Shown piece by piece: positions 1 through 37,975 of a stretch of 37,975 nt of DNA (positions within the stretch are counted from its first letter, which is position 1; every line of letters begins with the position of its first letter). This stretch comes from a virus (lineage: Duplodnaviria; Caudoviricetes): IMG/VR virus record IMGVR_UViG_3300032242_001019, positions 1-37,975 of that record. The stretch is one strand, 5' to 3'. The notes beneath the pieces are model-generated. The model ran no database searches and had not been told where the DNA came from. It worked only from the letters and a program-made list of their open reading frames with translations. A program made the translations under genes and the position numbers.

Positions 1-159
1 CCAACTGGAACAACCCCAACTGGAACTACAATAATACCAACTGGAACAACCCCAACTGGAACAACCCCAACTGGAACAACCCCAGCTGGAACTACCCCAG
101 CTGGAACTACCCCAGCTGGAACTACAATAATACCAGCTGGAACAACAACTGGAACTACG
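1..159 (+). repeat. 15-bp coding tandem repeat CCA(A/G)CTGGAAC(A/T)ACC encoding P(T/A)GTT
   Basis: About 9-10 units are read directly; two carry ATA ATA (II) insertions. The array is truncated by the window edge. Confidence 0.9.
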
Positions 160-2211
160 GCTACTCCTAAATATACAACTTACACACCTGATCAAATTAC
201 CAATTACATCAAAACAAGTGGTATTAATTTGAATGATCCAGCCGCCGTGGCAGCTGCTGAAAAGCAAGCCAATATGGATCCAACGGCGTTTCAGGCTTAT
301 TTGGCAAGTATACAACAAACATCTGCCGCAACACCCAAATATACTTCGTATACCCCAGATCAAATTACTAATTACATTAATTCAAGCGGTATTAATTTGA
401 ATGATGCCACCGCCGTGGCAGCTGCTGAAAAGCAAGCAAATATGGATCCTGCGGCGTTTCAGGCTTACCAAAAGAGCCAAGATTACAATAATTTTTTAAA
501 TATTATTGGCAAAGGCTCTGCCTCTACAGCACCTTCAACTGAGGCAGCAAACCCAAGTGGTATTGCGTCTTTACCTGCTAGTAATCTTGTTGCTGGACAA
601 ACCGATAAAGCTATATCTTCTGACCAAGTTCCTGCTGGATCGAGCGGAACGGCAGCTTCCACCACTGCTACAAATGCTCCTGCTAACGCAGATACCATTA
701 CTCAAATTGTGTCGCAAGGTCAGGCAGCAGGTCAAAGTCCTGCGGAGATGGCTGCATCTCTTATTGCACAAGGTATTCCAGCCGCTGATGTTATTGCAGT
801 GGTTGGCCCACAGAACGCAGATGTTGTTAACCAAGCATACGCAGATGCTTCCGCTTATGGTGGAGATACAGCCGCAGCTCGTGGTGGATTGATGAGTTTA
901 AACTATGCTGAAGGCGGTGCTACACCACCCAGATATTTGCAAGGCCATACCGATGGCATGGCAGATGAACTCAATACATCCATTGATGGAGTCCAACCCG
1001 CCAAACTAAGCCACGGTGAGTTTGTTATTCCTGCGGATGTTGTATCCCACTTAGGAAATGGCAACTCAGACGCAGGTGCTAAAAAGCTTTATGAGATGAT
1101 GAGCAGGGTTCGCAAAGCTAGAACAGGCAATGAAAAGCAGGGTAAGAGAATTGATCCTGATAAATTCATGTATGGTGGAAGAGCTTATGCTAAAGGTGGC
1201 ATTGCTAGTTTTGATGGCACGACTGGCAGTACAGTATCTAATACCTCTGGAATCCCCGGCCTGACCAATACAGGCGGCACATCCACTCAAGGGTTATCTT
1301 CATATGTTGCCCCCTATGTGACCAACATGTTGGGACAAGGCCAAGCCTTGGCCAATACATCCATGCCTGTTTATCAAGGCCCATTGACCGCTGGTCAGTC
1401 AGCCCTACAGAACCAACAATTTATGGGTCTATCAGAGATGGCACAGACTGGGTATAACCCAATGCAGTTCCAAACTCAAAACTGGAGCAATCAAGGCACT
1501 CCACATATGCCTAACACATCAGTGCCAAGTCAAACCCAATCTGTTAGCCAAGCGGCCAATCAAGGCACAGCAGGCTATGGCCAGCCTATGAATCTAGGTA
1601 TGGGTCAAGGATCTAGTCCTGCTTCTCAGTACATGAATCCTTATCTATCTCAATCCCTACAGCCACAGTTAAATCTATTGGCTCAGACAGCCAAAACCAA
1701 TGAGCAAGGTGATTTGGGTAAGCTAACCTCTCAAGGCGCATTTGGTGGATCAAGACAAGCTGTTCTGCAAGGCATGGATCAGAATGCATTGCTAGGCCAG
1801 CAGGCTAACTTGATTGGCCAAGGCTACAACACAGCTTACAACGATGCTCAGGCTCAGTTCAATGCTGATCAACAAAGACAACTTGCAGCTCAACAACAAA
1901 CTGAAGCATCACGTCAGTTCAGCGGTAACTTTGGTCAACAAACATTGCAAGCTCTTGGTCAAGCTGGAGGAGTTCAGCAAGGCATTCAAAACGCCGCAGA
2001 TCAAGCCGCTTACGCAGAGTTCCAAAAACAACAACAATATCCCTATCAACAGTTGGCATTCGAGCAAAGCTTATTGCAGGGTCTACCTACAGGTTCTACA
2101 ACCACTACACCAAATGCTATGTCAGATTTGGGTACAGCTTTGGCTGCACTGGGCGTAGTTCAGAATCCTGCGTTGTCTAGCATATTTGGCTCATCAACGT
2201 CAAAAACTTAA
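1..2211 (+). CDS. Internal virion/ejection protein, 5'-partial (frame is open from base 1)
   Basis: The frame of ORF 229..2211 continues without a stop to position 1 (PTGTT repeats). It has repeated [YA]-A-x-GG motifs, a DGMAD...AKLSHGEFVIPADVV domain and a Q/G-rich C-terminal YMNPY...GAFGGSRQ segment typical of podophage DNA-transfer proteins. Confidence 0.7.
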   Translation, partial: PTGTTPTGTTIIPTGTTPTGTTPTGTTPAGTTPAGTTPAGTTIIPAGTTTGTTATPKYTTYTPDQITNYIKTSGINLNDPAAVAAAEKQANMDPTAFQAYLASIQQTSAATPKYTSYTPDQITNYINSSGINLNDATAVAAAEKQANMDPAAFQAYQKSQDYNNFLNIIGKGSASTAPSTEAANPSGIASLPASNLVAGQTDKAISSDQVPAGSSGTAASTTATNAPANADTITQIVSQGQAAGQSPAEMAASLIAQGIPAADVIAVVGPQNADVVNQAYADASAYGGDTAAARGGLMSLNYAEGGATPPRYLQGHTDGMADELNTSIDGVQPAKLSHGEFVIPADVVSHLGNGNSDAGAKKLYEMMSRVRKARTGNEKQGKRIDPDKFMYGGRAYAKGGIASFDGTTGSTVSNTSGIPGLTNTGGTSTQGLSSYVAPYVTNMLGQGQALANTSMPVYQGPLTAGQSALQNQQFMGLSEMAQTGYNPMQFQTQNWSNQGTPHMPNTSVPSQTQSVSQAANQGTAGYGQPMNLGMGQGSSPASQYMNPYLSQSLQPQLNLLAQTAKTNEQGDLGKLTSQGAFGGSRQAVLQGMDQNALLGQQANLIGQGYNTAYNDAQAQFNADQQRQLAAQQQTEASRQFSGNFGQQTLQALGQAGGVQQGIQNAADQAAYAEFQKQQQYPYQQLAFEQSLLQGLPTGSTTTTPNAMSDLGTALAALGVVQNPALSSIFGSSTSKT
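160..468 (+). repeat. Duplicated 47-codon segment (160-300 and 328-468)
   Basis: ATPKYT(T/S)YTPDQITNYI..SGINLND..AVAAAEKQANMDP.AFQAY occurs twice, with period 168 nt. Confidence 0.9.
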
Positions 2212-2220
2212 GGATGAATC

Positions 2221-3672
2221 ATGGCAGTTAATCTGTTTAAAGCTCAGGATGATTTAAACAACCTGATTGGTCAGGCTAGAACTCCTCAAGAAATTGATGC
2301 AGCCAAGGTTTATCTTAAGCAGTTGGCCAATGGTGCTAATAAAGAGATTCCCCAATTCATGGCTCTCAATGTCCTGAATCAGATGGAGTCTTCCAATCCA
2401 ACACCTCCCCCTCCGGCTGGAACAATCAAAGACAAGTTAACTGGCACTCCTCCTCCAATGCAGGTAGCTCCTCAAATGCCACAGGGTGGCGCACCACAGG
2501 GTGCACCCATGCCTGCTCCCCAACAACATCCTCAAGCCATGACAAGAGGTGGTATTGCACATCTGCCTATCGATGAGAAGATGTACAACTTCAAAGAAGG
2601 TGGAGTGATTGGATTCAAGACTGGAGATCCTGTCCCAGATCCAACTTTCAAAGACCTATACACGCAAGCCAAACAAGAAGCAGCAGACTATGCCAAAAAC
2701 ATGGAAATGCCTGCTGACCCCGATGCATTGCGGGCAAAGTATATTCAAGAACATCCTGAAATGGCTATTCTTAACCAATTGCCCGGACAGGAATTACAAA
2801 AAGGCATAGCAGCACAAGAAGCAGCTCAGAAGGCCGAGTATCAAAGACAGTTGGCTCAAGGCGAAGGCAACAAAGCCATGAACCTTTCTAATGCTTTATT
2901 ACAAGCCGCAGAACAGACTCGTGGAACTAGAGGCTTAGGTGGATTAGGCCCAGCTTTGGCTGGCTTTGGAGGCACATTCAATGCAGCCACCAAAGAAGAA
3001 CAAGAGCGTATAAACAAGCTTAATGCAACCAAACAAGAAAAAGACATGCTACTTTTGAAGTACAAATCTGATCTTGAAGGCGCTCAAAGAGCAGCGGCTG
3101 AAGGTAGGTTTGCTGAGAAATTGGCCTATCAACATAGCATGGCTGATTCAATTAACAAAGCCAAACTCATGGGCTTTGATCTTGATTCTAAAGCTCTTGC
3201 ATCTGCGGCTGGTATTGATGAAGCCAAGATCCGTGAACGTGGTGCTATGGCTGCCGCCAATAGGCCAACAGACGTATTGCAAATTGCAAATGCTTTGGTT
3301 GAAGATTCTGCCAAACAAGGTAAACCTATGACAATGTCAGAGGCAATTAACCAAACATTCCAAGGAAAAGCCGCAGGTGCAGATATAAGTGCACAAGAAA
3401 GAAAAATGGCGGTTATCCTTAATAAACGAACAGAAGCCGCAAAATCCCCATTTATTATGGCTGGTATGATGGCTCCTCCCGGATCTCCAAAACGTATTCA
3501 AGCTGAAGCTGATTTGCAGCAAAAATACAAAGAAATTGATGATGAGGTGAATCTTTTATACGGCGGCAAGTCAACATCTTCCGCTACCCCTGCGCCTACA
3601 CAAACTAACCCTTTATTGCCACCGCCCAGTAGTGGAGGTTGGGGTCAGTATAGTGTTGTTCCTAATCATTAA
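2221..3672 (+). CDS. Internal virion protein (helical, A/Q/P-rich)
   Basis: 483-aa ORF with an AAGGA RBS, MTRGG/FKEGG motifs and coiled-coil character, lying between the ejection protein and the giant protein. Confidence 0.6.
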   Translation: MAVNLFKAQDDLNNLIGQARTPQEIDAAKVYLKQLANGANKEIPQFMALNVLNQMESSNPTPPPPAGTIKDKLTGTPPPMQVAPQMPQGGAPQGAPMPAPQQHPQAMTRGGIAHLPIDEKMYNFKEGGVIGFKTGDPVPDPTFKDLYTQAKQEAADYAKNMEMPADPDALRAKYIQEHPEMAILNQLPGQELQKGIAAQEAAQKAEYQRQLAQGEGNKAMNLSNALLQAAEQTRGTRGLGGLGPALAGFGGTFNAATKEEQERINKLNATKQEKDMLLLKYKSDLEGAQRAAAEGRFAEKLAYQHSMADSINKAKLMGFDLDSKALASAAGIDEAKIRERGAMAAANRPTDVLQIANALVEDSAKQGKPMTMSEAINQTFQGKAAGADISAQERKMAVILNKRTEAAKSPFIMAGMMAPPGSPKRIQAEADLQQKYKEIDDEVNLLYGGKSTSSATPAPTQTNPLLPPPSSGGWGQYSVVPNH

Positions 3673-3674
3673 TC

Positions 3675-6600
3675 ATGCCAACATACAGAATCACTGCGCC
3701 TGATGGTAAAACCTATCAGATTGATGGGCCTGCGGGAGCCTCTCAAGAGGATGTTAAAAATGAAGTAATGAGACAGAATCCTTATGCTGCCTATACTACA
3801 GAAGAATTAAAGAATGCACCTACTGCCTCAACCTCAACGGCAGACTACTTGCGTCAGCTTGGCCAAAGTGGTATTGGTGCAGTCAAATCAATTACTGATC
3901 TTTTTGGCGCTGGCAATGATTCATTAACAAAAACAAGCGAAGAGATTGGGAAAAAACTTTCCCCTGAACTTCAAGAAGAAGCTAGGATTAATCAAGAGCT
4001 ACAAGAAAGAGCCAAGGGTAAAGGCATATTATCAGAGCTTGCTGCTTCTACACGACCTGTTTTTCAGCATCCGTTTACATCTGCCTCTACTGCCGCAGTA
4101 TCTAGTCTTCCATTAATTGCCGGATCTTTTGCTTTACCTGAAACTTTAGGTGTTGCTGGCTTAAGTGCCGCTCGTGCAGGCATAGAGGGATTGATGAATC
4201 TTGGTAGTCAGAAAGGGCAAAACTACCAAACAGTTCATGATGAGGCCATCAGGCAAGGTAAGTCAGAACAAGAAGCCGAAGCACTTGGTCAACAAGCCGC
4301 AGAATACAGTCTTAAAAATACTCCTAACCTTGCTTTAGCATTTGGTACAGGAGCTATCGGTGGTGTCCTTGGCCCAGAGGCTAGGCTCGCCCAATACCTA
4401 AGACCCGCAGCCAAGGTGGCTGAAGAATCAGCTATCAAGAACATAGCCAAGCCAACCTTTGCCAAGGCTTTAGGGCAGACAGTTGGCGAGGGAGCTGGAA
4501 CTGAATTCCTACAAGGAGCAGGTTCACAATTAAGTTCCAATATTGCTTTGAAAGACGCAGGGTTTGATACACCTCTTATGGAAGGCGTTATGGGTGCTGG
4601 CGCTCATGATGCTTTGATTGGCGCTTTAATGGGTACAGCGGTATCGCCTGCTCAGTTGAGCAGTCTCAAGCGGGAATATGATGCTGACCAAGCCAAGATA
4701 TTGACTGAAGAAGCTGCCAAGAAACAGAAAGAAAGCGCAGATCTCATTGCCAAGTTCAATGAACAGAATCAAATTAAGCCTGAGCTTTTAGCTCTCCCTG
4801 CGCCTGCTCAGAAAATTGAAGGCAAACAAGCCGAACAGTCGCTACAAAATCCTTTGGGTAACTTTACCAAAGATGACCTAGCACCTGAAGTTGTTAAAGC
4901 AATTGATACACACAGGGCAGAGAATGGTAAGCCTCTTTTAAATAGTTATTCCATCGAAGACATTACCGATGCAATGCCTAGCCAATCGTTACATCCAGCC
5001 GACACTCGGGTCAAAAACCCAGAAGGCGAAAGAGCAGCTTTAAACGCATTGATTGCCAATAAGGTTGGCCACACCAATGAGAAGGTAACCCCGCAAGATG
5101 TGGTCAACAAGGCCATAGAGAAAAATGTAGATACCTCTGGCGAAGGCTTTAAAGACTTCCTAAGACGCACCACAGGTATTGGTGAGCTGAACATGATGAC
5201 GGACGGCCAGAGATTTGCCGCCCAACAAGCATTGCAGAACATGGAACCCCATACAGGGGAAGCCCCTCTTATCCTGCCCCGGGGTACAAATGCCACCCAT
5301 TTTGATGCAGATCAGCGTTTAAACAGCATCAATGCTTTAGACCAACTGGGTGGGAACATTAGCCAAGAGAAGGCTATTGAAACCATCAAGAAGACCACAG
5401 GACTACAAAGAGACCAAGATGCACAGCATATGATTGCTGACCTCGTGCGGTCTGGGGATTTTGATTTAAACAAGGAAAATGAGCTGGAGCAACCCAGTTC
5501 TACCTCGTATCTACCCAACGGATACCATATTGAAGAAGGCACGTTCAAGGAGGGCGAAGCTCCGGAACACTTCAAGATCATGGCCGCAGATAAGGAACTT
5601 GGGATAGCTGATACCCAAGAGGCCGCAGAAGAGAAAAGAAACAAATATTTAGAAACTCGGGCTAAGAAGTCTGAGAGTATTGATAAAGAGATAGAACAAA
5701 AGCAAGCCGCTCTTCAGAAAGCCAAAGATGATTTGGAAGCTATGGAGGCAATGGGTCAGGGCAGAACGCAGGAATACAAAAATGCATCTGGTGATTACGC
5801 TGGAAAGGTAGCCTCCACTGAAAAAGAAATTGGAGATTTAAACAGGATTAAAGCTGAGTTGGATCCTGAAGTCAATCCTTTATCAATCAAGGCTGGAAAC
5901 ATTGTACCGACAACCCGTAAAGGGTTCACGATTTTCAAGAACAATCAGTCTATTGGTACTTTCCCTGATAGAAGTGCGGCAGAGAAAACAATTGCCGCCA
6001 ACCTCAGTACCAAAGAGCTAGAGCAGTTAACAGGCGATAAACGCAGGCGTGGCTTTGCTCGTTTGGCTGAACAAGAGCTTAATGACAGGGTAACAACTGG
6101 CATCAAGGTTCGTGTGACCAAAGAGTTTGAACAAGCCGCTCCCGAGCTAGGTAAACAATTAGAAGCCATGTTGGCTAAGTTTGGCTTGAAGGGTGTGGGC
6201 TTAAAGCTCATGAATACCCTTGGTGGCAACGAAGGTGAGTATGCACAGAGTCTAATTAAGATAGCCTTGGATATCAAGGATCCAGTTGGTGTATTGCGCC
6301 ATGAATCTATTCATGCATTGAAAGAGCTAGGGTTCTTTACCGAGAACCAATGGAATGCTTTGAGACGCATGGCCAAGGATAAATGGATACAGGAATACCT
6401 CAAGGACAAACCCTTTTCTGAAGGCAAATCCCGTTATGACGCATACATGGAGATGTACAAGGGGGATATGAATGCCATAGAGGAGGAGGCTATAGCCGAT
6501 GCCTTTAGGGATTATGCCGAGAAGGGCAGCCCACCCGGGATGATTGCTGCGCTGTTGAAGCGTTTAAACCAATTCTTTGAAGCCCTGCGTAATGTTCTAA

Positions 6601-9600
6601 CCGGGAATGGATTCAACACCGCAGAGGATATCTTTGAAAAGATTGAGAAGGGTGAGCTTGCATCTTCTAAACAAGGCAAAGGAGAAACTAAGGCAAGCCT
6701 CAAGACTCCATTGTCCACCAGAGAGATCATGGAGCAGAACGATCAGTTTGCTCAGGCAGAACTTGGTTTAAACACAGAAAAAGCTAAAGGCAAGACTGGT
6801 GTAAACAACGTCCGGGATATTGCTAAAGCTTTAAACGCTCAGACAGTTGGTGAAGAGGGCGCAATGAACCGCCTAAGCCACACCGTCAAAGATGAAGACA
6901 GAATTGCAAAAGCAATGGCTGACGAAGTTGGTTATCAGTTAAGAGCTACTGCTAAGACAGGAACAGGTTTAGGGTGGTACTCCAATAACTATCCCAACGC
7001 AGTCAAAATGTTATCTCGTAGATTCCCAGAGCTTGAGAACAACAAACATGCTAGATCGGTATTTTCTGCGCTTGTTGCTGTAACCTCTAATGGGGAAAGA
7101 GTAGCTAAGAACATTGACAATGCAATTAAATTGTATTCAAAGCTTAGAGATGGTAAACCTTTGGTTGCTATGGGCAACCGCCGTGCGTCTGCTTTGGATA
7201 AAAATTTAATAAACATTGAGAATTTATTACGTAAGTACGGCACTGACTTTGAGAAAGAATTACTTAAAGAGATCACTGTCAAAGACATGAATGCATATCT
7301 GCGTTCTATTGGTGAAGAATCAGATGCCAGCTACTTAGCTAATACGGTCATTCCATCAGCCGCTATTCACTTTGGCCCTAAGCTTGGCGCTTTCTACGCC
7401 AACCTGTCCGGTTCAGAGGGTTACCTCACAATGGACTTATGGTGGACTAGATCTATCAACCGTATGCGTGGTTTGTTAATACCAAAGGCTACAAAAGCAT
7501 CTCTTGATAAGTTTAGAGAAATGCTTGATATGCCTGACGCAAGCGTTAATGATTTGGTTGAAGAGTCTATTCCACTAAGAAACATATACGAAGAGAATGG
7601 TTTTGTAACTGATCTTGAGTTTCTTGCTGGTGGCAAAGAACCTGCCAAGAAAGTTCTTAAAGAAGCATGGTTTAAACGAGCTGAAGCCGCTGCTGGTGAT
7701 GCCTACGATCAATTCTTGTTTGAACACAACTTACTTAAGATGGCTAACACCATCTATAAGAATGAATTTGAAATGTTGGAAGAGGCTCCATTTTCTGCAA
7801 CAGATAGAGCTTTCATGTACAAGGCGGCACGTAAAGCCCAAGCTTTACTGCGTGGTGAAGGAGTTGACTTAACTCTTGCAGACATACAAGCCGCCCTGTG
7901 GTACTATGAAAAACGTTTATACGCAAAACTTAGCGGGAGGAAAGCAGATGACATCGGATACGAAGAAGCCATTATCAAACAAGCCAATCAGGGTAATAGA
8001 TCCGTCAGACCCAGTGTGGTCTTCACTGGACAACAAAACGGCGGGAATGTCTCCACAGGAGCGGTTCAACTTTCTGGACAACCTAGTTCAGCAACTGTCA
8101 AAGCCAGTCTCAAAGGAATAGTAGCAGAGGTTGCACCGAACCCTGACCAAGAGGTAGCCGCCCGTTGGCGCTTAATGAACAGCGCAGACAAACAACAAAC
8201 TACTGAGGTGGTTGCTCGCCGTGTCATACCTAAGTTATTTGATGACATGGGTTTTAAAGGCTGGTCTTACAACATTTCTTCTGGACGTTATGAGGGTGAG
8301 CAAAACCCCAATATCATCATCAGTGCGCCGGATAGTGCAACTGACGAAGAGTTAAATGAATTTGCTAAAGTTATAGGTAATGTATTTGACCAAAAGGCTA
8401 TGGTTACCTATGACGAAGACAACACAACGTCAGACTCTCAAAATGGATTTGTATCAGTCATCATTCCAGATGGAATGGATGATCAAACATTAACCAATCT
8501 TAGAGATCATATTGCCAAGGAAGTGCCTGAAGCAAATGCAGACACAGTACGTGATGGGAAAATTCACTTTGGAAACTTTTCTAAGTACACAGACAATGAA
8601 ATCTCCGATGAACAATATTACAACAATATAAAAGATGCTATTGCTAATTTTGATTACGATGGTATTATTGATGTTCAAAAACCAATTCAATTCCATAGCG
8701 AGTTGATTGAACCTACAAACAGGGAAGAGTATTTAGAAGGAACAAGATATGGCACAGATCAGGGAAGTAGAGAGAAAGCCGGGGGAGACGATCTTTGGAG
8801 GCAAGGGCGTAATAGGCTTGAAGCCATTTCAGAAGATGCAATCAAACTCAGGAACAATTGGATCGAATCCGGAACGAAGTTTAGCGAGAGCGGCAGAGCA
8901 GGCGCTACTACGTTCCCCAATGTTGAAGCAGAATACGGAACCCCAATAAAGAATGCGTCAAGCGCAGTCGGTATTCATTTCAGCAAACAAAAACGCAATA
9001 CATTAATATCTAAGTTTTTTGGCACTGGTCTGAAAGGGCTAGAAGGCGAACGTCTCAGCGAGCCTTCCAACAGAGACATCAAAGACCGCATCTATTTCTA
9101 TGTAGATAAAGGCAAAGGCATTGTTCCAGAAGCTGGAGTTGGCGGTGCAGCGCATGTTGTTCGTTTAAACAATCTTTATGATACAGTCAAAGATCCTTTG
9201 GGGATTATCAAAACCAATAAAGGTAATGGTGCAAATGAACGTGCATCTAATCTAGAGCGTAAGATCAAAAACGCAGGGTTTGATGGATACATGTTTATGG
9301 ATCCGTTGCAAAACCAAGGCTATGCCGTATTGATTGGCGAACACAACATATCTGTACCTCTAAGCAAAGCCAGCTTAAAAGCTCCTGATACACCTGCGTT
9401 TAAACGTTTCTTTGGAGACAGCAAGGTTGTAGACAAAGCTGGCAAGCCAATGGTTATGTACCATTCAACATTTGCTTTCATGAAAGAAGGCCCAGAAAAA
9501 GGTAATCTTTTTACCGAGTTTAAACTTGGAGCAGATGGTAAGCTAGGCGAAGGTATATACAGTACATCTATACCGGAGTATGCAGAAAAGTATGCCCAAG

Positions 9601-12500
9601 ACGGGGCTATGATGCCTTTATGGGTTCATATAGAAAACCCATTTGAAATGAATGTTGGTAAAGACGCTCTTAGAAAAGAAAGAGACGGCCTTTATTTAAC
9701 TCATGAAGCAGGTGTTTCTTTCAAAACACAACTTGATGATAAAGTTAAAGAACTAACCAAAGGCAAAAAACGCCTAATGGATTTGGATGGTGATCAAGTT
9801 AGAGCTTTGTTTGAGAAAAATGGCTATGACGGTCTTATGATTAAAGATCCTGATGGCAACATCATAGAAGCCAATGCGTTTACACCCAATCAATTGAAGT
9901 CGGCCACAGGTAACAAAGGCACTTACGACTTCAACAAAGCAGACATTAGAGCCAGTCTTGGCACTCTTTTAAATGGCATACCCAACGCTGCTGGCTTGGC
10001 AGATCGTTTAAACACTGTTACTCCCGGGCGGGAGGATGTAGGCTACGCCCGCAGAATGATTGAGGCAATCAATCCCAAGAACTTTGGTGACTTCCGTACC
10101 AACTTCCTAAACCGTTATAACCAGTTGGCCGTCCATGACAAGATGCTTGCCAAGTCCAAAGGGCTTGTTAAGCTGATGGCCGATGCTAGTGCTGAATCTG
10201 CGGCTTTGATGTCTGACCTAGCGTCCGGCATTGCGGCAGAAGCCATTGGCAAGAACGGCGGTGTCCCTGTTTACAAGAATGGTTATACCTCCATAGACAA
10301 ATCTACCAAAGGCTTGGTGGAGATCTTTGCCCCGCTTGCCAAGTTAAATGACCCCAATATGTACAGGTTGTACCAGTTTTGGGCTGGATCTAAACGGGCT
10401 AGAAGGTTGATCAAAGAAGGCCGTGAAGAGAACTACACCCCCGCAGATCTTCAACATGCCAAAGAACTAGAGAAGAAATACGGTCATGTCTTTAATAAAG
10501 TCCATGATGACTGGATCAAGTACAACAACGGCCTTGTCAAATACCTCGTTGACACGGGTGTGCTATCACCTGAAAAGGCCAAAGAGTTCTCCAAGTACTC
10601 CGACTACATTCCATTCTATCGTCAGGTCGATGGCGAAACGACTGTAGGCCCACAACTATTCCAGTCCATGACTGGGGTCAAGGCTCCCAAGAAACTCAAG
10701 GGCGGTGAAGGGCCACTGGCCGATTTCCTAGAGACTGTGGTCAGAAATACCCATGCCGCTATCCAGTCTGGTACAAAGAATGTGGCGGCTACAAGGGCTG
10801 TCAAGAACGCAGAAGAACTTGGTCTGGCTGAGAAAGTGCCGTTTAAACAAGACAGCTTCAATACCGTGAAGATCTTCGAGAACGGCAAGGAGTCCTATTA
10901 CAACGTGGCTGATCCGCTTTTGGTTCAATCCATGCAGGGTTTAAACCTACCTGACCTGCCATTCTTGGGTATCCTTGCTGCGCCTGCCAATTGGTTACGG
11001 AACATGGTAACCAAAGACCCCGGATTTATGTTGGCCAACATGATGAAAGATTCGATCTCGGCCTACATTACAAGTGGGTCAAACATGACCCCAGTCATTG
11101 ATACAGTCAAGCATTTCACCACTGCAATGGCAGGCACTAACCCAACCATAGAAAAGCTCAGAGCCGCAGGGATAGGTGGTGGCCATTTGGGTGGGGATAT
11201 TGAAGCCGCAGGCAGGGACTTGGCCAAGAAGCTACGCAAGGAAGCTGGAACTAAGACAACTCTAGAGAAGGGGCTTACCCCGTTTACATCTCTATGGGAA
11301 GGATTGGAGCATGGCACAGAAGCATCTGACCTAGCTACCCGTGCGGCCATCTACCAAAAGACAATGGATGAGACAGGCAATGAGGCCGAGGCCATTTACC
11401 AAGCCTTGGAGGTAATGAACTTCTACAGGAAAGGGGCTAACCCTATCATCCGTATTTTGTCTGCGGTGACTCCATTCCTGAACGCAAGGATCCAAGGTTT
11501 GGATGTGTTCTACCGTGCAGGGTTTGCACCAATCTTTGACAAGAATGCAACAGAAGCTGACAAGGCTAGACAAAAAGCTTTCTTTGTCCGTGGTGCAACC
11601 ATCATGGCATTGTCTGCGGCTTACTGGGCAATGACCCATGATGATGATGATTACAAGAAACAGGAACAAGAAACTCGGGATAACAACTGGCTAGTCCCTT
11701 CCCTCGGAGTTAAGATCCCAATCCCATTTGAAGTGGGCTTTATATTCAAGGTTATCCCTGAGAGAGCTTTAGAGTATTTCTATGGCAATGACACAGGCAA
11801 GGATTTCCTCAAATCAATGGAGCGGGGGATCACCTCTACCCTGTCTATCCAAGCACCGCAGATCTTCCAGCCTGCGCTTGAAACCATGACCAATTACTCA
11901 TTCTTTACCGGACGGGCGATTGTTCCCCAAGGCTTACAGAATGTAGCCCCCGAATATCAAGTTGGCCCATCCACAACCAAAACCTTTGAGACCATAGGTA
12001 AAGAACTGGGTCAGTCCCCCATCATGCTTGAGCATCTATGGAAAGGCTACACAGGAACGATGGGGATGTACATGGTGGATGCTATAGATTCCATCATCAA
12101 TTTAAACAGCGATGTTCCTAAAGCGTCCAAGCGCTTTGAGCAAATGCCATTCATCAAGAGGTTTGCCCTAGATCCAGAGGCACGGGGGTCGGTATCTTCC
12201 TATTATGATCTTAAAGACTCAGTAGATCAGGCGGTGCGTACAGCCAATCTATTAGAGAAGACGGGTAACTACCAAGACATCGGCGAATACATGCAAGAGA
12301 ACGCAGGACTCCTAGCCACGGATGACTACGTTAAATCTATGGACAAGAGCATGAAGGATCTTCAGAACGAGGCCACAATCGTTCGTTCGTCAGGCATGAG
12401 TGCTGATGAGAAGAGGGATGCATTGAAGGCCATCGGTGAGGCACAGAATGCCTTAACGGCCAATGTCCAGTATCTTAAGAAGATGATGTCTGAACGATAG
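3675..12500 (+). CDS. Large polyvalent virion protein: HExxH metallopeptidase, HhH-glycosylase-like, SAM-lyase-like and two ART-like modules, plus an LPD38-like C-terminus
   Basis: 2941 aa. HESIH at aa 876. GPKLGAFYANL.G...TMDLW...QAALW. An ART-PolyVal-type SKVVD..GKPMVMYH...GIY...GYDG...NQLKSATGN.GT. A C-terminal NF.RKG...PFLNARIQG...IPIPFE.G...NYSFFTGR.IVP pattern as in LPD38. Confidence 0.8.
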   Translation: MPTYRITAPDGKTYQIDGPAGASQEDVKNEVMRQNPYAAYTTEELKNAPTASTSTADYLRQLGQSGIGAVKSITDLFGAGNDSLTKTSEEIGKKLSPELQEEARINQELQERAKGKGILSELAASTRPVFQHPFTSASTAAVSSLPLIAGSFALPETLGVAGLSAARAGIEGLMNLGSQKGQNYQTVHDEAIRQGKSEQEAEALGQQAAEYSLKNTPNLALAFGTGAIGGVLGPEARLAQYLRPAAKVAEESAIKNIAKPTFAKALGQTVGEGAGTEFLQGAGSQLSSNIALKDAGFDTPLMEGVMGAGAHDALIGALMGTAVSPAQLSSLKREYDADQAKILTEEAAKKQKESADLIAKFNEQNQIKPELLALPAPAQKIEGKQAEQSLQNPLGNFTKDDLAPEVVKAIDTHRAENGKPLLNSYSIEDITDAMPSQSLHPADTRVKNPEGERAALNALIANKVGHTNEKVTPQDVVNKAIEKNVDTSGEGFKDFLRRTTGIGELNMMTDGQRFAAQQALQNMEPHTGEAPLILPRGTNATHFDADQRLNSINALDQLGGNISQEKAIETIKKTTGLQRDQDAQHMIADLVRSGDFDLNKENELEQPSSTSYLPNGYHIEEGTFKEGEAPEHFKIMAADKELGIADTQEAAEEKRNKYLETRAKKSESIDKEIEQKQAALQKAKDDLEAMEAMGQGRTQEYKNASGDYAGKVASTEKEIGDLNRIKAELDPEVNPLSIKAGNIVPTTRKGFTIFKNNQSIGTFPDRSAAEKTIAANLSTKELEQLTGDKRRRGFARLAEQELNDRVTTGIKVRVTKEFEQAAPELGKQLEAMLAKFGLKGVGLKLMNTLGGNEGEYAQSLIKIALDIKDPVGVLRHESIHALKELGFFTENQWNALRRMAKDKWIQEYLKDKPFSEGKSRYDAYMEMYKGDMNAIEEEAIADAFRDYAEKGSPPGMIAALLKRLNQFFEALRNVLTGNGFNTAEDIFEKIEKGELASSKQGKGETKASLKTPLSTREIMEQNDQFAQAELGLNTEKAKGKTGVNNVRDIAKALNAQTVGEEGAMNRLSHTVKDEDRIAKAMADEVGYQLRATAKTGTGLGWYSNNYPNAVKMLSRRFPELENNKHARSVFSALVAVTSNGERVAKNIDNAIKLYSKLRDGKPLVAMGNRRASALDKNLINIENLLRKYGTDFEKELLKEITVKDMNAYLRSIGEESDASYLANTVIPSAAIHFGPKLGAFYANLSGSEGYLTMDLWWTRSINRMRGLLIPKATKASLDKFREMLDMPDASVNDLVEESIPLRNIYEENGFVTDLEFLAGGKEPAKKVLKEAWFKRAEAAAGDAYDQFLFEHNLLKMANTIYKNEFEMLEEAPFSATDRAFMYKAARKAQALLRGEGVDLTLADIQAALWYYEKRLYAKLSGRKADDIGYEEAIIKQANQGNRSVRPSVVFTGQQNGGNVSTGAVQLSGQPSSATVKASLKGIVAEVAPNPDQEVAARWRLMNSADKQQTTEVVARRVIPKLFDDMGFKGWSYNISSGRYEGEQNPNIIISAPDSATDEELNEFAKVIGNVFDQKAMVTYDEDNTTSDSQNGFVSVIIPDGMDDQTLTNLRDHIAKEVPEANADTVRDGKIHFGNFSKYTDNEISDEQYYNNIKDAIANFDYDGIIDVQKPIQFHSELIEPTNREEYLEGTRYGTDQGSREKAGGDDLWRQGRNRLEAISEDAIKLRNNWIESGTKFSESGRAGATTFPNVEAEYGTPIKNASSAVGIHFSKQKRNTLISKFFGTGLKGLEGERLSEPSNRDIKDRIYFYVDKGKGIVPEAGVGGAAHVVRLNNLYDTVKDPLGIIKTNKGNGANERASNLERKIKNAGFDGYMFMDPLQNQGYAVLIGEHNISVPLSKASLKAPDTPAFKRFFGDSKVVDKAGKPMVMYHSTFAFMKEGPEKGNLFTEFKLGADGKLGEGIYSTSIPEYAEKYAQDGAMMPLWVHIENPFEMNVGKDALRKERDGLYLTHEAGVSFKTQLDDKVKELTKGKKRLMDLDGDQVRALFEKNGYDGLMIKDPDGNIIEANAFTPNQLKSATGNKGTYDFNKADIRASLGTLLNGIPNAAGLADRLNTVTPGREDVGYARRMIEAINPKNFGDFRTNFLNRYNQLAVHDKMLAKSKGLVKLMADASAESAALMSDLASGIAAEAIGKNGGVPVYKNGYTSIDKSTKGLVEIFAPLAKLNDPNMYRLYQFWAGSKRARRLIKEGREENYTPADLQHAKELEKKYGHVFNKVHDDWIKYNNGLVKYLVDTGVLSPEKAKEFSKYSDYIPFYRQVDGETTVGPQLFQSMTGVKAPKKLKGGEGPLADFLETVVRNTHAAIQSGTKNVAATRAVKNAEELGLAEKVPFKQDSFNTVKIFENGKESYYNVADPLLVQSMQGLNLPDLPFLGILAAPANWLRNMVTKDPGFMLANMMKDSISAYITSGSNMTPVIDTVKHFTTAMAGTNPTIEKLRAAGIGGGHLGGDIEAAGRDLAKKLRKEAGTKTTLEKGLTPFTSLWEGLEHGTEASDLATRAAIYQKTMDETGNEAEAIYQALEVMNFYRKGANPIIRILSAVTPFLNARIQGLDVFYRAGFAPIFDKNATEADKARQKAFFVRGATIMALSAAYWAMTHDDDDYKKQEQETRDNNWLVPSLGVKIPIPFEVGFIFKVIPERALEYFYGNDTGKDFLKSMERGITSTLSIQAPQIFQPALETMTNYSFFTGRAIVPQGLQNVAPEYQVGPSTTKTFETIGKELGQSPIMLEHLWKGYTGTMGMYMVDAIDSIINLNSDVPKASKRFEQMPFIKRFALDPEARGSVSSYYDLKDSVDQAVRTANLLEKTGNYQDIGEYMQENAGLLATDDYVKSMDKSMKDLQNEATIVRSSGMSADEKRDALKAIGEAQNALTANVQYLKKMMSER
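7948..8121 (+). CDS. Candidate overprinted 57-aa gene in the +1 frame of the polyvalent protein
   Basis: GGAGG (7936-7940) lies 7 nt before ATG. Product MTSDTKKPLSNKPIRVIDPSDPVWSSLDNKTAGMSPQERFNFLDNLVQQLSKPVSKE overlaps a low-complexity linker of the main frame. Confidence 0.4.
   Translation: MTSDTKKPLSNKPIRVIDPSDPVWSSLDNKTAGMSPQERFNFLDNLVQQLSKPVSKE
8749..8949 (+). CDS. Candidate overprinted 66-aa gene in the +1 frame of the polyvalent protein
   Basis: AGAAGGA lies 7 nt before ATG, and the ORF overlaps a second inter-module linker. Confidence 0.35.
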   Translation: MAQIREVERKPGETIFGGKGVIGLKPFQKMQSNSGTIGSNPERSLARAAEQALLRSPMLKQNTEPQ

Positions 12501-12783
12501 AGTTATCGAAGAGCCAGCCTATCGTTTTACGGTGGGCTGCCTCCCACATGTTTAAACGCTCCTCCCGGGTCATCTTGCTGCCTTGGTCTAAATCTGCATG
12601 GCAGGTAAAGCAAAGGGCTGCGATCCTATAGTCATGTGCTTTAAGACCACGGCCTTTGCCATCTATTAATTGATTGGAATGTGCGGCCACTACCGTGCCA
12701 TCTTCAATGCCACAGTTTTGACAGGGGGAATTCCTTACCGAATCCAACAGGGTTCGGTTCCTGTACATTCCTTTTTGGTACAA
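12475..12783 (-). CDS. DUF1364/YbcO-like Zn-binding HNH-related nuclease
   Basis: Pattern PCQNCG...TVVAAHSNQ...GKGRGLKAHD..IAALCFTCH. Confidence 0.65.
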   Translation of the reverse strand: MYQKGMYRNRTLLDSVRNSPCQNCGIEDGTVVAAHSNQLIDGKGRGLKAHDYRIAALCFTCHADLDQGSKMTREERLNMWEAAHRKTIGWLFDNSIVQTSSS

Positions 12784-12907
12784 AGATTACCTCTTTTCCG
12801 TCTATGTCTTTGGTTGTAAATCGATGGCCGTTTAAACATTGTCTTCGTCTGCGGTCATCTCGCTTCTCAAGGATTCTTGTGCCTTTACCACATTCAGGAC
12901 AGTTCAT
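12704..12907 (-). CDS. Zinc-ribbon protein (NrdR N-terminal-like)
   Basis: MNCPECG..TRILEKR..RRRRQCLNGHRFTT; the ATG overlaps the upstream stop. Confidence 0.6.
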   Translation of the reverse strand: MNCPECGKGTRILEKRDDRRRRQCLNGHRFTTKDIDGKEVIFVPKRNVQEPNPVGFGKEFPLSKLWH

Positions 12908-13143
12908 TCTAGATCCCATTCATCTTCAGGCCAAACAAGGACGGGTGTCTCGGGGCCAAGATATCCGTCTTCTATATTAAACTCAATGAACTCTCGGGCT
13001 TCTTCTGACGACATTCCATCCCGTCTCATCAGAATTTCCCTTATCTTTTCTGCATCATATACCAAAACATTGACTCGAGTTTGATCTCGCCATATAGATG
13101 CAGGGCCAATGATAGCTTCGTCAAAATCATTGTATTTGATCAT
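12904..13143 (-). CDS. Conserved hypothetical phage protein
   Basis: 79 aa, acidic, FDEAIIG...VYD.EK...DGMS.EEA.EF.EFNI pattern; ATGA-coupled to its neighbours. Confidence 0.7.
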   Translation of the reverse strand: MIKYNDFDEAIIGPASIWRDQTRVNVLVYDAEKIREILMRRDGMSSEEAREFIEFNIEDGYLGPETPVLVWPEDEWDLE

Positions 13144-13544
13144 AGGAGTTCCATTTGCCTTGGTGCTGGAGTGAAGTCAGACTCAATGCCATATTTGAGC
13201 AATTCTATCTTGAGATGGATAAGACTAACCCTGCCTATATTAGGTTCTTTATAGAGAAACCTTTGTTGTTTAAGCAGATCCTCAATGGTGTGAATGTTGG
13301 CCATCCTCAATACATTCCTAATCCTCTGAGTTAGATTAAGATCTTCTAGTCGAGGTAACTTAGGTTTAGCCTCCTTGGTTGTGATCATGGCATCAGCAAA
13401 CTGATAAGCCATTTTGGATACTTGATTACAATATGTTGATAAACCACCTTCCATGATGATGCCTTGCATGGCCATGCCTGCAAACCAATCTCTTAAATCC
13501 ATACCTTCTTGCATTGTGTTGTTTGGATTTGGAAATGCTTTCAT
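13140..13544 (-). CDS. Phage protein fused to an RNA polymerase alpha-CTD-like domain
   Basis: N-terminal GMDLRDWFA..AMQG...AY..ADAM phage module, followed by LEDLNLTQRIRNVLRMANIHTIEDLL...PNIGRVSL, which matches the alpha-CTD consensus. Confidence 0.7.
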   Translation of the reverse strand: MKAFPNPNNTMQEGMDLRDWFAGMAMQGIIMEGGLSTYCNQVSKMAYQFADAMITTKEAKPKLPRLEDLNLTQRIRNVLRMANIHTIEDLLKQQRFLYKEPNIGRVSLIHLKIELLKYGIESDFTPAPRQMELL

Positions 13545-13795
13545 GTGTTTTTCTCCTTTAGTTTGGTTTCAATGTTTCTAACCATTTCAAATATAGTTGT
13601 GCGCCCAGCCCCCGTCTGAAAATCTTCCCAATCCCAGTAAAGTTCTACTTCCTCATCAGTCAGTCCCCGCCATTCTTTCTTACAAAATCCTCCATAGTTG
13701 GAACACATTTCTGAATTCCACTTGGATTCGTTTACACGCTCAGTCTCTTTGCACTTGGCTGCAATGCGATCAAACTCTTCGTCTTCTTCTGTCAT
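13541..13795 (-). CDS. Hypothetical phage protein
   Basis: AGGAG RBS; contains the modular EWRGLTDEE...IETKLKEKNT segment common in small phage accessory genes. Confidence 0.7.
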   Translation of the reverse strand: MTEEDEEFDRIAAKCKETERVNESKWNSEMCSNYGGFCKKEWRGLTDEEVELYWDWEDFQTGAGRTTIFEMVRNIETKLKEKNT

Positions 13796-13807
13796 AACAT
13801 TCTCCTA

Positions 13808-14017
13808 TTAATCAAACCATTTCCGCTTTATATATCTTTCAGCACACGCAACACAATAAAGAGCATGACCTTCATCAGCACCACATTCTGCACACGCCAC
13901 AGATTGGTGTTTAGCCAACGCCCTGTTCGCCATCTCCAATGCGTTCTTCAGGCGGTGTAACTCAATCTCTATCTCTTTCAGTTTGTCAATAGCTTCAAAT
14001 GTTTTTTCATGCTTCAT
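13808..14017 (-). CDS. Hypothetical protein with two CxxC motifs
   Basis: Coiled coil followed by CAEC...CVAC; GGAGG RBS. Confidence 0.6.
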   Translation of the reverse strand: MKHEKTFEAIDKLKEIEIELHRLKNALEMANRALAKHQSVACAECGADEGHALYCVACAERYIKRKWFD

Positions 14018-14174
14018 CTTTACCCTCCATGTCTTTCAACATATGATTCAAGGCAAACATCTTCTTCGTAGTTTCCATTTGCTGCTTGTGCAGTTGATTC
14101 ATTGCCTCGCTCAATGCTTGGTTTGCACCATACAACTCATTTATCTCGTCTTTGATTTCTTGTTTGGTTTTCAT
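14007..14174 (-). CDS. Small coiled-coil protein (55 aa; not in the ORF track)
   Basis: MKTKQEIKDEINELYGANQALSEAMNQLHKQQMETTKKMFALNHMLKDMEGKDEA. ATGA-coupled to the upstream gene and fills the operon gap. Confidence 0.6.
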   Translation of the reverse strand: MKTKQEIKDEINELYGANQALSEAMNQLHKQQMETTKKMFALNHMLKDMEGKDEA

Positions 14175-14413
14175 TTTTGTTCCCTTGCTCGAATTTTTTC
14201 CGCAATGATTTCAGAATAATTACGCTCTATTCCCTCAGCATATTCATCCGCCACTTTTGCACATTCCTCACGTTCTATTTCTGCAAATTTATTGCACATC
14301 GCCCACGCATCCAACTCGGTGAGGATCATAATGATGCGCCCCTCTGAGTCTTCGTAAAACGTTTCGTAAATGCAGTTTTTTTCTATCCAACTTTTGAAGT
14401 CTTCGTATTTCAT
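14171..14413 (-). CDS. Hypothetical phage protein (ERE.CAK...IRAR module)
   Basis: 80 aa, coupled in the operon. Confidence 0.65.
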   Translation of the reverse strand: MKYEDFKSWIEKNCIYETFYEDSEGRIIMILTELDAWAMCNKFAEIEREECAKVADEYAEGIERNYSEIIAEKIRAREQK

Positions 14414-14715
14414 TTTTTACCCCTTGGGTTATAGTTTAGAATTCCAAGACAACCTTTAATCTTATCTTGCGCCGCCTCTAGAGGGTTAAGGTTAAGACAT
14501 ACAAGACAATCGTTAATCTTGTCTTGCGCCACCTCTAGATCACGTTCCAATTCATAAATGTATGCATAATTTGACGCACGCTCTTTTTCTGCAACCAGTT
14601 TGGCAAAGGCTCGTAGCGTTTCATCTGCAAAAACCCATGCGTATGAATTCCAATCTTCTCTTGGCTCTTGCTCTAAAGCCCGTCTAGCCATCTCTATGAT
14701 TTCATCTTTAGTCAT
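14410..14715 (-). CDS. Hypothetical phage protein with an internal 19-aa duplication
   Basis: Start MTKDEII with an AGGAG RBS; LE.AQDKI..CL..LN.NP occurs twice. Confidence 0.65.
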   Translation of the reverse strand: MTKDEIIEMARRALEQEPREDWNSYAWVFADETLRAFAKLVAEKERASNYAYIYELERDLEVAQDKINDCLVCLNLNPLEAAQDKIKGCLGILNYNPRGKK

Positions 14716-14815
14716 CTTTAAACTCCTGTGCAAATAGCCAAGCCAACACTGCTGCGAATATCAATGTAAACGCAGTTGCCGTTAAAGCAATGATCCAGAT
14801 AATAATGTCCGTCAT
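14708..14815 (-). CDS. 35-aa single-pass membrane peptide (not in the ORF track)
   Basis: MTDIIIWIIALTATAFTLIFAAVLAWLFAQEFKDD; ATGA-coupled to the upstream gene. Confidence 0.55.
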   Translation of the reverse strand: MTDIIIWIIALTATAFTLIFAAVLAWLFAQEFKDD

Positions 14816-14997
14816 GATTCACCTATCAGTTTAAACGTTGTTGTTATCTTTTCCTGAATTGATTTTTTATCTGCGCCATCTTTCATCTCCGCATCAATCC
14901 AACGCAGAGTTTCATACATCACCTCTGCATTGACGGCTCTTCTTAGCTTGTCCTCATCATCAGGGTAATTAAAGGATAATGTTGCTTGCATTCTCAT
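14812..14997 (-). CDS. Hypothetical phage protein
   Basis: 61 aa, ATL.F.YP.DE pattern, in the operon. Confidence 0.6.
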   Translation of the reverse strand: MRMQATLSFNYPDDEDKLRRAVNAEVMYETLRWIDAEMKDGADKKSIQEKITTTFKLIGES

Positions 14998-15145
14998 TCT
15001 TTCCCCTTGGTTTGGCCAATAGCCATTTGTCGCCTAACATTCGGATTGACTTAACCCACTTGCGTTGGTTGTCCCTATTTTGATAATAGGGAATGTAATC
15101 CACGTTATAGAGTTCTCTAACTTTCTTCAGCATGGTGATGTCCAC
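14969..15145 (-). CDS. Hypothetical phage protein
   Basis: Likely GTG start behind AAGGA; NQRKWVKSIRMLGDKWLLA. Confidence 0.55.
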   Translation of the reverse strand: MDITMLKKVRELYNVDYIPYYQNRDNQRKWVKSIRMLGDKWLLAKPRGKNENASNIIL

Positions 15146-15347
15146 GTTGTTTCCTTTGTTCTTTGGTTTCACTGATCCAGAATCCATCTTTGTTTAAACT
15201 CATACCAGCAGCCGTCATTTCTTCTTCGGTCATACATCTGCGGTCGATTCCAAACTTGCCAATCCTGTGTAATTCAAATGGATAGTTGCTGTTAAACCTT
15301 TGTTTACACGTACCGCATTCGTTTCGGTTACCCACTAGTGGTTTCAT
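15117..15347 (-). CDS. FDxHR-type phage zinc-binding protein
   Basis: CGTC..RFNS...FELHRIG...RRC....M...GM......W. Confidence 0.65.
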   Translation of the reverse strand: MKPLVGNRNECGTCKQRFNSNYPFELHRIGKFGIDRRCMTEEEMTAAGMSLNKDGFWISETKEQRKQRGHHHAEES

Positions 15348-15633
15348 TGGTCATCTTCTTTTGTAAAAGTTCTTGTTCGATAAGCTCGGCCATCGAGGTT
15401 CCTGATGGGAACCTCAACTGTGCGGCTTGCATCTCATGAATGGCCGTTATACAAGATTCAATCCCTGCGTTAAATCCTGCGGTGAATGGATCACCTTGGG
15501 AAAACTTAGAAGACAATGCCTCTCGTATAACCTGTGCCATTGTGACTCTGTACTTCTTTGAGTACTTCTTTAAGTCTGAGATATCTTTGGGTTCTAAATA
15601 CGTCATTACCGCTTTATATTTAGAAGGTGTCAT
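15328..15633 (-). CDS. Ribbon-helix-helix-like DNA-binding protein
   Basis: AVMTYLEPKDISDLKKYSKKYRVTMAQVIREAL fits the strand-helix-helix RHH pattern. Confidence 0.5.
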   Translation of the reverse strand: MTPSKYKAVMTYLEPKDISDLKKYSKKYRVTMAQVIREALSSKFSQGDPFTAGFNAGIESCITAIHEMQAAQLRFPSGTSMAELIEQELLQKKMTNETTSG

Positions 15634-16030
15634 TTCGTTTCCATTCGTTGTATACATCCATCAGCTCAGTGAATCTCTCCTGCGCTTTCTTGTTGCCGTT
15701 GAGTTCAGTCCTTGATTCAATCCGACAGTAGCGACAAATACCATCTGCCGCTCCCGCTTCACCATCCATATCTGTGAGATTGGTGGCCACAAGGAACTGT
15801 TGGAAAACAGGGTCTCGGCAGATCATGCCTGCCGTCTTGACCATGTTGTTGTAAGGCACTGCTGACTCATCATCTGCAATGCGTTGTATAGCCACTGCAT
15901 ATCTCGCCCCAACAAAGTCACGCAGAATTTCTTCCGGAACCTCATCGGGGTGCATGGCAAGCGTTAAGATAAAACCTGTGCGGTCTTGCTTTAACGCTAT
16001 CTTCCTTGCTTCAAAGCTTAGTGCCATCAA
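15620..16030 (-). CDS. Conserved hypothetical phage protein
   Basis: 136-aa ORF overlapping the SSB stop codon. Confidence 0.7.
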   Translation of the reverse strand: MMALSFEARKIALKQDRTGFILTLAMHPDEVPEEILRDFVGARYAVAIQRIADDESAVPYNNMVKTAGMICRDPVFQQFLVATNLTDMDGEAGAADGICRYCRIESRTELNGNKKAQERFTELMDVYNEWKRNDTF

Positions 16031-16326
16031 AATGGATCTTCTTCGTCTTGGGATTGATGCTCTTGACGGATACCGCCACTCTCTTTAGGAATGAAACGAT
16101 CCACGGCCAAGGACAGGTATGTCTTCCCGCTTTTATCAACCTTCTTCCATCCTGACAACTTAACCACGTGACACCCATCTTCAATCTTGACATTGGTTAA
16201 GTCTTTCATGTTGATATGGATAGTCCCGTAGTAGTCAGGGGACTGAGGGCCTTTCTTAAACTGTGATGGGCGCAGGGATCCGCCATCAGGCTTTTGTTTA
16301 AACGCTGTCGTGTATGTCATGTTCAT
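16027..16326 (-). CDS. Single-stranded DNA-binding protein (small OB-fold type)
   Basis: PDYYG.I...LSGWKK....GKTYLSL, an acidic C-terminal tail ending EEDPF, and location next to the annealase. Confidence 0.6.
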   Translation of the reverse strand: MNMTYTTAFKQKPDGGSLRPSQFKKGPQSPDYYGTIHINMKDLTNVKIEDGCHVVKLSGWKKVDKSGKTYLSLAVDRFIPKESGGIRQEHQSQDEEDPF

Positions 16327-16568
16327 TCCTTTGGTGTTTTTACGTTGAAAAAATAATTCTCTGAATCTTTGATGCGCTGACCTTTGTAGCCAAGTCTCAA
16401 CATAGCTTCAACAAAAGATTCATTGCAGATGTATTGACCCATCTTTCTTTCGACAAAATGTTTCAAGCCATAACTTGTGATTGTTTTATTAATGGTTTTT
16501 CTTGCGGGTGCATTGCCTGCCTTTACCCACTTGATTACCAGTAAAACTTCTTTAGTTACACTAGCCAT
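16323..16568 (-). CDS. Hypothetical protein (SYGLKH..E...G.YI.N family)
   Basis: Start MASVTK with an AGGAG RBS; 81 aa, basic. Confidence 0.55.
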   Translation of the reverse strand: MASVTKEVLLVIKWVKAGNAPARKTINKTITSYGLKHFVERKMGQYICNESFVEAMLRLGYKGQRIKDSENYFFNVKTPKE

Positions 16569-17274
16569 TTGTTTGCTCCTTGAGTTGTTTAAATTTGAGC
16601 TTAAGCTCGGTGAAATGATCCCTAACTGTCGCATAGAGATCGGGGTGTGAACGCTTTAACGCATCCAATTCGGTTTGATTGTTCTTCCAGTAGTCCGACA
16701 GGTCATTAACGTTTTGTACGTGCCAAGCCTTGTTTGCATACTCGATCATTCCCTCAGCAAAGAGTTCTCTACTGGCATCTTCTTCAGGTGTGCCTGTCAC
16801 AATCTTCTTGATAGCCTTCTCGACAATGGCTTCTACCTTCGCTGCCTGCTCTTGTTTAAACGCAACATCCGCAGCTTCCTCTGGTACATCCTCTCCTGCA
16901 TAGATGTAGAGTCCCAAACCATGCAGGCTGACTGCCTTGGTCATGCAACGCATGATCGCAGTGTTGACTGCAAACGCATCAGGGTTGGTGATGGGTTTAT
17001 TCCTGTAGTCCATGACTGGCAACATACATGTACGGGGTTGGCCAAACATGGTGACGGTGACCCAGACCATGCCTGTGCCGTTTACATCCATGTATGGTTT
17101 GCCGTCAAACTGTTCCACGTGAAACACTGCGCTTGGATCAGCTTTTAAAACCTCTGCCCATGCCCACGCCCAACTTAAGTACGTTAAGCCGTTCTTCTTT
17201 TCGGTGTGGTCATTGACATTAATCTTCAGTAGATCCAATGGTGAAGTAGGTTTAACTTGTTCTTCGGGTTTCAT
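16561..17274 (-). CDS. Sak3/DUF1071 single-strand annealing protein
   Basis: INVNDHTEKKNGLTYLSWAWAW...LPVMDYRNK...NTAIMRCMTKA...HGLGLYIYAGED. Confidence 0.85.
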   Translation of the reverse strand: MKPEEQVKPTSPLDLLKINVNDHTEKKNGLTYLSWAWAWAEVLKADPSAVFHVEQFDGKPYMDVNGTGMVWVTVTMFGQPRTCMLPVMDYRNKPITNPDAFAVNTAIMRCMTKAVSLHGLGLYIYAGEDVPEEAADVAFKQEQAAKVEAIVEKAIKKIVTGTPEEDASRELFAEGMIEYANKAWHVQNVNDLSDYWKNNQTELDALKRSHPDLYATVRDHFTELKLKFKQLKEQTNG

Positions 17275-17462
17275 TTGATTCCATTCTCCAATTTAAAAAT
17301 TAACAACTCCAACTCATGTTCAATATATTCTTCAATATATTCAACTACATCTTCAGCAGACATTTCTTTCTGCGAAACACCTAACGTTATATCGTCAAGT
17401 AATTCGTAAACTCGTTCTGCAAGATCCAAATTGGTTTCATTGCTCTGAGCTACCTTGCTCAT
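17271..17462 (-). CDS. Small acidic hypothetical protein
   Basis: Start MSKVAQ with a GGAGGT RBS; 63 aa. Confidence 0.5.
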   Translation of the reverse strand: MSKVAQSNETNLDLAERVYELLDDITLGVSQKEMSAEDVVEYIEEYIEHELELLIFKLENGIK

Positions 17463-18321
17463 TAGTTCCGACCTCCGATTGGTATTGACTACACCATTCG
17501 GCAACTCCGCAATAGTTTCCTGTGCATCTGACGGGTTCACCTTTTCTAGTTTCGACATATCCTTTTTCCTTTTCTGCCAACTCTGTGGCTTCTTCGATTG
17601 ACTTAAATAACTTGATGGCTGTTTTACGGCCTTCCCTCTTTACGGCAAATACAGTCTCCCGCATCCACCTATCCTCATCAGAGCAGAGCGGTAGCTCTTC
17701 TCCAAAGTCCTGAAACATCTTGGCATTCCGATGTTGTTCTAATCTGTCCCGAACGTAGGTCTCAGTCTTCACCGCATCCCACATTGGAATATCCACCATG
17801 TGAATAGGGGCTTTAGGATATCCATCCTTCTTCTCGTGGCGACTGAAATCCCTGATGAAAGCACAGATCTGAAGTCCAGCAACTTTACGTTTCTTTACCT
17901 TCTCAACTAACCATTTATAGACATTCAGTTGTTGTTCCCATTCGATCTTGTCTTGCATGACTGCCCACGCAGAAGTGAACTTGTAGTCAATGATGACGAT
18001 CCCGTCAGGGGTTTCTTTCTGTAAATCGATCTGTCCAGAGATGGCTATCTCGTCTACATTGATAAATAACCTCTCCTCCTGTATATACCCTTCAGTGATG
18101 CCTCGCTCCATTACTACGTGCAAGGCCGACCCTAGCAACTGCCATAGGTTGTCAGAGACATCCTGAACCACCCTATCGCCATACTGATCTTGCAGTCGGC
18201 GTATACGTGGGGGTGACATCAATTCAGTTACGCTATACTGCGATGCTCCTTTAGAGTAATATTCCTTTGTCGCTAAAGTCATTAGCGTCTCAGGAACGTT
18301 CCATTTGTTAGTAATTTGCAT
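17437..18321 (-). CDS. PD-(D/E)XK exonuclease (RecB/Cas4-like), recombination partner of Sak3
   Basis: G.ALH...EERL...SGQIDL...IIDYK...QLNVY with a C-terminal Cys cluster (PLC...RC...YC...WC). Start MQITNKW with a GGAGG RBS. Confidence 0.8.
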   Translation of the reverse strand: MQITNKWNVPETLMTLATKEYYSKGASQYSVTELMSPPRIRRLQDQYGDRVVQDVSDNLWQLLGSALHVVMERGITEGYIQEERLFINVDEIAISGQIDLQKETPDGIVIIDYKFTSAWAVMQDKIEWEQQLNVYKWLVEKVKKRKVAGLQICAFIRDFSRHEKKDGYPKAPIHMVDIPMWDAVKTETYVRDRLEQHRNAKMFQDFGEELPLCSDEDRWMRETVFAVKREGRKTAIKLFKSIEEATELAEKEKGYVETRKGEPVRCTGNYCGVAEWCSQYQSEVGTNEQGSSEQ

Positions 18322-18342
18322 TGACCCTCCTATAGGTGTTGT

Positions 18343-18801
18343 ATGGATGAATTGAATAATATCACTATTGAAAACGAATTGCAAGCACTTTCATTATATA
18401 TTTTAGGCGAGCCTGCAAGCAAAGCAAACTCACGCAGGATGGTGCGTTTTGGCAACATGTCTCGTTTGATCAAAAGTCAAAAGGCTTTGGATTATTCTGA
18501 AATGTTTAAACAGCAATGCAGGCCGCTGGCAACCCTGATGACTGGAGATCTGCGTGTGATCATGAAGATTTATTACGCCTCCCGCCGTCCTGATTTAGAT
18601 GAGAGCTTGATCCTTGATCTGATGCAGGGATTGATCTATGAGAATGACAGGCAAGTCAAGGAACGCCATGTGTATTGGGGGCTAGACCCTGATAACCCAA
18701 GAGCAGAGATTATTGTCGAGGGGATTCCCACCATTGCGCCGATAAAAAAGCCCCGCACTAAGGCGGGGCAAAAGACAACTGCAAGCCTGCAAAGAAAATG
18801 A
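18343..18801 (+). CDS. rusA: RusA-like Holliday junction resolvase
   Basis: GEPASKANSRR...RRPDLD...ILD.MQG.IY.NDRQV...D..NPRAEI. Confidence 0.75.
   Translation: MDELNNITIENELQALSLYILGEPASKANSRRMVRFGNMSRLIKSQKALDYSEMFKQQCRPLATLMTGDLRVIMKIYYASRRPDLDESLILDLMQGLIYENDRQVKERHVYWGLDPDNPRAEIIVEGIPTIAPIKKPRTKAGQKTTASLQRK
18355..18384 (-). promoter_or_regulatory. Sigma70-like leftward promoter of the recombination/accessory operon
   Basis: Minus strand TTGCAA-N17-TATTAT with an extended -10 TG. Confidence 0.6.
18744..18769 (-). terminator. Rho-independent terminator (minus strand)
   Basis: Minus strand GCCCCGC-CTTAGT-GCGGGGC-TTTTTT. Confidence 0.65.
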
Positions 18802-18980
18802 AAATGACTTGCAGGGGAATATTAGCACATATTAGAATAAAGGCACATCAAGAGATGTAGAGATTGGTGGGAAGAAGTCGGTCATTGGCGCTCTGAACTG
18901 CAACGTCTGGCCAGCCAGTTGTAGTTAACGCTTTCATCCCGATCCTCCACGCAGGTCATGACTGCAACAGTCTCTACTTC

Positions 18981-19064
18981 TGTTGGTGTGCAACGGGTTA
19001 GCGCCGTTGTAAACTCCTATTTGAGTTTGGAACACAACACACTGCTTTATGTGAAACACCAACA
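18981..19064 (+). ncRNA. Cloverleaf-like structured RNA (not a canonical tRNA; strand uncertain)
   Basis: Closing stem TGTTGGTGT/ACACCAACA with three hairpins: GCAACGG/CCGTTGT, AAACTC/GAGTTT and CACA/TGTG. Confidence 0.5.
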
Positions 19065-19086
19065 ACCCTACGTTTTACTCAGGTAC

Positions 19087-19115
19087 TTCACCTGCCTTTA
19101 TTTTTGTTATATACT
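19087..19115 (+). promoter_or_regulatory. Sigma70-like promoter of the replication operon
   Basis: TTCACC-N17-TATACT; predicted start near 19122, at the 5' end of the structured leader. Confidence 0.55.
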
Positions 19116-19121
19116 GCGCTC

Positions 19122-19240
19122 ATAGTTAGGTGTGGAAGCCAAACTGAAAGCCGTTAGATCTGATCCCGACCCCGAATGGGGTAGCGTTGCTCACAAAGCA
19201 GTGTTCTTCCACCGGGGTCAGTTCTAACGGCTTTTTTTTG
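19122..19240 (+). ncRNA. Structured leader/attenuator ending in a U8 tract
   Basis: Stems AAAGCCGTTAGA/TCTAACGGCTTT and CTGATCCCG/CGGGGTCAG, two internal hairpins, and GTGGAAG (19132) complementary to CTTCCAC (19206). Confidence 0.55.
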
Positions 19241-19508
19241 TCTCCATTTTTTCTATAACTCATTCACTGGTCGGTTAACAGTAGCGGTGAATGTTTAAAC
19301 CCCCCACTATGGGAAAGACAAGGAAGCAGGGGTACGGGTGGCGAAGTTAGCGCCCTATTGTCGAACGGCTGACGAGTCACGTGGCTCCGGAGAGCATGGT
19401 GTAAAGGGCTTAGGATAGGCTAAGTCCGTCCACCAAAGAGCATCCCCTTGGGGATGCAATGACGGCAAGTAAAGATATGACGGCTAAGACAGGGGGTTAT
19501 CACTAACC

Positions 19509-19940
19509 ATGCGTAAAGAATTCAGCACGGCACTTCACGATCAGTATGACTCCTACGGCAAGGCCAAGGTTAAGGCTTATTTCATGAAGGCTTACGGGGT
19601 TTTCCTGATGGAGAATGAAGACCGCTATGCGGTCGATCTTGTGGCTTACAAAGATGGAAAGAAGTTAGGGTATGTTGAGGTTGAGGTTAGGGAATCTTGG
19701 GGTGATAATGAATTCCCGTTTCCCACCTTGCACATCCCTGAGAGAAAAGGTAAATTGTTAAACAATGATTTGAAAACGGTGTTGGTCTCTGTCAACAAAA
19801 TTGGCACTCGGGCCTTTCTTTGCGATGGTGAGGTTATCCTTGCCTCACCCATCCAAGAGCGCAGTAATAAGTATGTCCAACAGGGTGAGAAGTTTTACCT
19901 TGTTGACCCCGCTCTAATTAAACTAATTGAATTGAGGTAA
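19509..19940 (+). CDS. PD-(D/E)XK-fold nuclease-like protein
   Basis: YAVDLV.....LGYVEVEVR..W...LHIPERK.K; restriction-endonuclease-like core with ExE. Confidence 0.5.
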   Translation: MRKEFSTALHDQYDSYGKAKVKAYFMKAYGVFLMENEDRYAVDLVAYKDGKKLGYVEVEVRESWGDNEFPFPTLHIPERKGKLLNNDLKTVLVSVNKIGTRAFLCDGEVILASPIQERSNKYVQQGEKFYLVDPALIKLIELR

Positions 19941-19943
19941 AGA

Positions 19944-20186
19944 ATGGCAACTCGCAATTACAAACAAGAATATGCAACGCAGAAAGAAAGAAATGAACAC
20001 CCCGACAGGATGGAAAGGCAAAGAGCTAGACGCAAGCTTGATGCCGAGGGGGTAAACAGACAAGGCAAGGACGTGGCACATGTCAAGGCTTTATCAAAAG
20101 GGGGCAGTAATAAGGACGGCGTTAAGTTGCAGCCTCCCAGCGTGAATCGCTCGTTTAAACGGAAGTCTGATGGCAGCATGAAATGA
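19944..20186 (+). CDS. Small HNH-like endonuclease
   Basis: GKDVAHVKALSKGGSN...NRS; GAGGT RBS. Confidence 0.6.
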   Translation: MATRNYKQEYATQKERNEHPDRMERQRARRKLDAEGVNRQGKDVAHVKALSKGGSNKDGVKLQPPSVNRSFKRKSDGSMK

Positions 20187-21850
20187 ATCCCGAGTTCATT
20201 GAGCAGTTCCATTTCACCGACACACTCAGGGTTACGTGTCCTGACTGTCGTGATGAGCGTAAGAAATCATCATCAAAAGACATGAGGCTGACCCGTCAAC
20301 CAGACGGGGCAGTTCTCTACCATTGCCATCATTGCCAAACAAACGGGTCAGTTCAACCCAAGGAGAGATATGTGTCTGCCGTTCCCAACATTCAAGTAGT
20401 CAGTAACGCACTGACGACCCCTCACTATGATTACCTCAAGTCGAGGGGGATATCAAAAGAGACCGCAGATAAAATGAAGCTGTTTGCGGCGGATAAGTTC
20501 TTCGGTCGTTTAAACAAAACCAGCGCAGCGATCGGCTTTCCGTATTACCGAGACGGCGCTTTGGTGGCGGTTAAATACCGAGCCTTTCCCGATAAAGACT
20601 TTACGCAGGAATCAGGGGGAGCGCATGATTTCTTTGGAATAGATCACGTGGTTAAGGGTAAACCCTTGATCATAGTAGAAGGTGAAATCGATGCCCTGAC
20701 CCTCATGGAGGCAGGGGTAGAGAACGCAGTCTCAGTTCCTAGCGGTGCTCCCATCAAGGTAGCGGATGGCAAGGTGTCGCCATCAGAAGACAAAAGATTT
20801 GCCTTTGTGTGGAACGCTAGGGAAGTTATTGATTCTGCGCCTTATGTGATTATCGCCACCGATCAGGACACCGCAGGACAAGCGTTGGCTGAAGAGTTGG
20901 CAAGAAGGATAGGTAAAGACAAATGTCGGCTGGCCAAGTTCGACATGAAAGATTTAAACGAGGTATACCTTGATGACCCCTTTCGGATAGAAGATATATT
21001 AAACAACGCCACGCCCTACCCAATCGCAGGGTTGTCCACGGCCGAGACCTACATGGAGCGTTTAAACGACCTGTACGCAGCGGGAACGGGTAAAGGCGCT
21101 TCAACTGGCTATTCTTCGCTGGATAACGTTTACACGATAGCGACATCACAGTTGTCCGTGGTTACTGGTTATCCTTCTTCAGGCAAGTCCAACTTTGTGG
21201 ATCAACTGATGGTCAACTTGGCCAAGAACGATGACTGGAAGTTTGCAGTATGTTCGTTTGAGAATCAGCCCGAGATCCACATCTCAAGGCTTATGGAGAT
21301 CTACACCAAGAAAAGGTTTTTTGATGGCAAAGAACGGATGACTCAGGAGGAAAAGGATCATGCGTTTAAATGGGTCAACGAACATTTCCTGTTTATCGAT
21401 ACAAACGGGGAAGAACCAAGTACATTGGAATCCATTCTTGAACGGGCAAAGGTGGCGGTGAAAAGAATGGGGATACGGGGTATGGTGATTGACCCGTACA
21501 ACTACATCGATTTAAACAGGGAATCGACCGAGACCGAAGCTATTTCCAATATGCTATCCAAGGTTCAAAGGTTTGTTAAAAGGCACGACATTCATTGTTG
21601 GTTCGTAGCTCACCCCTCCAAAATAAACCGCAGTGGTGTGGAACAACCAAGGCCTGACGGCATGGCTATATCAGGATCAATGGCATGGTGGGCTAAGACA
21701 GATTGTGGAATCACAATCCACAGAAAGGATAACTATGTAGAGGTGGCAGTTTGGAAATGTAGGTATAGATGGGTGGGTACGCAGGGGGAAACGACCCTTC
21801 TATATAACAAGACATCGGGCACATACTCCGAGAACCTCGACACCTTCTAG
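20183..21850 (+). CDS. T7 gp4/Twinkle-like primase-helicase
   Basis: CPDC...CHHC zinc finger, TOPRIM motifs IVEGEIDAL and ATDQD, SF4 Walker A GYPSSGKS, VIDPY and VAHP. Confidence 0.9.
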   Translation: MNPEFIEQFHFTDTLRVTCPDCRDERKKSSSKDMRLTRQPDGAVLYHCHHCQTNGSVQPKERYVSAVPNIQVVSNALTTPHYDYLKSRGISKETADKMKLFAADKFFGRLNKTSAAIGFPYYRDGALVAVKYRAFPDKDFTQESGGAHDFFGIDHVVKGKPLIIVEGEIDALTLMEAGVENAVSVPSGAPIKVADGKVSPSEDKRFAFVWNAREVIDSAPYVIIATDQDTAGQALAEELARRIGKDKCRLAKFDMKDLNEVYLDDPFRIEDILNNATPYPIAGLSTAETYMERLNDLYAAGTGKGASTGYSSLDNVYTIATSQLSVVTGYPSSGKSNFVDQLMVNLAKNDDWKFAVCSFENQPEIHISRLMEIYTKKRFFDGKERMTQEEKDHAFKWVNEHFLFIDTNGEEPSTLESILERAKVAVKRMGIRGMVIDPYNYIDLNRESTETEAISNMLSKVQRFVKRHDIHCWFVAHPSKINRSGVEQPRPDGMAISGSMAWWAKTDCGITIHRKDNYVEVAVWKCRYRWVGTQGETTLLYNKTSGTYSENLDTF

Positions 21851-21866
21851 CTCATGGGGTGAGCCT

Positions 21867-22061
21867 TGTTTAAACGCAAGGCCGCCCGCCAGAAAGAACT
21901 CGTCCCAGGAACAGTTGTTTAAACGCATTCCCTGGAGATAACAGCGGTCTTCTGTTTAAACGCACAATCCTGGGAGAGAATTGACAGCGGCTGCTGGTGG
22001 TATGTTTAAACGGCATCTTCTGGCAGAACATCCAGATCCCGCTTCAGGATTTGTTTAAACG
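21867..22061. repeat. Array of five TGTTTAAACG with 27-40-nt spacers
   Basis: Cores at 21868, 21917, 21954, 22004 and 22053 (periods 49, 37, 50, 49). Confidence 0.9.
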
Positions 22062-22078
22062 ATCCATCGCATTCACCC

Positions 22079-22104
22079 AAAAAAAAGCGCCCCGAAAGGC
22101 GCTT
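22079..22104 (-). terminator. Rho-independent terminator of the leftward early operon
   Basis: A8 run merging into the AAGCGCC-CCGAAA-GGCGCTT hairpin, right after the stop at 22107. Confidence 0.75.
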
Positions 22105-22106
22105 AA

Positions 22107-22331
22107 CTATTTACATTTATATACCGCTCCAAACATTGTCTTGTACTGGCCAAAGGCACGTGGGTTTCGGTCAAACCCCATCTTGTAAACCCACCAATGG
22201 CCATCGTACTTGATGTATTTCTCCCCCTTTTTGACCTCCATGTCAGAGTTAATAAGCTCAACGATGTGATCGTATTTGTATGTCTGCTTTAGGAAATCGG
22301 GGTCACGGCACGTCAGGGCTTTAACCTTCAA
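22107..22331 (-). CDS. Hypothetical protein
   Basis: 74 aa; last gene of the coupled operon. Confidence 0.55.
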   Translation of the reverse strand: MKVKALTCRDPDFLKQTYKYDHIVELINSDMEVKKGEKYIKYDGHWWVYKMGFDRNPRAFGQYKTMFGAVYKCK

Positions 22332-22552
22332 TGCATGGGCTTTGTTTTAGGTGCGACAAGCTCGTCATAGAGGACAGAAGAGTAGTTCAGGAAGTCTTCC
22401 CTCGTGACGTTGTTGTCTCTCATGATGTTTAAACAAACACTCATAAGGGTAGCAAAGGCGACCTCCTGCTCTATTTCGTTTTCGATCAACAGGTCAACGA
22501 CCTTGTCATTTAGCTCAACGATTTGTTTTAATGGATTCATATGTTTTCCCAT
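22328..22552 (-). CDS. Hypothetical helical protein
   Basis: 74 aa; overlaps its neighbours in the operon. Confidence 0.55.
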   Translation of the reverse strand: MGKHMNPLKQIVELNDKVVDLLIENEIEQEVAFATLMSVCLNIMRDNNVTREDFLNYSSVLYDELVAPKTKPMH

Positions 22553-22703
22553 TCAATAAATTGGCAATTTTCTCTGCGTCTTCTTTTGAATCAAAGACGG
22601 CCATTTTTTGATAACTGTATATGCCGTTTAAACATACACTGCGGCCAACCTCGTATGACTCGTCTGTATGATCCTTGGCGAACACCTTCCATTCTGAATT
22701 CAT
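22515..22703 (-). CDS. Hypothetical protein
   Basis: GGAGG RBS; F.SKEDAEK.A..LN motif. Confidence 0.6.
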   Translation of the reverse strand: MNSEWKVFAKDHTDESYEVGRSVCLNGIYSYQKMAVFDSKEDAEKIANLLNGKTYESIKTNR

Positions 22704-22933
22704 ATGCCCTCCACTCGTTTTACCAAGTCCATTGCATCGGGCTCATAGGGTGCGAGCGCCTTGATAATGTCGTACATCTGAGGGGCGAGGGCAATCATTC
22801 TCGCATTCTCCCTCTGTGCCTCGATGGTCAAAATCTTAGATGAGCAGTCGGCAATCCTTACGTCTCCTGCCTGCGTGTATTCCCACACTGTATTTTTATC
22901 GGGCGAACCGATCCACCATTGTTTAAACATCAT
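22700..22933 (-). CDS. Hypothetical protein (NAR.IA.AP family)
   Basis: Start MMFKQWW behind GGAG; IADC...ENARMIALAP.M. Confidence 0.6.
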   Translation of the reverse strand: MMFKQWWIGSPDKNTVWEYTQAGDVRIADCSSKILTIEAQRENARMIALAPQMYDIIKALAPYEPDAMDLVKRVEGI

Positions 22934-23018
22934 GCTCTCCAAAAAATAAGGTCTAATAAAATCACGGCAAACGCAAGTACGTATGCCAACGTCAATGCCC
23001 AAGAATCATCTACTGGTC

Positions 23019-23204
23019 TCATTCTTCTATCTCCCATAATCTGTTTTTAAATTCAGTGATCAATGCCTCGTCTGACATTTTGTCATAGGCAATCCCAAAC
23101 CGCAGAATGTAATCCAAGTATTCCACGTCATCATGTTGCATGGCCTGACGCACTGTCTCAATGTCATCCTCGACCAATCGGTCAATCATTACTTGTCTGT
23201 TCAT
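23019..23204 (-). CDS. Small acidic hypothetical protein
   Basis: GAGGAGG RBS; 61 aa. Confidence 0.6.
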   Translation of the reverse strand: MNRQVMIDRLVEDDIETVRQAMQHDDVEYLDYILRFGIAYDKMSDEALITEFKNRLWEIEE

Positions 23205-23378
23205 TTAATAATCCTCCTCGATTTGCTCGTCCACGTCTGACTGGTCATAACCTGTCAGGATCTCAGGCCGATAACGGCTCAACACCTCATCAACACACCT
23301 AGAGCATACCCTCGCAAGAGGGATGTTCCGAGCGTCTGTCTCCCACCATGACTCATCTGTAGAGTGATTGCATCTCAT
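23205..23378 (-). CDS. 57-aa Cys-containing protein (not in the ORF track)
   Basis: MRCNHSTDESWWETDARNIPLARVCSRCVDEVLSRYRPEILTGYDQSDVDEQIEEDY. ATGA-coupled upstream, and its stop abuts the next ATG. Confidence 0.6.
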   Translation of the reverse strand: MRCNHSTDESWWETDARNIPLARVCSRCVDEVLSRYRPEILTGYDQSDVDEQIEEDY

Positions 23379-23596
23379 TGTGATTCCCCTAGTACATAAT
23401 CAATTGCCGAACTAATCACGTCCCAATTGATTCCAATGCACGCATCATGAGAGCGGACAATCACCTCCATTACCCTATGCACCTGAGCAGGCGTGAGGGT
23501 GACCCCATCATCCTCGGCCTGCTGAATGATATCCTCATCACACCATGATTCGATGATCTCCCAATTGCCGTTGTTGTCTTGAATTAATTTTGCCAT
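23375..23596 (-). CDS. Small acidic hypothetical protein
   Basis: W..EDI...A...G..LT...HDA.IGINWDVI; AAGGGGG RBS. Confidence 0.65.
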   Translation of the reverse strand: MAKLIQDNNGNWEIIESWCDEDIIQQAEDDGVTLTPAQVHRVMEVIVRSHDACIGINWDVISSAIDYVLGESQ

Positions 23597-23769
23597 GTTG
23601 TTTCCCCCTTATTGAGTTTATTAAGATTGATTACTTCCTTGCGCTTGGCCTGTCTTTTCAGAATGACCCTCGCCCTCGCCCCGTACTTATCGCCCGATTG
23701 TGGAGCGCAACAGGGGCAGGCGAACCCCCCGTTGCCCACGACTGAAAACCTCTTGTAAATGCCTTTCAT
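23584..23769 (-). CDS. Small basic CPCC protein
   Basis: GFACPCC followed by a basic helix; AAGGGGG RBS. Confidence 0.55.
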   Translation of the reverse strand: MKGIYKRFSVVGNGGFACPCCAPQSGDKYGARARVILKRQAKRKEVINLNKLNKGETTWQN

Positions 23770-23778
23770 GATTCCCCC

Positions 23779-25326
23779 TTATGCTACTAGTTTGATTTGT
23801 TTAAACGAGGCGTTTGCCAAGTCCCCAATGTCTCTGATACACACGTTGTTCTTGTATACACTCGACACGTCCAACTCGATGCCCACGCCCACTGTTGTGA
23901 TGCCAAGGTTATTGCCCTGCTTGATCTGACTTCTTACCTCATCCTTCCAACCATTGCCATCTGTCAAGACGAATGCAATCTTACGGGTCTCGGGGCGAGC
24001 GTTCAGGATCTCATGGGCATAACGTATCGCAAAGTAATCATTAGTTGAGTAGTTGGTATACAAGCGTGACAAGATCTGCTTGGCCTTGGCCACTGGGGTG
24101 TTGAATGGGACAAGCACTGAGGTGCGGAAATGAAAGGCAAGGATCTGCACGGCCACGCCTGCCTGAGCGAGGGTCTCATACAATGCCACGCAAGTCTTGA
24201 CTGCATTTCTCGCCCGTGACGCAGTCATGGATCCTGACGCATCGAGGACAATCACAACCGCAGAATCAATACCGCCCTCTTCATGATGGCGTTTAAACAC
24301 ACGCACATTACCCGTTGCAATTGATGCGAGCGCAGAGGAGTTGATCTGCCCTGCCTTGCGATTCAATTGGAATTCGTCAAGACCTGACTTCTCGAATAGT
24401 TGACGCACCTCATGACGCAACTTTGAGGGCACGACCACTGTAGTGTCAATGTTGACCGCTGGGTGAGTGTGATCCCCTGCATCTCCGAGTCCTGCGCTCT
24501 TGTCATATGATCCAATGCCTGCCTGACTCTCAGGAACCTCACAATTGGGCTCTGTTTCCCGTGCGTCTTGGCCATCGACTGGGGCGGTCGCCACGCCTTG
24601 ATCACCCTCGCCTGCACCCTCACCCTCACCCGATCCCGATTGATCGTTTGGAGCGTCTCCTGTGGCCTCCTGAGTGCCCTCCTCGCCCTTGCCTTGACCT
24701 TTGCCTTGACCCTTGTCTTGACCTTGTTCGGGTGACTGCTCAGGCAACTGTTTCAATTGCGACATGATCCACTCTGCAATTTTCAAAGTGTCATAGCTTG
24801 ACTTGGCACTGTCGATGCGAGCGCTCGCCTCATCAAATATTGGAGCGAGTCCCTGTGGCAGTGCGATTCGCTTGGCATAGCGTCTGCCGATGCAGGCGAA
24901 GAGCCAAGGATAATTACGGGGGTCATCCATGCCGTCCTCGCCTGCCTCAGCGATCATCTGATTGATCAGCTTGGCGAACACGCCTGCAATGTTGCCTGTC
25001 ATGCCATCGGCAATCGCTCTGCGCTCGATCCACACGTCCTCGACTGCATTGTGCAGTTGTCTCATGTATTGGGTTGTGGCCTTGACTGAGAAGTCGGTGT
25101 ATTTGACATGACACAATTCATGGATGACGAACCCAACATATCTGTCGAGAAAAGCCTGAGTCAAGACTGCATCATCTGCCACGTCTGCAAGCTTGACCTC
25201 GCCCTGCGAGTTGACGCAGGCAGTGGGGATATTGTCCCAAGTAATCCTACTGATTTTCAATGCACTATTGGCACTGATTTTGTTGAGGATCGACTCAACC
25301 CCTGCCTTGAATGTATGACCTCTCAT
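23779..25326 (-). CDS. vWA (MIDAS) protein with an N-terminal HExxH domain (CobT-like AAA+ partner)
   Basis: IHELCHVKYTDF...NAVEDVWIE, a G/Q/E-rich linker, VLDASGSM and LTDG. Confidence 0.85.
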   Translation of the reverse strand: MRGHTFKAGVESILNKISANSALKISRITWDNIPTACVNSQGEVKLADVADDAVLTQAFLDRYVGFVIHELCHVKYTDFSVKATTQYMRQLHNAVEDVWIERRAIADGMTGNIAGVFAKLINQMIAEAGEDGMDDPRNYPWLFACIGRRYAKRIALPQGLAPIFDEASARIDSAKSSYDTLKIAEWIMSQLKQLPEQSPEQGQDKGQGKGQGKGEEGTQEATGDAPNDQSGSGEGEGAGEGDQGVATAPVDGQDARETEPNCEVPESQAGIGSYDKSAGLGDAGDHTHPAVNIDTTVVVPSKLRHEVRQLFEKSGLDEFQLNRKAGQINSSALASIATGNVRVFKRHHEEGGIDSAVVIVLDASGSMTASRARNAVKTCVALYETLAQAGVAVQILAFHFRTSVLVPFNTPVAKAKQILSRLYTNYSTNDYFAIRYAHEILNARPETRKIAFVLTDGNGWKDEVRSQIKQGNNLGITTVGVGIELDVSSVYKNNVCIRDIGDLANASFKQIKLVA

Positions 25327-26717
25327 GATTGCACCCCCATGTACTTGTTGAAAATTTCAGCGTTTAAACAGGCAGACCCAATGCCCCGTAAGGCGATGCC
25401 CGAGTCCTCGACCTGACGATTGACCATCACTGATTCCCATGCCTCGACCATGCCAAGGTAAGGTACGGCCTGAATGAACCCGATCACTTGACGAATGGAT
25501 GGTGCATCGAGTATGTCCCCCGTCTCGACCTTGGCACGTGCGGTATGCACGGCCTTGATCACGTGAGTGGCCACTTCCCGATGGCATCCTGTATGCTTGA
25601 CCACCGCATCGATTTCAAGATGCACGGGCAGGAAAGTAAATTTAATCACGACAGTGAATCGATCGCCCAACGCAGAATTAGTAGTGCGTGTCCCTGCATA
25701 TCGGCCAGTGGTGTCACCATTGAGCAAAGTATTGTCTGCCCCGAAAATCATCACGCCCTCGGCCTTGCTCCACACCTGACCCCCGTATGTCACCTTGGCA
25801 TTGGGTTCGAGAAAACCATTCAAGGGTGCTAACTCACCCTGATCTGCGTTGGTGATCTCATCAAGCAGGATCACTGTCGAGGGGGCAGTGTAAGCAGTGA
25901 GGAAGTCCCCACGTTTAAACACTGTCGCCCCGTTCTCAAGACCCACATCACCCAAATAATCCGATGCAGTGGTGTACTTGTGGAAGTTATAACGCATGAA
26001 CCCACGGCCTGTACGTGCTGAGAATTGCTCGGCAGTCTGCGATTTCCCTGTGCCCTTCTCGCCCCCGAACCACGTATTGCGACCCGTGTCCTGAGCGAAT
26101 GCGAGGGTTCGGAGGATCGACTCAGTCCAAATAAAGCAGGGGTCAATTGCAGGGGCAGACGCATCATTGTAGATATCGAATTCAAAGGGGAGGTCGATCC
26201 CGAAAACATCAAGGCAGGACTTGCGATCCACTTTGATCACAGGGGTGAGGTTGGCGACCTTGGCCTCAGACCCTGTTGCAATGACGGCCTGTTTAAACGG
26301 GGCAAAGGCGTTGTCGATCAGGGTCTCAAGCTTGCGATTGACCTCTGCCTGATCCACTCCAACGCTGACCTCGGCAATGTCGGCCAGTGAGTCCTCAATC
26401 CTCTGAATGGCCTTGGACTGCACGTCTAGGGTGTTGGTCAATGCCTTGATTTTCTCGACCGATTCCAACGCCACGGCCTGAGCATTATTGGCCACGGCCT
26501 CAAGCGCAGGGTTGGCCGTACTGACAACGGGGGCGAAAGGTAATGCCTGCTTTATGTCATCAAGGGTCAACTTCCCTGCATCGATTTGGCCATCAAGCCA
26601 TTGGATCATGACTGACTTATCTGTCGGTGGTCTTGGATCACCTGAAAATTTCAGGTAAGCCCCCGTGATTGTGGCGAGTGGCAGGGTCACCATAATTTGT
26701 TTGTTGACGATTCCCAT
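25323..26717 (-). CDS. MoxR/CobS/CbbQ-like AAA+ ATPase
   Basis: Walker A GEKGTGKS, Walker B ILLDEI, NT...Y.GT...N.AL.DRF and SIRQ; start MGIVNK with a GAGGA RBS. Confidence 0.85.
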   Translation of the reverse strand: MGIVNKQIMVTLPLATITGAYLKFSGDPRPPTDKSVMIQWLDGQIDAGKLTLDDIKQALPFAPVVSTANPALEAVANNAQAVALESVEKIKALTNTLDVQSKAIQRIEDSLADIAEVSVGVDQAEVNRKLETLIDNAFAPFKQAVIATGSEAKVANLTPVIKVDRKSCLDVFGIDLPFEFDIYNDASAPAIDPCFIWTESILRTLAFAQDTGRNTWFGGEKGTGKSQTAEQFSARTGRGFMRYNFHKYTTASDYLGDVGLENGATVFKRGDFLTAYTAPSTVILLDEITNADQGELAPLNGFLEPNAKVTYGGQVWSKAEGVMIFGADNTLLNGDTTGRYAGTRTTNSALGDRFTVVIKFTFLPVHLEIDAVVKHTGCHREVATHVIKAVHTARAKVETGDILDAPSIRQVIGFIQAVPYLGMVEAWESVMVNRQVEDSGIALRGIGSACLNAEIFNKYMGVQS

Positions 26718-26728
26718 GATTTTGATCC

Positions 26729-27313
26729 TCAAACTAAGGTTAAAGCTTGGCCATCGATCGGGCAGGCAGGCAGGCGAGGGTTGCCATACTGGTCATATGC
26801 CCACTTGGCAGTCAGGCGAATGGTATAACCGCAGGCACACATGGCCTTGAGCATCCTAGTGCCCTGCGTCTTGCGTGTGGCGTATGACAGTTGAGCGTGA
26901 GGGTAGTCACCGAGTGACTGAATGATTGCCCCGTAGCGTGTCATGAAGTCGAGCGCACCCGATGTGGCCTTGTATCCACGGGTTGCAGAGGGGACTAAGC
27001 CCATTGCATCGGCAATGCGTTTAAACATTGCACCATGATTCATTGCCCCGTTCGTGGTGTGGCAAAGCTCATGGATCACACACTCAGCGACTGCCTGCGG
27101 ATCGGCCAACTCGGGGGAGATTAGAATCTCATAGTGGTTATCGCCACTATTTTGGCAGGGAAAGCACTCGCCAATGGCACGTGAGCGCTTGGCGTTGAGA
27201 GGGAAACCGCAGGTGATGCGAATGGCCTGTGGTAAGGGTGACCCGTAAAGGTCAAACATGGGTCGCAACTCTTGAATGAGTGCGACAAGATACTCTTCAC
27301 GTGTTGAAAACAT
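26729..27313 (-). CDS. SprT-like zinc metalloprotease with a C-terminal zinc ribbon
   Basis: IGEC...EILISP...HELCH...HG..FK..A..MGL and CACGY.IR...CP; GGAGG RBS before MFSTREEY. Confidence 0.75.
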   Translation of the reverse strand: MFSTREEYLVALIQELRPMFDLYGSPLPQAIRITCGFPLNAKRSRAIGECFPCQNSGDNHYEILISPELADPQAVAECVIHELCHTTNGAMNHGAMFKRIADAMGLVPSATRGYKATSGALDFMTRYGAIIQSLGDYPHAQLSYATRKTQGTRMLKAMCACGYTIRLTAKWAYDQYGNPRLPACPIDGQALTLV

Positions 27314-27375
27314 AAAGTCCTCCAAAAGTAGTGCGACATTGCACTGATAAGCCCGTGGGGCTTACCGCTGAAATG

Positions 27376-27519
27376 TCAATCTAACAATGTGTGTAAGAAT
27401 TTCTGATCGGCCATCGGCATGACGCACACAGAGAACGGGTGCTTATTGGCATAAGCTTTAAGCCTTGCGAGATTCTCAGCGGTGGGGTTGGCCTTGTATT
27501 TGTCTAGAATTTTCTGCAT
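27376..27519 (-). CDS. 47-aa first gene of the early operon (not in the ORF track)
   Basis: AGGAG RBS; MQKILDKYKANPTAENLARLKAYANKHPFSVCVMPMADQKFLHTLLD. Confidence 0.6.
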   Translation of the reverse strand: MQKILDKYKANPTAENLARLKAYANKHPFSVCVMPMADQKFLHTLLD

Positions 27520-27560
27520 TTTATTTACTCCTGTTTAAACTGCTTACCTACCTACAACGC

Positions 27561-27591
27561 AATGATATCACTATCGGTTGACAAGGTGCAA
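27561..27591 (-). promoter_or_regulatory. Sigma70-like early leftward promoter
   Basis: Minus strand TTGCAC-N18-TATCAT with extended TG and an AT-rich UP-like tract at 27592-27612. Confidence 0.6.
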
Positions 27592-27917
27592 GTAATATTT
27601 TAATTTATTTTATCTGAGGGCAATCCAAGGACATATATATTAGAGCACGGCCTGCACTGCGTTTGTGTATCTAAGTATTCATTTTGAGTTTAAGCATAGA
27701 ATGTGCCAAGGGTCAATAACTTAACATAATCAGACCGATTTAAACGGCCTACAATCGATTTTCAGGGTCTCAGGCTACCTTACCATTGGAAAATAATTTT
27801 AAGCGCTCCTGAGCGATCCTAGTGGATATCAGAAACCAAAGTATTACAGGCCATTTCAGTGTACTATAGGTTTAGAATTTAAGGCATTTCAACGGCAATT
27901 GAGTACTAATACTGTAA

Positions 27918-28030
27918 TGTGCATAAAGCTGGGTGTAATCAGTGGATAAGTGATACTGTATAGAAAACCTGTTGATAACATCCTGTGGATAACTTTGAGT
28001 TATGCACACCTGTGGATAAGCTGTTGACAA
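27918..28030. promoter_or_regulatory. Cluster of DnaA boxes
   Basis: TTWTNCACA matches at 27918, 27984, 28000 and 28011; near-matches at 27941, 27970 and 28022. Confidence 0.7.
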
Positions 28031-28051
28031 GAACGGCACTGTAATTACAAT
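28024..28051 (+). promoter_or_regulatory. Sigma70-like promoter of terS
   Basis: TTGACA-N16-TACAAT. Confidence 0.6.
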
Positions 28052-28098
28052 CAGGGTTAGTCAGTGTTCAAGGTGATTACTACGGGGAGTGTTTAAAC

Positions 28099-28713
28099 AT
28101 GGGTAAGACAACCAGTGAAGAGTACTTGGCCAAGCTTGAGGAGCTTGAGTCGAGCGAGGAGATTTTGGAAACGGGGGAGATGAGCGAAGCTGAACGGATG
28201 GCAATGCTCGCAGATAAACCAAAGGTGAGAAGAGACGGCAATGTAGTGGGATCAATGCATAAGAGAGAACGGCCATTGACGGCCTCTCAGATCGCATTCA
28301 GCAACTGCCTTATCAGAGGGGCGACTCTCAAAGTCGCCTATCGGGAGGCCTACCCTAATTCAAAGGCTAACGATGCCTGTGTGATGTCCAACGCCAGTAA
28401 GCTTGCAAAGGATATCAGGATCAAGAGACTGGTCAATGATGGGGTTGAAGAGACCATCGAACACTTGAGTGAGGATGTGGCAGGGACTAAGCGATACGTG
28501 CTGAAACAATTGTTGGCACATAGTAAGGAGGCAAAACAGGAAGGCACTAAATTAAAGGCACTGGAACTACTGGGCAAGTCTGTCGGCCTCTTCATTGATA
28601 AGACTCAAGCAGAGATTAAGCAGGCAACACCTGATGAACTCAAACGGGAACTGGCCACACACTTGAAACTACTCAACAACGTGCGTCCTCTTACTGGTAT
28701 CAAGGCCGTGTAA
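28099..28713 (+). CDS. terS: Terminase small subunit
   Basis: LT..Q..F...L..G.T...AY..AY...ASKL HTH and KLKALELLGK..GLF; lies upstream of terL. Confidence 0.7.
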   Translation: MGKTTSEEYLAKLEELESSEEILETGEMSEAERMAMLADKPKVRRDGNVVGSMHKRERPLTASQIAFSNCLIRGATLKVAYREAYPNSKANDACVMSNASKLAKDIRIKRLVNDGVEETIEHLSEDVAGTKRYVLKQLLAHSKEAKQEGTKLKALELLGKSVGLFIDKTQAEIKQATPDELKRELATHLKLLNNVRPLTGIKAV

Positions 28714-28917
28714 ACGCAAGCGTGTAAACAGGTGGCACGTGTAAACGGGGTGTGGCCGTGACCCACTATACCCCGACCCCCATCCCTAGCCAGCTACCAC
28801 CCTGCCAGCCTGTACGCTCTAATCCCCACAAACAAATACCCCACCCCCTCAAATAGAACGTTCTCATCCCAAATTCCATTTCAATACCCCGGGGGTATAT
28901 ATATTTTCAAAAAGGTC

Positions 28918-28946
28918 TTGTGAACGTTCTGTAATACGTTTACACT
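28918..28946 (+). promoter_or_regulatory. Sigma70-like promoter of the LexA-like/terL operon
   Basis: TTGTGA-N17-TACACT, overlapped by GAACGTTC and GTTTACAC. Confidence 0.5.
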
Positions 28947-29002
28947 ACTGATTGTTTAAACAGGAAGTGAGAAGCATAGAATATGCGTATAGGAGCAAAG
29001 CG

Positions 29003-29233
29003 ATGACTGAGAAGGATCAGCTCATATTAGATTTCATTAAAGCCTACATTAAGTTGCATGGCGTAGCGCCGTCTTATTCTGTAATAGCCCGTGGCGTGAA
29101 TAAGCAGTCTAAGTCCAATATACATAGGGTGGTACATAAATTAATAGATGAGGGCAAGATAGCCATGAAGCCTCATAAGGCAAGAAGTATTAGGGTGACG
29201 GACAGATCTGTAAAAGCTATGGTTAATCTATGA
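29003..29233 (+). CDS. Stand-alone LexA-type winged-helix DNA-binding protein (no peptidase domain)
   Basis: MTEKDQLILDFIKAYIKLHGVAPSYSVIA...SKSNIHRVVHKL..EG.I...P.KARSI; AGGAG RBS. Confidence 0.75.
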   Translation: MTEKDQLILDFIKAYIKLHGVAPSYSVIARGVNKQSKSNIHRVVHKLIDEGKIAMKPHKARSIRVTDRSVKAMVNL

Positions 29234-29243
29234 GAGCAATGTT

Positions 29244-30743
29244 ATGACATTGCTCACCAAAGATGAGATATCAGCCTACTTATCTATTGTGGATAAGGTG
29301 GATGAGAATGAGCAGAATAAGATTAGGCAGTTGTTAGAATATGACAGGGTAGAAAGATGCCGTGAGTCTTTTATATTCTTTGCTTCTCAGATGTGGCCTG
29401 TGTTTATATCGGGTAAACATCATCAGATCATGGCTGATGCTTTTGAGCGTGTAGCCGCAGGAAGTCTTAAGAGATTGATCATCAATATGCCTCCAAGGCA
29501 TACCAAATCAGAGTTTGCCTCATTTCTTTTGCCTTCATGGTTTCTGGGTAAGTTTCCAGAAAAGAAGATCATACAGACAGCACACACCGCAGAACTAGCC
29601 GTAGGCTTTGGCAGGAAAGTTAGGAACCTTGTTTCATCGGATGTTTATGGAAGAGTATTTGATACAAAGTTATCGTCAGATAGTAAAGCGGCTGGAAGAT
29701 GGAACACTCATTTGGGTGGCGACTATTTTGCTATCGGTGTTGGCGGCGCTGTTACAGGTAAAGGGGCTGATCTTTTAATCATAGATGACCCTCATTCGGA
29801 GCAGGAGGCCAAGCAAGGTAACCCTGCGGTGTTTGATCAGGTATATGAGTGGTATACATCTGGCCCTCGGCAGCGTTTACAGCCGGGAGGAGCCATCATT
29901 ATTGTGATGACTCGCTGGTCTAAGAGAGATTTGACAGGCCAAATCCTCAAGAATCAGGTAAAAGAAGGCGTAGATCAGTGGGAAATCATTGATTTTCCTG
30001 CTATTTTGCCTTCAGGAACCCCTCTTTGGCCGGGATTTTGGTCTAAAGAAGCCTTAGAAAGCCTTAAATCTGAACTTCCAGTGTCTAAATGGGAAGCGCA
30101 GTATCAACAAAACCCCACCTCCGAGGAAGGGGCAATTATTAAAAGGGATATGTGGAAAATATGGCCAGATGAATATCCTCCGGCATGTGATTACATCATC
30201 CAAAGCTGGGACACGGCCTTTGAAAAGAACAACAGGGCCGACTTCTCAGCCTGTACAACGTGGGGGGTGTTCTATCATCCCAATTCCCAAGGCGTTTCTA
30301 AGGCCAATATCATCATGTTGGATGCGTTTAAGGAGAGGATGGAGTTCCCAGATCTCAAGAAGAAGGCTCTTGAGATGTTTAAACAATGGAACCCAGATAC
30401 ATTAATCGTTGAAAAGAAGGCCGCAGGAGCGCCGTTAATCTATGAATTGAGAAAGATGGGAATCCCGCTTTCTGAGTATACACCGAGCAAAGGAAGCGAT
30501 AAGATAGCACGTGTAAACGCAATATCCGACTTGTTTGCATCCGGCGCAGTATGGTGTCCAGATACAAGATGGGCCGATGAGGTCATGGAAGAGCTGGCCG
30601 CATTCCCCAATGGAGACCATGACGACTTGGTTGACTCAAGTTCTCAAGCTCTGTTGCGTTTCAGACAAGGAGGGTTTATCACCATCGATTCAGATGAAGA
30701 AGATGAACCTATCTACCACAGACGTAAATTGGAGTACTATTAA
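29244..30743 (+). CDS. terL: Terminase large subunit
   Basis: INMPPRHTKS, TGKGADLLIIDD, MTRW, YQQNP, SWDTA and HDDLVD. Confidence 0.95.
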   Translation: MTLLTKDEISAYLSIVDKVDENEQNKIRQLLEYDRVERCRESFIFFASQMWPVFISGKHHQIMADAFERVAAGSLKRLIINMPPRHTKSEFASFLLPSWFLGKFPEKKIIQTAHTAELAVGFGRKVRNLVSSDVYGRVFDTKLSSDSKAAGRWNTHLGGDYFAIGVGGAVTGKGADLLIIDDPHSEQEAKQGNPAVFDQVYEWYTSGPRQRLQPGGAIIIVMTRWSKRDLTGQILKNQVKEGVDQWEIIDFPAILPSGTPLWPGFWSKEALESLKSELPVSKWEAQYQQNPTSEEGAIIKRDMWKIWPDEYPPACDYIIQSWDTAFEKNNRADFSACTTWGVFYHPNSQGVSKANIIMLDAFKERMEFPDLKKKALEMFKQWNPDTLIVEKKAAGAPLIYELRKMGIPLSEYTPSKGSDKIARVNAISDLFASGAVWCPDTRWADEVMEELAAFPNGDHDDLVDSSSQALLRFRQGGFITIDSDEEDEPIYHRRKLEYY

Positions 30744-33202
30744 TGAGTATCGATAAAGCTTTATATTCGCAAGGCATAGCCTCTGAACCTGATTTAGAAA
30801 TTGAGATTGAGAACCCTGATTCGGTATCCATCGATACAGGGGATGTAGAAATAACCCTAGAACCCGGTCAGGACTTGGGCGGGGATTTTGATCAAAACTT
30901 GGCCGAAGTTCTAGATGATAGAACTCTACAGTCCATTGGTTCGGAACTAATCTCCCTCGTGGACGCAGATATCAATAGCCGTTCAGATTGGGCTGAGTCC
31001 TACGTCAAAGGCCTTGAGGTATTGGGTTTGAAGTATGAGGAGAGGACAGAGCCTTGGAATGGAGCCTGTGGAGTTTATTCAACTGTATTGACTGAAGCTG
31101 CGATTAGGTTCCAAGCTGAGTCAATTATGGAGTCATTTCCTGCTGCTGGGCCTGTCAAGACTGAAATCTTTGGAACCCCGACAAAAGAGAAGGATGATGC
31201 TGCGGCTCGTGTCGAAGAAGACATGAACTACAAGATTACCGAGAAAATGCCGGAATATAGACCAGAACATGAACGCATGTTATTTGGACTAGGGTTATCC
31301 GGATCTGGCTTTAAGAAGGTTTATGATGACCCTGTGCTAGGAAGACAAGTGTCTCTCTATGTCACCGCAGAAGATATCATTGTTCCATACGGCGCTTCAA
31401 GTCTTAGAACCACAGAACGTGTAACGCACGTCATGCGGAAAACCAAAAATGAACTCAAGAAACTACAAGCAACAGGGTTTTACAGGGATGTTGATTTGGG
31501 TGAACCCCAAAACATCATGTCCGACATTGAGAAGAAGAAAGCCAACCAGCAAGGCTACAAAGCTCTTGATGATGATCGCTATCAGTTCCTTGAAATCTGC
31601 ACAGACTGGGACATCGATGGATTAGAAGAGCTGGATGAGAATGGAGAGCCATCAGGCATCGCAGTTCCTTATGTGATCACCATAGATCGTGGCACAGGTA
31701 AAGTCCTGTCTATCTACAGGAACTGGAAGGAAGATGATGAAAAGAAACTACCCCGCCAGCATTTTGTGGATTATTGCTACATTCCGGGCTTTGGCTTTTA
31801 TGGCCTCGGTCTTATACATATCATTGGCGGTTACGCTCGTGCTGGGACTTCCCTTATTCGCCAATTGGTTGATTCAGGGACATTGTCGAATTTGCCGGGC
31901 GGACTCAAAACCCGTGGCGCAAGAATCAAAGGAGATGACACCCCTATCGCCCCCGGTGAATTCAGGGACGTAGATGTCCCCAGCGGAGCAATCAAAGACA
32001 ACATCATGCCGCTTCCTTACAAGGAGCCGTCTGCAACTTTGTTAACCCTGTTGAATCAAATCACTGATGAAGGACGCAGATTAGGTTCTATTGGTGATCT
32101 TCAGATTTCTGATATGTCGGCCAACGCCCCGGTAGGGACAACCCTAGCATTGCTTGAGCGTACATTGAAGACCATGTCTGCCGTGCAGGCCCGTGTTCAC
32201 TACTCCATGAAACAAGAGTTCAAGCTCTTGAAGAACATCATTGCAGAGTATGCACCGTCAAAAGAAGAGTTTGATCCCGAGCGTGGCGACCATTTTGCCA
32301 GCCGGGAAGATTATGAAATGGTGGATGTTATCCCCGTATCCGATCCCAACTCCTCCACAATGGCGCAGAGGATTATGCAGTATCAGGCCATCATGCAGTT
32401 GGCACAAGGCGCACCGCAGATCTATAACCTACCCAATCTCCACAGGCAGATGATTGAGGTATTGGGGGTTAAAAACGGCGAGAAGCTGGTCTTGACGGAA
32501 GATGATGAGATGCCCAAAGACCCCGTCAGCGAAAACATGGGATTCCTCAAAGGAGAACCCACCAAAGCCTTCATGTATCAAGACCATGATGCCCATATTG
32601 CAGTGCACACAACCTTTATGCAAGATCCCTCTATTGCGGCACAGATGGGTCAAAACCCAATGGCCCAACAGATGCAGGCTGCGGTCATGGCTCATATTGC
32701 AGATCACTTGGCCTTCCAGTATAGGAAGCAGCTAGAAGATCAGGTTGGAGTGTCCCTGCCAGCGCCCGGAGAAGATCTACCGCCCGAGACGGAAGTCCAA
32801 CTATCCAGATTAGTTGCTCAGGCAAGTACCCAGCTTCTCCAATTGAACCAATCCAAGGCAGCGCAGGCACAGGCCCAACAACAAGCGCAGGATCCATTGA
32901 TCCAAATGCAGCAACAAGAATTGCAACTCAAGCAGCAAGAATTGCAGAGTAAATCACAGAAGATGCAATCTGATACCCAGCTGGCACAAGCCAAGCTTCA
33001 ATTGGAACAGCAAAGAATCCAAATTGAACAACAGAGAAATCAGCTCCAAGCGCAGTCTGAATCACAAAGAGTTCAGTCTCAAGCTGAGATCCAGATCAAA
33101 AAAGACCAGCAAACGATGCAAATGGAGATCATGAAACTCCAAGAGCAGGCAAGACAGGCTAACCAGAAGATTCAAACAGAGCTGTTTAAACGAGGTAAAT
33201 GA
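30743..33202 (+). CDS. Portal protein (P22-like, long Q-rich C-terminal coiled coil)
   Basis: 819 aa directly after terL; GSGFKKVY, PG.GFYG.GL and a Q-rich tail. Confidence 0.85.
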   Translation: MSIDKALYSQGIASEPDLEIEIENPDSVSIDTGDVEITLEPGQDLGGDFDQNLAEVLDDRTLQSIGSELISLVDADINSRSDWAESYVKGLEVLGLKYEERTEPWNGACGVYSTVLTEAAIRFQAESIMESFPAAGPVKTEIFGTPTKEKDDAAARVEEDMNYKITEKMPEYRPEHERMLFGLGLSGSGFKKVYDDPVLGRQVSLYVTAEDIIVPYGASSLRTTERVTHVMRKTKNELKKLQATGFYRDVDLGEPQNIMSDIEKKKANQQGYKALDDDRYQFLEICTDWDIDGLEELDENGEPSGIAVPYVITIDRGTGKVLSIYRNWKEDDEKKLPRQHFVDYCYIPGFGFYGLGLIHIIGGYARAGTSLIRQLVDSGTLSNLPGGLKTRGARIKGDDTPIAPGEFRDVDVPSGAIKDNIMPLPYKEPSATLLTLLNQITDEGRRLGSIGDLQISDMSANAPVGTTLALLERTLKTMSAVQARVHYSMKQEFKLLKNIIAEYAPSKEEFDPERGDHFASREDYEMVDVIPVSDPNSSTMAQRIMQYQAIMQLAQGAPQIYNLPNLHRQMIEVLGVKNGEKLVLTEDDEMPKDPVSENMGFLKGEPTKAFMYQDHDAHIAVHTTFMQDPSIAAQMGQNPMAQQMQAAVMAHIADHLAFQYRKQLEDQVGVSLPAPGEDLPPETEVQLSRLVAQASTQLLQLNQSKAAQAQAQQQAQDPLIQMQQQELQLKQQELQSKSQKMQSDTQLAQAKLQLEQQRIQIEQQRNQLQAQSESQRVQSQAEIQIKKDQQTMQMEIMKLQEQARQANQKIQTELFKRGK

Positions 33203-33399
33203 TGGAAGAAAAGATACTCAAGCATTTGCTAACCGAATTAAGAGAGAAGGAACGTTCCCTCTCAATGAGTCTAGGTGACGGGGGGGCCTCGGACTTCCCC
33301 GCTTACCGAGATATGTGCGGCCAGATTAGGGGTCTCTTGTACGCACAGAATTTAATCACAGACCTCTTACGAAAAATGGAGCAAATAGACGATGAGTGA
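33199..33399 (+). CDS. Conserved small head-module protein
   Basis: L..G.A.DF..YR..CG.IRGL; between portal and the GroES-like gene. Confidence 0.7.
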   Translation: MMEEKILKHLLTELREKERSLSMSLGDGGASDFPAYRDMCGQIRGLLYAQNLITDLLRKMEQIDDE

Positions 33400-33793
33400 T
33401 CTTTTAATCAGCGATGGAGAGGCAACGACTACTCTCCCAGACAACGCAGAAGACAAGGCAAAACAATTGCCTGATCCAGTTCGTTTTCAAATTCTTACAG
33501 TCTTACCCGAGATTGATGATGAATATGAAAGCGGATTGGCTAAAGCTAAAACCACAATACATTATGAAGAAGTGCTTTCGCCAGTACTATTTGTAGTGAA
33601 ACTTGGCCCAGATGCTTACAAAGATCCAACCAGATTCCCATCTGGCCCATCCTGTAAGGTTGGCGATTTCGTTATCGTCCGTCCCAATACAGGTACACGA
33701 CTCAAGATTCATGGCAAAGAATTCAGGATCATTAACGATGATTCTGTTGAAGCCGTGGTTCAAGATCCCCGTGGTATCAGTCGAGCATCATAA
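33392..33793 (+). CDS. GroES/Cpn10-like co-chaperonin
   Basis: P..FQIL...ESGL...VVKLGPDAY...CKVGDFVI...G.....GKEFRIINDD.V.AVV. Confidence 0.75.
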   Translation: MSDLLISDGEATTTLPDNAEDKAKQLPDPVRFQILTVLPEIDDEYESGLAKAKTTIHYEEVLSPVLFVVKLGPDAYKDPTRFPSGPSCKVGDFVIVRPNTGTRLKIHGKEFRIINDDSVEAVVQDPRGISRAS

Positions 33794-33802
33794 GGAGGCA
33801 TC

Positions 33803-34735
33803 ATGACAGACCAAGTTGAATTCACATTCCCCGATGAAGCGGAAGAGAAGCCCACTCGTCTAGGCAGTAAGGTTGTAGAACCTGAACCCGAGATTGAGAT
33901 TGTTGACGATACCCCGCAAGAGGATCGCAATCGTAAGCCTATGGCTTCTCCACCCGTAGAACCCACGGATGAAGAGCTAGAAGGTTATACAAAAAAACAA
34001 CAAAGCCAGAAGGTAAGAGAGTTTGCCAAGGGTTATCACGAAGAAAGACGGCAAAAAGAGGCTGCTTTACGTGAAAGAGAACAGGCTTTAAACATTGCGA
34101 GGGCTGTTTATGAAGAGAATGAACGGCTAAAAAGCACAGTAAATGTCAGTCAAACGGCCTTTATTGACCAAGCAAAACGCAATGTAACCAGCGAAATGGC
34201 TGAGGCAGAACGTCTTTATAAGAAGGCGTATGAGGAAGGTGACTCTGAAGCGTTGCTAAAAGCTCAAAAAGAATTGACCAACGCAGCCTTAAGAGCTGAG
34301 AAAGTTAACAATTTTAAGCCTACCCCTTTACAGCCAGCGCCAAAAGTAGTACAAACTAGTCACCCGCAGGCAGATCCTAAAGCCCAAAGTTGGCAACGCA
34401 ACAACGATTGGTTTGGACAGGATGAGGAAATGACCAGTTTGGCCCTAGCGGTGCATACAAAACTGGTTAATTCGGGCGTTGACCCGCAGAGTGATGAATA
34501 CTATCAACGTTTAGATAGTCGAATTCGTCAAGTTTTCCCGGATAAGTTTGAGTCTGAGGAAACCGCTGATACGAGGCAGCGCCCTAAATCAAATGTCGCT
34601 TCTGCGTCTAGAAGTGTGGCTCCTAAAAAAATCACATTGTCTGCGTCAGAGGTAAACATTGCCAAGCGACTGGGCATTCCATTGGAACGCTACGCTCGTG
34701 AGGTTGCTCAACTAAGGAGAAATACAAATGGCTGA
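33803..34735 (+). CDS. Capsid scaffolding protein
   Basis: Acidic N-terminus, coiled coil, W...N.WFG and C-terminal LS..E..IAKRLG...E.YA. Confidence 0.7.
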   Translation: MTDQVEFTFPDEAEEKPTRLGSKVVEPEPEIEIVDDTPQEDRNRKPMASPPVEPTDEELEGYTKKQQSQKVREFAKGYHEERRQKEAALREREQALNIARAVYEENERLKSTVNVSQTAFIDQAKRNVTSEMAEAERLYKKAYEEGDSEALLKAQKELTNAALRAEKVNNFKPTPLQPAPKVVQTSHPQADPKAQSWQRNNDWFGQDEEMTSLALAVHTKLVNSGVDPQSDEYYQRLDSRIRQVFPDKFESEETADTRQRPKSNVASASRSVAPKKITLSASEVNIAKRLGIPLERYAREVAQLRRNTNG

Positions 34736-35177
34736 TAATCGTGCAAGCCGTGACACCGAGTCACGCAATCAATTTCAACGTCCTCAATCGTGGAGAGCGC
34801 CTGAGATTTTACCCATGCCTGACCCAAGACCGGGTTGGACACATCGATACATTCGTATCGCCATGATGGGAAAAGACGATGCTCAGAACATTTCTTCTAA
34901 GTTCAGAGAAGGATGGGAACCCGTGAAAGCGGAGGAATATCCAGAACTGATGATCCAAGCAGCCCAAAGCGGTCAGTTTAAAGGCAATATTGAAATCGGT
35001 GGATTGTTGCTTTGCAGAATTCCAGAAGAGTTTATGAAACAGCGGGATGCTTATTACAACTCGCAAAACAAAGCGCAGATGGATTCAGTAGACAATACAT
35101 TCATGAGAAACAATGATCCAAGAATGCCTCTCTTCAAAGAGAGAAGTTCAAAGGTTACTTTCGGTTCAGGTACTTAA
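34728..35177 (+). CDS. Conserved head-module protein
   Basis: W..P..LP.P....G...R.IR...EGWEPV...GGLLLCRIP. Confidence 0.65.
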   Translation: MADNRASRDTESRNQFQRPQSWRAPEILPMPDPRPGWTHRYIRIAMMGKDDAQNISSKFREGWEPVKAEEYPELMIQAAQSGQFKGNIEIGGLLLCRIPEEFMKQRDAYYNSQNKAQMDSVDNTFMRNNDPRMPLFKERSSKVTFGSGT

Positions 35178-35196
35178 TTTAACAAGGAGTCCTTAA

Positions 35197-36063
35197 ATGG
35201 CTTATCCAACTGTCTCGGCCCCATACGGCCTAAAGCCAGTCAGTGAGTTCGGCGGTTTGCCCTATGCAGGGTCAACTCGCATGTACCCCATTGCGACTGG
35301 TTATTCCAGCAATTTGTTCTATGGTGACATAGTCCAATTGTCTGGTGGTTCTGTTGTCAAAACCTCAATGGATGCGACATCATCACCCGGTACAGCAGTA
35401 GCTGGAACTTTGGGCGTTTTCCTTGGTTGTGAATATGTTAATTCATCTAAGCAAACCGTTAGAGCGCAATATTTTCCTGCCAACACCGTCTCCGACTATG
35501 CAGTAGCATACATCGTTGATGATCCTAGAGTGCTGTTGAAAGCTGCGTTGACTGTTCAAGGTACATCCTTGGCCAACACCGGAACTACCATTGGCTATGC
35601 TAACCCTAACTTTATTGGTACAAACTTGTATGCCGTCACTGGTAATACAGGATCCACCAATACAGGTAACTCAGCATTGGCTTTGTCTGGTGGCGTGATC
35701 AGCTCAGGTACATCTGGTAACACCCGTGTTACTTCAGGTTTGCCCTTCCGTGTTGTAGGCGTTGTTCAAGACACAGCATATACAGTCCAAGCCACTGGAT
35801 CCACATCAGGTTCTAGCGCAACTTTGACTCTAACTGCTGCAAATACAGCAATCAGCCCCGGAATGCAATTAATTGCTCCTAGCGGTACAGGTTCAGCTCA
35901 AGGTAACTACATCACAGTTACCAACATCAGCTCAACAACTGTTACTTTGTCTAGCGCAGTTACCCTTGCATCTGGTTCAGCACTTTCTTTCGTTGGTTAT
36001 CCAGAAGTTCTAGTGGTTTGGAACCAAGGCTTCCAAGGTATGACTAACGCCACTGGCGTATAA
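35197..36063 (+). CDS. Capsid-associated/decoration protein
   Basis: APYGLKPV...FYGD.V...GVFLGC.Y...DDP; T/S/G-rich beta character; just upstream of the capsid gene. Confidence 0.65.
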   Translation: MAYPTVSAPYGLKPVSEFGGLPYAGSTRMYPIATGYSSNLFYGDIVQLSGGSVVKTSMDATSSPGTAVAGTLGVFLGCEYVNSSKQTVRAQYFPANTVSDYAVAYIVDDPRVLLKAALTVQGTSLANTGTTIGYANPNFIGTNLYAVTGNTGSTNTGNSALALSGGVISSGTSGNTRVTSGLPFRVVGVVQDTAYTVQATGSTSGSSATLTLTAANTAISPGMQLIAPSGTGSAQGNYITVTNISSTTVTLSSAVTLASGSALSFVGYPEVLVVWNQGFQGMTNATGV

Positions 36064-36076
36064 GGAGTAATTTAAA

Positions 36077-36988
36077 ATGGCAATTTCAAGAGCACAACTA
36101 TTGAAGGAACTCCTCCCGGGCCTGAACGCATTGTTCGGTTTGGAATACGCCCGTTACGGCGAAGAGCACAAAGAAGTCTACGAAACAGAGACTTCAGAGC
36201 GTTCTTTTGAAGAGGAAACAAAACTGTCTGGTTTCTCAGCAGCACCAGTCAAAGGCGAGGGTTCAGCCATCGCTTATGACAATGCTCAAGAGGCATGGAC
36301 AACTCGCTATAACCACGAAACCATTGCCCTTGGTTTCTCAATCACCGAAGAGGCGATTGAAGATAACTTGTATGACAGCCTAGCCGCTCGTTATACAAAG
36401 GGTTTGGCCCGTGCTATGGCTTACACCAAGCAAGTTAAAGCAGCAGCCGTTTTAAATAACGGATTCAACTCTGCTTATGTTGGTGGTGACGGCGTATCTT
36501 TGTTCTCTACAGCTCACCCTTTGGTGAACGGTGGAACAAACTCCAACACTCCTACTACCCAAGCTGACTTGAATGAAACCTCTCTTGAGAGCGCAGTCAT
36601 TCAGATCGCCGCTTGGACAGACGAGCGTGGTCTTTTGATCGCTGCCAAACCCAAGAAGTTGATTGTTCCTCCTTCACTACAATTCGTCGCAACTCGTTTG
36701 CTAGAGACGAAATTGCGTGTTGGTACAAACAACAATGACATTAACGCTATCGAGAACAATGGTTCAATATCCGAAGGCTATTGCATGAACCACTTCTTGA
36801 CAGACGTTAATGCATGGTTCTTGACCACTGACGTGCCTAACGGTATGAAGCACTTTGAACGTACTCCTCTCCAGAATTCAATGGACGGGGACTTCGACAC
36901 AGGCAATGTAAGATATAAAGCTCGTGAGCGTTATAGTTTCGGCTGGTCTGATCCCCTCGGAATCTGGGGTTCTTCAGGATCATTCTGA
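36077..36988 (+). CDS. Major capsid protein
   Basis: MAISRAQLLKELLPGLNALFG...SERSFEEE...ITEEAIEDNLY...DG..LFST.HP...RYKARERYSFG.SD. Confidence 0.85.
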   Translation: MAISRAQLLKELLPGLNALFGLEYARYGEEHKEVYETETSERSFEEETKLSGFSAAPVKGEGSAIAYDNAQEAWTTRYNHETIALGFSITEEAIEDNLYDSLAARYTKGLARAMAYTKQVKAAAVLNNGFNSAYVGGDGVSLFSTAHPLVNGGTNSNTPTTQADLNETSLESAVIQIAAWTDERGLLIAAKPKKLIVPPSLQFVATRLLETKLRVGTNNNDINAIENNGSISEGYCMNHFLTDVNAWFLTTDVPNGMKHFERTPLQNSMDGDFDTGNVRYKARERYSFGWSDPLGIWGSSGSF

Positions 36989-36996
36989 TCTAGATA

Positions 36997-37025
36997 AAAA
37001 AGGGGGGCTAAAAACCCCCTTTTTT
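36997..37025 (+). terminator. Rho-independent terminator after the capsid gene (possibly bidirectional)
   Basis: AAAAAGGGGGG-CTAAAAA-CCCCCTTTTTT. Confidence 0.75.
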
Positions 37026-37026
37026 G

Positions 37027-37055
37027 TTGACGTTGTTTAAACATAATGGTATAAA
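37027..37055 (+). promoter_or_regulatory. Sigma70-like promoter with GTTTAAAC in its spacer
   Basis: TTGACG-N17-TATAAA with extended TG. Confidence 0.6.
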
Positions 37056-37145
37056 TGGAATATCTAGGATTTTTATGCATACCGCCAGCCCGCCTAGGGG
37101 TTATGTGCAATCAATTGGTATGCTACTTATTGCAAAGGAGTTATC

Positions 37146-37853
37146 ATGGCACGTGCAACGTTTGAAGGCCCAGTCCTATCTGGCGACAATAGATTTGGCC
37201 CCCTACGCAATGTAGGATATGCACAATTGGTGCAGAACGTAGACTTGGATGTATCTAACGCAACTGTTGGATCATCAACATACGCAGGCGGATCTGGACA
37301 ATTTGTGGCTTCCAATGGCGTACCTAACGTCAATGGCGTGGTGTTTACACCATCATCTACAGTTTATCCTTCTGTAGCTCAAACAATTCCTGCTGATTCA
37401 GCAACCAACGTCTATCGTGGCGCTGTATTCTATTTGCCCACAGGCGCAGATCTAGATGATATCTTCTTAGATATTGCCACTGTATTTGCAGTCGCTGGTG
37501 GTTCAGCTTCTTTGACCAGTGTTCAGTTCTTGGTTTCCAATAACTACACAGCCGCAGCAGGCACAGCCGCTTACTTCACAACTGGAGTAATCACATCAAA
37601 CGCAGTTGGCCGTCAGTCTTTGTCTACCTTTACTGGTACACAAATTACCAACCAATCAGCAACATCGACCGACATCCTTCAAGGAAATGGTCAGCCTAAC
37701 TTGTCTCAAGTTGTGGTAACCATTGCTTTGGTTGGTACAGCGTTGAATACACGTACAAGCTTGACAGGACAGTTGAACGTAACATTGCGTTATACACAGC
37801 CTGACAACAACATTGGTACATTGACAACTTACCCCTACGGTAACTTTGATTAA
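37146..37853 (+). CDS. Virion structural protein
   Basis: MAR.TF.GPV.SG start, beta-rich T/S/G composition and AAGGAG RBS. Confidence 0.65.
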   Translation: MARATFEGPVLSGDNRFGPLRNVGYAQLVQNVDLDVSNATVGSSTYAGGSGQFVASNGVPNVNGVVFTPSSTVYPSVAQTIPADSATNVYRGAVFYLPTGADLDDIFLDIATVFAVAGGSASLTSVQFLVSNNYTAAAGTAAYFTTGVITSNAVGRQSLSTFTGTQITNQSATSTDILQGNGQPNLSQVVVTIALVGTALNTRTSLTGQLNVTLRYTQPDNNIGTLTTYPYGNFD

Positions 37854-37858
37854 TCTTC

Positions 37859-37881
37859 TAGGGGCTTCGGCCCCTATCTTT
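37859..37881 (+). terminator. Hairpin terminator
   Basis: TAGGGGC-TTCG-GCCCCTA followed by TCTTT. Confidence 0.55.
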
Positions 37882-37901
37882 AACCTTTAAGGAGATTAAT
37901 C

Positions 37902-37975
37902 ATGACAATGCAATATGACGTAAAGTCGGTAACAGCCACGACTTTTCCTGCTCAATTGTTTACTGGCAGAACTAG
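37902..37975 (+). CDS. Structural protein, 3'-partial
   Basis: TAAGGAG RBS; MTMQYDVKS... is open to the window end. Confidence 0.6.
   Translation, partial: MTMQYDVKSVTATTFPAQLFTGRT

Follow-up and report, generated by a model that had tools for sequence, protein, structure and literature searches.

The window analysed here, 37,975 nucleotides of a virus (Duplodnaviria; Caudoviricetes; IMG/VR record IMGVR_UViG_3300032242_001019, positions 1 to 37,975), raises the question of why two short open reading frames, ORF-A and ORF-B, lie nested in the +1 frame of a giant multidomain gene, close to the ends of modules that resemble enzymes. An earlier note on this DNA had proposed that they encode antidotes that travel with each swappable toxic module and protect the producing cell. 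The coordinates, lengths and SD spacing (7 nt each) that it gave for the two ORFs proved exact, and the features are collected in Table 1. Since both ORFs are conserved in dozens of related phages and the ORF-A product is predicted to block the active site of a glycosylase-like module, we consider them likely to be built-in antidotes, and assign a probability of roughly 0.62 to the reading that they encode cognate inhibitors made beside the virion protein.

Table 1. Features of the giant gene and its nested ORFs (positions in the window)
Feature	Position	Strand	Basis or remark
Giant polyvalent protein gene, 2941 aa	3675..12500	+	ORF; Pfam LPD38 and ART-PolyVal above cut-off
Module 1, HhH (EndoIII/Ogg-like) DNA-glycosylase fold, main frame	6720..7982	+	model pLDDT 91
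Lys221, putative catalytic lysine, in predicted ORF-A interface	7380..7382	+	invariant 52/52
Asp239, putative catalytic aspartate, in predicted ORF-A interface	7434..7436	+	invariant 52/52
ORF-A ribosome-binding site GGAGG, 7 nt before ATG	7936..7940	+	SD score -10.3
ORF-A, 57 aa, +1 to giant gene; predicted inhibitor of module 1	7948..8121	+	selection in +1 frame; complex score
KASLK module-boundary motif, main frame	8100..8114	+	further copies at aa 1006, 1898, 2092
Module 2, SAM-lyase-like N-terminal half and second ferredoxin-like domain	8109..8756	+	model pLDDT 92 (monomer)
ORF-B ribosome-binding site AGAAGGA, 7 nt before ATG	8735..8741	+	sequence
ORF-B, 66 aa, +1 to giant gene; putative partner of module 2	8749..8949	+	
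Conserved main-frame stretch below mid-ORF-B, dual-coding	~8814..8870	+	main identity 0.40 vs +1 0.34, codons 26-42
Module 3	8940..9359	+	no match in Pfam or PADLOC; not followed by a nested ORF
ART-PolyVal domain	9432..9923	+	Pfam PF18760, E 1.4e-15; no nested ORF
LPD38 domain	11643..12155	+	Pfam PF18857, E 3.7e-37

The giant gene shares its virus record with terminase and capsid genes, and its product has the marks of a polyvalent protein, being large and multidomain and combining LPD and conflict-enzyme domains (LPD38 and ART-PolyVal). Phage polyvalent proteins, as described in the accessible part of Iyer et al. 2017 (PMC5512222), likewise are giant and multidomain and carry LPD38 and ART-PolyVal in one protein, and the fold matches found among viral proteins were polyvalent proteins. 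By analogy with phi24B gp47, an LPD38 protein that is present in virions and is a proposed ejection protein according to the available portion of its preprint (bioRxiv 10.64898/2026.04.10.717836), the giant protein is likely a virion or ejection protein. Unlike here, nested genes or cognate inhibitors are described neither for gp47 nor for polyvalent proteins in those portions of the two sources; in the main text of PMC5512222 the words 'overlap' and 'glycosylase' each occur 0 times.

Evidence within the window alone is weak, and conservation therefore decides the reality of both ORFs. When the window was subjected to 200 synonymous-codon shuffles, a comparable pattern (two or more +1 ATG ORFs of at least 50 aa with an SD score of -5 or better) was reproduced in 6.5% of runs, as would be expected of chance open frames in a low-complexity linker. 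In addition, the +1 frame is naturally poor in stops, with 130 of 367 background core windows open at distant loci, and an automatic list of 265 nested ORFs with an SD includes chance families inside module cores, so that an SD and an open frame are insufficient as evidence. The conservation tests described below reject the chance explanation, which we regard as scarcely credible; control +1 ORFs are not conserved, the ATG at 6607 being found in 0/40 relatives and that at 10486 in 0/21.

For ORF-A, a close set of 27 unique sequences at 57% identity or more was used, including the window and leaving out two near-identical copies. An SD score of -4 or better precedes the ORF-A start in all 27, compared with 29/265 control ATGs, and the Asp codon that spells its ATG is GAT in 27/27, at a site that is synonymous in the main frame, compared with 255/541 elsewhere. 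No +1 stop occurs among 1377 ORF-A codons, whereas 23 were counted in 432 codons just upstream. Divergence at codon positions 1, 2 and 3 is 0.24, 0.14 and 0.57 in module 1 but 0.45, 0.35 and 0.24 in the ORF-A overlap; the codon-position pattern thus flips to the +1 frame across the overlap, indicating that the +1-frame protein sequence is itself under selection, and amino acid identity there is 0.55 in the +1 frame and 0.42 in the main frame. Further afield, the core windows of ORF-A are open in 33/37 distant loci, against the background of 130/367 given above, and the frame is open at 8/8 complete genome loci. The start site at distant loci is variable and the SD often weak. A profile built from the close clade alone reached only 7/37 distant loci; among predicted proteins, 73 matched the ORF-A profile, a few of which are repeat-protein noise.

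The boundaries of ORF-A agree with the architecture. Its stop codon lies 6 codons past the start of the KASLK motif, bearing out the claim that it ends at a KASLK boundary. The motif was located in 24 close sequences, and in 15 of these the stop falls between -4 and +11 codons from it. The claim that each ORF begins where a module ends holds broadly, with the refinement that ORF-A starts inside the last helix of module 1. In three of the 37 distant glycosylase modules (L046, L067 and L055) Lys and Asp are intact and no ORF-A is present at the site, nor was one found elsewhere in their records, which are 43-88% complete; since these modules keep Lys and Asp without it, ORF-A is not obligatory. 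A comparison of hydrophobic patches between modules with and without ORF-A gave no clear difference.

A similar picture was obtained for ORF-B in 33 sequences with identities down to ~17%. A start codon is present at the ORF-B site in all 33, the SD score is -4 or better in 27/33 compared with 21/168 controls, and 45 codons are stop-free in 33/33 compared with 3/33 just upstream. The main-frame residue that spells the start varies (Tyr, Asn, His or Arg) while the start codon is kept, and where it is Tyr the codon is TAT in 30/30 cases, compared with 68/173 elsewhere. Codon-position divergence is flattened, with identities over codons 1-25 of 0.42 in the +1 frame and 0.37 in the main frame, and the conserved core comprises residues 1-30 with an F-G-G-x-G motif. 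The assertion that the ORFs overlap main-frame linker needs refining for mid-ORF-B: since the main frame is itself conserved there, it is not pure linker. Judging from the residue pattern, this main-frame stretch is probably an amphipathic helix, and it may be module 3 to which the second half of ORF-B belongs. The earlier note had staked its proposal on a conserved SD-ATG and on selection in the +1 frame of homologous modules, and the homologue search found both (ORF-A 27/27; ORF-B start 33/33, SD 27/33). We conclude that ORF-A and ORF-B are confirmed, by selection read from the sequences, as genuine conserved +1-frame genes.

The same data bear on how the frames are entered. SD-like sequences can stimulate frameshifts, and in 7/27 close ORF-A loci the 16 codons upstream are free of +1 stops, as would suit programmed frameshifting into the +1 frame, or frames acting as translation-control elements, with products that are alternative tails or unimportant. 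In the other 20 of the 27, however, a +1 stop lies just upstream; the ATG is fixed at a synonymous site (27/27 for ORF-A, 30/30 for ORF-B), amino acid motifs are conserved in the +1 frame, and at L041, L075 and L121 the start codon has arisen anew at other positions, preceded by a strong SD. That the start codon is kept or re-made despite main-frame change fits initiation, and we hold the frameshift explanation to be most improbable.

The module that precedes ORF-A has, in its predicted structure, the fold of an HhH glycosylase. Its best structural match is the Tm1821 8-oxoG glycosylase (Z 10.9, rmsd 3.9, 198 aligned), and HhH-type folds fill the first 24 places, the next match having Z 4.9; the DNA-modifying PaMx11 gp46 has the same fold (Z 7.7), and Foldseek searches of the PDB gave no match at E 0.001. 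By sequence spacing, K221 and D239 match the 18 residues that we take to separate the catalytic Lys and Asp of EndoIII. Among HhH glycosylases, which include the defence enzymes Dag1 and Dag2 (bioRxiv 10.1101/2025.10.29.685425; PMC3260424, in their accessible parts), the Lys/Asp/Trp set of Dag1 is described as essential (bioRxiv 10.1101/2025.10.29.685425); module 1 shares with them the fold and an invariant Lys, Asp and adjacent Trp. In contrast to the members known from these sources, it is phage-borne, extends over ~420 aa with insertions and is 7-14% identical to solved ones.

Module 2 has, in its model, the PII-like alpha/beta fold of SAM lyases. It matches Svi3-3 (6zm9) with Z 9.5, rmsd 2.7 and 101 aligned residues, tied with efflux-pump domains at Z 9.8, and Foldseek gives probabilities of 0.92-1.00 to T3 and Svi3-3 at E 3.7e-3 to 3.4e-2, the T3 SAM lyase scoring 1.00 at E 3.7e-3. 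The glycosylase-like and SAM-lyase-like identities proposed for the two modules therefore hold at fold level in the structure matches. The N-terminal half resembles the phage lyases Svi3-3 and T3 (PMC7877911) and the SAM-AMP lyases (PMC12255297) in fold, and Gly59, Tyr61 and Gln95 mirror, by pattern, Gly56, Tyr58 and Gln104 of the lyases in the available parts of these papers; G59 and Q95 are conserved in 33/33. Unlike known SAM lyases, module 2 has an extra ferredoxin-like domain and an Asn at the place expected for the catalytic Glu: the equivalent of Glu69 of Svi3-3 is Asn66 (32/33) or the variable position 64, the mapping being by pattern only. Invariant Glu7 may stand in for it. SAM lyases are toxic on expression (PMC7877911, accessible part); since no invariant Glu is found at the expected place, module 2 may not be a harmful SAM lyase.

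Modelling ORF-A with the preceding module, as the earlier note had suggested, gave a complex score of 0.72, whereas the best of three controls reached 0.00. The mark applied to this score is attained by 116/157 solved complexes and 2/215 mismatched pairs, a calibration that is roughly valid with the alignments used. At least 89% of contacts agree between the ORF-A runs, and partner pLDDT is at least 72. Residues 13-51 of ORF-A are predicted to contact module 1 around its conserved aspartate and the lysine of the helix-hairpin-helix. The predicted interface includes, on the module side, G219, K221, Y235-D239, P357 and R363, each invariant in 52/52, and on the peptide side the +1-conserved D18, D21, W24, R39 and L43; the DNA encoding the two surfaces does not overlap. 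ORF-A is thus predicted to cover or clamp the active site of module 1. Phages are known to encode glycosylase inhibitors, Ugi and p56, which target host uracil glycosylase, an enzyme of a different fold. ORF-B would likely inhibit the SAM-lyase-like module, as ORF-A would module 1; the accessible parts of PMC7877911 and PMC12255297 describe no inhibitor peptide for SAM or SAM-AMP lyases.

The complex prediction would be the same if the peptides bound their modules as chaperones, forming a travelling cap that helped them to fold, to be packaged or to be ejected, and did not serve to protect the producing cell. Ejection proteins need storage and release, and the lowest-error contacts fall on a variable helical patch of module 1 (residues 164-217) adjoining the active site. 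Against this, the interface also includes the invariant Lys/Asp loop, and a chaperone role does not account for the restriction of the peptides to some of the enzyme modules; we consider it unlikely.

The proposal that the peptides travel with their modules is upheld by their distribution. In peptide-seeded scans, matches were found only directly behind the cognate module (34/34 and 13/13, and 8/8 in contigs already known to contain module 1), and neither peptide was found behind any other module. The module that follows the nested peptide varies, while the linkage to the preceding one stays. Linkage by itself proves nothing, since nesting physically joins a gene to the one beside it. It would be seen equally if the peptides were small phage proteins with functions of their own, directed at the host or against defence, that only occupied linker space and were carried along with the adjacent module; nested peptides moreover fuse freely into trains. 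Yet neither peptide turned up behind a different module, and ORF-A reaches the mark in the complex test with its own module while scoring 0.00 with an unrelated protein, so that this explanation appears very improbable. The wording 'each swappable toxic module' was, on the other hand, too wide. ART-PolyVal and module 3 have no nested ORF, three of the 37 distant glycosylase modules lack ORF-A, and in relatives there are further nested peptide families that precede the next module and go with it. The cultured Limnohabitans phage DC33 shares this architecture, though its nested peptides are of other families, one such ORF lying at L177:4073.

One locus is informative as to gene order. In L044, a portal-fused protein, the main frame closes where the module finishes, with 4 stops within 80 codons, and a homologue of ORF-A heads the next gene, giving a toxin-then-immunity order; this is a single locus, and its start has no SD (score 0.3). 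In the part of Jamet et al. 2017 (PMC5576092) available, a short ORF follows 89.4% of 191 muf toxin genes, and MuF toxins of temperate phages mostly have a small ORF next. As far as that part goes, MuF toxins resemble the present system in that a phage virion-associated protein carries an enzyme domain followed by a short ORF, the order shared by L044. They differ in having the toxin at the C terminus, with the small ORF as a gene of its own downstream, whereas the giant gene encodes its enzyme module internally, continues in the main frame past it and harbours more than one nested peptide. The order in L044, its parallel in temperate phages (PMC5576092, same part) and the occurrence of a module 1 copy in a Polynucleobacter isolate genome (L124) would also suit inhibitors that serve kin immunity, shielding a cell already infected or lysogenised from the same enzymes when a related phage superinfects and injects them. 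The ORFs lie, however, inside a structural-type gene and so would be read from late mRNA, and we judge this role decidedly unlikely.

Database searches gave the peptides no identity. Neither ORF-A nor ORF-B matched Pfam, PHROGs, NCBIfam or PADLOC, in which modules 1 and 2 also had no match at or above the curated cut-off; a word-index protein search returned 0 matches for ORF-A and 1 for ORF-B, a search of solved structures by sequence gave no significant match, and a protein atlas gave no usable match for either, which shows neither absence nor novelty. No RNA data set was listed among the sequencing runs consulted. Both peptide families are unannotated in the GenBank stretches checked, and the arrangement is not described in the open-licence PMC and bioRxiv literature searched, supplements apart. 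A +1 ORF behind a distant module in Octadecabacter virus BD1 was rejected as unconvincing and low-complexity. Four predicted proteins (P0009, P0016, P0062 and P0074) may be free-standing copies, but the contig scans gave only nested relatives or nothing.

In the inhibitor reading that we prefer, ribosomes would start internally on the mRNA of the giant gene, so that each peptide would be made simultaneously with the virion protein. Residues 13-51 of ORF-A would bind module 1 at its putative catalytic residues, and the DNA-cutting and SAM-type-metabolite-splitting enzymes, which unsilenced would damage the producing cell or progeny DNA, would stay silent in late infection. The giant protein would then be packaged and injected without the peptides, or shedding them, and its enzymes would act in the next host. 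From the architecture, an antidote placed over a linker would make module and antidote a single cassette, shuffled at a KASLK-type boundary with the main frame unbroken. An embedded phage gene is familiar from lambda, where Rz1 lies in Rz and the two spanins are halves of one lysis machine. ORF-A resembles Rz1 as a same-strand, out-of-frame gene whose product is predicted to bind that of its host gene, but differs in that the nested product would inhibit one domain and move with that domain as a cassette.

It is conceivable, at somewhat less than even odds, that the genes for giant phage virion proteins hide a further set of genes absent from annotation, an inhibitor for each dangerous cassette, written out of frame over the linker before or after it and fused into multi-antidote chains. 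A nested gene would then flag uncharacterised domains as self-toxic weapons, and ORF-A, a small predicted inhibitor of the HhH glycosylase fold, would be a natural example of a peptide that blocks an HhH-fold DNA glycosylase at its active site. Whole protein families are in any case missed by annotation, as the GenBank stretches checked show. The peptides would be co-expression partners likely needed for cloning and studying these domains. With Limnohabitans phage DC33 in culture, translation of nested peptides is testable, and the inhibitor reading would explain, in a form open to testing, how an enzyme-loaded virion protein can be made by a phage without wrecking the producing cell, and how modules that attack DNA or metabolites could be shuffled safely.

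The window is a virus record of 37,975 bases whose genes include those for terminase, capsid and primase-helicase; it encodes a giant 2941-aa protein with ART-PolyVal and LPD38 domains, which is a phage polyvalent protein. An earlier note had placed two short genes, ORF-A (57 aa) and ORF-B (66 aa), in its +1 frame, behind a glycosylase-like (module 1) and a SAM-lyase-like module (module 2), and their coordinates, lengths, frame and ribosome-binding site (SD) spacing proved correct. The window by itself does not make a convincing case: at least two comparable +1 ORFs arise in 6.5% of 200 shuffles of synonymous codons. The relatives decide.

For module 1, the best 80 of 100 loci were kept and one truncated locus was skipped; 80 sequences including the window were anchored (66 unique), with two near-identical copies excluded. 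In the comparison proposed by the note, close homologous modules keep the SD-ATG and show selection in the +1 frame. Among the 27 close sequences (≥57% identity), the Asp codon spelling the ORF-A ATG is GAT in 27/27 (255/541 elsewhere), 27/27 reach an SD score of −4 or better (29/265 control ATGs) and no stop interrupts the 1377 codons of the +1 frame (23/432 immediately upstream), counts that are not independent events because the loci are related. Divergence at codon positions 1/2/3 switches from 0.24/0.14/0.57 in the module to 0.45/0.35/0.24 in the overlap, exactly as expected from selection on the +1 frame, and amino acid identity is higher in that frame than in the main frame (second half of ORF-A: 0.50 and 0.28). 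Of 37 distant loci (30–48% identity), 33 are stop-free over codons 30–59 (background 130/367), with variable starts and often weaker SDs, and a close-clade-only profile detects the peptide in seven. The frame is also open in 8/8 complete loci from bacterial genome assemblies, a ninth being partial. In the isolate genome of Polynucleobacter sp. UB-Piko-W3, module 1 lies within a giant gene, likely of a prophage, and the +1 frame behind it is open; no good-SD start for this frame was found there.

Module 2 occurs in 40 loci, of which 32 were aligned with the window after exclusion of near-identical, duplicate and truncated loci (one duplicate pair remains). The ORF-B site has a start codon in 33/33, retained where Asn, His or Arg takes the place of the main-frame Tyr; Tyr codons at this position are TAT in 30/30 (68/173 elsewhere). 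An SD is present in 27/33 (controls 21/168), and 45 codons are stop-free in 33/33, against 3/33 immediately upstream. Conservation reaches down to ∼17% module identity, with a core at residues 1–30 and an F-G-x-G motif. Since the main frame beneath the middle of ORF-B is likewise conserved, this part is truly dual-coding. Eleven further metagenome loci carry ORF-B; ten have it in the +1 frame, and in the remaining one its frame is shifted relative to the anchor. The ATGs of two control +1 ORFs of the giant gene recur in 0/40 and 0/21 relatives. We conclude that the feature is real; a chance origin is scarcely credible, and alongside these start signals a frameshift or regulatory role of the +1 frames is improbable.

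Peptide-seeded scans gave matches solely directly behind the cognate module (34/34 and 13/13), one ORF-A pattern having been derived from the module tail, which makes that scan partly circular. A distant-clade ORF-A seed retrieved eight contigs, each a known module 1 carrier, and the module after ORF-A varies widely among loci. That ORF-A ends at a KASLK boundary, also claimed in the note, holds for 15 of the 24 motif-bearing close loci ([KR][LFYA]SL[RK] in relatives), where the stop falls −4 to +11 codons from it, but in most others ORF-A runs into another peptide. The repeated motif may be a protease site or a recombination join. A profile search among predicted proteins gave 73 clusters, a few of them repeat-protein noise; in P0016, P0013 and P0009, ORF-A is chained with up to three more nested-peptide families in one frame, possibly as multi-antidote proteins. 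In L044, a portal-fused polyvalent protein locus, the main frame ends at the HhH module (four stops within the 80 codons that follow), and an ORF-A homologue heads the following gene, which also has a zeta-toxin-like domain (Pfam PF06414). This order resembles the toxin-then-immunity order of MuF toxins described in an excerpt of PMC5576092. A nested SD-led +1 ORF lies behind the zeta-toxin-like domain. An independent function of the peptides seems unlikely.

The module identities were borne out at fold level. The module 1 model (pLDDT 91) had no Foldseek match, but the top 24 rows of a wide structural search were HhH-type (best Z 10.9, rmsd 3.9, 198 aligned). K221 and D239 are invariant (52/52); from fold, invariance and the EndoIII Lys-Asp spacing, they would be the catalytic pair. 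A lysine nucleophile marks bifunctional glycosylases, and the defence glycosylase Dag1 requires Lys, Asp and Trp (excerpts of PMC3260424 and bioRxiv 10.1101/2025.10.29.685425). Module 2 is SAM-lyase-like as modelled (pLDDT 92): its first half matches the Svi3-3 and T3 SAM lyases and Gly59, Tyr61 and Gln95 are conserved. Going by excerpts of PMC7877911 and PMC12255297, Asn66 appears to take the place of the expected catalytic Glu, for which the invariant Glu7 may stand in.

Complex prediction, a check proposed in the note, was run for module 1 with ORF-A and scored 0.72 (best of three controls 0.00), the mark being reached by 116/157 solved complexes and 2/215 mismatched pairs, counts only rough with the alignments used here. 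Runs agreed in at least 89% of contacts, with partner pLDDT at least 72. A sequence search found no solved relative of module 1, so recall of a similar complex by the predictor is unlikely. The predicted interface comprises module 1 residues 160–239 and 356–386, including invariant G219, K221, Y235–D239, P357 and R363, and ORF-A residues 13–51, which contain the +1-conserved positions; residues 1–12, a shadow of the module tail, lie outside. As a prediction, the model supports binding, with ORF-A predicted to cover the active site.

Beside the selection, start signals, linkage and folds observed here, we favor, at a probability of roughly 0.6, that the peptides would be internally initiated on the giant-gene mRNA and would hold the enzyme domains inactive during virion assembly, the giant protein reaching the next host without them. 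Translation, toxicity, inhibition, timing and the role of ORF-B are inferred. An ejection role for the protein may be drawn by analogy with phi24B gp47, a virion-found LPD38 protein of similar size and proposed ejection protein (excerpt of bioRxiv 10.64898/2026.04.10.717836).

The note's antidote for each swappable toxic module agrees with the position of the peptides directly behind their cognate modules, but as a rule it is too simple. The modules of three relatives (L046, L067, L055) keep Lys/Asp yet lack ORF-A there and elsewhere in their records (43–88% complete); no nested gene for the ART domain or module 3 was found in the giant gene; and other families of nested peptides are linked to the module that comes after them. 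The DPIEDAM peptide, fused to ORF-A or another short peptide, directly precedes in 8/8 cases a module that we take to be GNAT-like (no Pfam match), and the PETE-x-D family, with a strong SD in several loci, precedes one unnamed module in 6/6; L179 has a similar motif behind a distant HhH module. In the giant genes of relatives, at least three additional nested +1 families with SDs are conserved. Folding, packaging or ejection chaperones, an alternative with no antidote function, are a rather unlikely identity for the peptides, and kin immunity inhibitors somewhat less likely still.

Coordinates of the giant gene, nested ORFs and associated features
Feature	Location	Strand or frame	Remark
Giant gene	3675-12500		
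ORF-A	7948-8121	+1	
ORF-B	8749-8949	+1	
[KR]ASL[KG] motif	aa 1006, 1476, 1898, 2092 (6690-6704, 8100-8114, 9366-9380, 9948-9962)	+	at module borders
ATPase and vWA genes	23779-26732	-	
L044 locus	1-6784		
L044 nested ORF	5271-5459	+1	
DPIEDAM family	L017:4406, L018, L019, L021, L023, L024, L025, L029; L177	+1	
ORF behind GNAT-like module	L018:5111		nested
PETE-x-D family	L073:4238, L076:1857, L127:4388, L020, L026, L102	+1	
Further families	L108:2798, L109:2792, L111, L117, L118; L016:812, L026, L037, L039; L108:1118	+1	
Unannotated ORFs	L177:4073, 4922; L179:4130, ~4799	+1	SD-led, after these modules

Compared with the window, the near-identical strain L001 is much more divergent at 8748-9360, with 70/411 bases changed in module 3, than in module 1, with 24/1227, which suggests a recent recombination event. 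Over its 175 compared bases, ORF-A is free of differences. Elsewhere in the window an AAA_5/MoxR-like ATPase gene adjoins a vWA (CobT-like) gene, a pair common in phages.

We found no description of the nested-peptide arrangement in the open-licence literature searched, and the main text of the founding polyvalent-protein paper (PMC5512222) has 0 occurrences of 'overlap' or 'glycosylase'. The GenBank stretches of Limnohabitans phage DC33 (L177, PQ492659) and MW202640 (L179) annotate the giant gene only; the +1 ORFs of MW202640 include the ORF-B family. The feature would work like a toxin-immunity pair and is built like an embedded gene, but is a strict member of neither class, and the cultured phage DC33 offers a possible test system.

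What the first reader, a model, noticed from the sequence alone, without database searches (positions are those of the whole stretch)
18981..19240. Cloverleaf RNA complementary to an attenuator-like leader of the replication operon
Seen: an 84-nt four-way junction at 18981-19064. Its last arm, ACACTGCTTTATGTGA (19039-19054), is complementary to TCAC-AAAGCAGTGT (19191-19204): 10 contiguous bp plus 4 more after a 2-nt bulge. That target is a hairpin within a leader that starts at a predicted promoter (TTCACC-17-TATACT). The leader forms a ~21-bp basal stem followed by U8 and has a GTGGAAG/CTTCCAC pseudoknot option. Known: P1 C4 and P4 CI RNAs are processed cloverleaf antisense RNAs that control termination of neighbouring operons. 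Inference: an RNA-RNA switch gating primase-helicase expression, possibly for immunity or a lytic/carrier decision in a phage with no visible integrase or CI repressor.
Basis: partly seen in the sequence, partly recalled or inferred. Interest (0 to 1): 0.72.

Follow-up and report, generated by a model that had tools for sequence, protein, structure and literature searches.

The report
Phage RNA gate plus swappable sRNA
This freshwater phage carries two separate folded-RNA modules: a leader with a seven-letter self-pairing code that changes from phage to phage and likely gates its replication genes, like the immunity RNAs of phages P1 and P4, and a widespread cloverleaf with a fixed frame and a swappable middle that likely acts as an antisense RNA on targets not yet found, while the arm-to-leader pairing first proposed is not kept in relatives.

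Summary
Both structures are real, but the proposed link between them is not supported. The complementary arm is an invariant loop of a widespread RNA family (about 660 viral stretches, plus prophages of Burkholderiales). Its target occurs in 1 of 58 homologous leaders, the window's own, and is missing in a relative whose cloverleaf is 73/74 identical.

The C4/CI-like element is the 'leader' itself: promoter, 5' hairpin with a 7-nt loop (a), long stem with an unpaired complement (a'), U-run. It lies before primase-helicase in 58 of 80 relatives. The a/a' match is at least 6 nt in 52 of 52 and 89 of 98 leaders, in 31 sequence variants, which suggests a self-regulating terminator with immunity-like specificity.

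The cloverleaf matches no Rfam family. Its stems covary, two loops are fixed, and its 13-43-nt middle is enriched for anti-Shine-Dalgarno tracts (23 of 90 vs 4.6 shuffled). No mRNA target was found. One subfamily pairs 13-18 bp with leader a-hairpins through a U-run, a post-hoc lead for inter-phage silencing. No transcript or function was shown. New variant of a known kind.

The parts
18809..18838 (+). Weak promoter-like site (TTGCAG-18-TAGAAT) that may drive the two-cassette non-coding transcript
   Evidence: By inspection; below the scan threshold; similar site in L123
18853..18981 (+). Cassette B: second conserved structured RNA closed by a long basal stem, directly before the cloverleaf
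   Evidence: 52 viral stretches, 44 distinct, a few of them chance matches in coding DNA; no Rfam hit; one 92%-alike contig in a lake RNA library
18981..19064 (+). Cloverleaf RNA, member of a family with no Rfam match: basal stem, hairpin with fixed 7-nt loop, variable middle, hairpin with fixed 8-nt loop
18997..19003 (+). Near-invariant loop GUUAGCG; could pair 4 bp with the second loop (not provable, the columns hardly vary)
19011..19039 (+). Variable middle (candidate guide) with anti-SD-like CUCCUA at 19014-19019, partly paired in a small hairpin
19042..19051 (+).
19080..19094 (+). Short inverted repeat overlapping the -35 box; terminator-like for the upstream cassettes or an operator
19087..19115 (+). 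Sigma-70-type promoter of the leader
   Evidence: >=9/12 sites before 18 of 21 homologous leaders
19125..19144 (+). 5' hairpin carrying site a (GUGGAAG, 19132-19138), like the published c4-a1b1 target hairpin
19147..19239 (+). C4-shaped domain fused into a terminator-like stem: 22 basal pairs, hairpins 19169-19182 and 19183-19205, unpaired a' (CUUCCAC, 19206-19212), U8 (19232-19239)
19191..19204 (+).
19260..19377 (+). Betaproteobacteria-1 RNA motif (Rfam RF02932), first element after the U-run
   Evidence: 90.6 bits, E 9.9e-16
19509..20186 (+). Two small ORFs (143 aa, no PHROG hit; 80 aa, PHROGs of unknown function)
20183..21850 (+). DNA primase/helicase, the main gene downstream of the leader
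   Evidence: phrog_239, E 5e-92

Best explanation
The region holds two independent RNA modules, a promoter-driven leader with a covarying seven-base self-pairing code that likely works as a C4/CI-type self-regulating terminator for the primase-helicase operon, and a cloverleaf with a fixed frame and variable middle that likely acts in trans as an antisense RNA, while their arm-to-hairpin complementarity is most likely coincidence. Shown: the folds, the covariation, the placement and the loss of the arm match in relatives. Inferred for the leader: in a fresh transcript a' pairs with its own 5' loop a just before the closing strand is made, which would hinder the terminator stem and allow read-through. 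Terminated copies, once trimmed of their 5' hairpin, would expose a' and bind the a loop of new transcripts in trans, restoring termination. That would damp the phage's own replication genes and block phages with the same code. Inferred for the cloverleaf: it would be cut from early transcripts at its basal stem, the two fixed loops would hold the fold or bind a host factor, and the middle would pair with purine-rich stretches (ribosome-binding sites or leader a-loops). The direction of the switch, the processing and all targets are untested.
For: Leader: found before primase-helicase in 58 of 80 relatives (18 of the 22 misses have under 1,800 nt upstream). a/a' complement >=6 nt in 21 of 21 leaders found by stem and U-run alone, in 52 of 52 distinct leaders with 31 variants vs 17% for cross pairs, and in 89 of 98 from a later scan. 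Its topology matches the published C4 alignment rows, and its 5' hairpin matches a c4-a1b1 row with the same GUGGAAG loop (PMC2864571 supplement passages). In P4, a CI RNA processed from the leader stops transcription of the replication genes by pairing with an upstream site (PMC4825925 passage). Cloverleaf: about 660 viral stretches; both flanking stems in 123 of 125 viral matches; 7 pairs with double-sided change, 110 cells vs 28.4 shuffled, 0 of 500; basal helix >=6 bp in 139 of 143 vs 40% for mixed arms; varied contexts, with a gene just downstream in 45 and array repeats in 48 of 142; anti-SD in 23 of 90 representatives vs 4.6 (0 of 200). Independence.
Against: No transcript of either element was found. 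The terminator has a large structured loop, which is unusual, and nothing shows which way the pseudoknot shifts it. No downstream a2 site in the window and in only 2 of 21 leaders, and no Rfam C4 hit. No mRNA target for any middle. Under stricter clustering the anti-SD excess is only 5 of 40 vs 1.67 (5 of 300), and anti-SD tracts are barely more exposed than the rest (0.58 vs 0.52). The modules are not fully independent: all 23 cloverleafs in the 80 primase loci sit next to a leader, and middles pair somewhat better with their own leader than expected (0.379 vs 0.46-0.57; the pairs are related).
Confidence: 0.6

Rival explanations
1. One reading: the cloverleaf is the C4/CI-like regulator and gates the leader through its CUGCUUUAUG arm.
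For: 10+4 bp exist, with p 0.0076 for this pair alone. A further 5 bp between the cloverleaf linker and a' can be added by inspection. L123 has another 10-nt match between linker and a' flank. The two elements are neighbours in 23 of 23 loci.
Against: The arm is invariant across the family. The target is in 1 of 58 leaders; arm match >=7 nt in 2 of 22 pairs, one of them not in the loop; 2 of 75 loci; lost in L123. The target is mostly paired; no dimer gain; middle-plus-arm ranks equal shuffles (0.42 vs 0.39-0.49).
Confidence: 0.07
2. Cloverleafs are accessory anti-leader RNAs: their middles bind the a-hairpins of this leader family in the same or rival phages, with U-runs reading several purine codes by wobble, and so shut off competitors' replication genes.
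For: The own-leader signal localises to the a-hairpin (0.344 vs 0.39-0.51). A subfamily in 19 viral stretches pairs 13-18 bp across GUG-class a-loops; the L501/L043 middle pairs 17 bp with the window's own 19130-19146; most of these loci have a leader within 1.5 kb (17 model hits). 12-30 of 79 a-hairpins score >=24 vs 0.1-0.6% of random windows. On the later target set: 29 vs 19.8 at score >=18 (5 of 478) and 5 vs 1.8 at >=26 (17 of 478).
Against: Chosen post hoc among about 90 middles, with about 0.2 hits >=32 expected by chance. No excess without anchoring on the loop; weak at representative level; exact a' 7-mers not enriched (6 vs 3.2, 24 of 200). U-rich middles match many random sites: the a-hairpin ranks 3rd-6th in 2.1 Mb for three guides and is outside the top 8 for L501. 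SD decoys are enriched more (24.5 vs 10.1). The a-hairpins are one related family, and the 10-nt core was fixed by the search pattern. The window's own middle has no long match.
Confidence: 0.25
3. The leader pseudoknot acts only in cis (a fixed fold or a protein/ligand-responsive attenuator), and code variation is neutral covariation.
For: The a/a' pair is fully explained as an intramolecular pseudoknot; no second target site; inner hairpins vary between one and two.
Against: 31 codes among close relatives with a conserved frame and a GU start of the loop resemble the specificity loops described for C4 (PMC5320573 passage).
Confidence: 0.25
4. The cloverleaf is a protein-binding decoy or tRNA-like mimic whose function lies in the two fixed loops; the middle is a loosely constrained linker.
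For: Sixteen invariant columns in 60 diverse members (partly fixed by the search pattern); middles as short as 13 nt; no target found; tRNA-like layout, and tRNA genes next to some copies.
Against: Anti-SD excess against shuffles and flanks (36 vs 7 and 2 of 139); conserved middle subfamilies; no tRNA call.
Confidence: 0.2

Closest known systems
Phage P1/P7 C4 antisense RNA and its a1/b1 target (Rfam RF01695; c4-a1b1 motif, PMC2864571)
   Same: The window's leader has the same layout as the C4 alignment rows (long stem, two hairpins, unpaired 7-nt segment) and a 5' hairpin whose loop is complementary to that segment; the segment varies between phages.
   Different: The C4-shaped domain is fused into a terminator-like stem ending in U8, right behind the a-hairpin. 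No downstream a2 site, no clear b/b' pair, no icd/ant hit, no Rfam score. It precedes primase-helicase, and many relatives keep only one inner hairpin.
Satellite phage P4 CI RNA with seqA/seqC; Gifsy-1 IsrK (PMC4825925)
   Same: A leader-derived antisense RNA pairs with an upstream site and stops transcription of replication genes; the same logic is proposed here.
   Different: No downstream seqC equivalent was found; the stop would be the RNA's own stem and U-run; no sequence-family match.
c4-2 motif (PMC5737381)
   Same: [quoted passage not shown]
   Different: No Rfam hit at E<=10. The supplement that describes it could not be read, so overlap in description is not excluded.
Trans-encoded SD-pairing sRNAs (e.g. 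GcvB, C-rich sRNAs; recalled, no call)
   Same: The cloverleaf middle carries anti-SD tracts above chance.
   Different: A fixed two-loop frame with a swappable middle, carried as cassettes in phage arrays; no target shown; G/U-rich seeds not enriched (12 vs 9.1 of 40).
UG27 reverse-transcriptase ncRNA arrays (bioRxiv 10.64898/2026.09.22.753630)
   Same: Phage arrays of structure-conserved, sequence-variable ncRNA units that are gained and lost.
   Different: Those units are about 135-167 nt and tied to a reverse transcriptase. Here the units are about 85 nt, usually one copy per phage, and there was no RT hit among 34 proteins.

Membership tests
C4 antisense RNA (leader domain 19147-19239) | Three stems P1-P3 with an unpaired a' segment | tested here: met
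   Folds against the C4 rows seen; many relatives have one inner hairpin only
C4 antisense RNA (leader domain 19147-19239) | a' complementary to an upstream a1 site, varying in step | tested here: met
   52 of 52, 31 variants; 89 of 98
C4 antisense RNA (leader domain 19147-19239) | Second pair b'/b | tested here: inconclusive
   By inspection only; no separate b site seen between promoter and stem
C4 antisense RNA (leader domain 19147-19239) | Downstream a2/b2 target at the ribosome-binding site of an icd/ant-type gene | tested here: not met
   No a site within 700 nt in the window; 2 of 21 leaders have one; no antirepressor PHROG among 34 proteins
C4 antisense RNA (leader domain 19147-19239) | Rfam C4 / c4-2 score | tested here: not met
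   No hit at E<=5 or E<=10; none in 20 and 13 related loci at gathering score
C4 antisense RNA (leader domain 19147-19239) | Release by RNase P and action in trans | not testable with these tools
   Only one contig-level RNA run was available, and it did not cover the element
P4 CI RNA system | Targets both upstream (seqA) and downstream (seqC) | tested here: not met
   Upstream site present, downstream absent
P4 CI RNA system | RNA-dependent premature termination before replication genes | not testable with these tools
   The placement fits; termination was not measured
C4/CI (cloverleaf 18981-19064) | Exposed segment complementary to its own leader, covarying | tested here: not met
tRNA (cloverleaf 18981-19064) | ARAGORN/Rfam tRNA call | tested here: not met
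SD-pairing trans sRNA (cloverleaf) | Anti-SD tract above chance | tested here: met
   23 of 90 vs 4.6; weaker, 5 of 40 vs 1.67,
SD-pairing trans sRNA (cloverleaf) | A specific conserved mRNA target | tested here: inconclusive
   None found; short seeds with mismatches would be missed and the host is unknown

The most novel reading that the evidence does not exclude
Betaproteobacterial phages run an RNA-coded arms race. Each gates its replication operon with a self-made terminator RNA keyed by a 7-nt code. A second, modular cloverleaf RNA with a constant frame and swappable guide is aimed at the code loops of rival phages or at ribosome-binding sites, and one subfamily uses a U-run as a wobble master key for a whole class of codes: a naturally programmable phage antisense platform carried in cassette arrays.
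Probability: 0.25. Interest if true: 0.85.

Novelty: new variant of a known kind. Interest (0 to 1): 0.6.

Why it matters
The leader shows that C4/CI-type RNA control is near-universal in an abundant, uncultured freshwater phage clade, in a compact form (target, antisense segment and terminator in about 115 nt) with dozens of natural codes. That predicts immunity groups from sequence and offers a ready set of orthogonal RNA switches, testable with a simple reporter. The cloverleaf is a large phage RNA family with no Rfam match, a fixed frame and a swappable middle. If the middle is a guide, it is a natural programmable sRNA chassis and a possible RNA-level weapon between phages or against the host.

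Tried and rejected
Arm-to-leader pairing as a conserved interaction: rejected.

Own-phage targets: longest exact matches in 24 phage records were mostly at chance level. Three had p<=0.03 in 30 shuffles, including 14 nt at window 1467 inside a virion gene; none was an extended ribosome-binding-site match. Own start regions looked enriched (mean rank 8.2 vs 12.5, including one self-match) but not with a shuffle control and another score (11.96 vs 12.7, 18 of 60).

Cis pairing with the downstream ribosome-binding site: 4 vs 3.9 expected.

Collection scans for the complement of middles: 35 viral stretches (3 the motif itself, the rest generic ribosome-binding sites or unrelated); 45 metagenome stretches with no extension over 5 nt; 3 viral stretches, all the motif. 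Host isolates: 7 and 6 near-matches, none convincing. One 13-mer in 301 family genomes: 21 hits vs 6 control, no shared gene.

Mimicry of a-loops: 12 vs 6.1 of 90 (1 of 200), driven by one subfamily, one of seven tests.

Expression: one lake RNA run with share 0.04; one contig over cassette B only, which shows nothing for the two elements.

Cultured phages: one environmental isolate matched part of the region, no host given.

Literature: eight searches showed no description of either family. The two core motifs were absent from 6 supplementary files of PMC10690425, but 3 files were not searched and the supplement of PMC5737381 was unreadable.

Full report
Setting. The window is a 37,975-nt virus record, about 63% complete, of a tailed phage with terminase, portal, major head protein, Sak-like annealing protein, RusA-like resolvase and primase/helicase (34 ORFs scanned, none hit an integrase). 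The finding lies in the gap between the RusA-like gene (ends 18801) and an operon leading to primase/helicase (20183-21850). Rfam finds one family there, Betaproteobacteria-1 at 19260-19377, and nothing on the two elements themselves. ARAGORN finds no tRNA.

Observation. The 10-nt complement has a chance of 0.0076 for this pair alone and 0.135 anywhere in the shuffled gap, so relatives had to decide.

The cloverleaf is a family member. A pattern from its two loops hit 120 listed viral stretches, about 660 estimated. Five of the 120 did not continue the motif and fell out under the longer pattern; 123 of 125 remaining viral matches have both flanking stems. Of 68 stretches in bacterial genomes, 18 loci carry true copies. 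Fifteen of these are labelled with Burkholderiales or betaproteobacterial names (Variovorax, Curvibacter, Comamonas, Rhodoferax, Achromobacter, Bordetella, Castellaniella, Undibacterium); the other 50 are chance matches. On 60 of the 143 members, 7 of 13 pairs change on both sides (110 cells vs 28.4 shuffled, 0 of 500; slid controls 24-51% paired vs 96.7%). The basal helix is >=6 bp in 139 of 143 against 40% for mixed arms, and the middle is 13-43 nt and variable. The two loops are nearly invariant (partly fixed by the pattern); a 4-bp contact between them is possible but has no covariation support. Copies sit before unrelated genes (45 of 142), in cassette arrays (48 of 142) or beside the leader, mostly one per phage.

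The proposed pairing fails. The arm is the invariant loop. Its complement AAAGCAG lies within 400 nt downstream in 2 of 75 loci and in 1 of 58 homologous leaders, the window's. In 22 distinct loci with both elements the arm match is >=7 nt in 2, and the second is not in the loop. L123, with 97% primase identity, keeps 73 of 74 cloverleaf bases but has a different hairpin 2. The site is mostly paired. Dimer folding gives no gain and -4.5 kcal/mol with other ends; loop-loop kissing is not modelled. Against this reading, L123 has a different 10-nt match, from the cloverleaf linker to the a' flank.

The leader is the C4-like element. A covariance model finds it upstream of primase/helicase in 58 of 80 relatives; 18 of the 22 misses have under 1,800 nt of upstream DNA. 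Leaders collected by stem and U-run alone all have a 6-10-nt complement between the 5' region and the unpaired segment (21 of 21; cross pairs 25%, 9% between different types). The larger sets give 52 of 52 with 31 variants (cross 17%) and 89 of 98. A >=9/12 promoter precedes 18 of 21. The published C4 rows show the same stem-hairpin-hairpin-segment-stem order, and a c4-a1b1 row has the same GUGGAAG loop (PMC2864571, supplement passages). PMC5320573 (passages) describes three stems, RNase P release and a variable a' loop that sets specificity. PMC4825925 (passages) describes P4 CI stopping transcription of replication genes through seqA and seqC. What differs here: the domain is fused into a terminator-like stem, there is no downstream site (2 of 21 leaders, not the window), no clear b pair, no antirepressor hit and no Rfam score. 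It works like C4/CI by inference but is not filed as a member. My model is inferred, not shown: cis pairing of a with a' favours read-through; trimmed, terminated copies bind the a loop of new transcripts and restore termination, giving feedback and code-specific exclusion. A cis-only role remains possible.

What the cloverleaf middle does. Anti-SD tracts occur in 36 of 143 members vs 5.4 shuffled, in 36 of 139 vs 7 and 2 in flanks, and in 23 of 90 representatives vs 4.6, but in only 5 of 40 vs 1.67 under single-linkage clustering. All searches for mRNA targets failed. A residual signal points to the leader. Middles rank their own leader better than shuffles do (0.379 vs 0.46-0.57; 39 related pairs, 14 shuffles), mainly at the a-hairpin (0.344 vs 0.39-0.51; 6 shuffles). 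One subfamily (19 stretches; 17 leader hits nearby) pairs 13-18 bp across GUG-class a-loops, with a U-run opposite the variable purines; one version pairs 17 bp with window 19130-19146. This was picked after the fact. About 0.2 such scores are expected among 90 middles, the unanchored test shows no excess, the anchored excess is modest, SD decoys are enriched more (24.5 vs 10.1), and U-rich middles hit many random sites. It is a lead, about 25%. The window's own middle shows only a possible 7-bp pairing with a GUAGGAG-type loop, by inspection.

Expression. One lake RNA library held one contig over cassette B at 90-95% likeness and nothing over the two elements; this is not evidence either way.

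Novelty. Eight literature searches showed no description of either family. Also seen: PMC5737381 (main-text passages; supplement unreadable), PMC10690425 (part 2 of 5 of the text; 6 supplement files searched, 3 not), PMC12197685 (passages) and the Minerva preprint (abstract and section 9). The unseen supplements may list these motifs without a function. The comparison with GcvB and C-rich sRNAs is recalled and comes from no call.

Verdict. Observation confirmed, interpretation partly supported: the C4/CI idea belongs to the leader, the arm pairing is most likely coincidence, and the cloverleaf is a family with no Rfam match and a swappable middle. New variant of a known kind; interest 0.6.

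Noticed in passing
window 18853-18981; L447-L498: Cassette B is a second complex RNA family with no Rfam hit (52 viral stretches, 44 distinct, some chance matches), with apparent covarying stems and often self-complementary loop sequences; 9 of 44 have a cloverleaf within 700 nt. Ribozyme, riboswitch-like or dimerising RNA not tested.
   Followed up: partly
L037:1450-2400; L155:2200-2620; L194:1950-2260: Arrays of up to about seven different stem-closed RNA cassettes joined by two recurring spacer sequences, in L037 and L155 followed by tRNA genes; they look like swappable small-RNA arrays.
   Followed up: partly
window 19260-19377; L147, L155, L157, L167, L171, L194 just after the leader: The slot right after the leader's U-run holds Betaproteobacteria-1 RNA here and other conserved structured elements, or a cloverleaf, in relatives. 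This ties the orphan Rfam motif to phage replication operons.
   Followed up: no
window 19378-19470: Further stable hairpins between Betaproteobacteria-1 and the first ORF (z -2.87), conserved in L123, L125, L134 and L135.
   Followed up: no
window 19080-19094; L147 and L155 promoters: Inverted repeats overlap the leader promoter and could be operators. A 93-aa ORF at 28952-29233 has a weak repressor-family hit.
   Followed up: no
window 1467-1480: 14-nt exact complement of the cloverleaf middle inside the gene for a DNA-ejection protein (p 0.03 in 30 shuffles); probably chance.
   Followed up: partly
window 33392-33793; L433: The phage encodes a GroES-like protein, and one metagenome match to the middle's complement is the ribosome-binding site of a groES-like gene, recognised from its translation; only 3 further pairs, so not support.
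   Followed up: no
window 19509-19940; L123, L125: The gene after the RNA block differs between close relatives; nuclease-like by inspection, no PHROG hit in the window.
   Followed up: no
window 23779-27325 (-): CobT-like VWA and CobS/MoxR-like ATPase gene pair plus a neighbouring ORF of unknown family.
   Followed up: no

Follow-up and report, generated by a model that had tools for sequence, protein, structure and literature searches.

The stretch of viral DNA analysed here (37,975 nucleotides; hereafter the window) contains a block stripped of restriction-type words. This block probably precedes all other unique DNA into the host, starting from a putative genome end or packaging site just after the small terminase gene, terS (Table 1). 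Zero site counts, dipeptide loss, a step on one side that fades out to the left, and motif sets that differ by lineage are observed, and from these we infer the order of entry. The block is a conserved module that combines leftward genes for a SprT-like protease, a MoxR ATPase and a peptidase-vWA protein with DnaA boxes, terS and a non-coding element.

The avoidance is confirmed, and its extent is larger than the initial annotation reported. That annotation had found no GCNGC, CCNGG or CCGG between 22646 and 28887, and counting returned zero for each, against 126, 36 and 43 in the whole window; the site at 22641 is indeed the sole GCNGC back to the terminator near 22.1 kb. Its estimate that a few tens of each would be expected also holds, as local dinucleotides predict 25 GCNGC, 26 CCNGG and 21 CCGG for 22100-28887, where 1, 0 and 0 are seen. 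The block is, as stated, not GC-poorer (0.49 versus 0.46 downstream), and its GC and skew deviate. Among the words described as remaining common, GGCC (43), GATC (44) and TCGA (33) are so, but GCGC is mildly low (11 versus 21 expected). Further depleted words had been missed, both palindromic (seen/expected: GGNCC 0/26, CGNCG 0/16, GGNNCC 2/26) and asymmetric (CCAGA 0/16, GAAGC 1/12, ACAGC 1/14), and GGNCC, CGNCG and CCAGA are also at zero across 22646-28887. When 162 sites were placed randomly 100,000 times, a gap of 6,247 bp was never reached, the largest simulated gap being 3,468 bp. To the left of the block, observed/expected counts in the partial-depletion zone of the window are, going left, 13/36, 9/24, 13/18 and 27/39. 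A few motifs are lost throughout: CGCG, GGWCC and GCATGC do not occur in the entire window, which is also nearly free of CCWGG (3) and CGWCG (1). The loss of CCNGG is therefore partly window-wide, because CCWGG is nearly absent everywhere.

Table 1. Features of the purged block and its surroundings (window coordinates).
Feature	Position	Strand	Remarks
Partial-depletion zone	12565..22100	.	primase-helicase, RusA, exonuclease, Sak, SSB, small genes
Five-copy GTTTAAAC array	21868..22060	.	left edge of complete purge; carries the window's only three CCWGG
Intrinsic terminator-like hairpin	22085..22104	-	closes leftward operon
Purged block	22100..28887	.	GCNGC, CCNGG, CCGG, GGNCC, CGNCG, GGNNCC, CCAGA and others; one GCNGC at 22641
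Eight small ORFs, 57-100 aa	22107..23769	-	lineage-variable, no informative family; candidate anti-defence genes
Zincin-motif (HELCH) and vWA protein, 515 aa, 'CobT-like'	23779..25326	-	Pfam VWA
MoxR-type AAA+ ATPase, 469 aa, 'CobS-like'	25323..26732	-	
SprT-like zinc metalloprotease with C-terminal four-cysteine module, 193 aa	26729..27310	-	Pfam SprT-like below cut-off
Four clustered DnaA-box matches	27918..28019	.	directly upstream of terS promoter
Sigma-70-like terS promoter	28024..28054	+	11/12 match; SOS-box-like CTG-N10-CAG overlaps
Small terminase (terS)	28099..28713	+	PHROG 51; Pam5 small terminase E 7e-5
Conserved non-coding element	28760..28900	.	GACCCAC, ACGCTCTAATCC, C-runs, GGGGTATATA; right edge of purge, after terS
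LexA-like winged-helix protein	28952..29233	+	first gene right of element
terL and portal	29244..33202	+	normal site density; control side

The purge extends to the protein level. Ala-Ala, Pro-Gly and Gly-Pro, the amino-acid pairs that force the purged sites, are absent from the four large block proteins (Ala-Ala 0 versus 16.6 expected; Pro-Gly and Gly-Pro 0 versus 4.1 each). For Ala-Ala the expectation is 6.2 in the zincin-vWA protein and 5.7 in the MoxR ATPase, and the pair is likewise missing from TerS, which is encoded within the purged block. TerL, portal and capsid contain 17 Ala-Ala where 11.2 are expected. Where non-purging relatives mostly carry Ala-Ala (11 columns), the pair is kept in 0 of 75 purged-lineage cells, compared with 39 of 54 in late genes. 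Val-Ala or Ala-Thr, the expectation for C-to-T change, accounts for just 10 of the 75 cells, and one MoxR site, invariant in 13/13, has turned into Ser-Ala in the clade of the window and into Ala-Ser in G001/G002. Our literature search, which covered few subscription papers, found no paper on dipeptide loss through site avoidance.

Relatives of the phage show the same one-sided pattern. Palindromes are purged solely left of the conserved element in 26 of 36 relative clusters, which are related to one another; right-only signals are weak (4/36) and reach zero sites in none. No block-only purge is seen in 10 clusters, 4 of which avoid CCWGG nonetheless. The motif sets purged differ between lineages carrying the same module. 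Pooled over nine genomes, observed/expected changes from 0.91 right of the element to 0.03 on its left, the latter value being circular, since the motif sets of this 0-7 kb segment were picked on that same segment. Farther left, in segments outside the motif choice, it is 0.19, 0.24, 0.45 and 0.71, and far-right segments also drop, to 0.50-0.66. CCSGG is at zero from -7.5 to -0.5 kb in all nine genomes. Depletion is thus polarised away from one side of the element, with a sharp step as its right edge and a fade across about 16 kb leftward. Leftward from the element, gene order runs from accessory to replication, recombination and virion genes, which also fits first entry from this side. The purge may be one ancestral trait: the tree does not show independent origins, and a single loss in the non-purging clade, which keeps the same operon, fits it.

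It is extremely unlikely that the module was recently acquired from a phage infecting a different host, or that the pattern merely follows from composition, codon usage or selection on mRNA. The deviating GC and skew would agree with this, as would block proteins that diverge faster than TerL (26-60% versus 73-91%). However, gene order is the same across the family, and the main groups of the SprT and TerL trees largely agree. The purge also affects non-coding DNA and the genes of either strand, with asymmetric words missing from both strands, and sites return upon synonymous-codon shuffling of the four large genes (500 runs; GCNGC, CCNGG, CCGG, GGNCC, CGNCG and CGCG never 0). These shuffles, the gap simulation and the left/right cluster counts largely refute it.

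The conserved element is a candidate genome end or packaging site, and the polarity of depletion fits such a site with the left side entering first. A pattern derived from it matched 119 viral loci, 110 of them in this phage family. The initial annotation had placed a genome end near 28.8-28.9 kb with the block entering first; the step, the fade and the 26 of 36 clusters support this indirectly, but contigs cross the element. Most relatives' contigs span it, as does an exactly matching 907-bp contig of the best-matching run (X1). The X1 contig has a depth of 54 versus about 45, which either a short repeat or words shared with relatives could explain. Contigs of a second run (X2) break at 28774/28783. 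Assembled contigs placed on the window show no molecule-end pile-up, and a metagenome scan of 28 family loci added no contig-end pile-up at the element. Contig starts there are in weak excess (8/76 versus 2.45 expected), in a counting window picked afterwards, with no shared base and with C-runs that break assemblies. In a modest test on assembled contigs from one run of unknown library type, exact-match X1 depth is 44-46 in the block and 36-45 to its right; because contig depth over the block is flat, a long terminal repeat is not indicated.

The left edge of complete purge has a marker of its own. Arrays of two to five GTTTAAAC copies occupy the same place in G003, G007, G008, G009, L024 and L027, and are reduced or missing in G005, G006 and G001. 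GTTTAAAC was rejected as a host motif, being unenriched in three MAGs (68 versus 110, 41 versus 45 and 2 versus 10 for the control).

It is also unlikely that the block is shielded for its contents, a DnaA-dependent origin and an early operon, rather than for its time of entry. In this case ends would lie elsewhere or be variable, and cuts elsewhere, but not in the block, would be repaired or rescued by the phage Sak and exonuclease. Matches to what we take to be the DnaA-box consensus cluster at the corresponding place in the block in 11/11 genomes (one to five boxes, at least two in 10/11). Moreover, no DNA polymerase matched in the window or in another 134 ORFs from relatives; the window encodes Sak, exonuclease and RusA; and contigs continue through the element. 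By contrast, the purge is lopsided around the boxes, with a step 0.9 kb to the right versus a 16-kb fade to the left; terL and portal are equally essential, yet unpurged; and the complete purge does not extend to the recombination genes.

First entry, which we favour, can be put as a proposed sequence of events. DNA ejection is last in, first out in lambda, T7 and SPP1. Packaging would begin at the conserved element and proceed toward terL, so that the terS side would be packaged last and ejected first into hosts with varied, mostly Type II, restriction systems. As long as the leftward early operon is not yet expressed, any cut inside the block would be fatal. From then on, incoming DNA would be increasingly yet imperfectly protected, which would account both for the gradient and for the few motifs lost throughout the window. 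Several observations pull against first entry: contigs span the element and the contig-start excess is weak, far-right segments also fall to 0.50-0.66, and 10 of 36 clusters lack a block-only purge, the non-purging clade having the same operon. In addition, such avoidance is not predicted for headful packagers (PMC12455610, in part), one of which this phage may be.

No phage methyltransferase was found. As the initial annotation had observed, none is visible in the window, where no such family matched among 47 ORFs. PF00145 and PF01555 were not found in 5 genomes (4 are at least 90% complete), which also lack an integrase match, nor was any methyltransferase found among 134 non-redundant ORFs (95-1400 aa) from 10 relatives, a set whose ORF calling missed some overlapping genes. 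No known anti-restriction family matched among the block ORFs, and no host restriction system was matched to the purged motifs. The hosts are probably freshwater Burkholderiales, hinted at solely by two MAG contigs; stretches of these MAGs under-use CGCG and GGWCC (0.75, 0.76) or GGWCC and CCWGG (0.57, 0.75), and a C5 methyltransferase occurs in just 4 of 41 genomes close to the putative host.

Most of the purged palindromes are cytosine-methyltransferase targets, and the Dcm site CCWGG is avoided window-wide. Both would fit avoidance of methylation by one host, if Type IV or Type IIM nucleases of the next host cut marked DNA, a reading that we hold to be quite improbable and that may be compatible with first entry setting the location. 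SCNGS and YCGR, reported as Type IV sites, overlap CCNGG and CCGG, and GCNGC is among Type IIM sites (PMC6286503, in part). However, SCNGS includes CCNGC, which occurs about as often as expected (45 versus 50), and YCGR includes TCGA, which is abundant (33); both speak against avoidance of SCNGS and YCGR as such. It is very unlikely that these words are targets at which a phage nuclease breaks down host DNA while sparing the site-free block, a model proposed for T5 A1 (10.1101/866236, in part). An early site-free block would be explained, and HNH and PD-(D/E)XK nucleases are encoded in the window. Against this, the block holds no nuclease family, at least six unrelated motifs are purged and change between lineages, sites persist elsewhere in the genome, and searches for a modification gene found none.

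As a guess, the leftward operon is the likeliest source of the protector, either as a small ORF or as the SprT/MoxR/peptidase-vWA set. The initial annotation had likewise proposed that the block encodes functions disarming host restriction, but this operon is kept in a clade that lacks the purge. The SprT-like gene is the operon's first large gene, and its product is modelled with a zincin fold with HExxH (pLDDT 94). SPRTN (6mdx) is the best fold (Z 8.1, rmsd 3.1, 96 aligned), tied with and not separable from minimal archaeal zincins (Z 8.1 versus 7.8), and Foldseek returned zero matches at E 0.001 or better with this model; the zincin fold with HExxH is a feature of the SPRTN/Wss1 DNA-protein crosslink proteases. 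In the zincin-vWA protein, H69, E70, H73 and the MIDAS D-x-S-x-S are invariant among 95 homologues, and the nearest match to its model is the NorD vWA (E 4e-10). The MoxR AAA+ and MIDAS-bearing vWA genes are adjacent, as in a MoxR-vWA chaperone pair. Cobaltochelatase CobST was rejected, the curated cut-offs being missed by both CobS (TIGR01650, 57 versus 558 bits) and CobT (32 versus 759 bits). Phage 'CobS/CobT' have been proposed to act in virion assembly or cobalamin synthesis (PMC7824862, PMC11288001, PMC9503304, each in part). These share the same MoxR ATPase and peptidase-vWA pair, but here it follows a SprT-like protease within an operon that is purged of restriction sites and separate from the structural genes. 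In cultured Mae-Yong1326-1 (366-bp terminal repeat) the pair is also beside a genome end, 0.87 kb away and reading inward, an arrangement that speaks for first entry of the block. Motif depletion at the left ends of cultured CobS/CobT phages was not counted as support: the first 5.5 kb of Mae-Yong1326-1 hold 3 of 122 TCGA (P 3e-4 before correcting for 112 motifs), and CRP-810 shows AT-rich words only. We regard as doubtful, but worth stating, that SprT-MoxR-vWA works as a counter-defence machine, independent of sequence, by which diverse restriction enzymes on incoming DNA are unfolded or cleaved; if so, a single conserved operon would serve lineages with different purged motif sets. The same literature search found no paper linking cobS/cobT to anti-restriction, nor one on this freshwater phage family.

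The comparison with T5 first-step transfer made in the initial annotation holds loosely. T5 and BF23 can bear restriction sites anywhere except in the segment that enters first (PMC10644984, in part), and DnaA boxes occur in the T5 segment (10.1101/866236, in part). Here, too, sites are absent from the segment and present elsewhere, and DnaA boxes lie in it. However, the genomes of the present family are about 60 kb with podovirus-type ejection proteins, contig depth (one run) does not indicate a terminal repeat of about 10 kb, and the inner edge of the purge, where the GTTTAAAC array is located, is graded, with no abrupt stop. Furthermore, terS is inside the block with the DnaA boxes near its outer edge, and in profile searches no block ORF matched an A1/A2-type PHROG or Pfam family. 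For Murciavirus and T7 (Autographiviridae), the position of a site relative to the leading end decides restriction, as tested experimentally for one Type I motif (PMC12455610, in part). Variable early genes read away from the end, here a putative one, are shared, and depletion in our phages is polarised away from one side, but here at least six words, Type II-like and asymmetric, are gone over 7 kb, amino acids are changed, and no phage RNA polymerase or Ocr matched. Phages eliminate orthodox Type II palindromes genome-wide, with GCNGC below expectation in only 22.5% of cases (PMC6286503, in part). The window-wide loss of CGCG, GGWCC and CCWGG resembles this, whereas the second, block-only tier, GCNGC included, differs. 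HTVC023P-type podoviruses, for which the literature searched, available in part, gives no termini, resemble this phage in TerL (50-58% identical) and a GroES-like gene beside the head genes, but differ in their early region and encode DNA polymerase A. The leading-end principle is known from T5 and Murciavirus; its multi-motif, graded, protein-altering form is new.

For this abundant family of uncultured phages, the pattern predicts the genome end, the direction of entry and the restriction repertoire of the hosts from sequence alone, and it shows that restriction pressure can go as far as altering conserved dipeptides. It also leaves about 12 genes among which to look for a broad anti-restriction activity, a question left by T5; these include the MoxR/vWA pair, which annotations usually label as a vitamin B12 auxiliary gene. 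Should the counter-defence machine prove true, the 'cobS/cobT vitamin B12 genes' of many aquatic phages would encode proteases that serve host takeover or anti-restriction, and the timing of DNA entry in uncultured phages could be read from the depletion gradient as from a clock.

The initial annotation had described 22646-28887 as free of GCNGC, CCNGG and CCGG, and computed counts bear this out: all three stand at 0, compared with 126, 36 and 43 copies in the whole window and 21-26 of each expected in the block from local composition. A site-free gap as long as this one (6,247 bp) arose in 0 of 100,000 random placements, and the zeros were reproduced in 0 of 500 synonymous codon shuffles. The purge of the block is a real feature, and we regard its origin as an imported module or composition effect as extremely improbable. 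It also reaches beyond the motifs first listed, to GGNCC (0 observed/26 expected), CGNCG (0/16), GGNNCC (2/26), CCAGA (0/16), GAAGC (1/12) and ACAGC (1/14). The losses fall into two tiers, with CGCG, GGWCC, CCWGG, CGWCG and GCATGC missing or almost missing window-wide, and CCSGG, GGSCC, GCNGC, CGSCG and CCGG absent from the block alone. That the block is spared from the phage's own nuclease by lacking its words seems very doubtful. Avoidance of methylation that methyl-directed nucleases read is improbable, a reading weakened because CCNGC and TCGA are retained.

In phages such as lambda, T7 and SPP1, the last DNA packaged is the first ejected. Ordered entry from an end predicts word loss that begins abruptly at one edge and tails off toward the other, the pattern found at the conserved element after terS. 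In nine purging genomes taken together, the observed/expected ratio is 0.91 for the 3 kb to the right of the element and 0.03 for the 7 kb to its left, the latter a circular value as motifs were selected on that segment. Held-out segments farther left give 0.19, 0.24, 0.45, 0.71, 0.72 and 0.62, and segments farther right 0.87, 0.66, 0.50 and 0.88. Gene order starting at the element runs accessory, replication, recombination, virion. The genome end proposed near 28.8-28.9 kb is indirectly favored by the one-sided step and leftward fade, but contigs, the window's own and those of relatives, cross the element; contig starts there are mildly enriched (8/76 versus 2.45 expected). A vulnerability centered on the origin and operon would involve no fixed genome end, and we consider it unlikely. 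We think it probable that the purge reflects first-entering DNA facing multi-system restriction, with protection delayed and leaky. The block would be the first unique DNA to enter if the genome carried a short repeat at its termini, and equally if packaging began at a pac site and the expendable redundant overhang entered ahead of the block. In the cultured phage Mae-Yong1326-1, whose terminal repeat measures 366 bp, the CobS/CobT-like pair lies 0.87 kb in from an end; the consulted portions of PMC8594841, PMC9599517 and 10.1101/2019.12.14.876532 add nothing on termini.

In how it would work, the block resembles T5/BF23 first-step DNA and the Murciavirus leading region, as described in excerpts of PMC10644984 and PMC12455610, respectively. 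The T5 parallel of the initial annotation holds to that extent, but the block is not a T5-type segment: its inner edge is graded, and nothing in the contig depth indicates a long repeat. Restriction-site avoidance across whole phage genomes is treated in the part of PMC6286503 consulted, and we found no description of this family's purged block in the literature searched.

Features of the window and of related loci
Feature	Position	Remarks
Conserved non-coding element	28760-28900	right end of block
terS		inside block, next leftward after element
Strong sigma-70-like promoter, overlapping SOS-box-like sequence	27918-28054 region	terS promoter
Four DnaA-box matches	within 27918-28054	at terS promoter
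Leftward run: SprT-like protease, MoxR ATPase, peptidase-vWA protein, eight small ORFs		terminator at its end
Palindrome GAACGTTC	28856-28863 and 28922-28929	either side of GGGGTATATA motif; candidate operator of LexA-like protein at 28952
Variable-spacer array of five GTTTAAAC	21868-22060	after primase-helicase; holds all three CCWGG of window
134-aa ORF; Pfam match (E 2e-8) to an RNA polymerase alpha C-terminal-like domain	13140-13544 (-)	possible transcription decoy
2,941-aa protein, ART-PolyVal (ADP-ribosyltransferase-like) and LPD38 domains	3675-12500	probable ejection protein
Beta-ketoacyl synthase-like gene	L110:12008-13126 (G002)	in a relative, surrounded by tail and lysis genes
L277, dense GTTTAAAC cluster and DnaA-box match	G012:C52:1250-1800	short Burkholderiaceae MAG contig; possibly a related element

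The record is a 63%-complete virus whose terminase is 50-58% identical to those of HTVC023P-type phages. The predicted structure of the block protease groups it with SPRTN/Wss1 as well as minimal zincins, and that of the vWA domain is nearest to NorD; neither the MoxR ATPase nor the vWA protein reaches CobS/CobT cut-offs. A virion assembly role is proposed for the MoxR/peptidase-vWA pair in the excerpt of PMC7824862 consulted. The DnaA-box cluster recurs at the terS promoter in 11/11 genomes and the SOS-box-like sequence, by score, at the same site in 6/11, matched to the consensus of each box. These boxes suggest a host-DnaA origin or host-regulated terS. No integrase was found in the 5 genomes searched, and the phage possibly has a plasmid-like or carrier state. 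GAACGTTC lies close to the GGGGTATATA motif in 7/11 genomes.

The block module is syntenic in relatives with terL 73-98% identical. A sequence pattern taken from the element matched at least 119 viral loci, at least 110 of them family members, and flanking DNA was examined for 80 of the loci listed. The one-sided test covered 44 anchored loci with at least 3 kb on each side, in 36 clusters (relatives G004 and G009 excluded); among these listed loci, 26/36 clusters are purged on the left only and 4/36 give a weak right-only signal. Purged motifs vary by lineage among the loci listed: CCNGG 18, CCGG 11, GGNNCC 11, GGNCC 9, GCNGC 8, and more rarely CGNCG 4, CGCG 4, GGCC 3 and AGCT 2. CGCG, AGCT, CGNCG and GGCC show block-only loss in some lineages and two-sided loss in others. 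Again among loci listed, CCWGG is avoided on both sides of the element in 26/26 purging clusters, 0/6 CCWGG-tolerating clusters are purged, and 4/30 CCWGG-avoiding clusters lack a purge. The five non-purgers placed in the tree form a single nested clade with gene content as in purgers, and the purge may be a single ancestral event. Two relatives, G001 and G002, have lost GATC, AGCT, CGCG and almost every CGNCG contig-wide, and in G001 the complete purge runs leftward from the element for about 10 kb.

The proteins of the block bear a cost, given that Ala-Ala codons always form GCNGC, Pro-Gly CCNGG and Gly-Pro GGNCC. The four large block proteins contain no Ala-Ala, Pro-Gly or Gly-Pro (16.6, 4.1 and 4.1 expected), and late proteins have normal levels. 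Among the best 120 of 165 vWA homologues, Ala-Ala is missing from 32 and Pro-Gly from 81, where 1.8 and 20.5 would be expected; Gly-Ala is low too (21 versus 1.5), so the dipeptide biases are not all site effects. Substitutions at lost dipeptides are largely conservative and diverse, and for the most part not deamination products. In place of one invariant Ala-Ala, one clade has Ser-Ala and a second has Ala-Ser, a hint that the site was removed separately in the two.

The window also contains 42 copies of GTTTAAAC against 2.3 expected, lying in coding as well as non-coding DNA, and the nine purging genomes carry 15-43 each. The non-purging G004 and G005 have nearly none, with CATTTAAA or ATGTAAAC over-represented instead, and three bacterial MAGs show no GTTTAAAC enrichment. 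GTTTAAAC is likely a binding site of a phage protein. In relatives, restriction-type words likewise lie between the GTTTAAAC repeats of the array.

On the host side, terL is present on two Burkholderiales MAG contigs, a binning that is weak evidence of host, and sampled DNA of these MAGs under-uses some window-wide avoided motifs; no purged motif could be paired with an enzyme in 41 genomes near the putative host. No methyltransferase was found in 5 phage genomes or among 134 ORFs from 10 relatives, and no block ORF matched a known anti-restriction family. The SprT/MoxR/vWA operon is kept in non-purgers, which points to a role beyond restriction or to hosts without such restriction systems. 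The 2,941-aa putative ejection protein is a candidate alternative protector of later-entering DNA.
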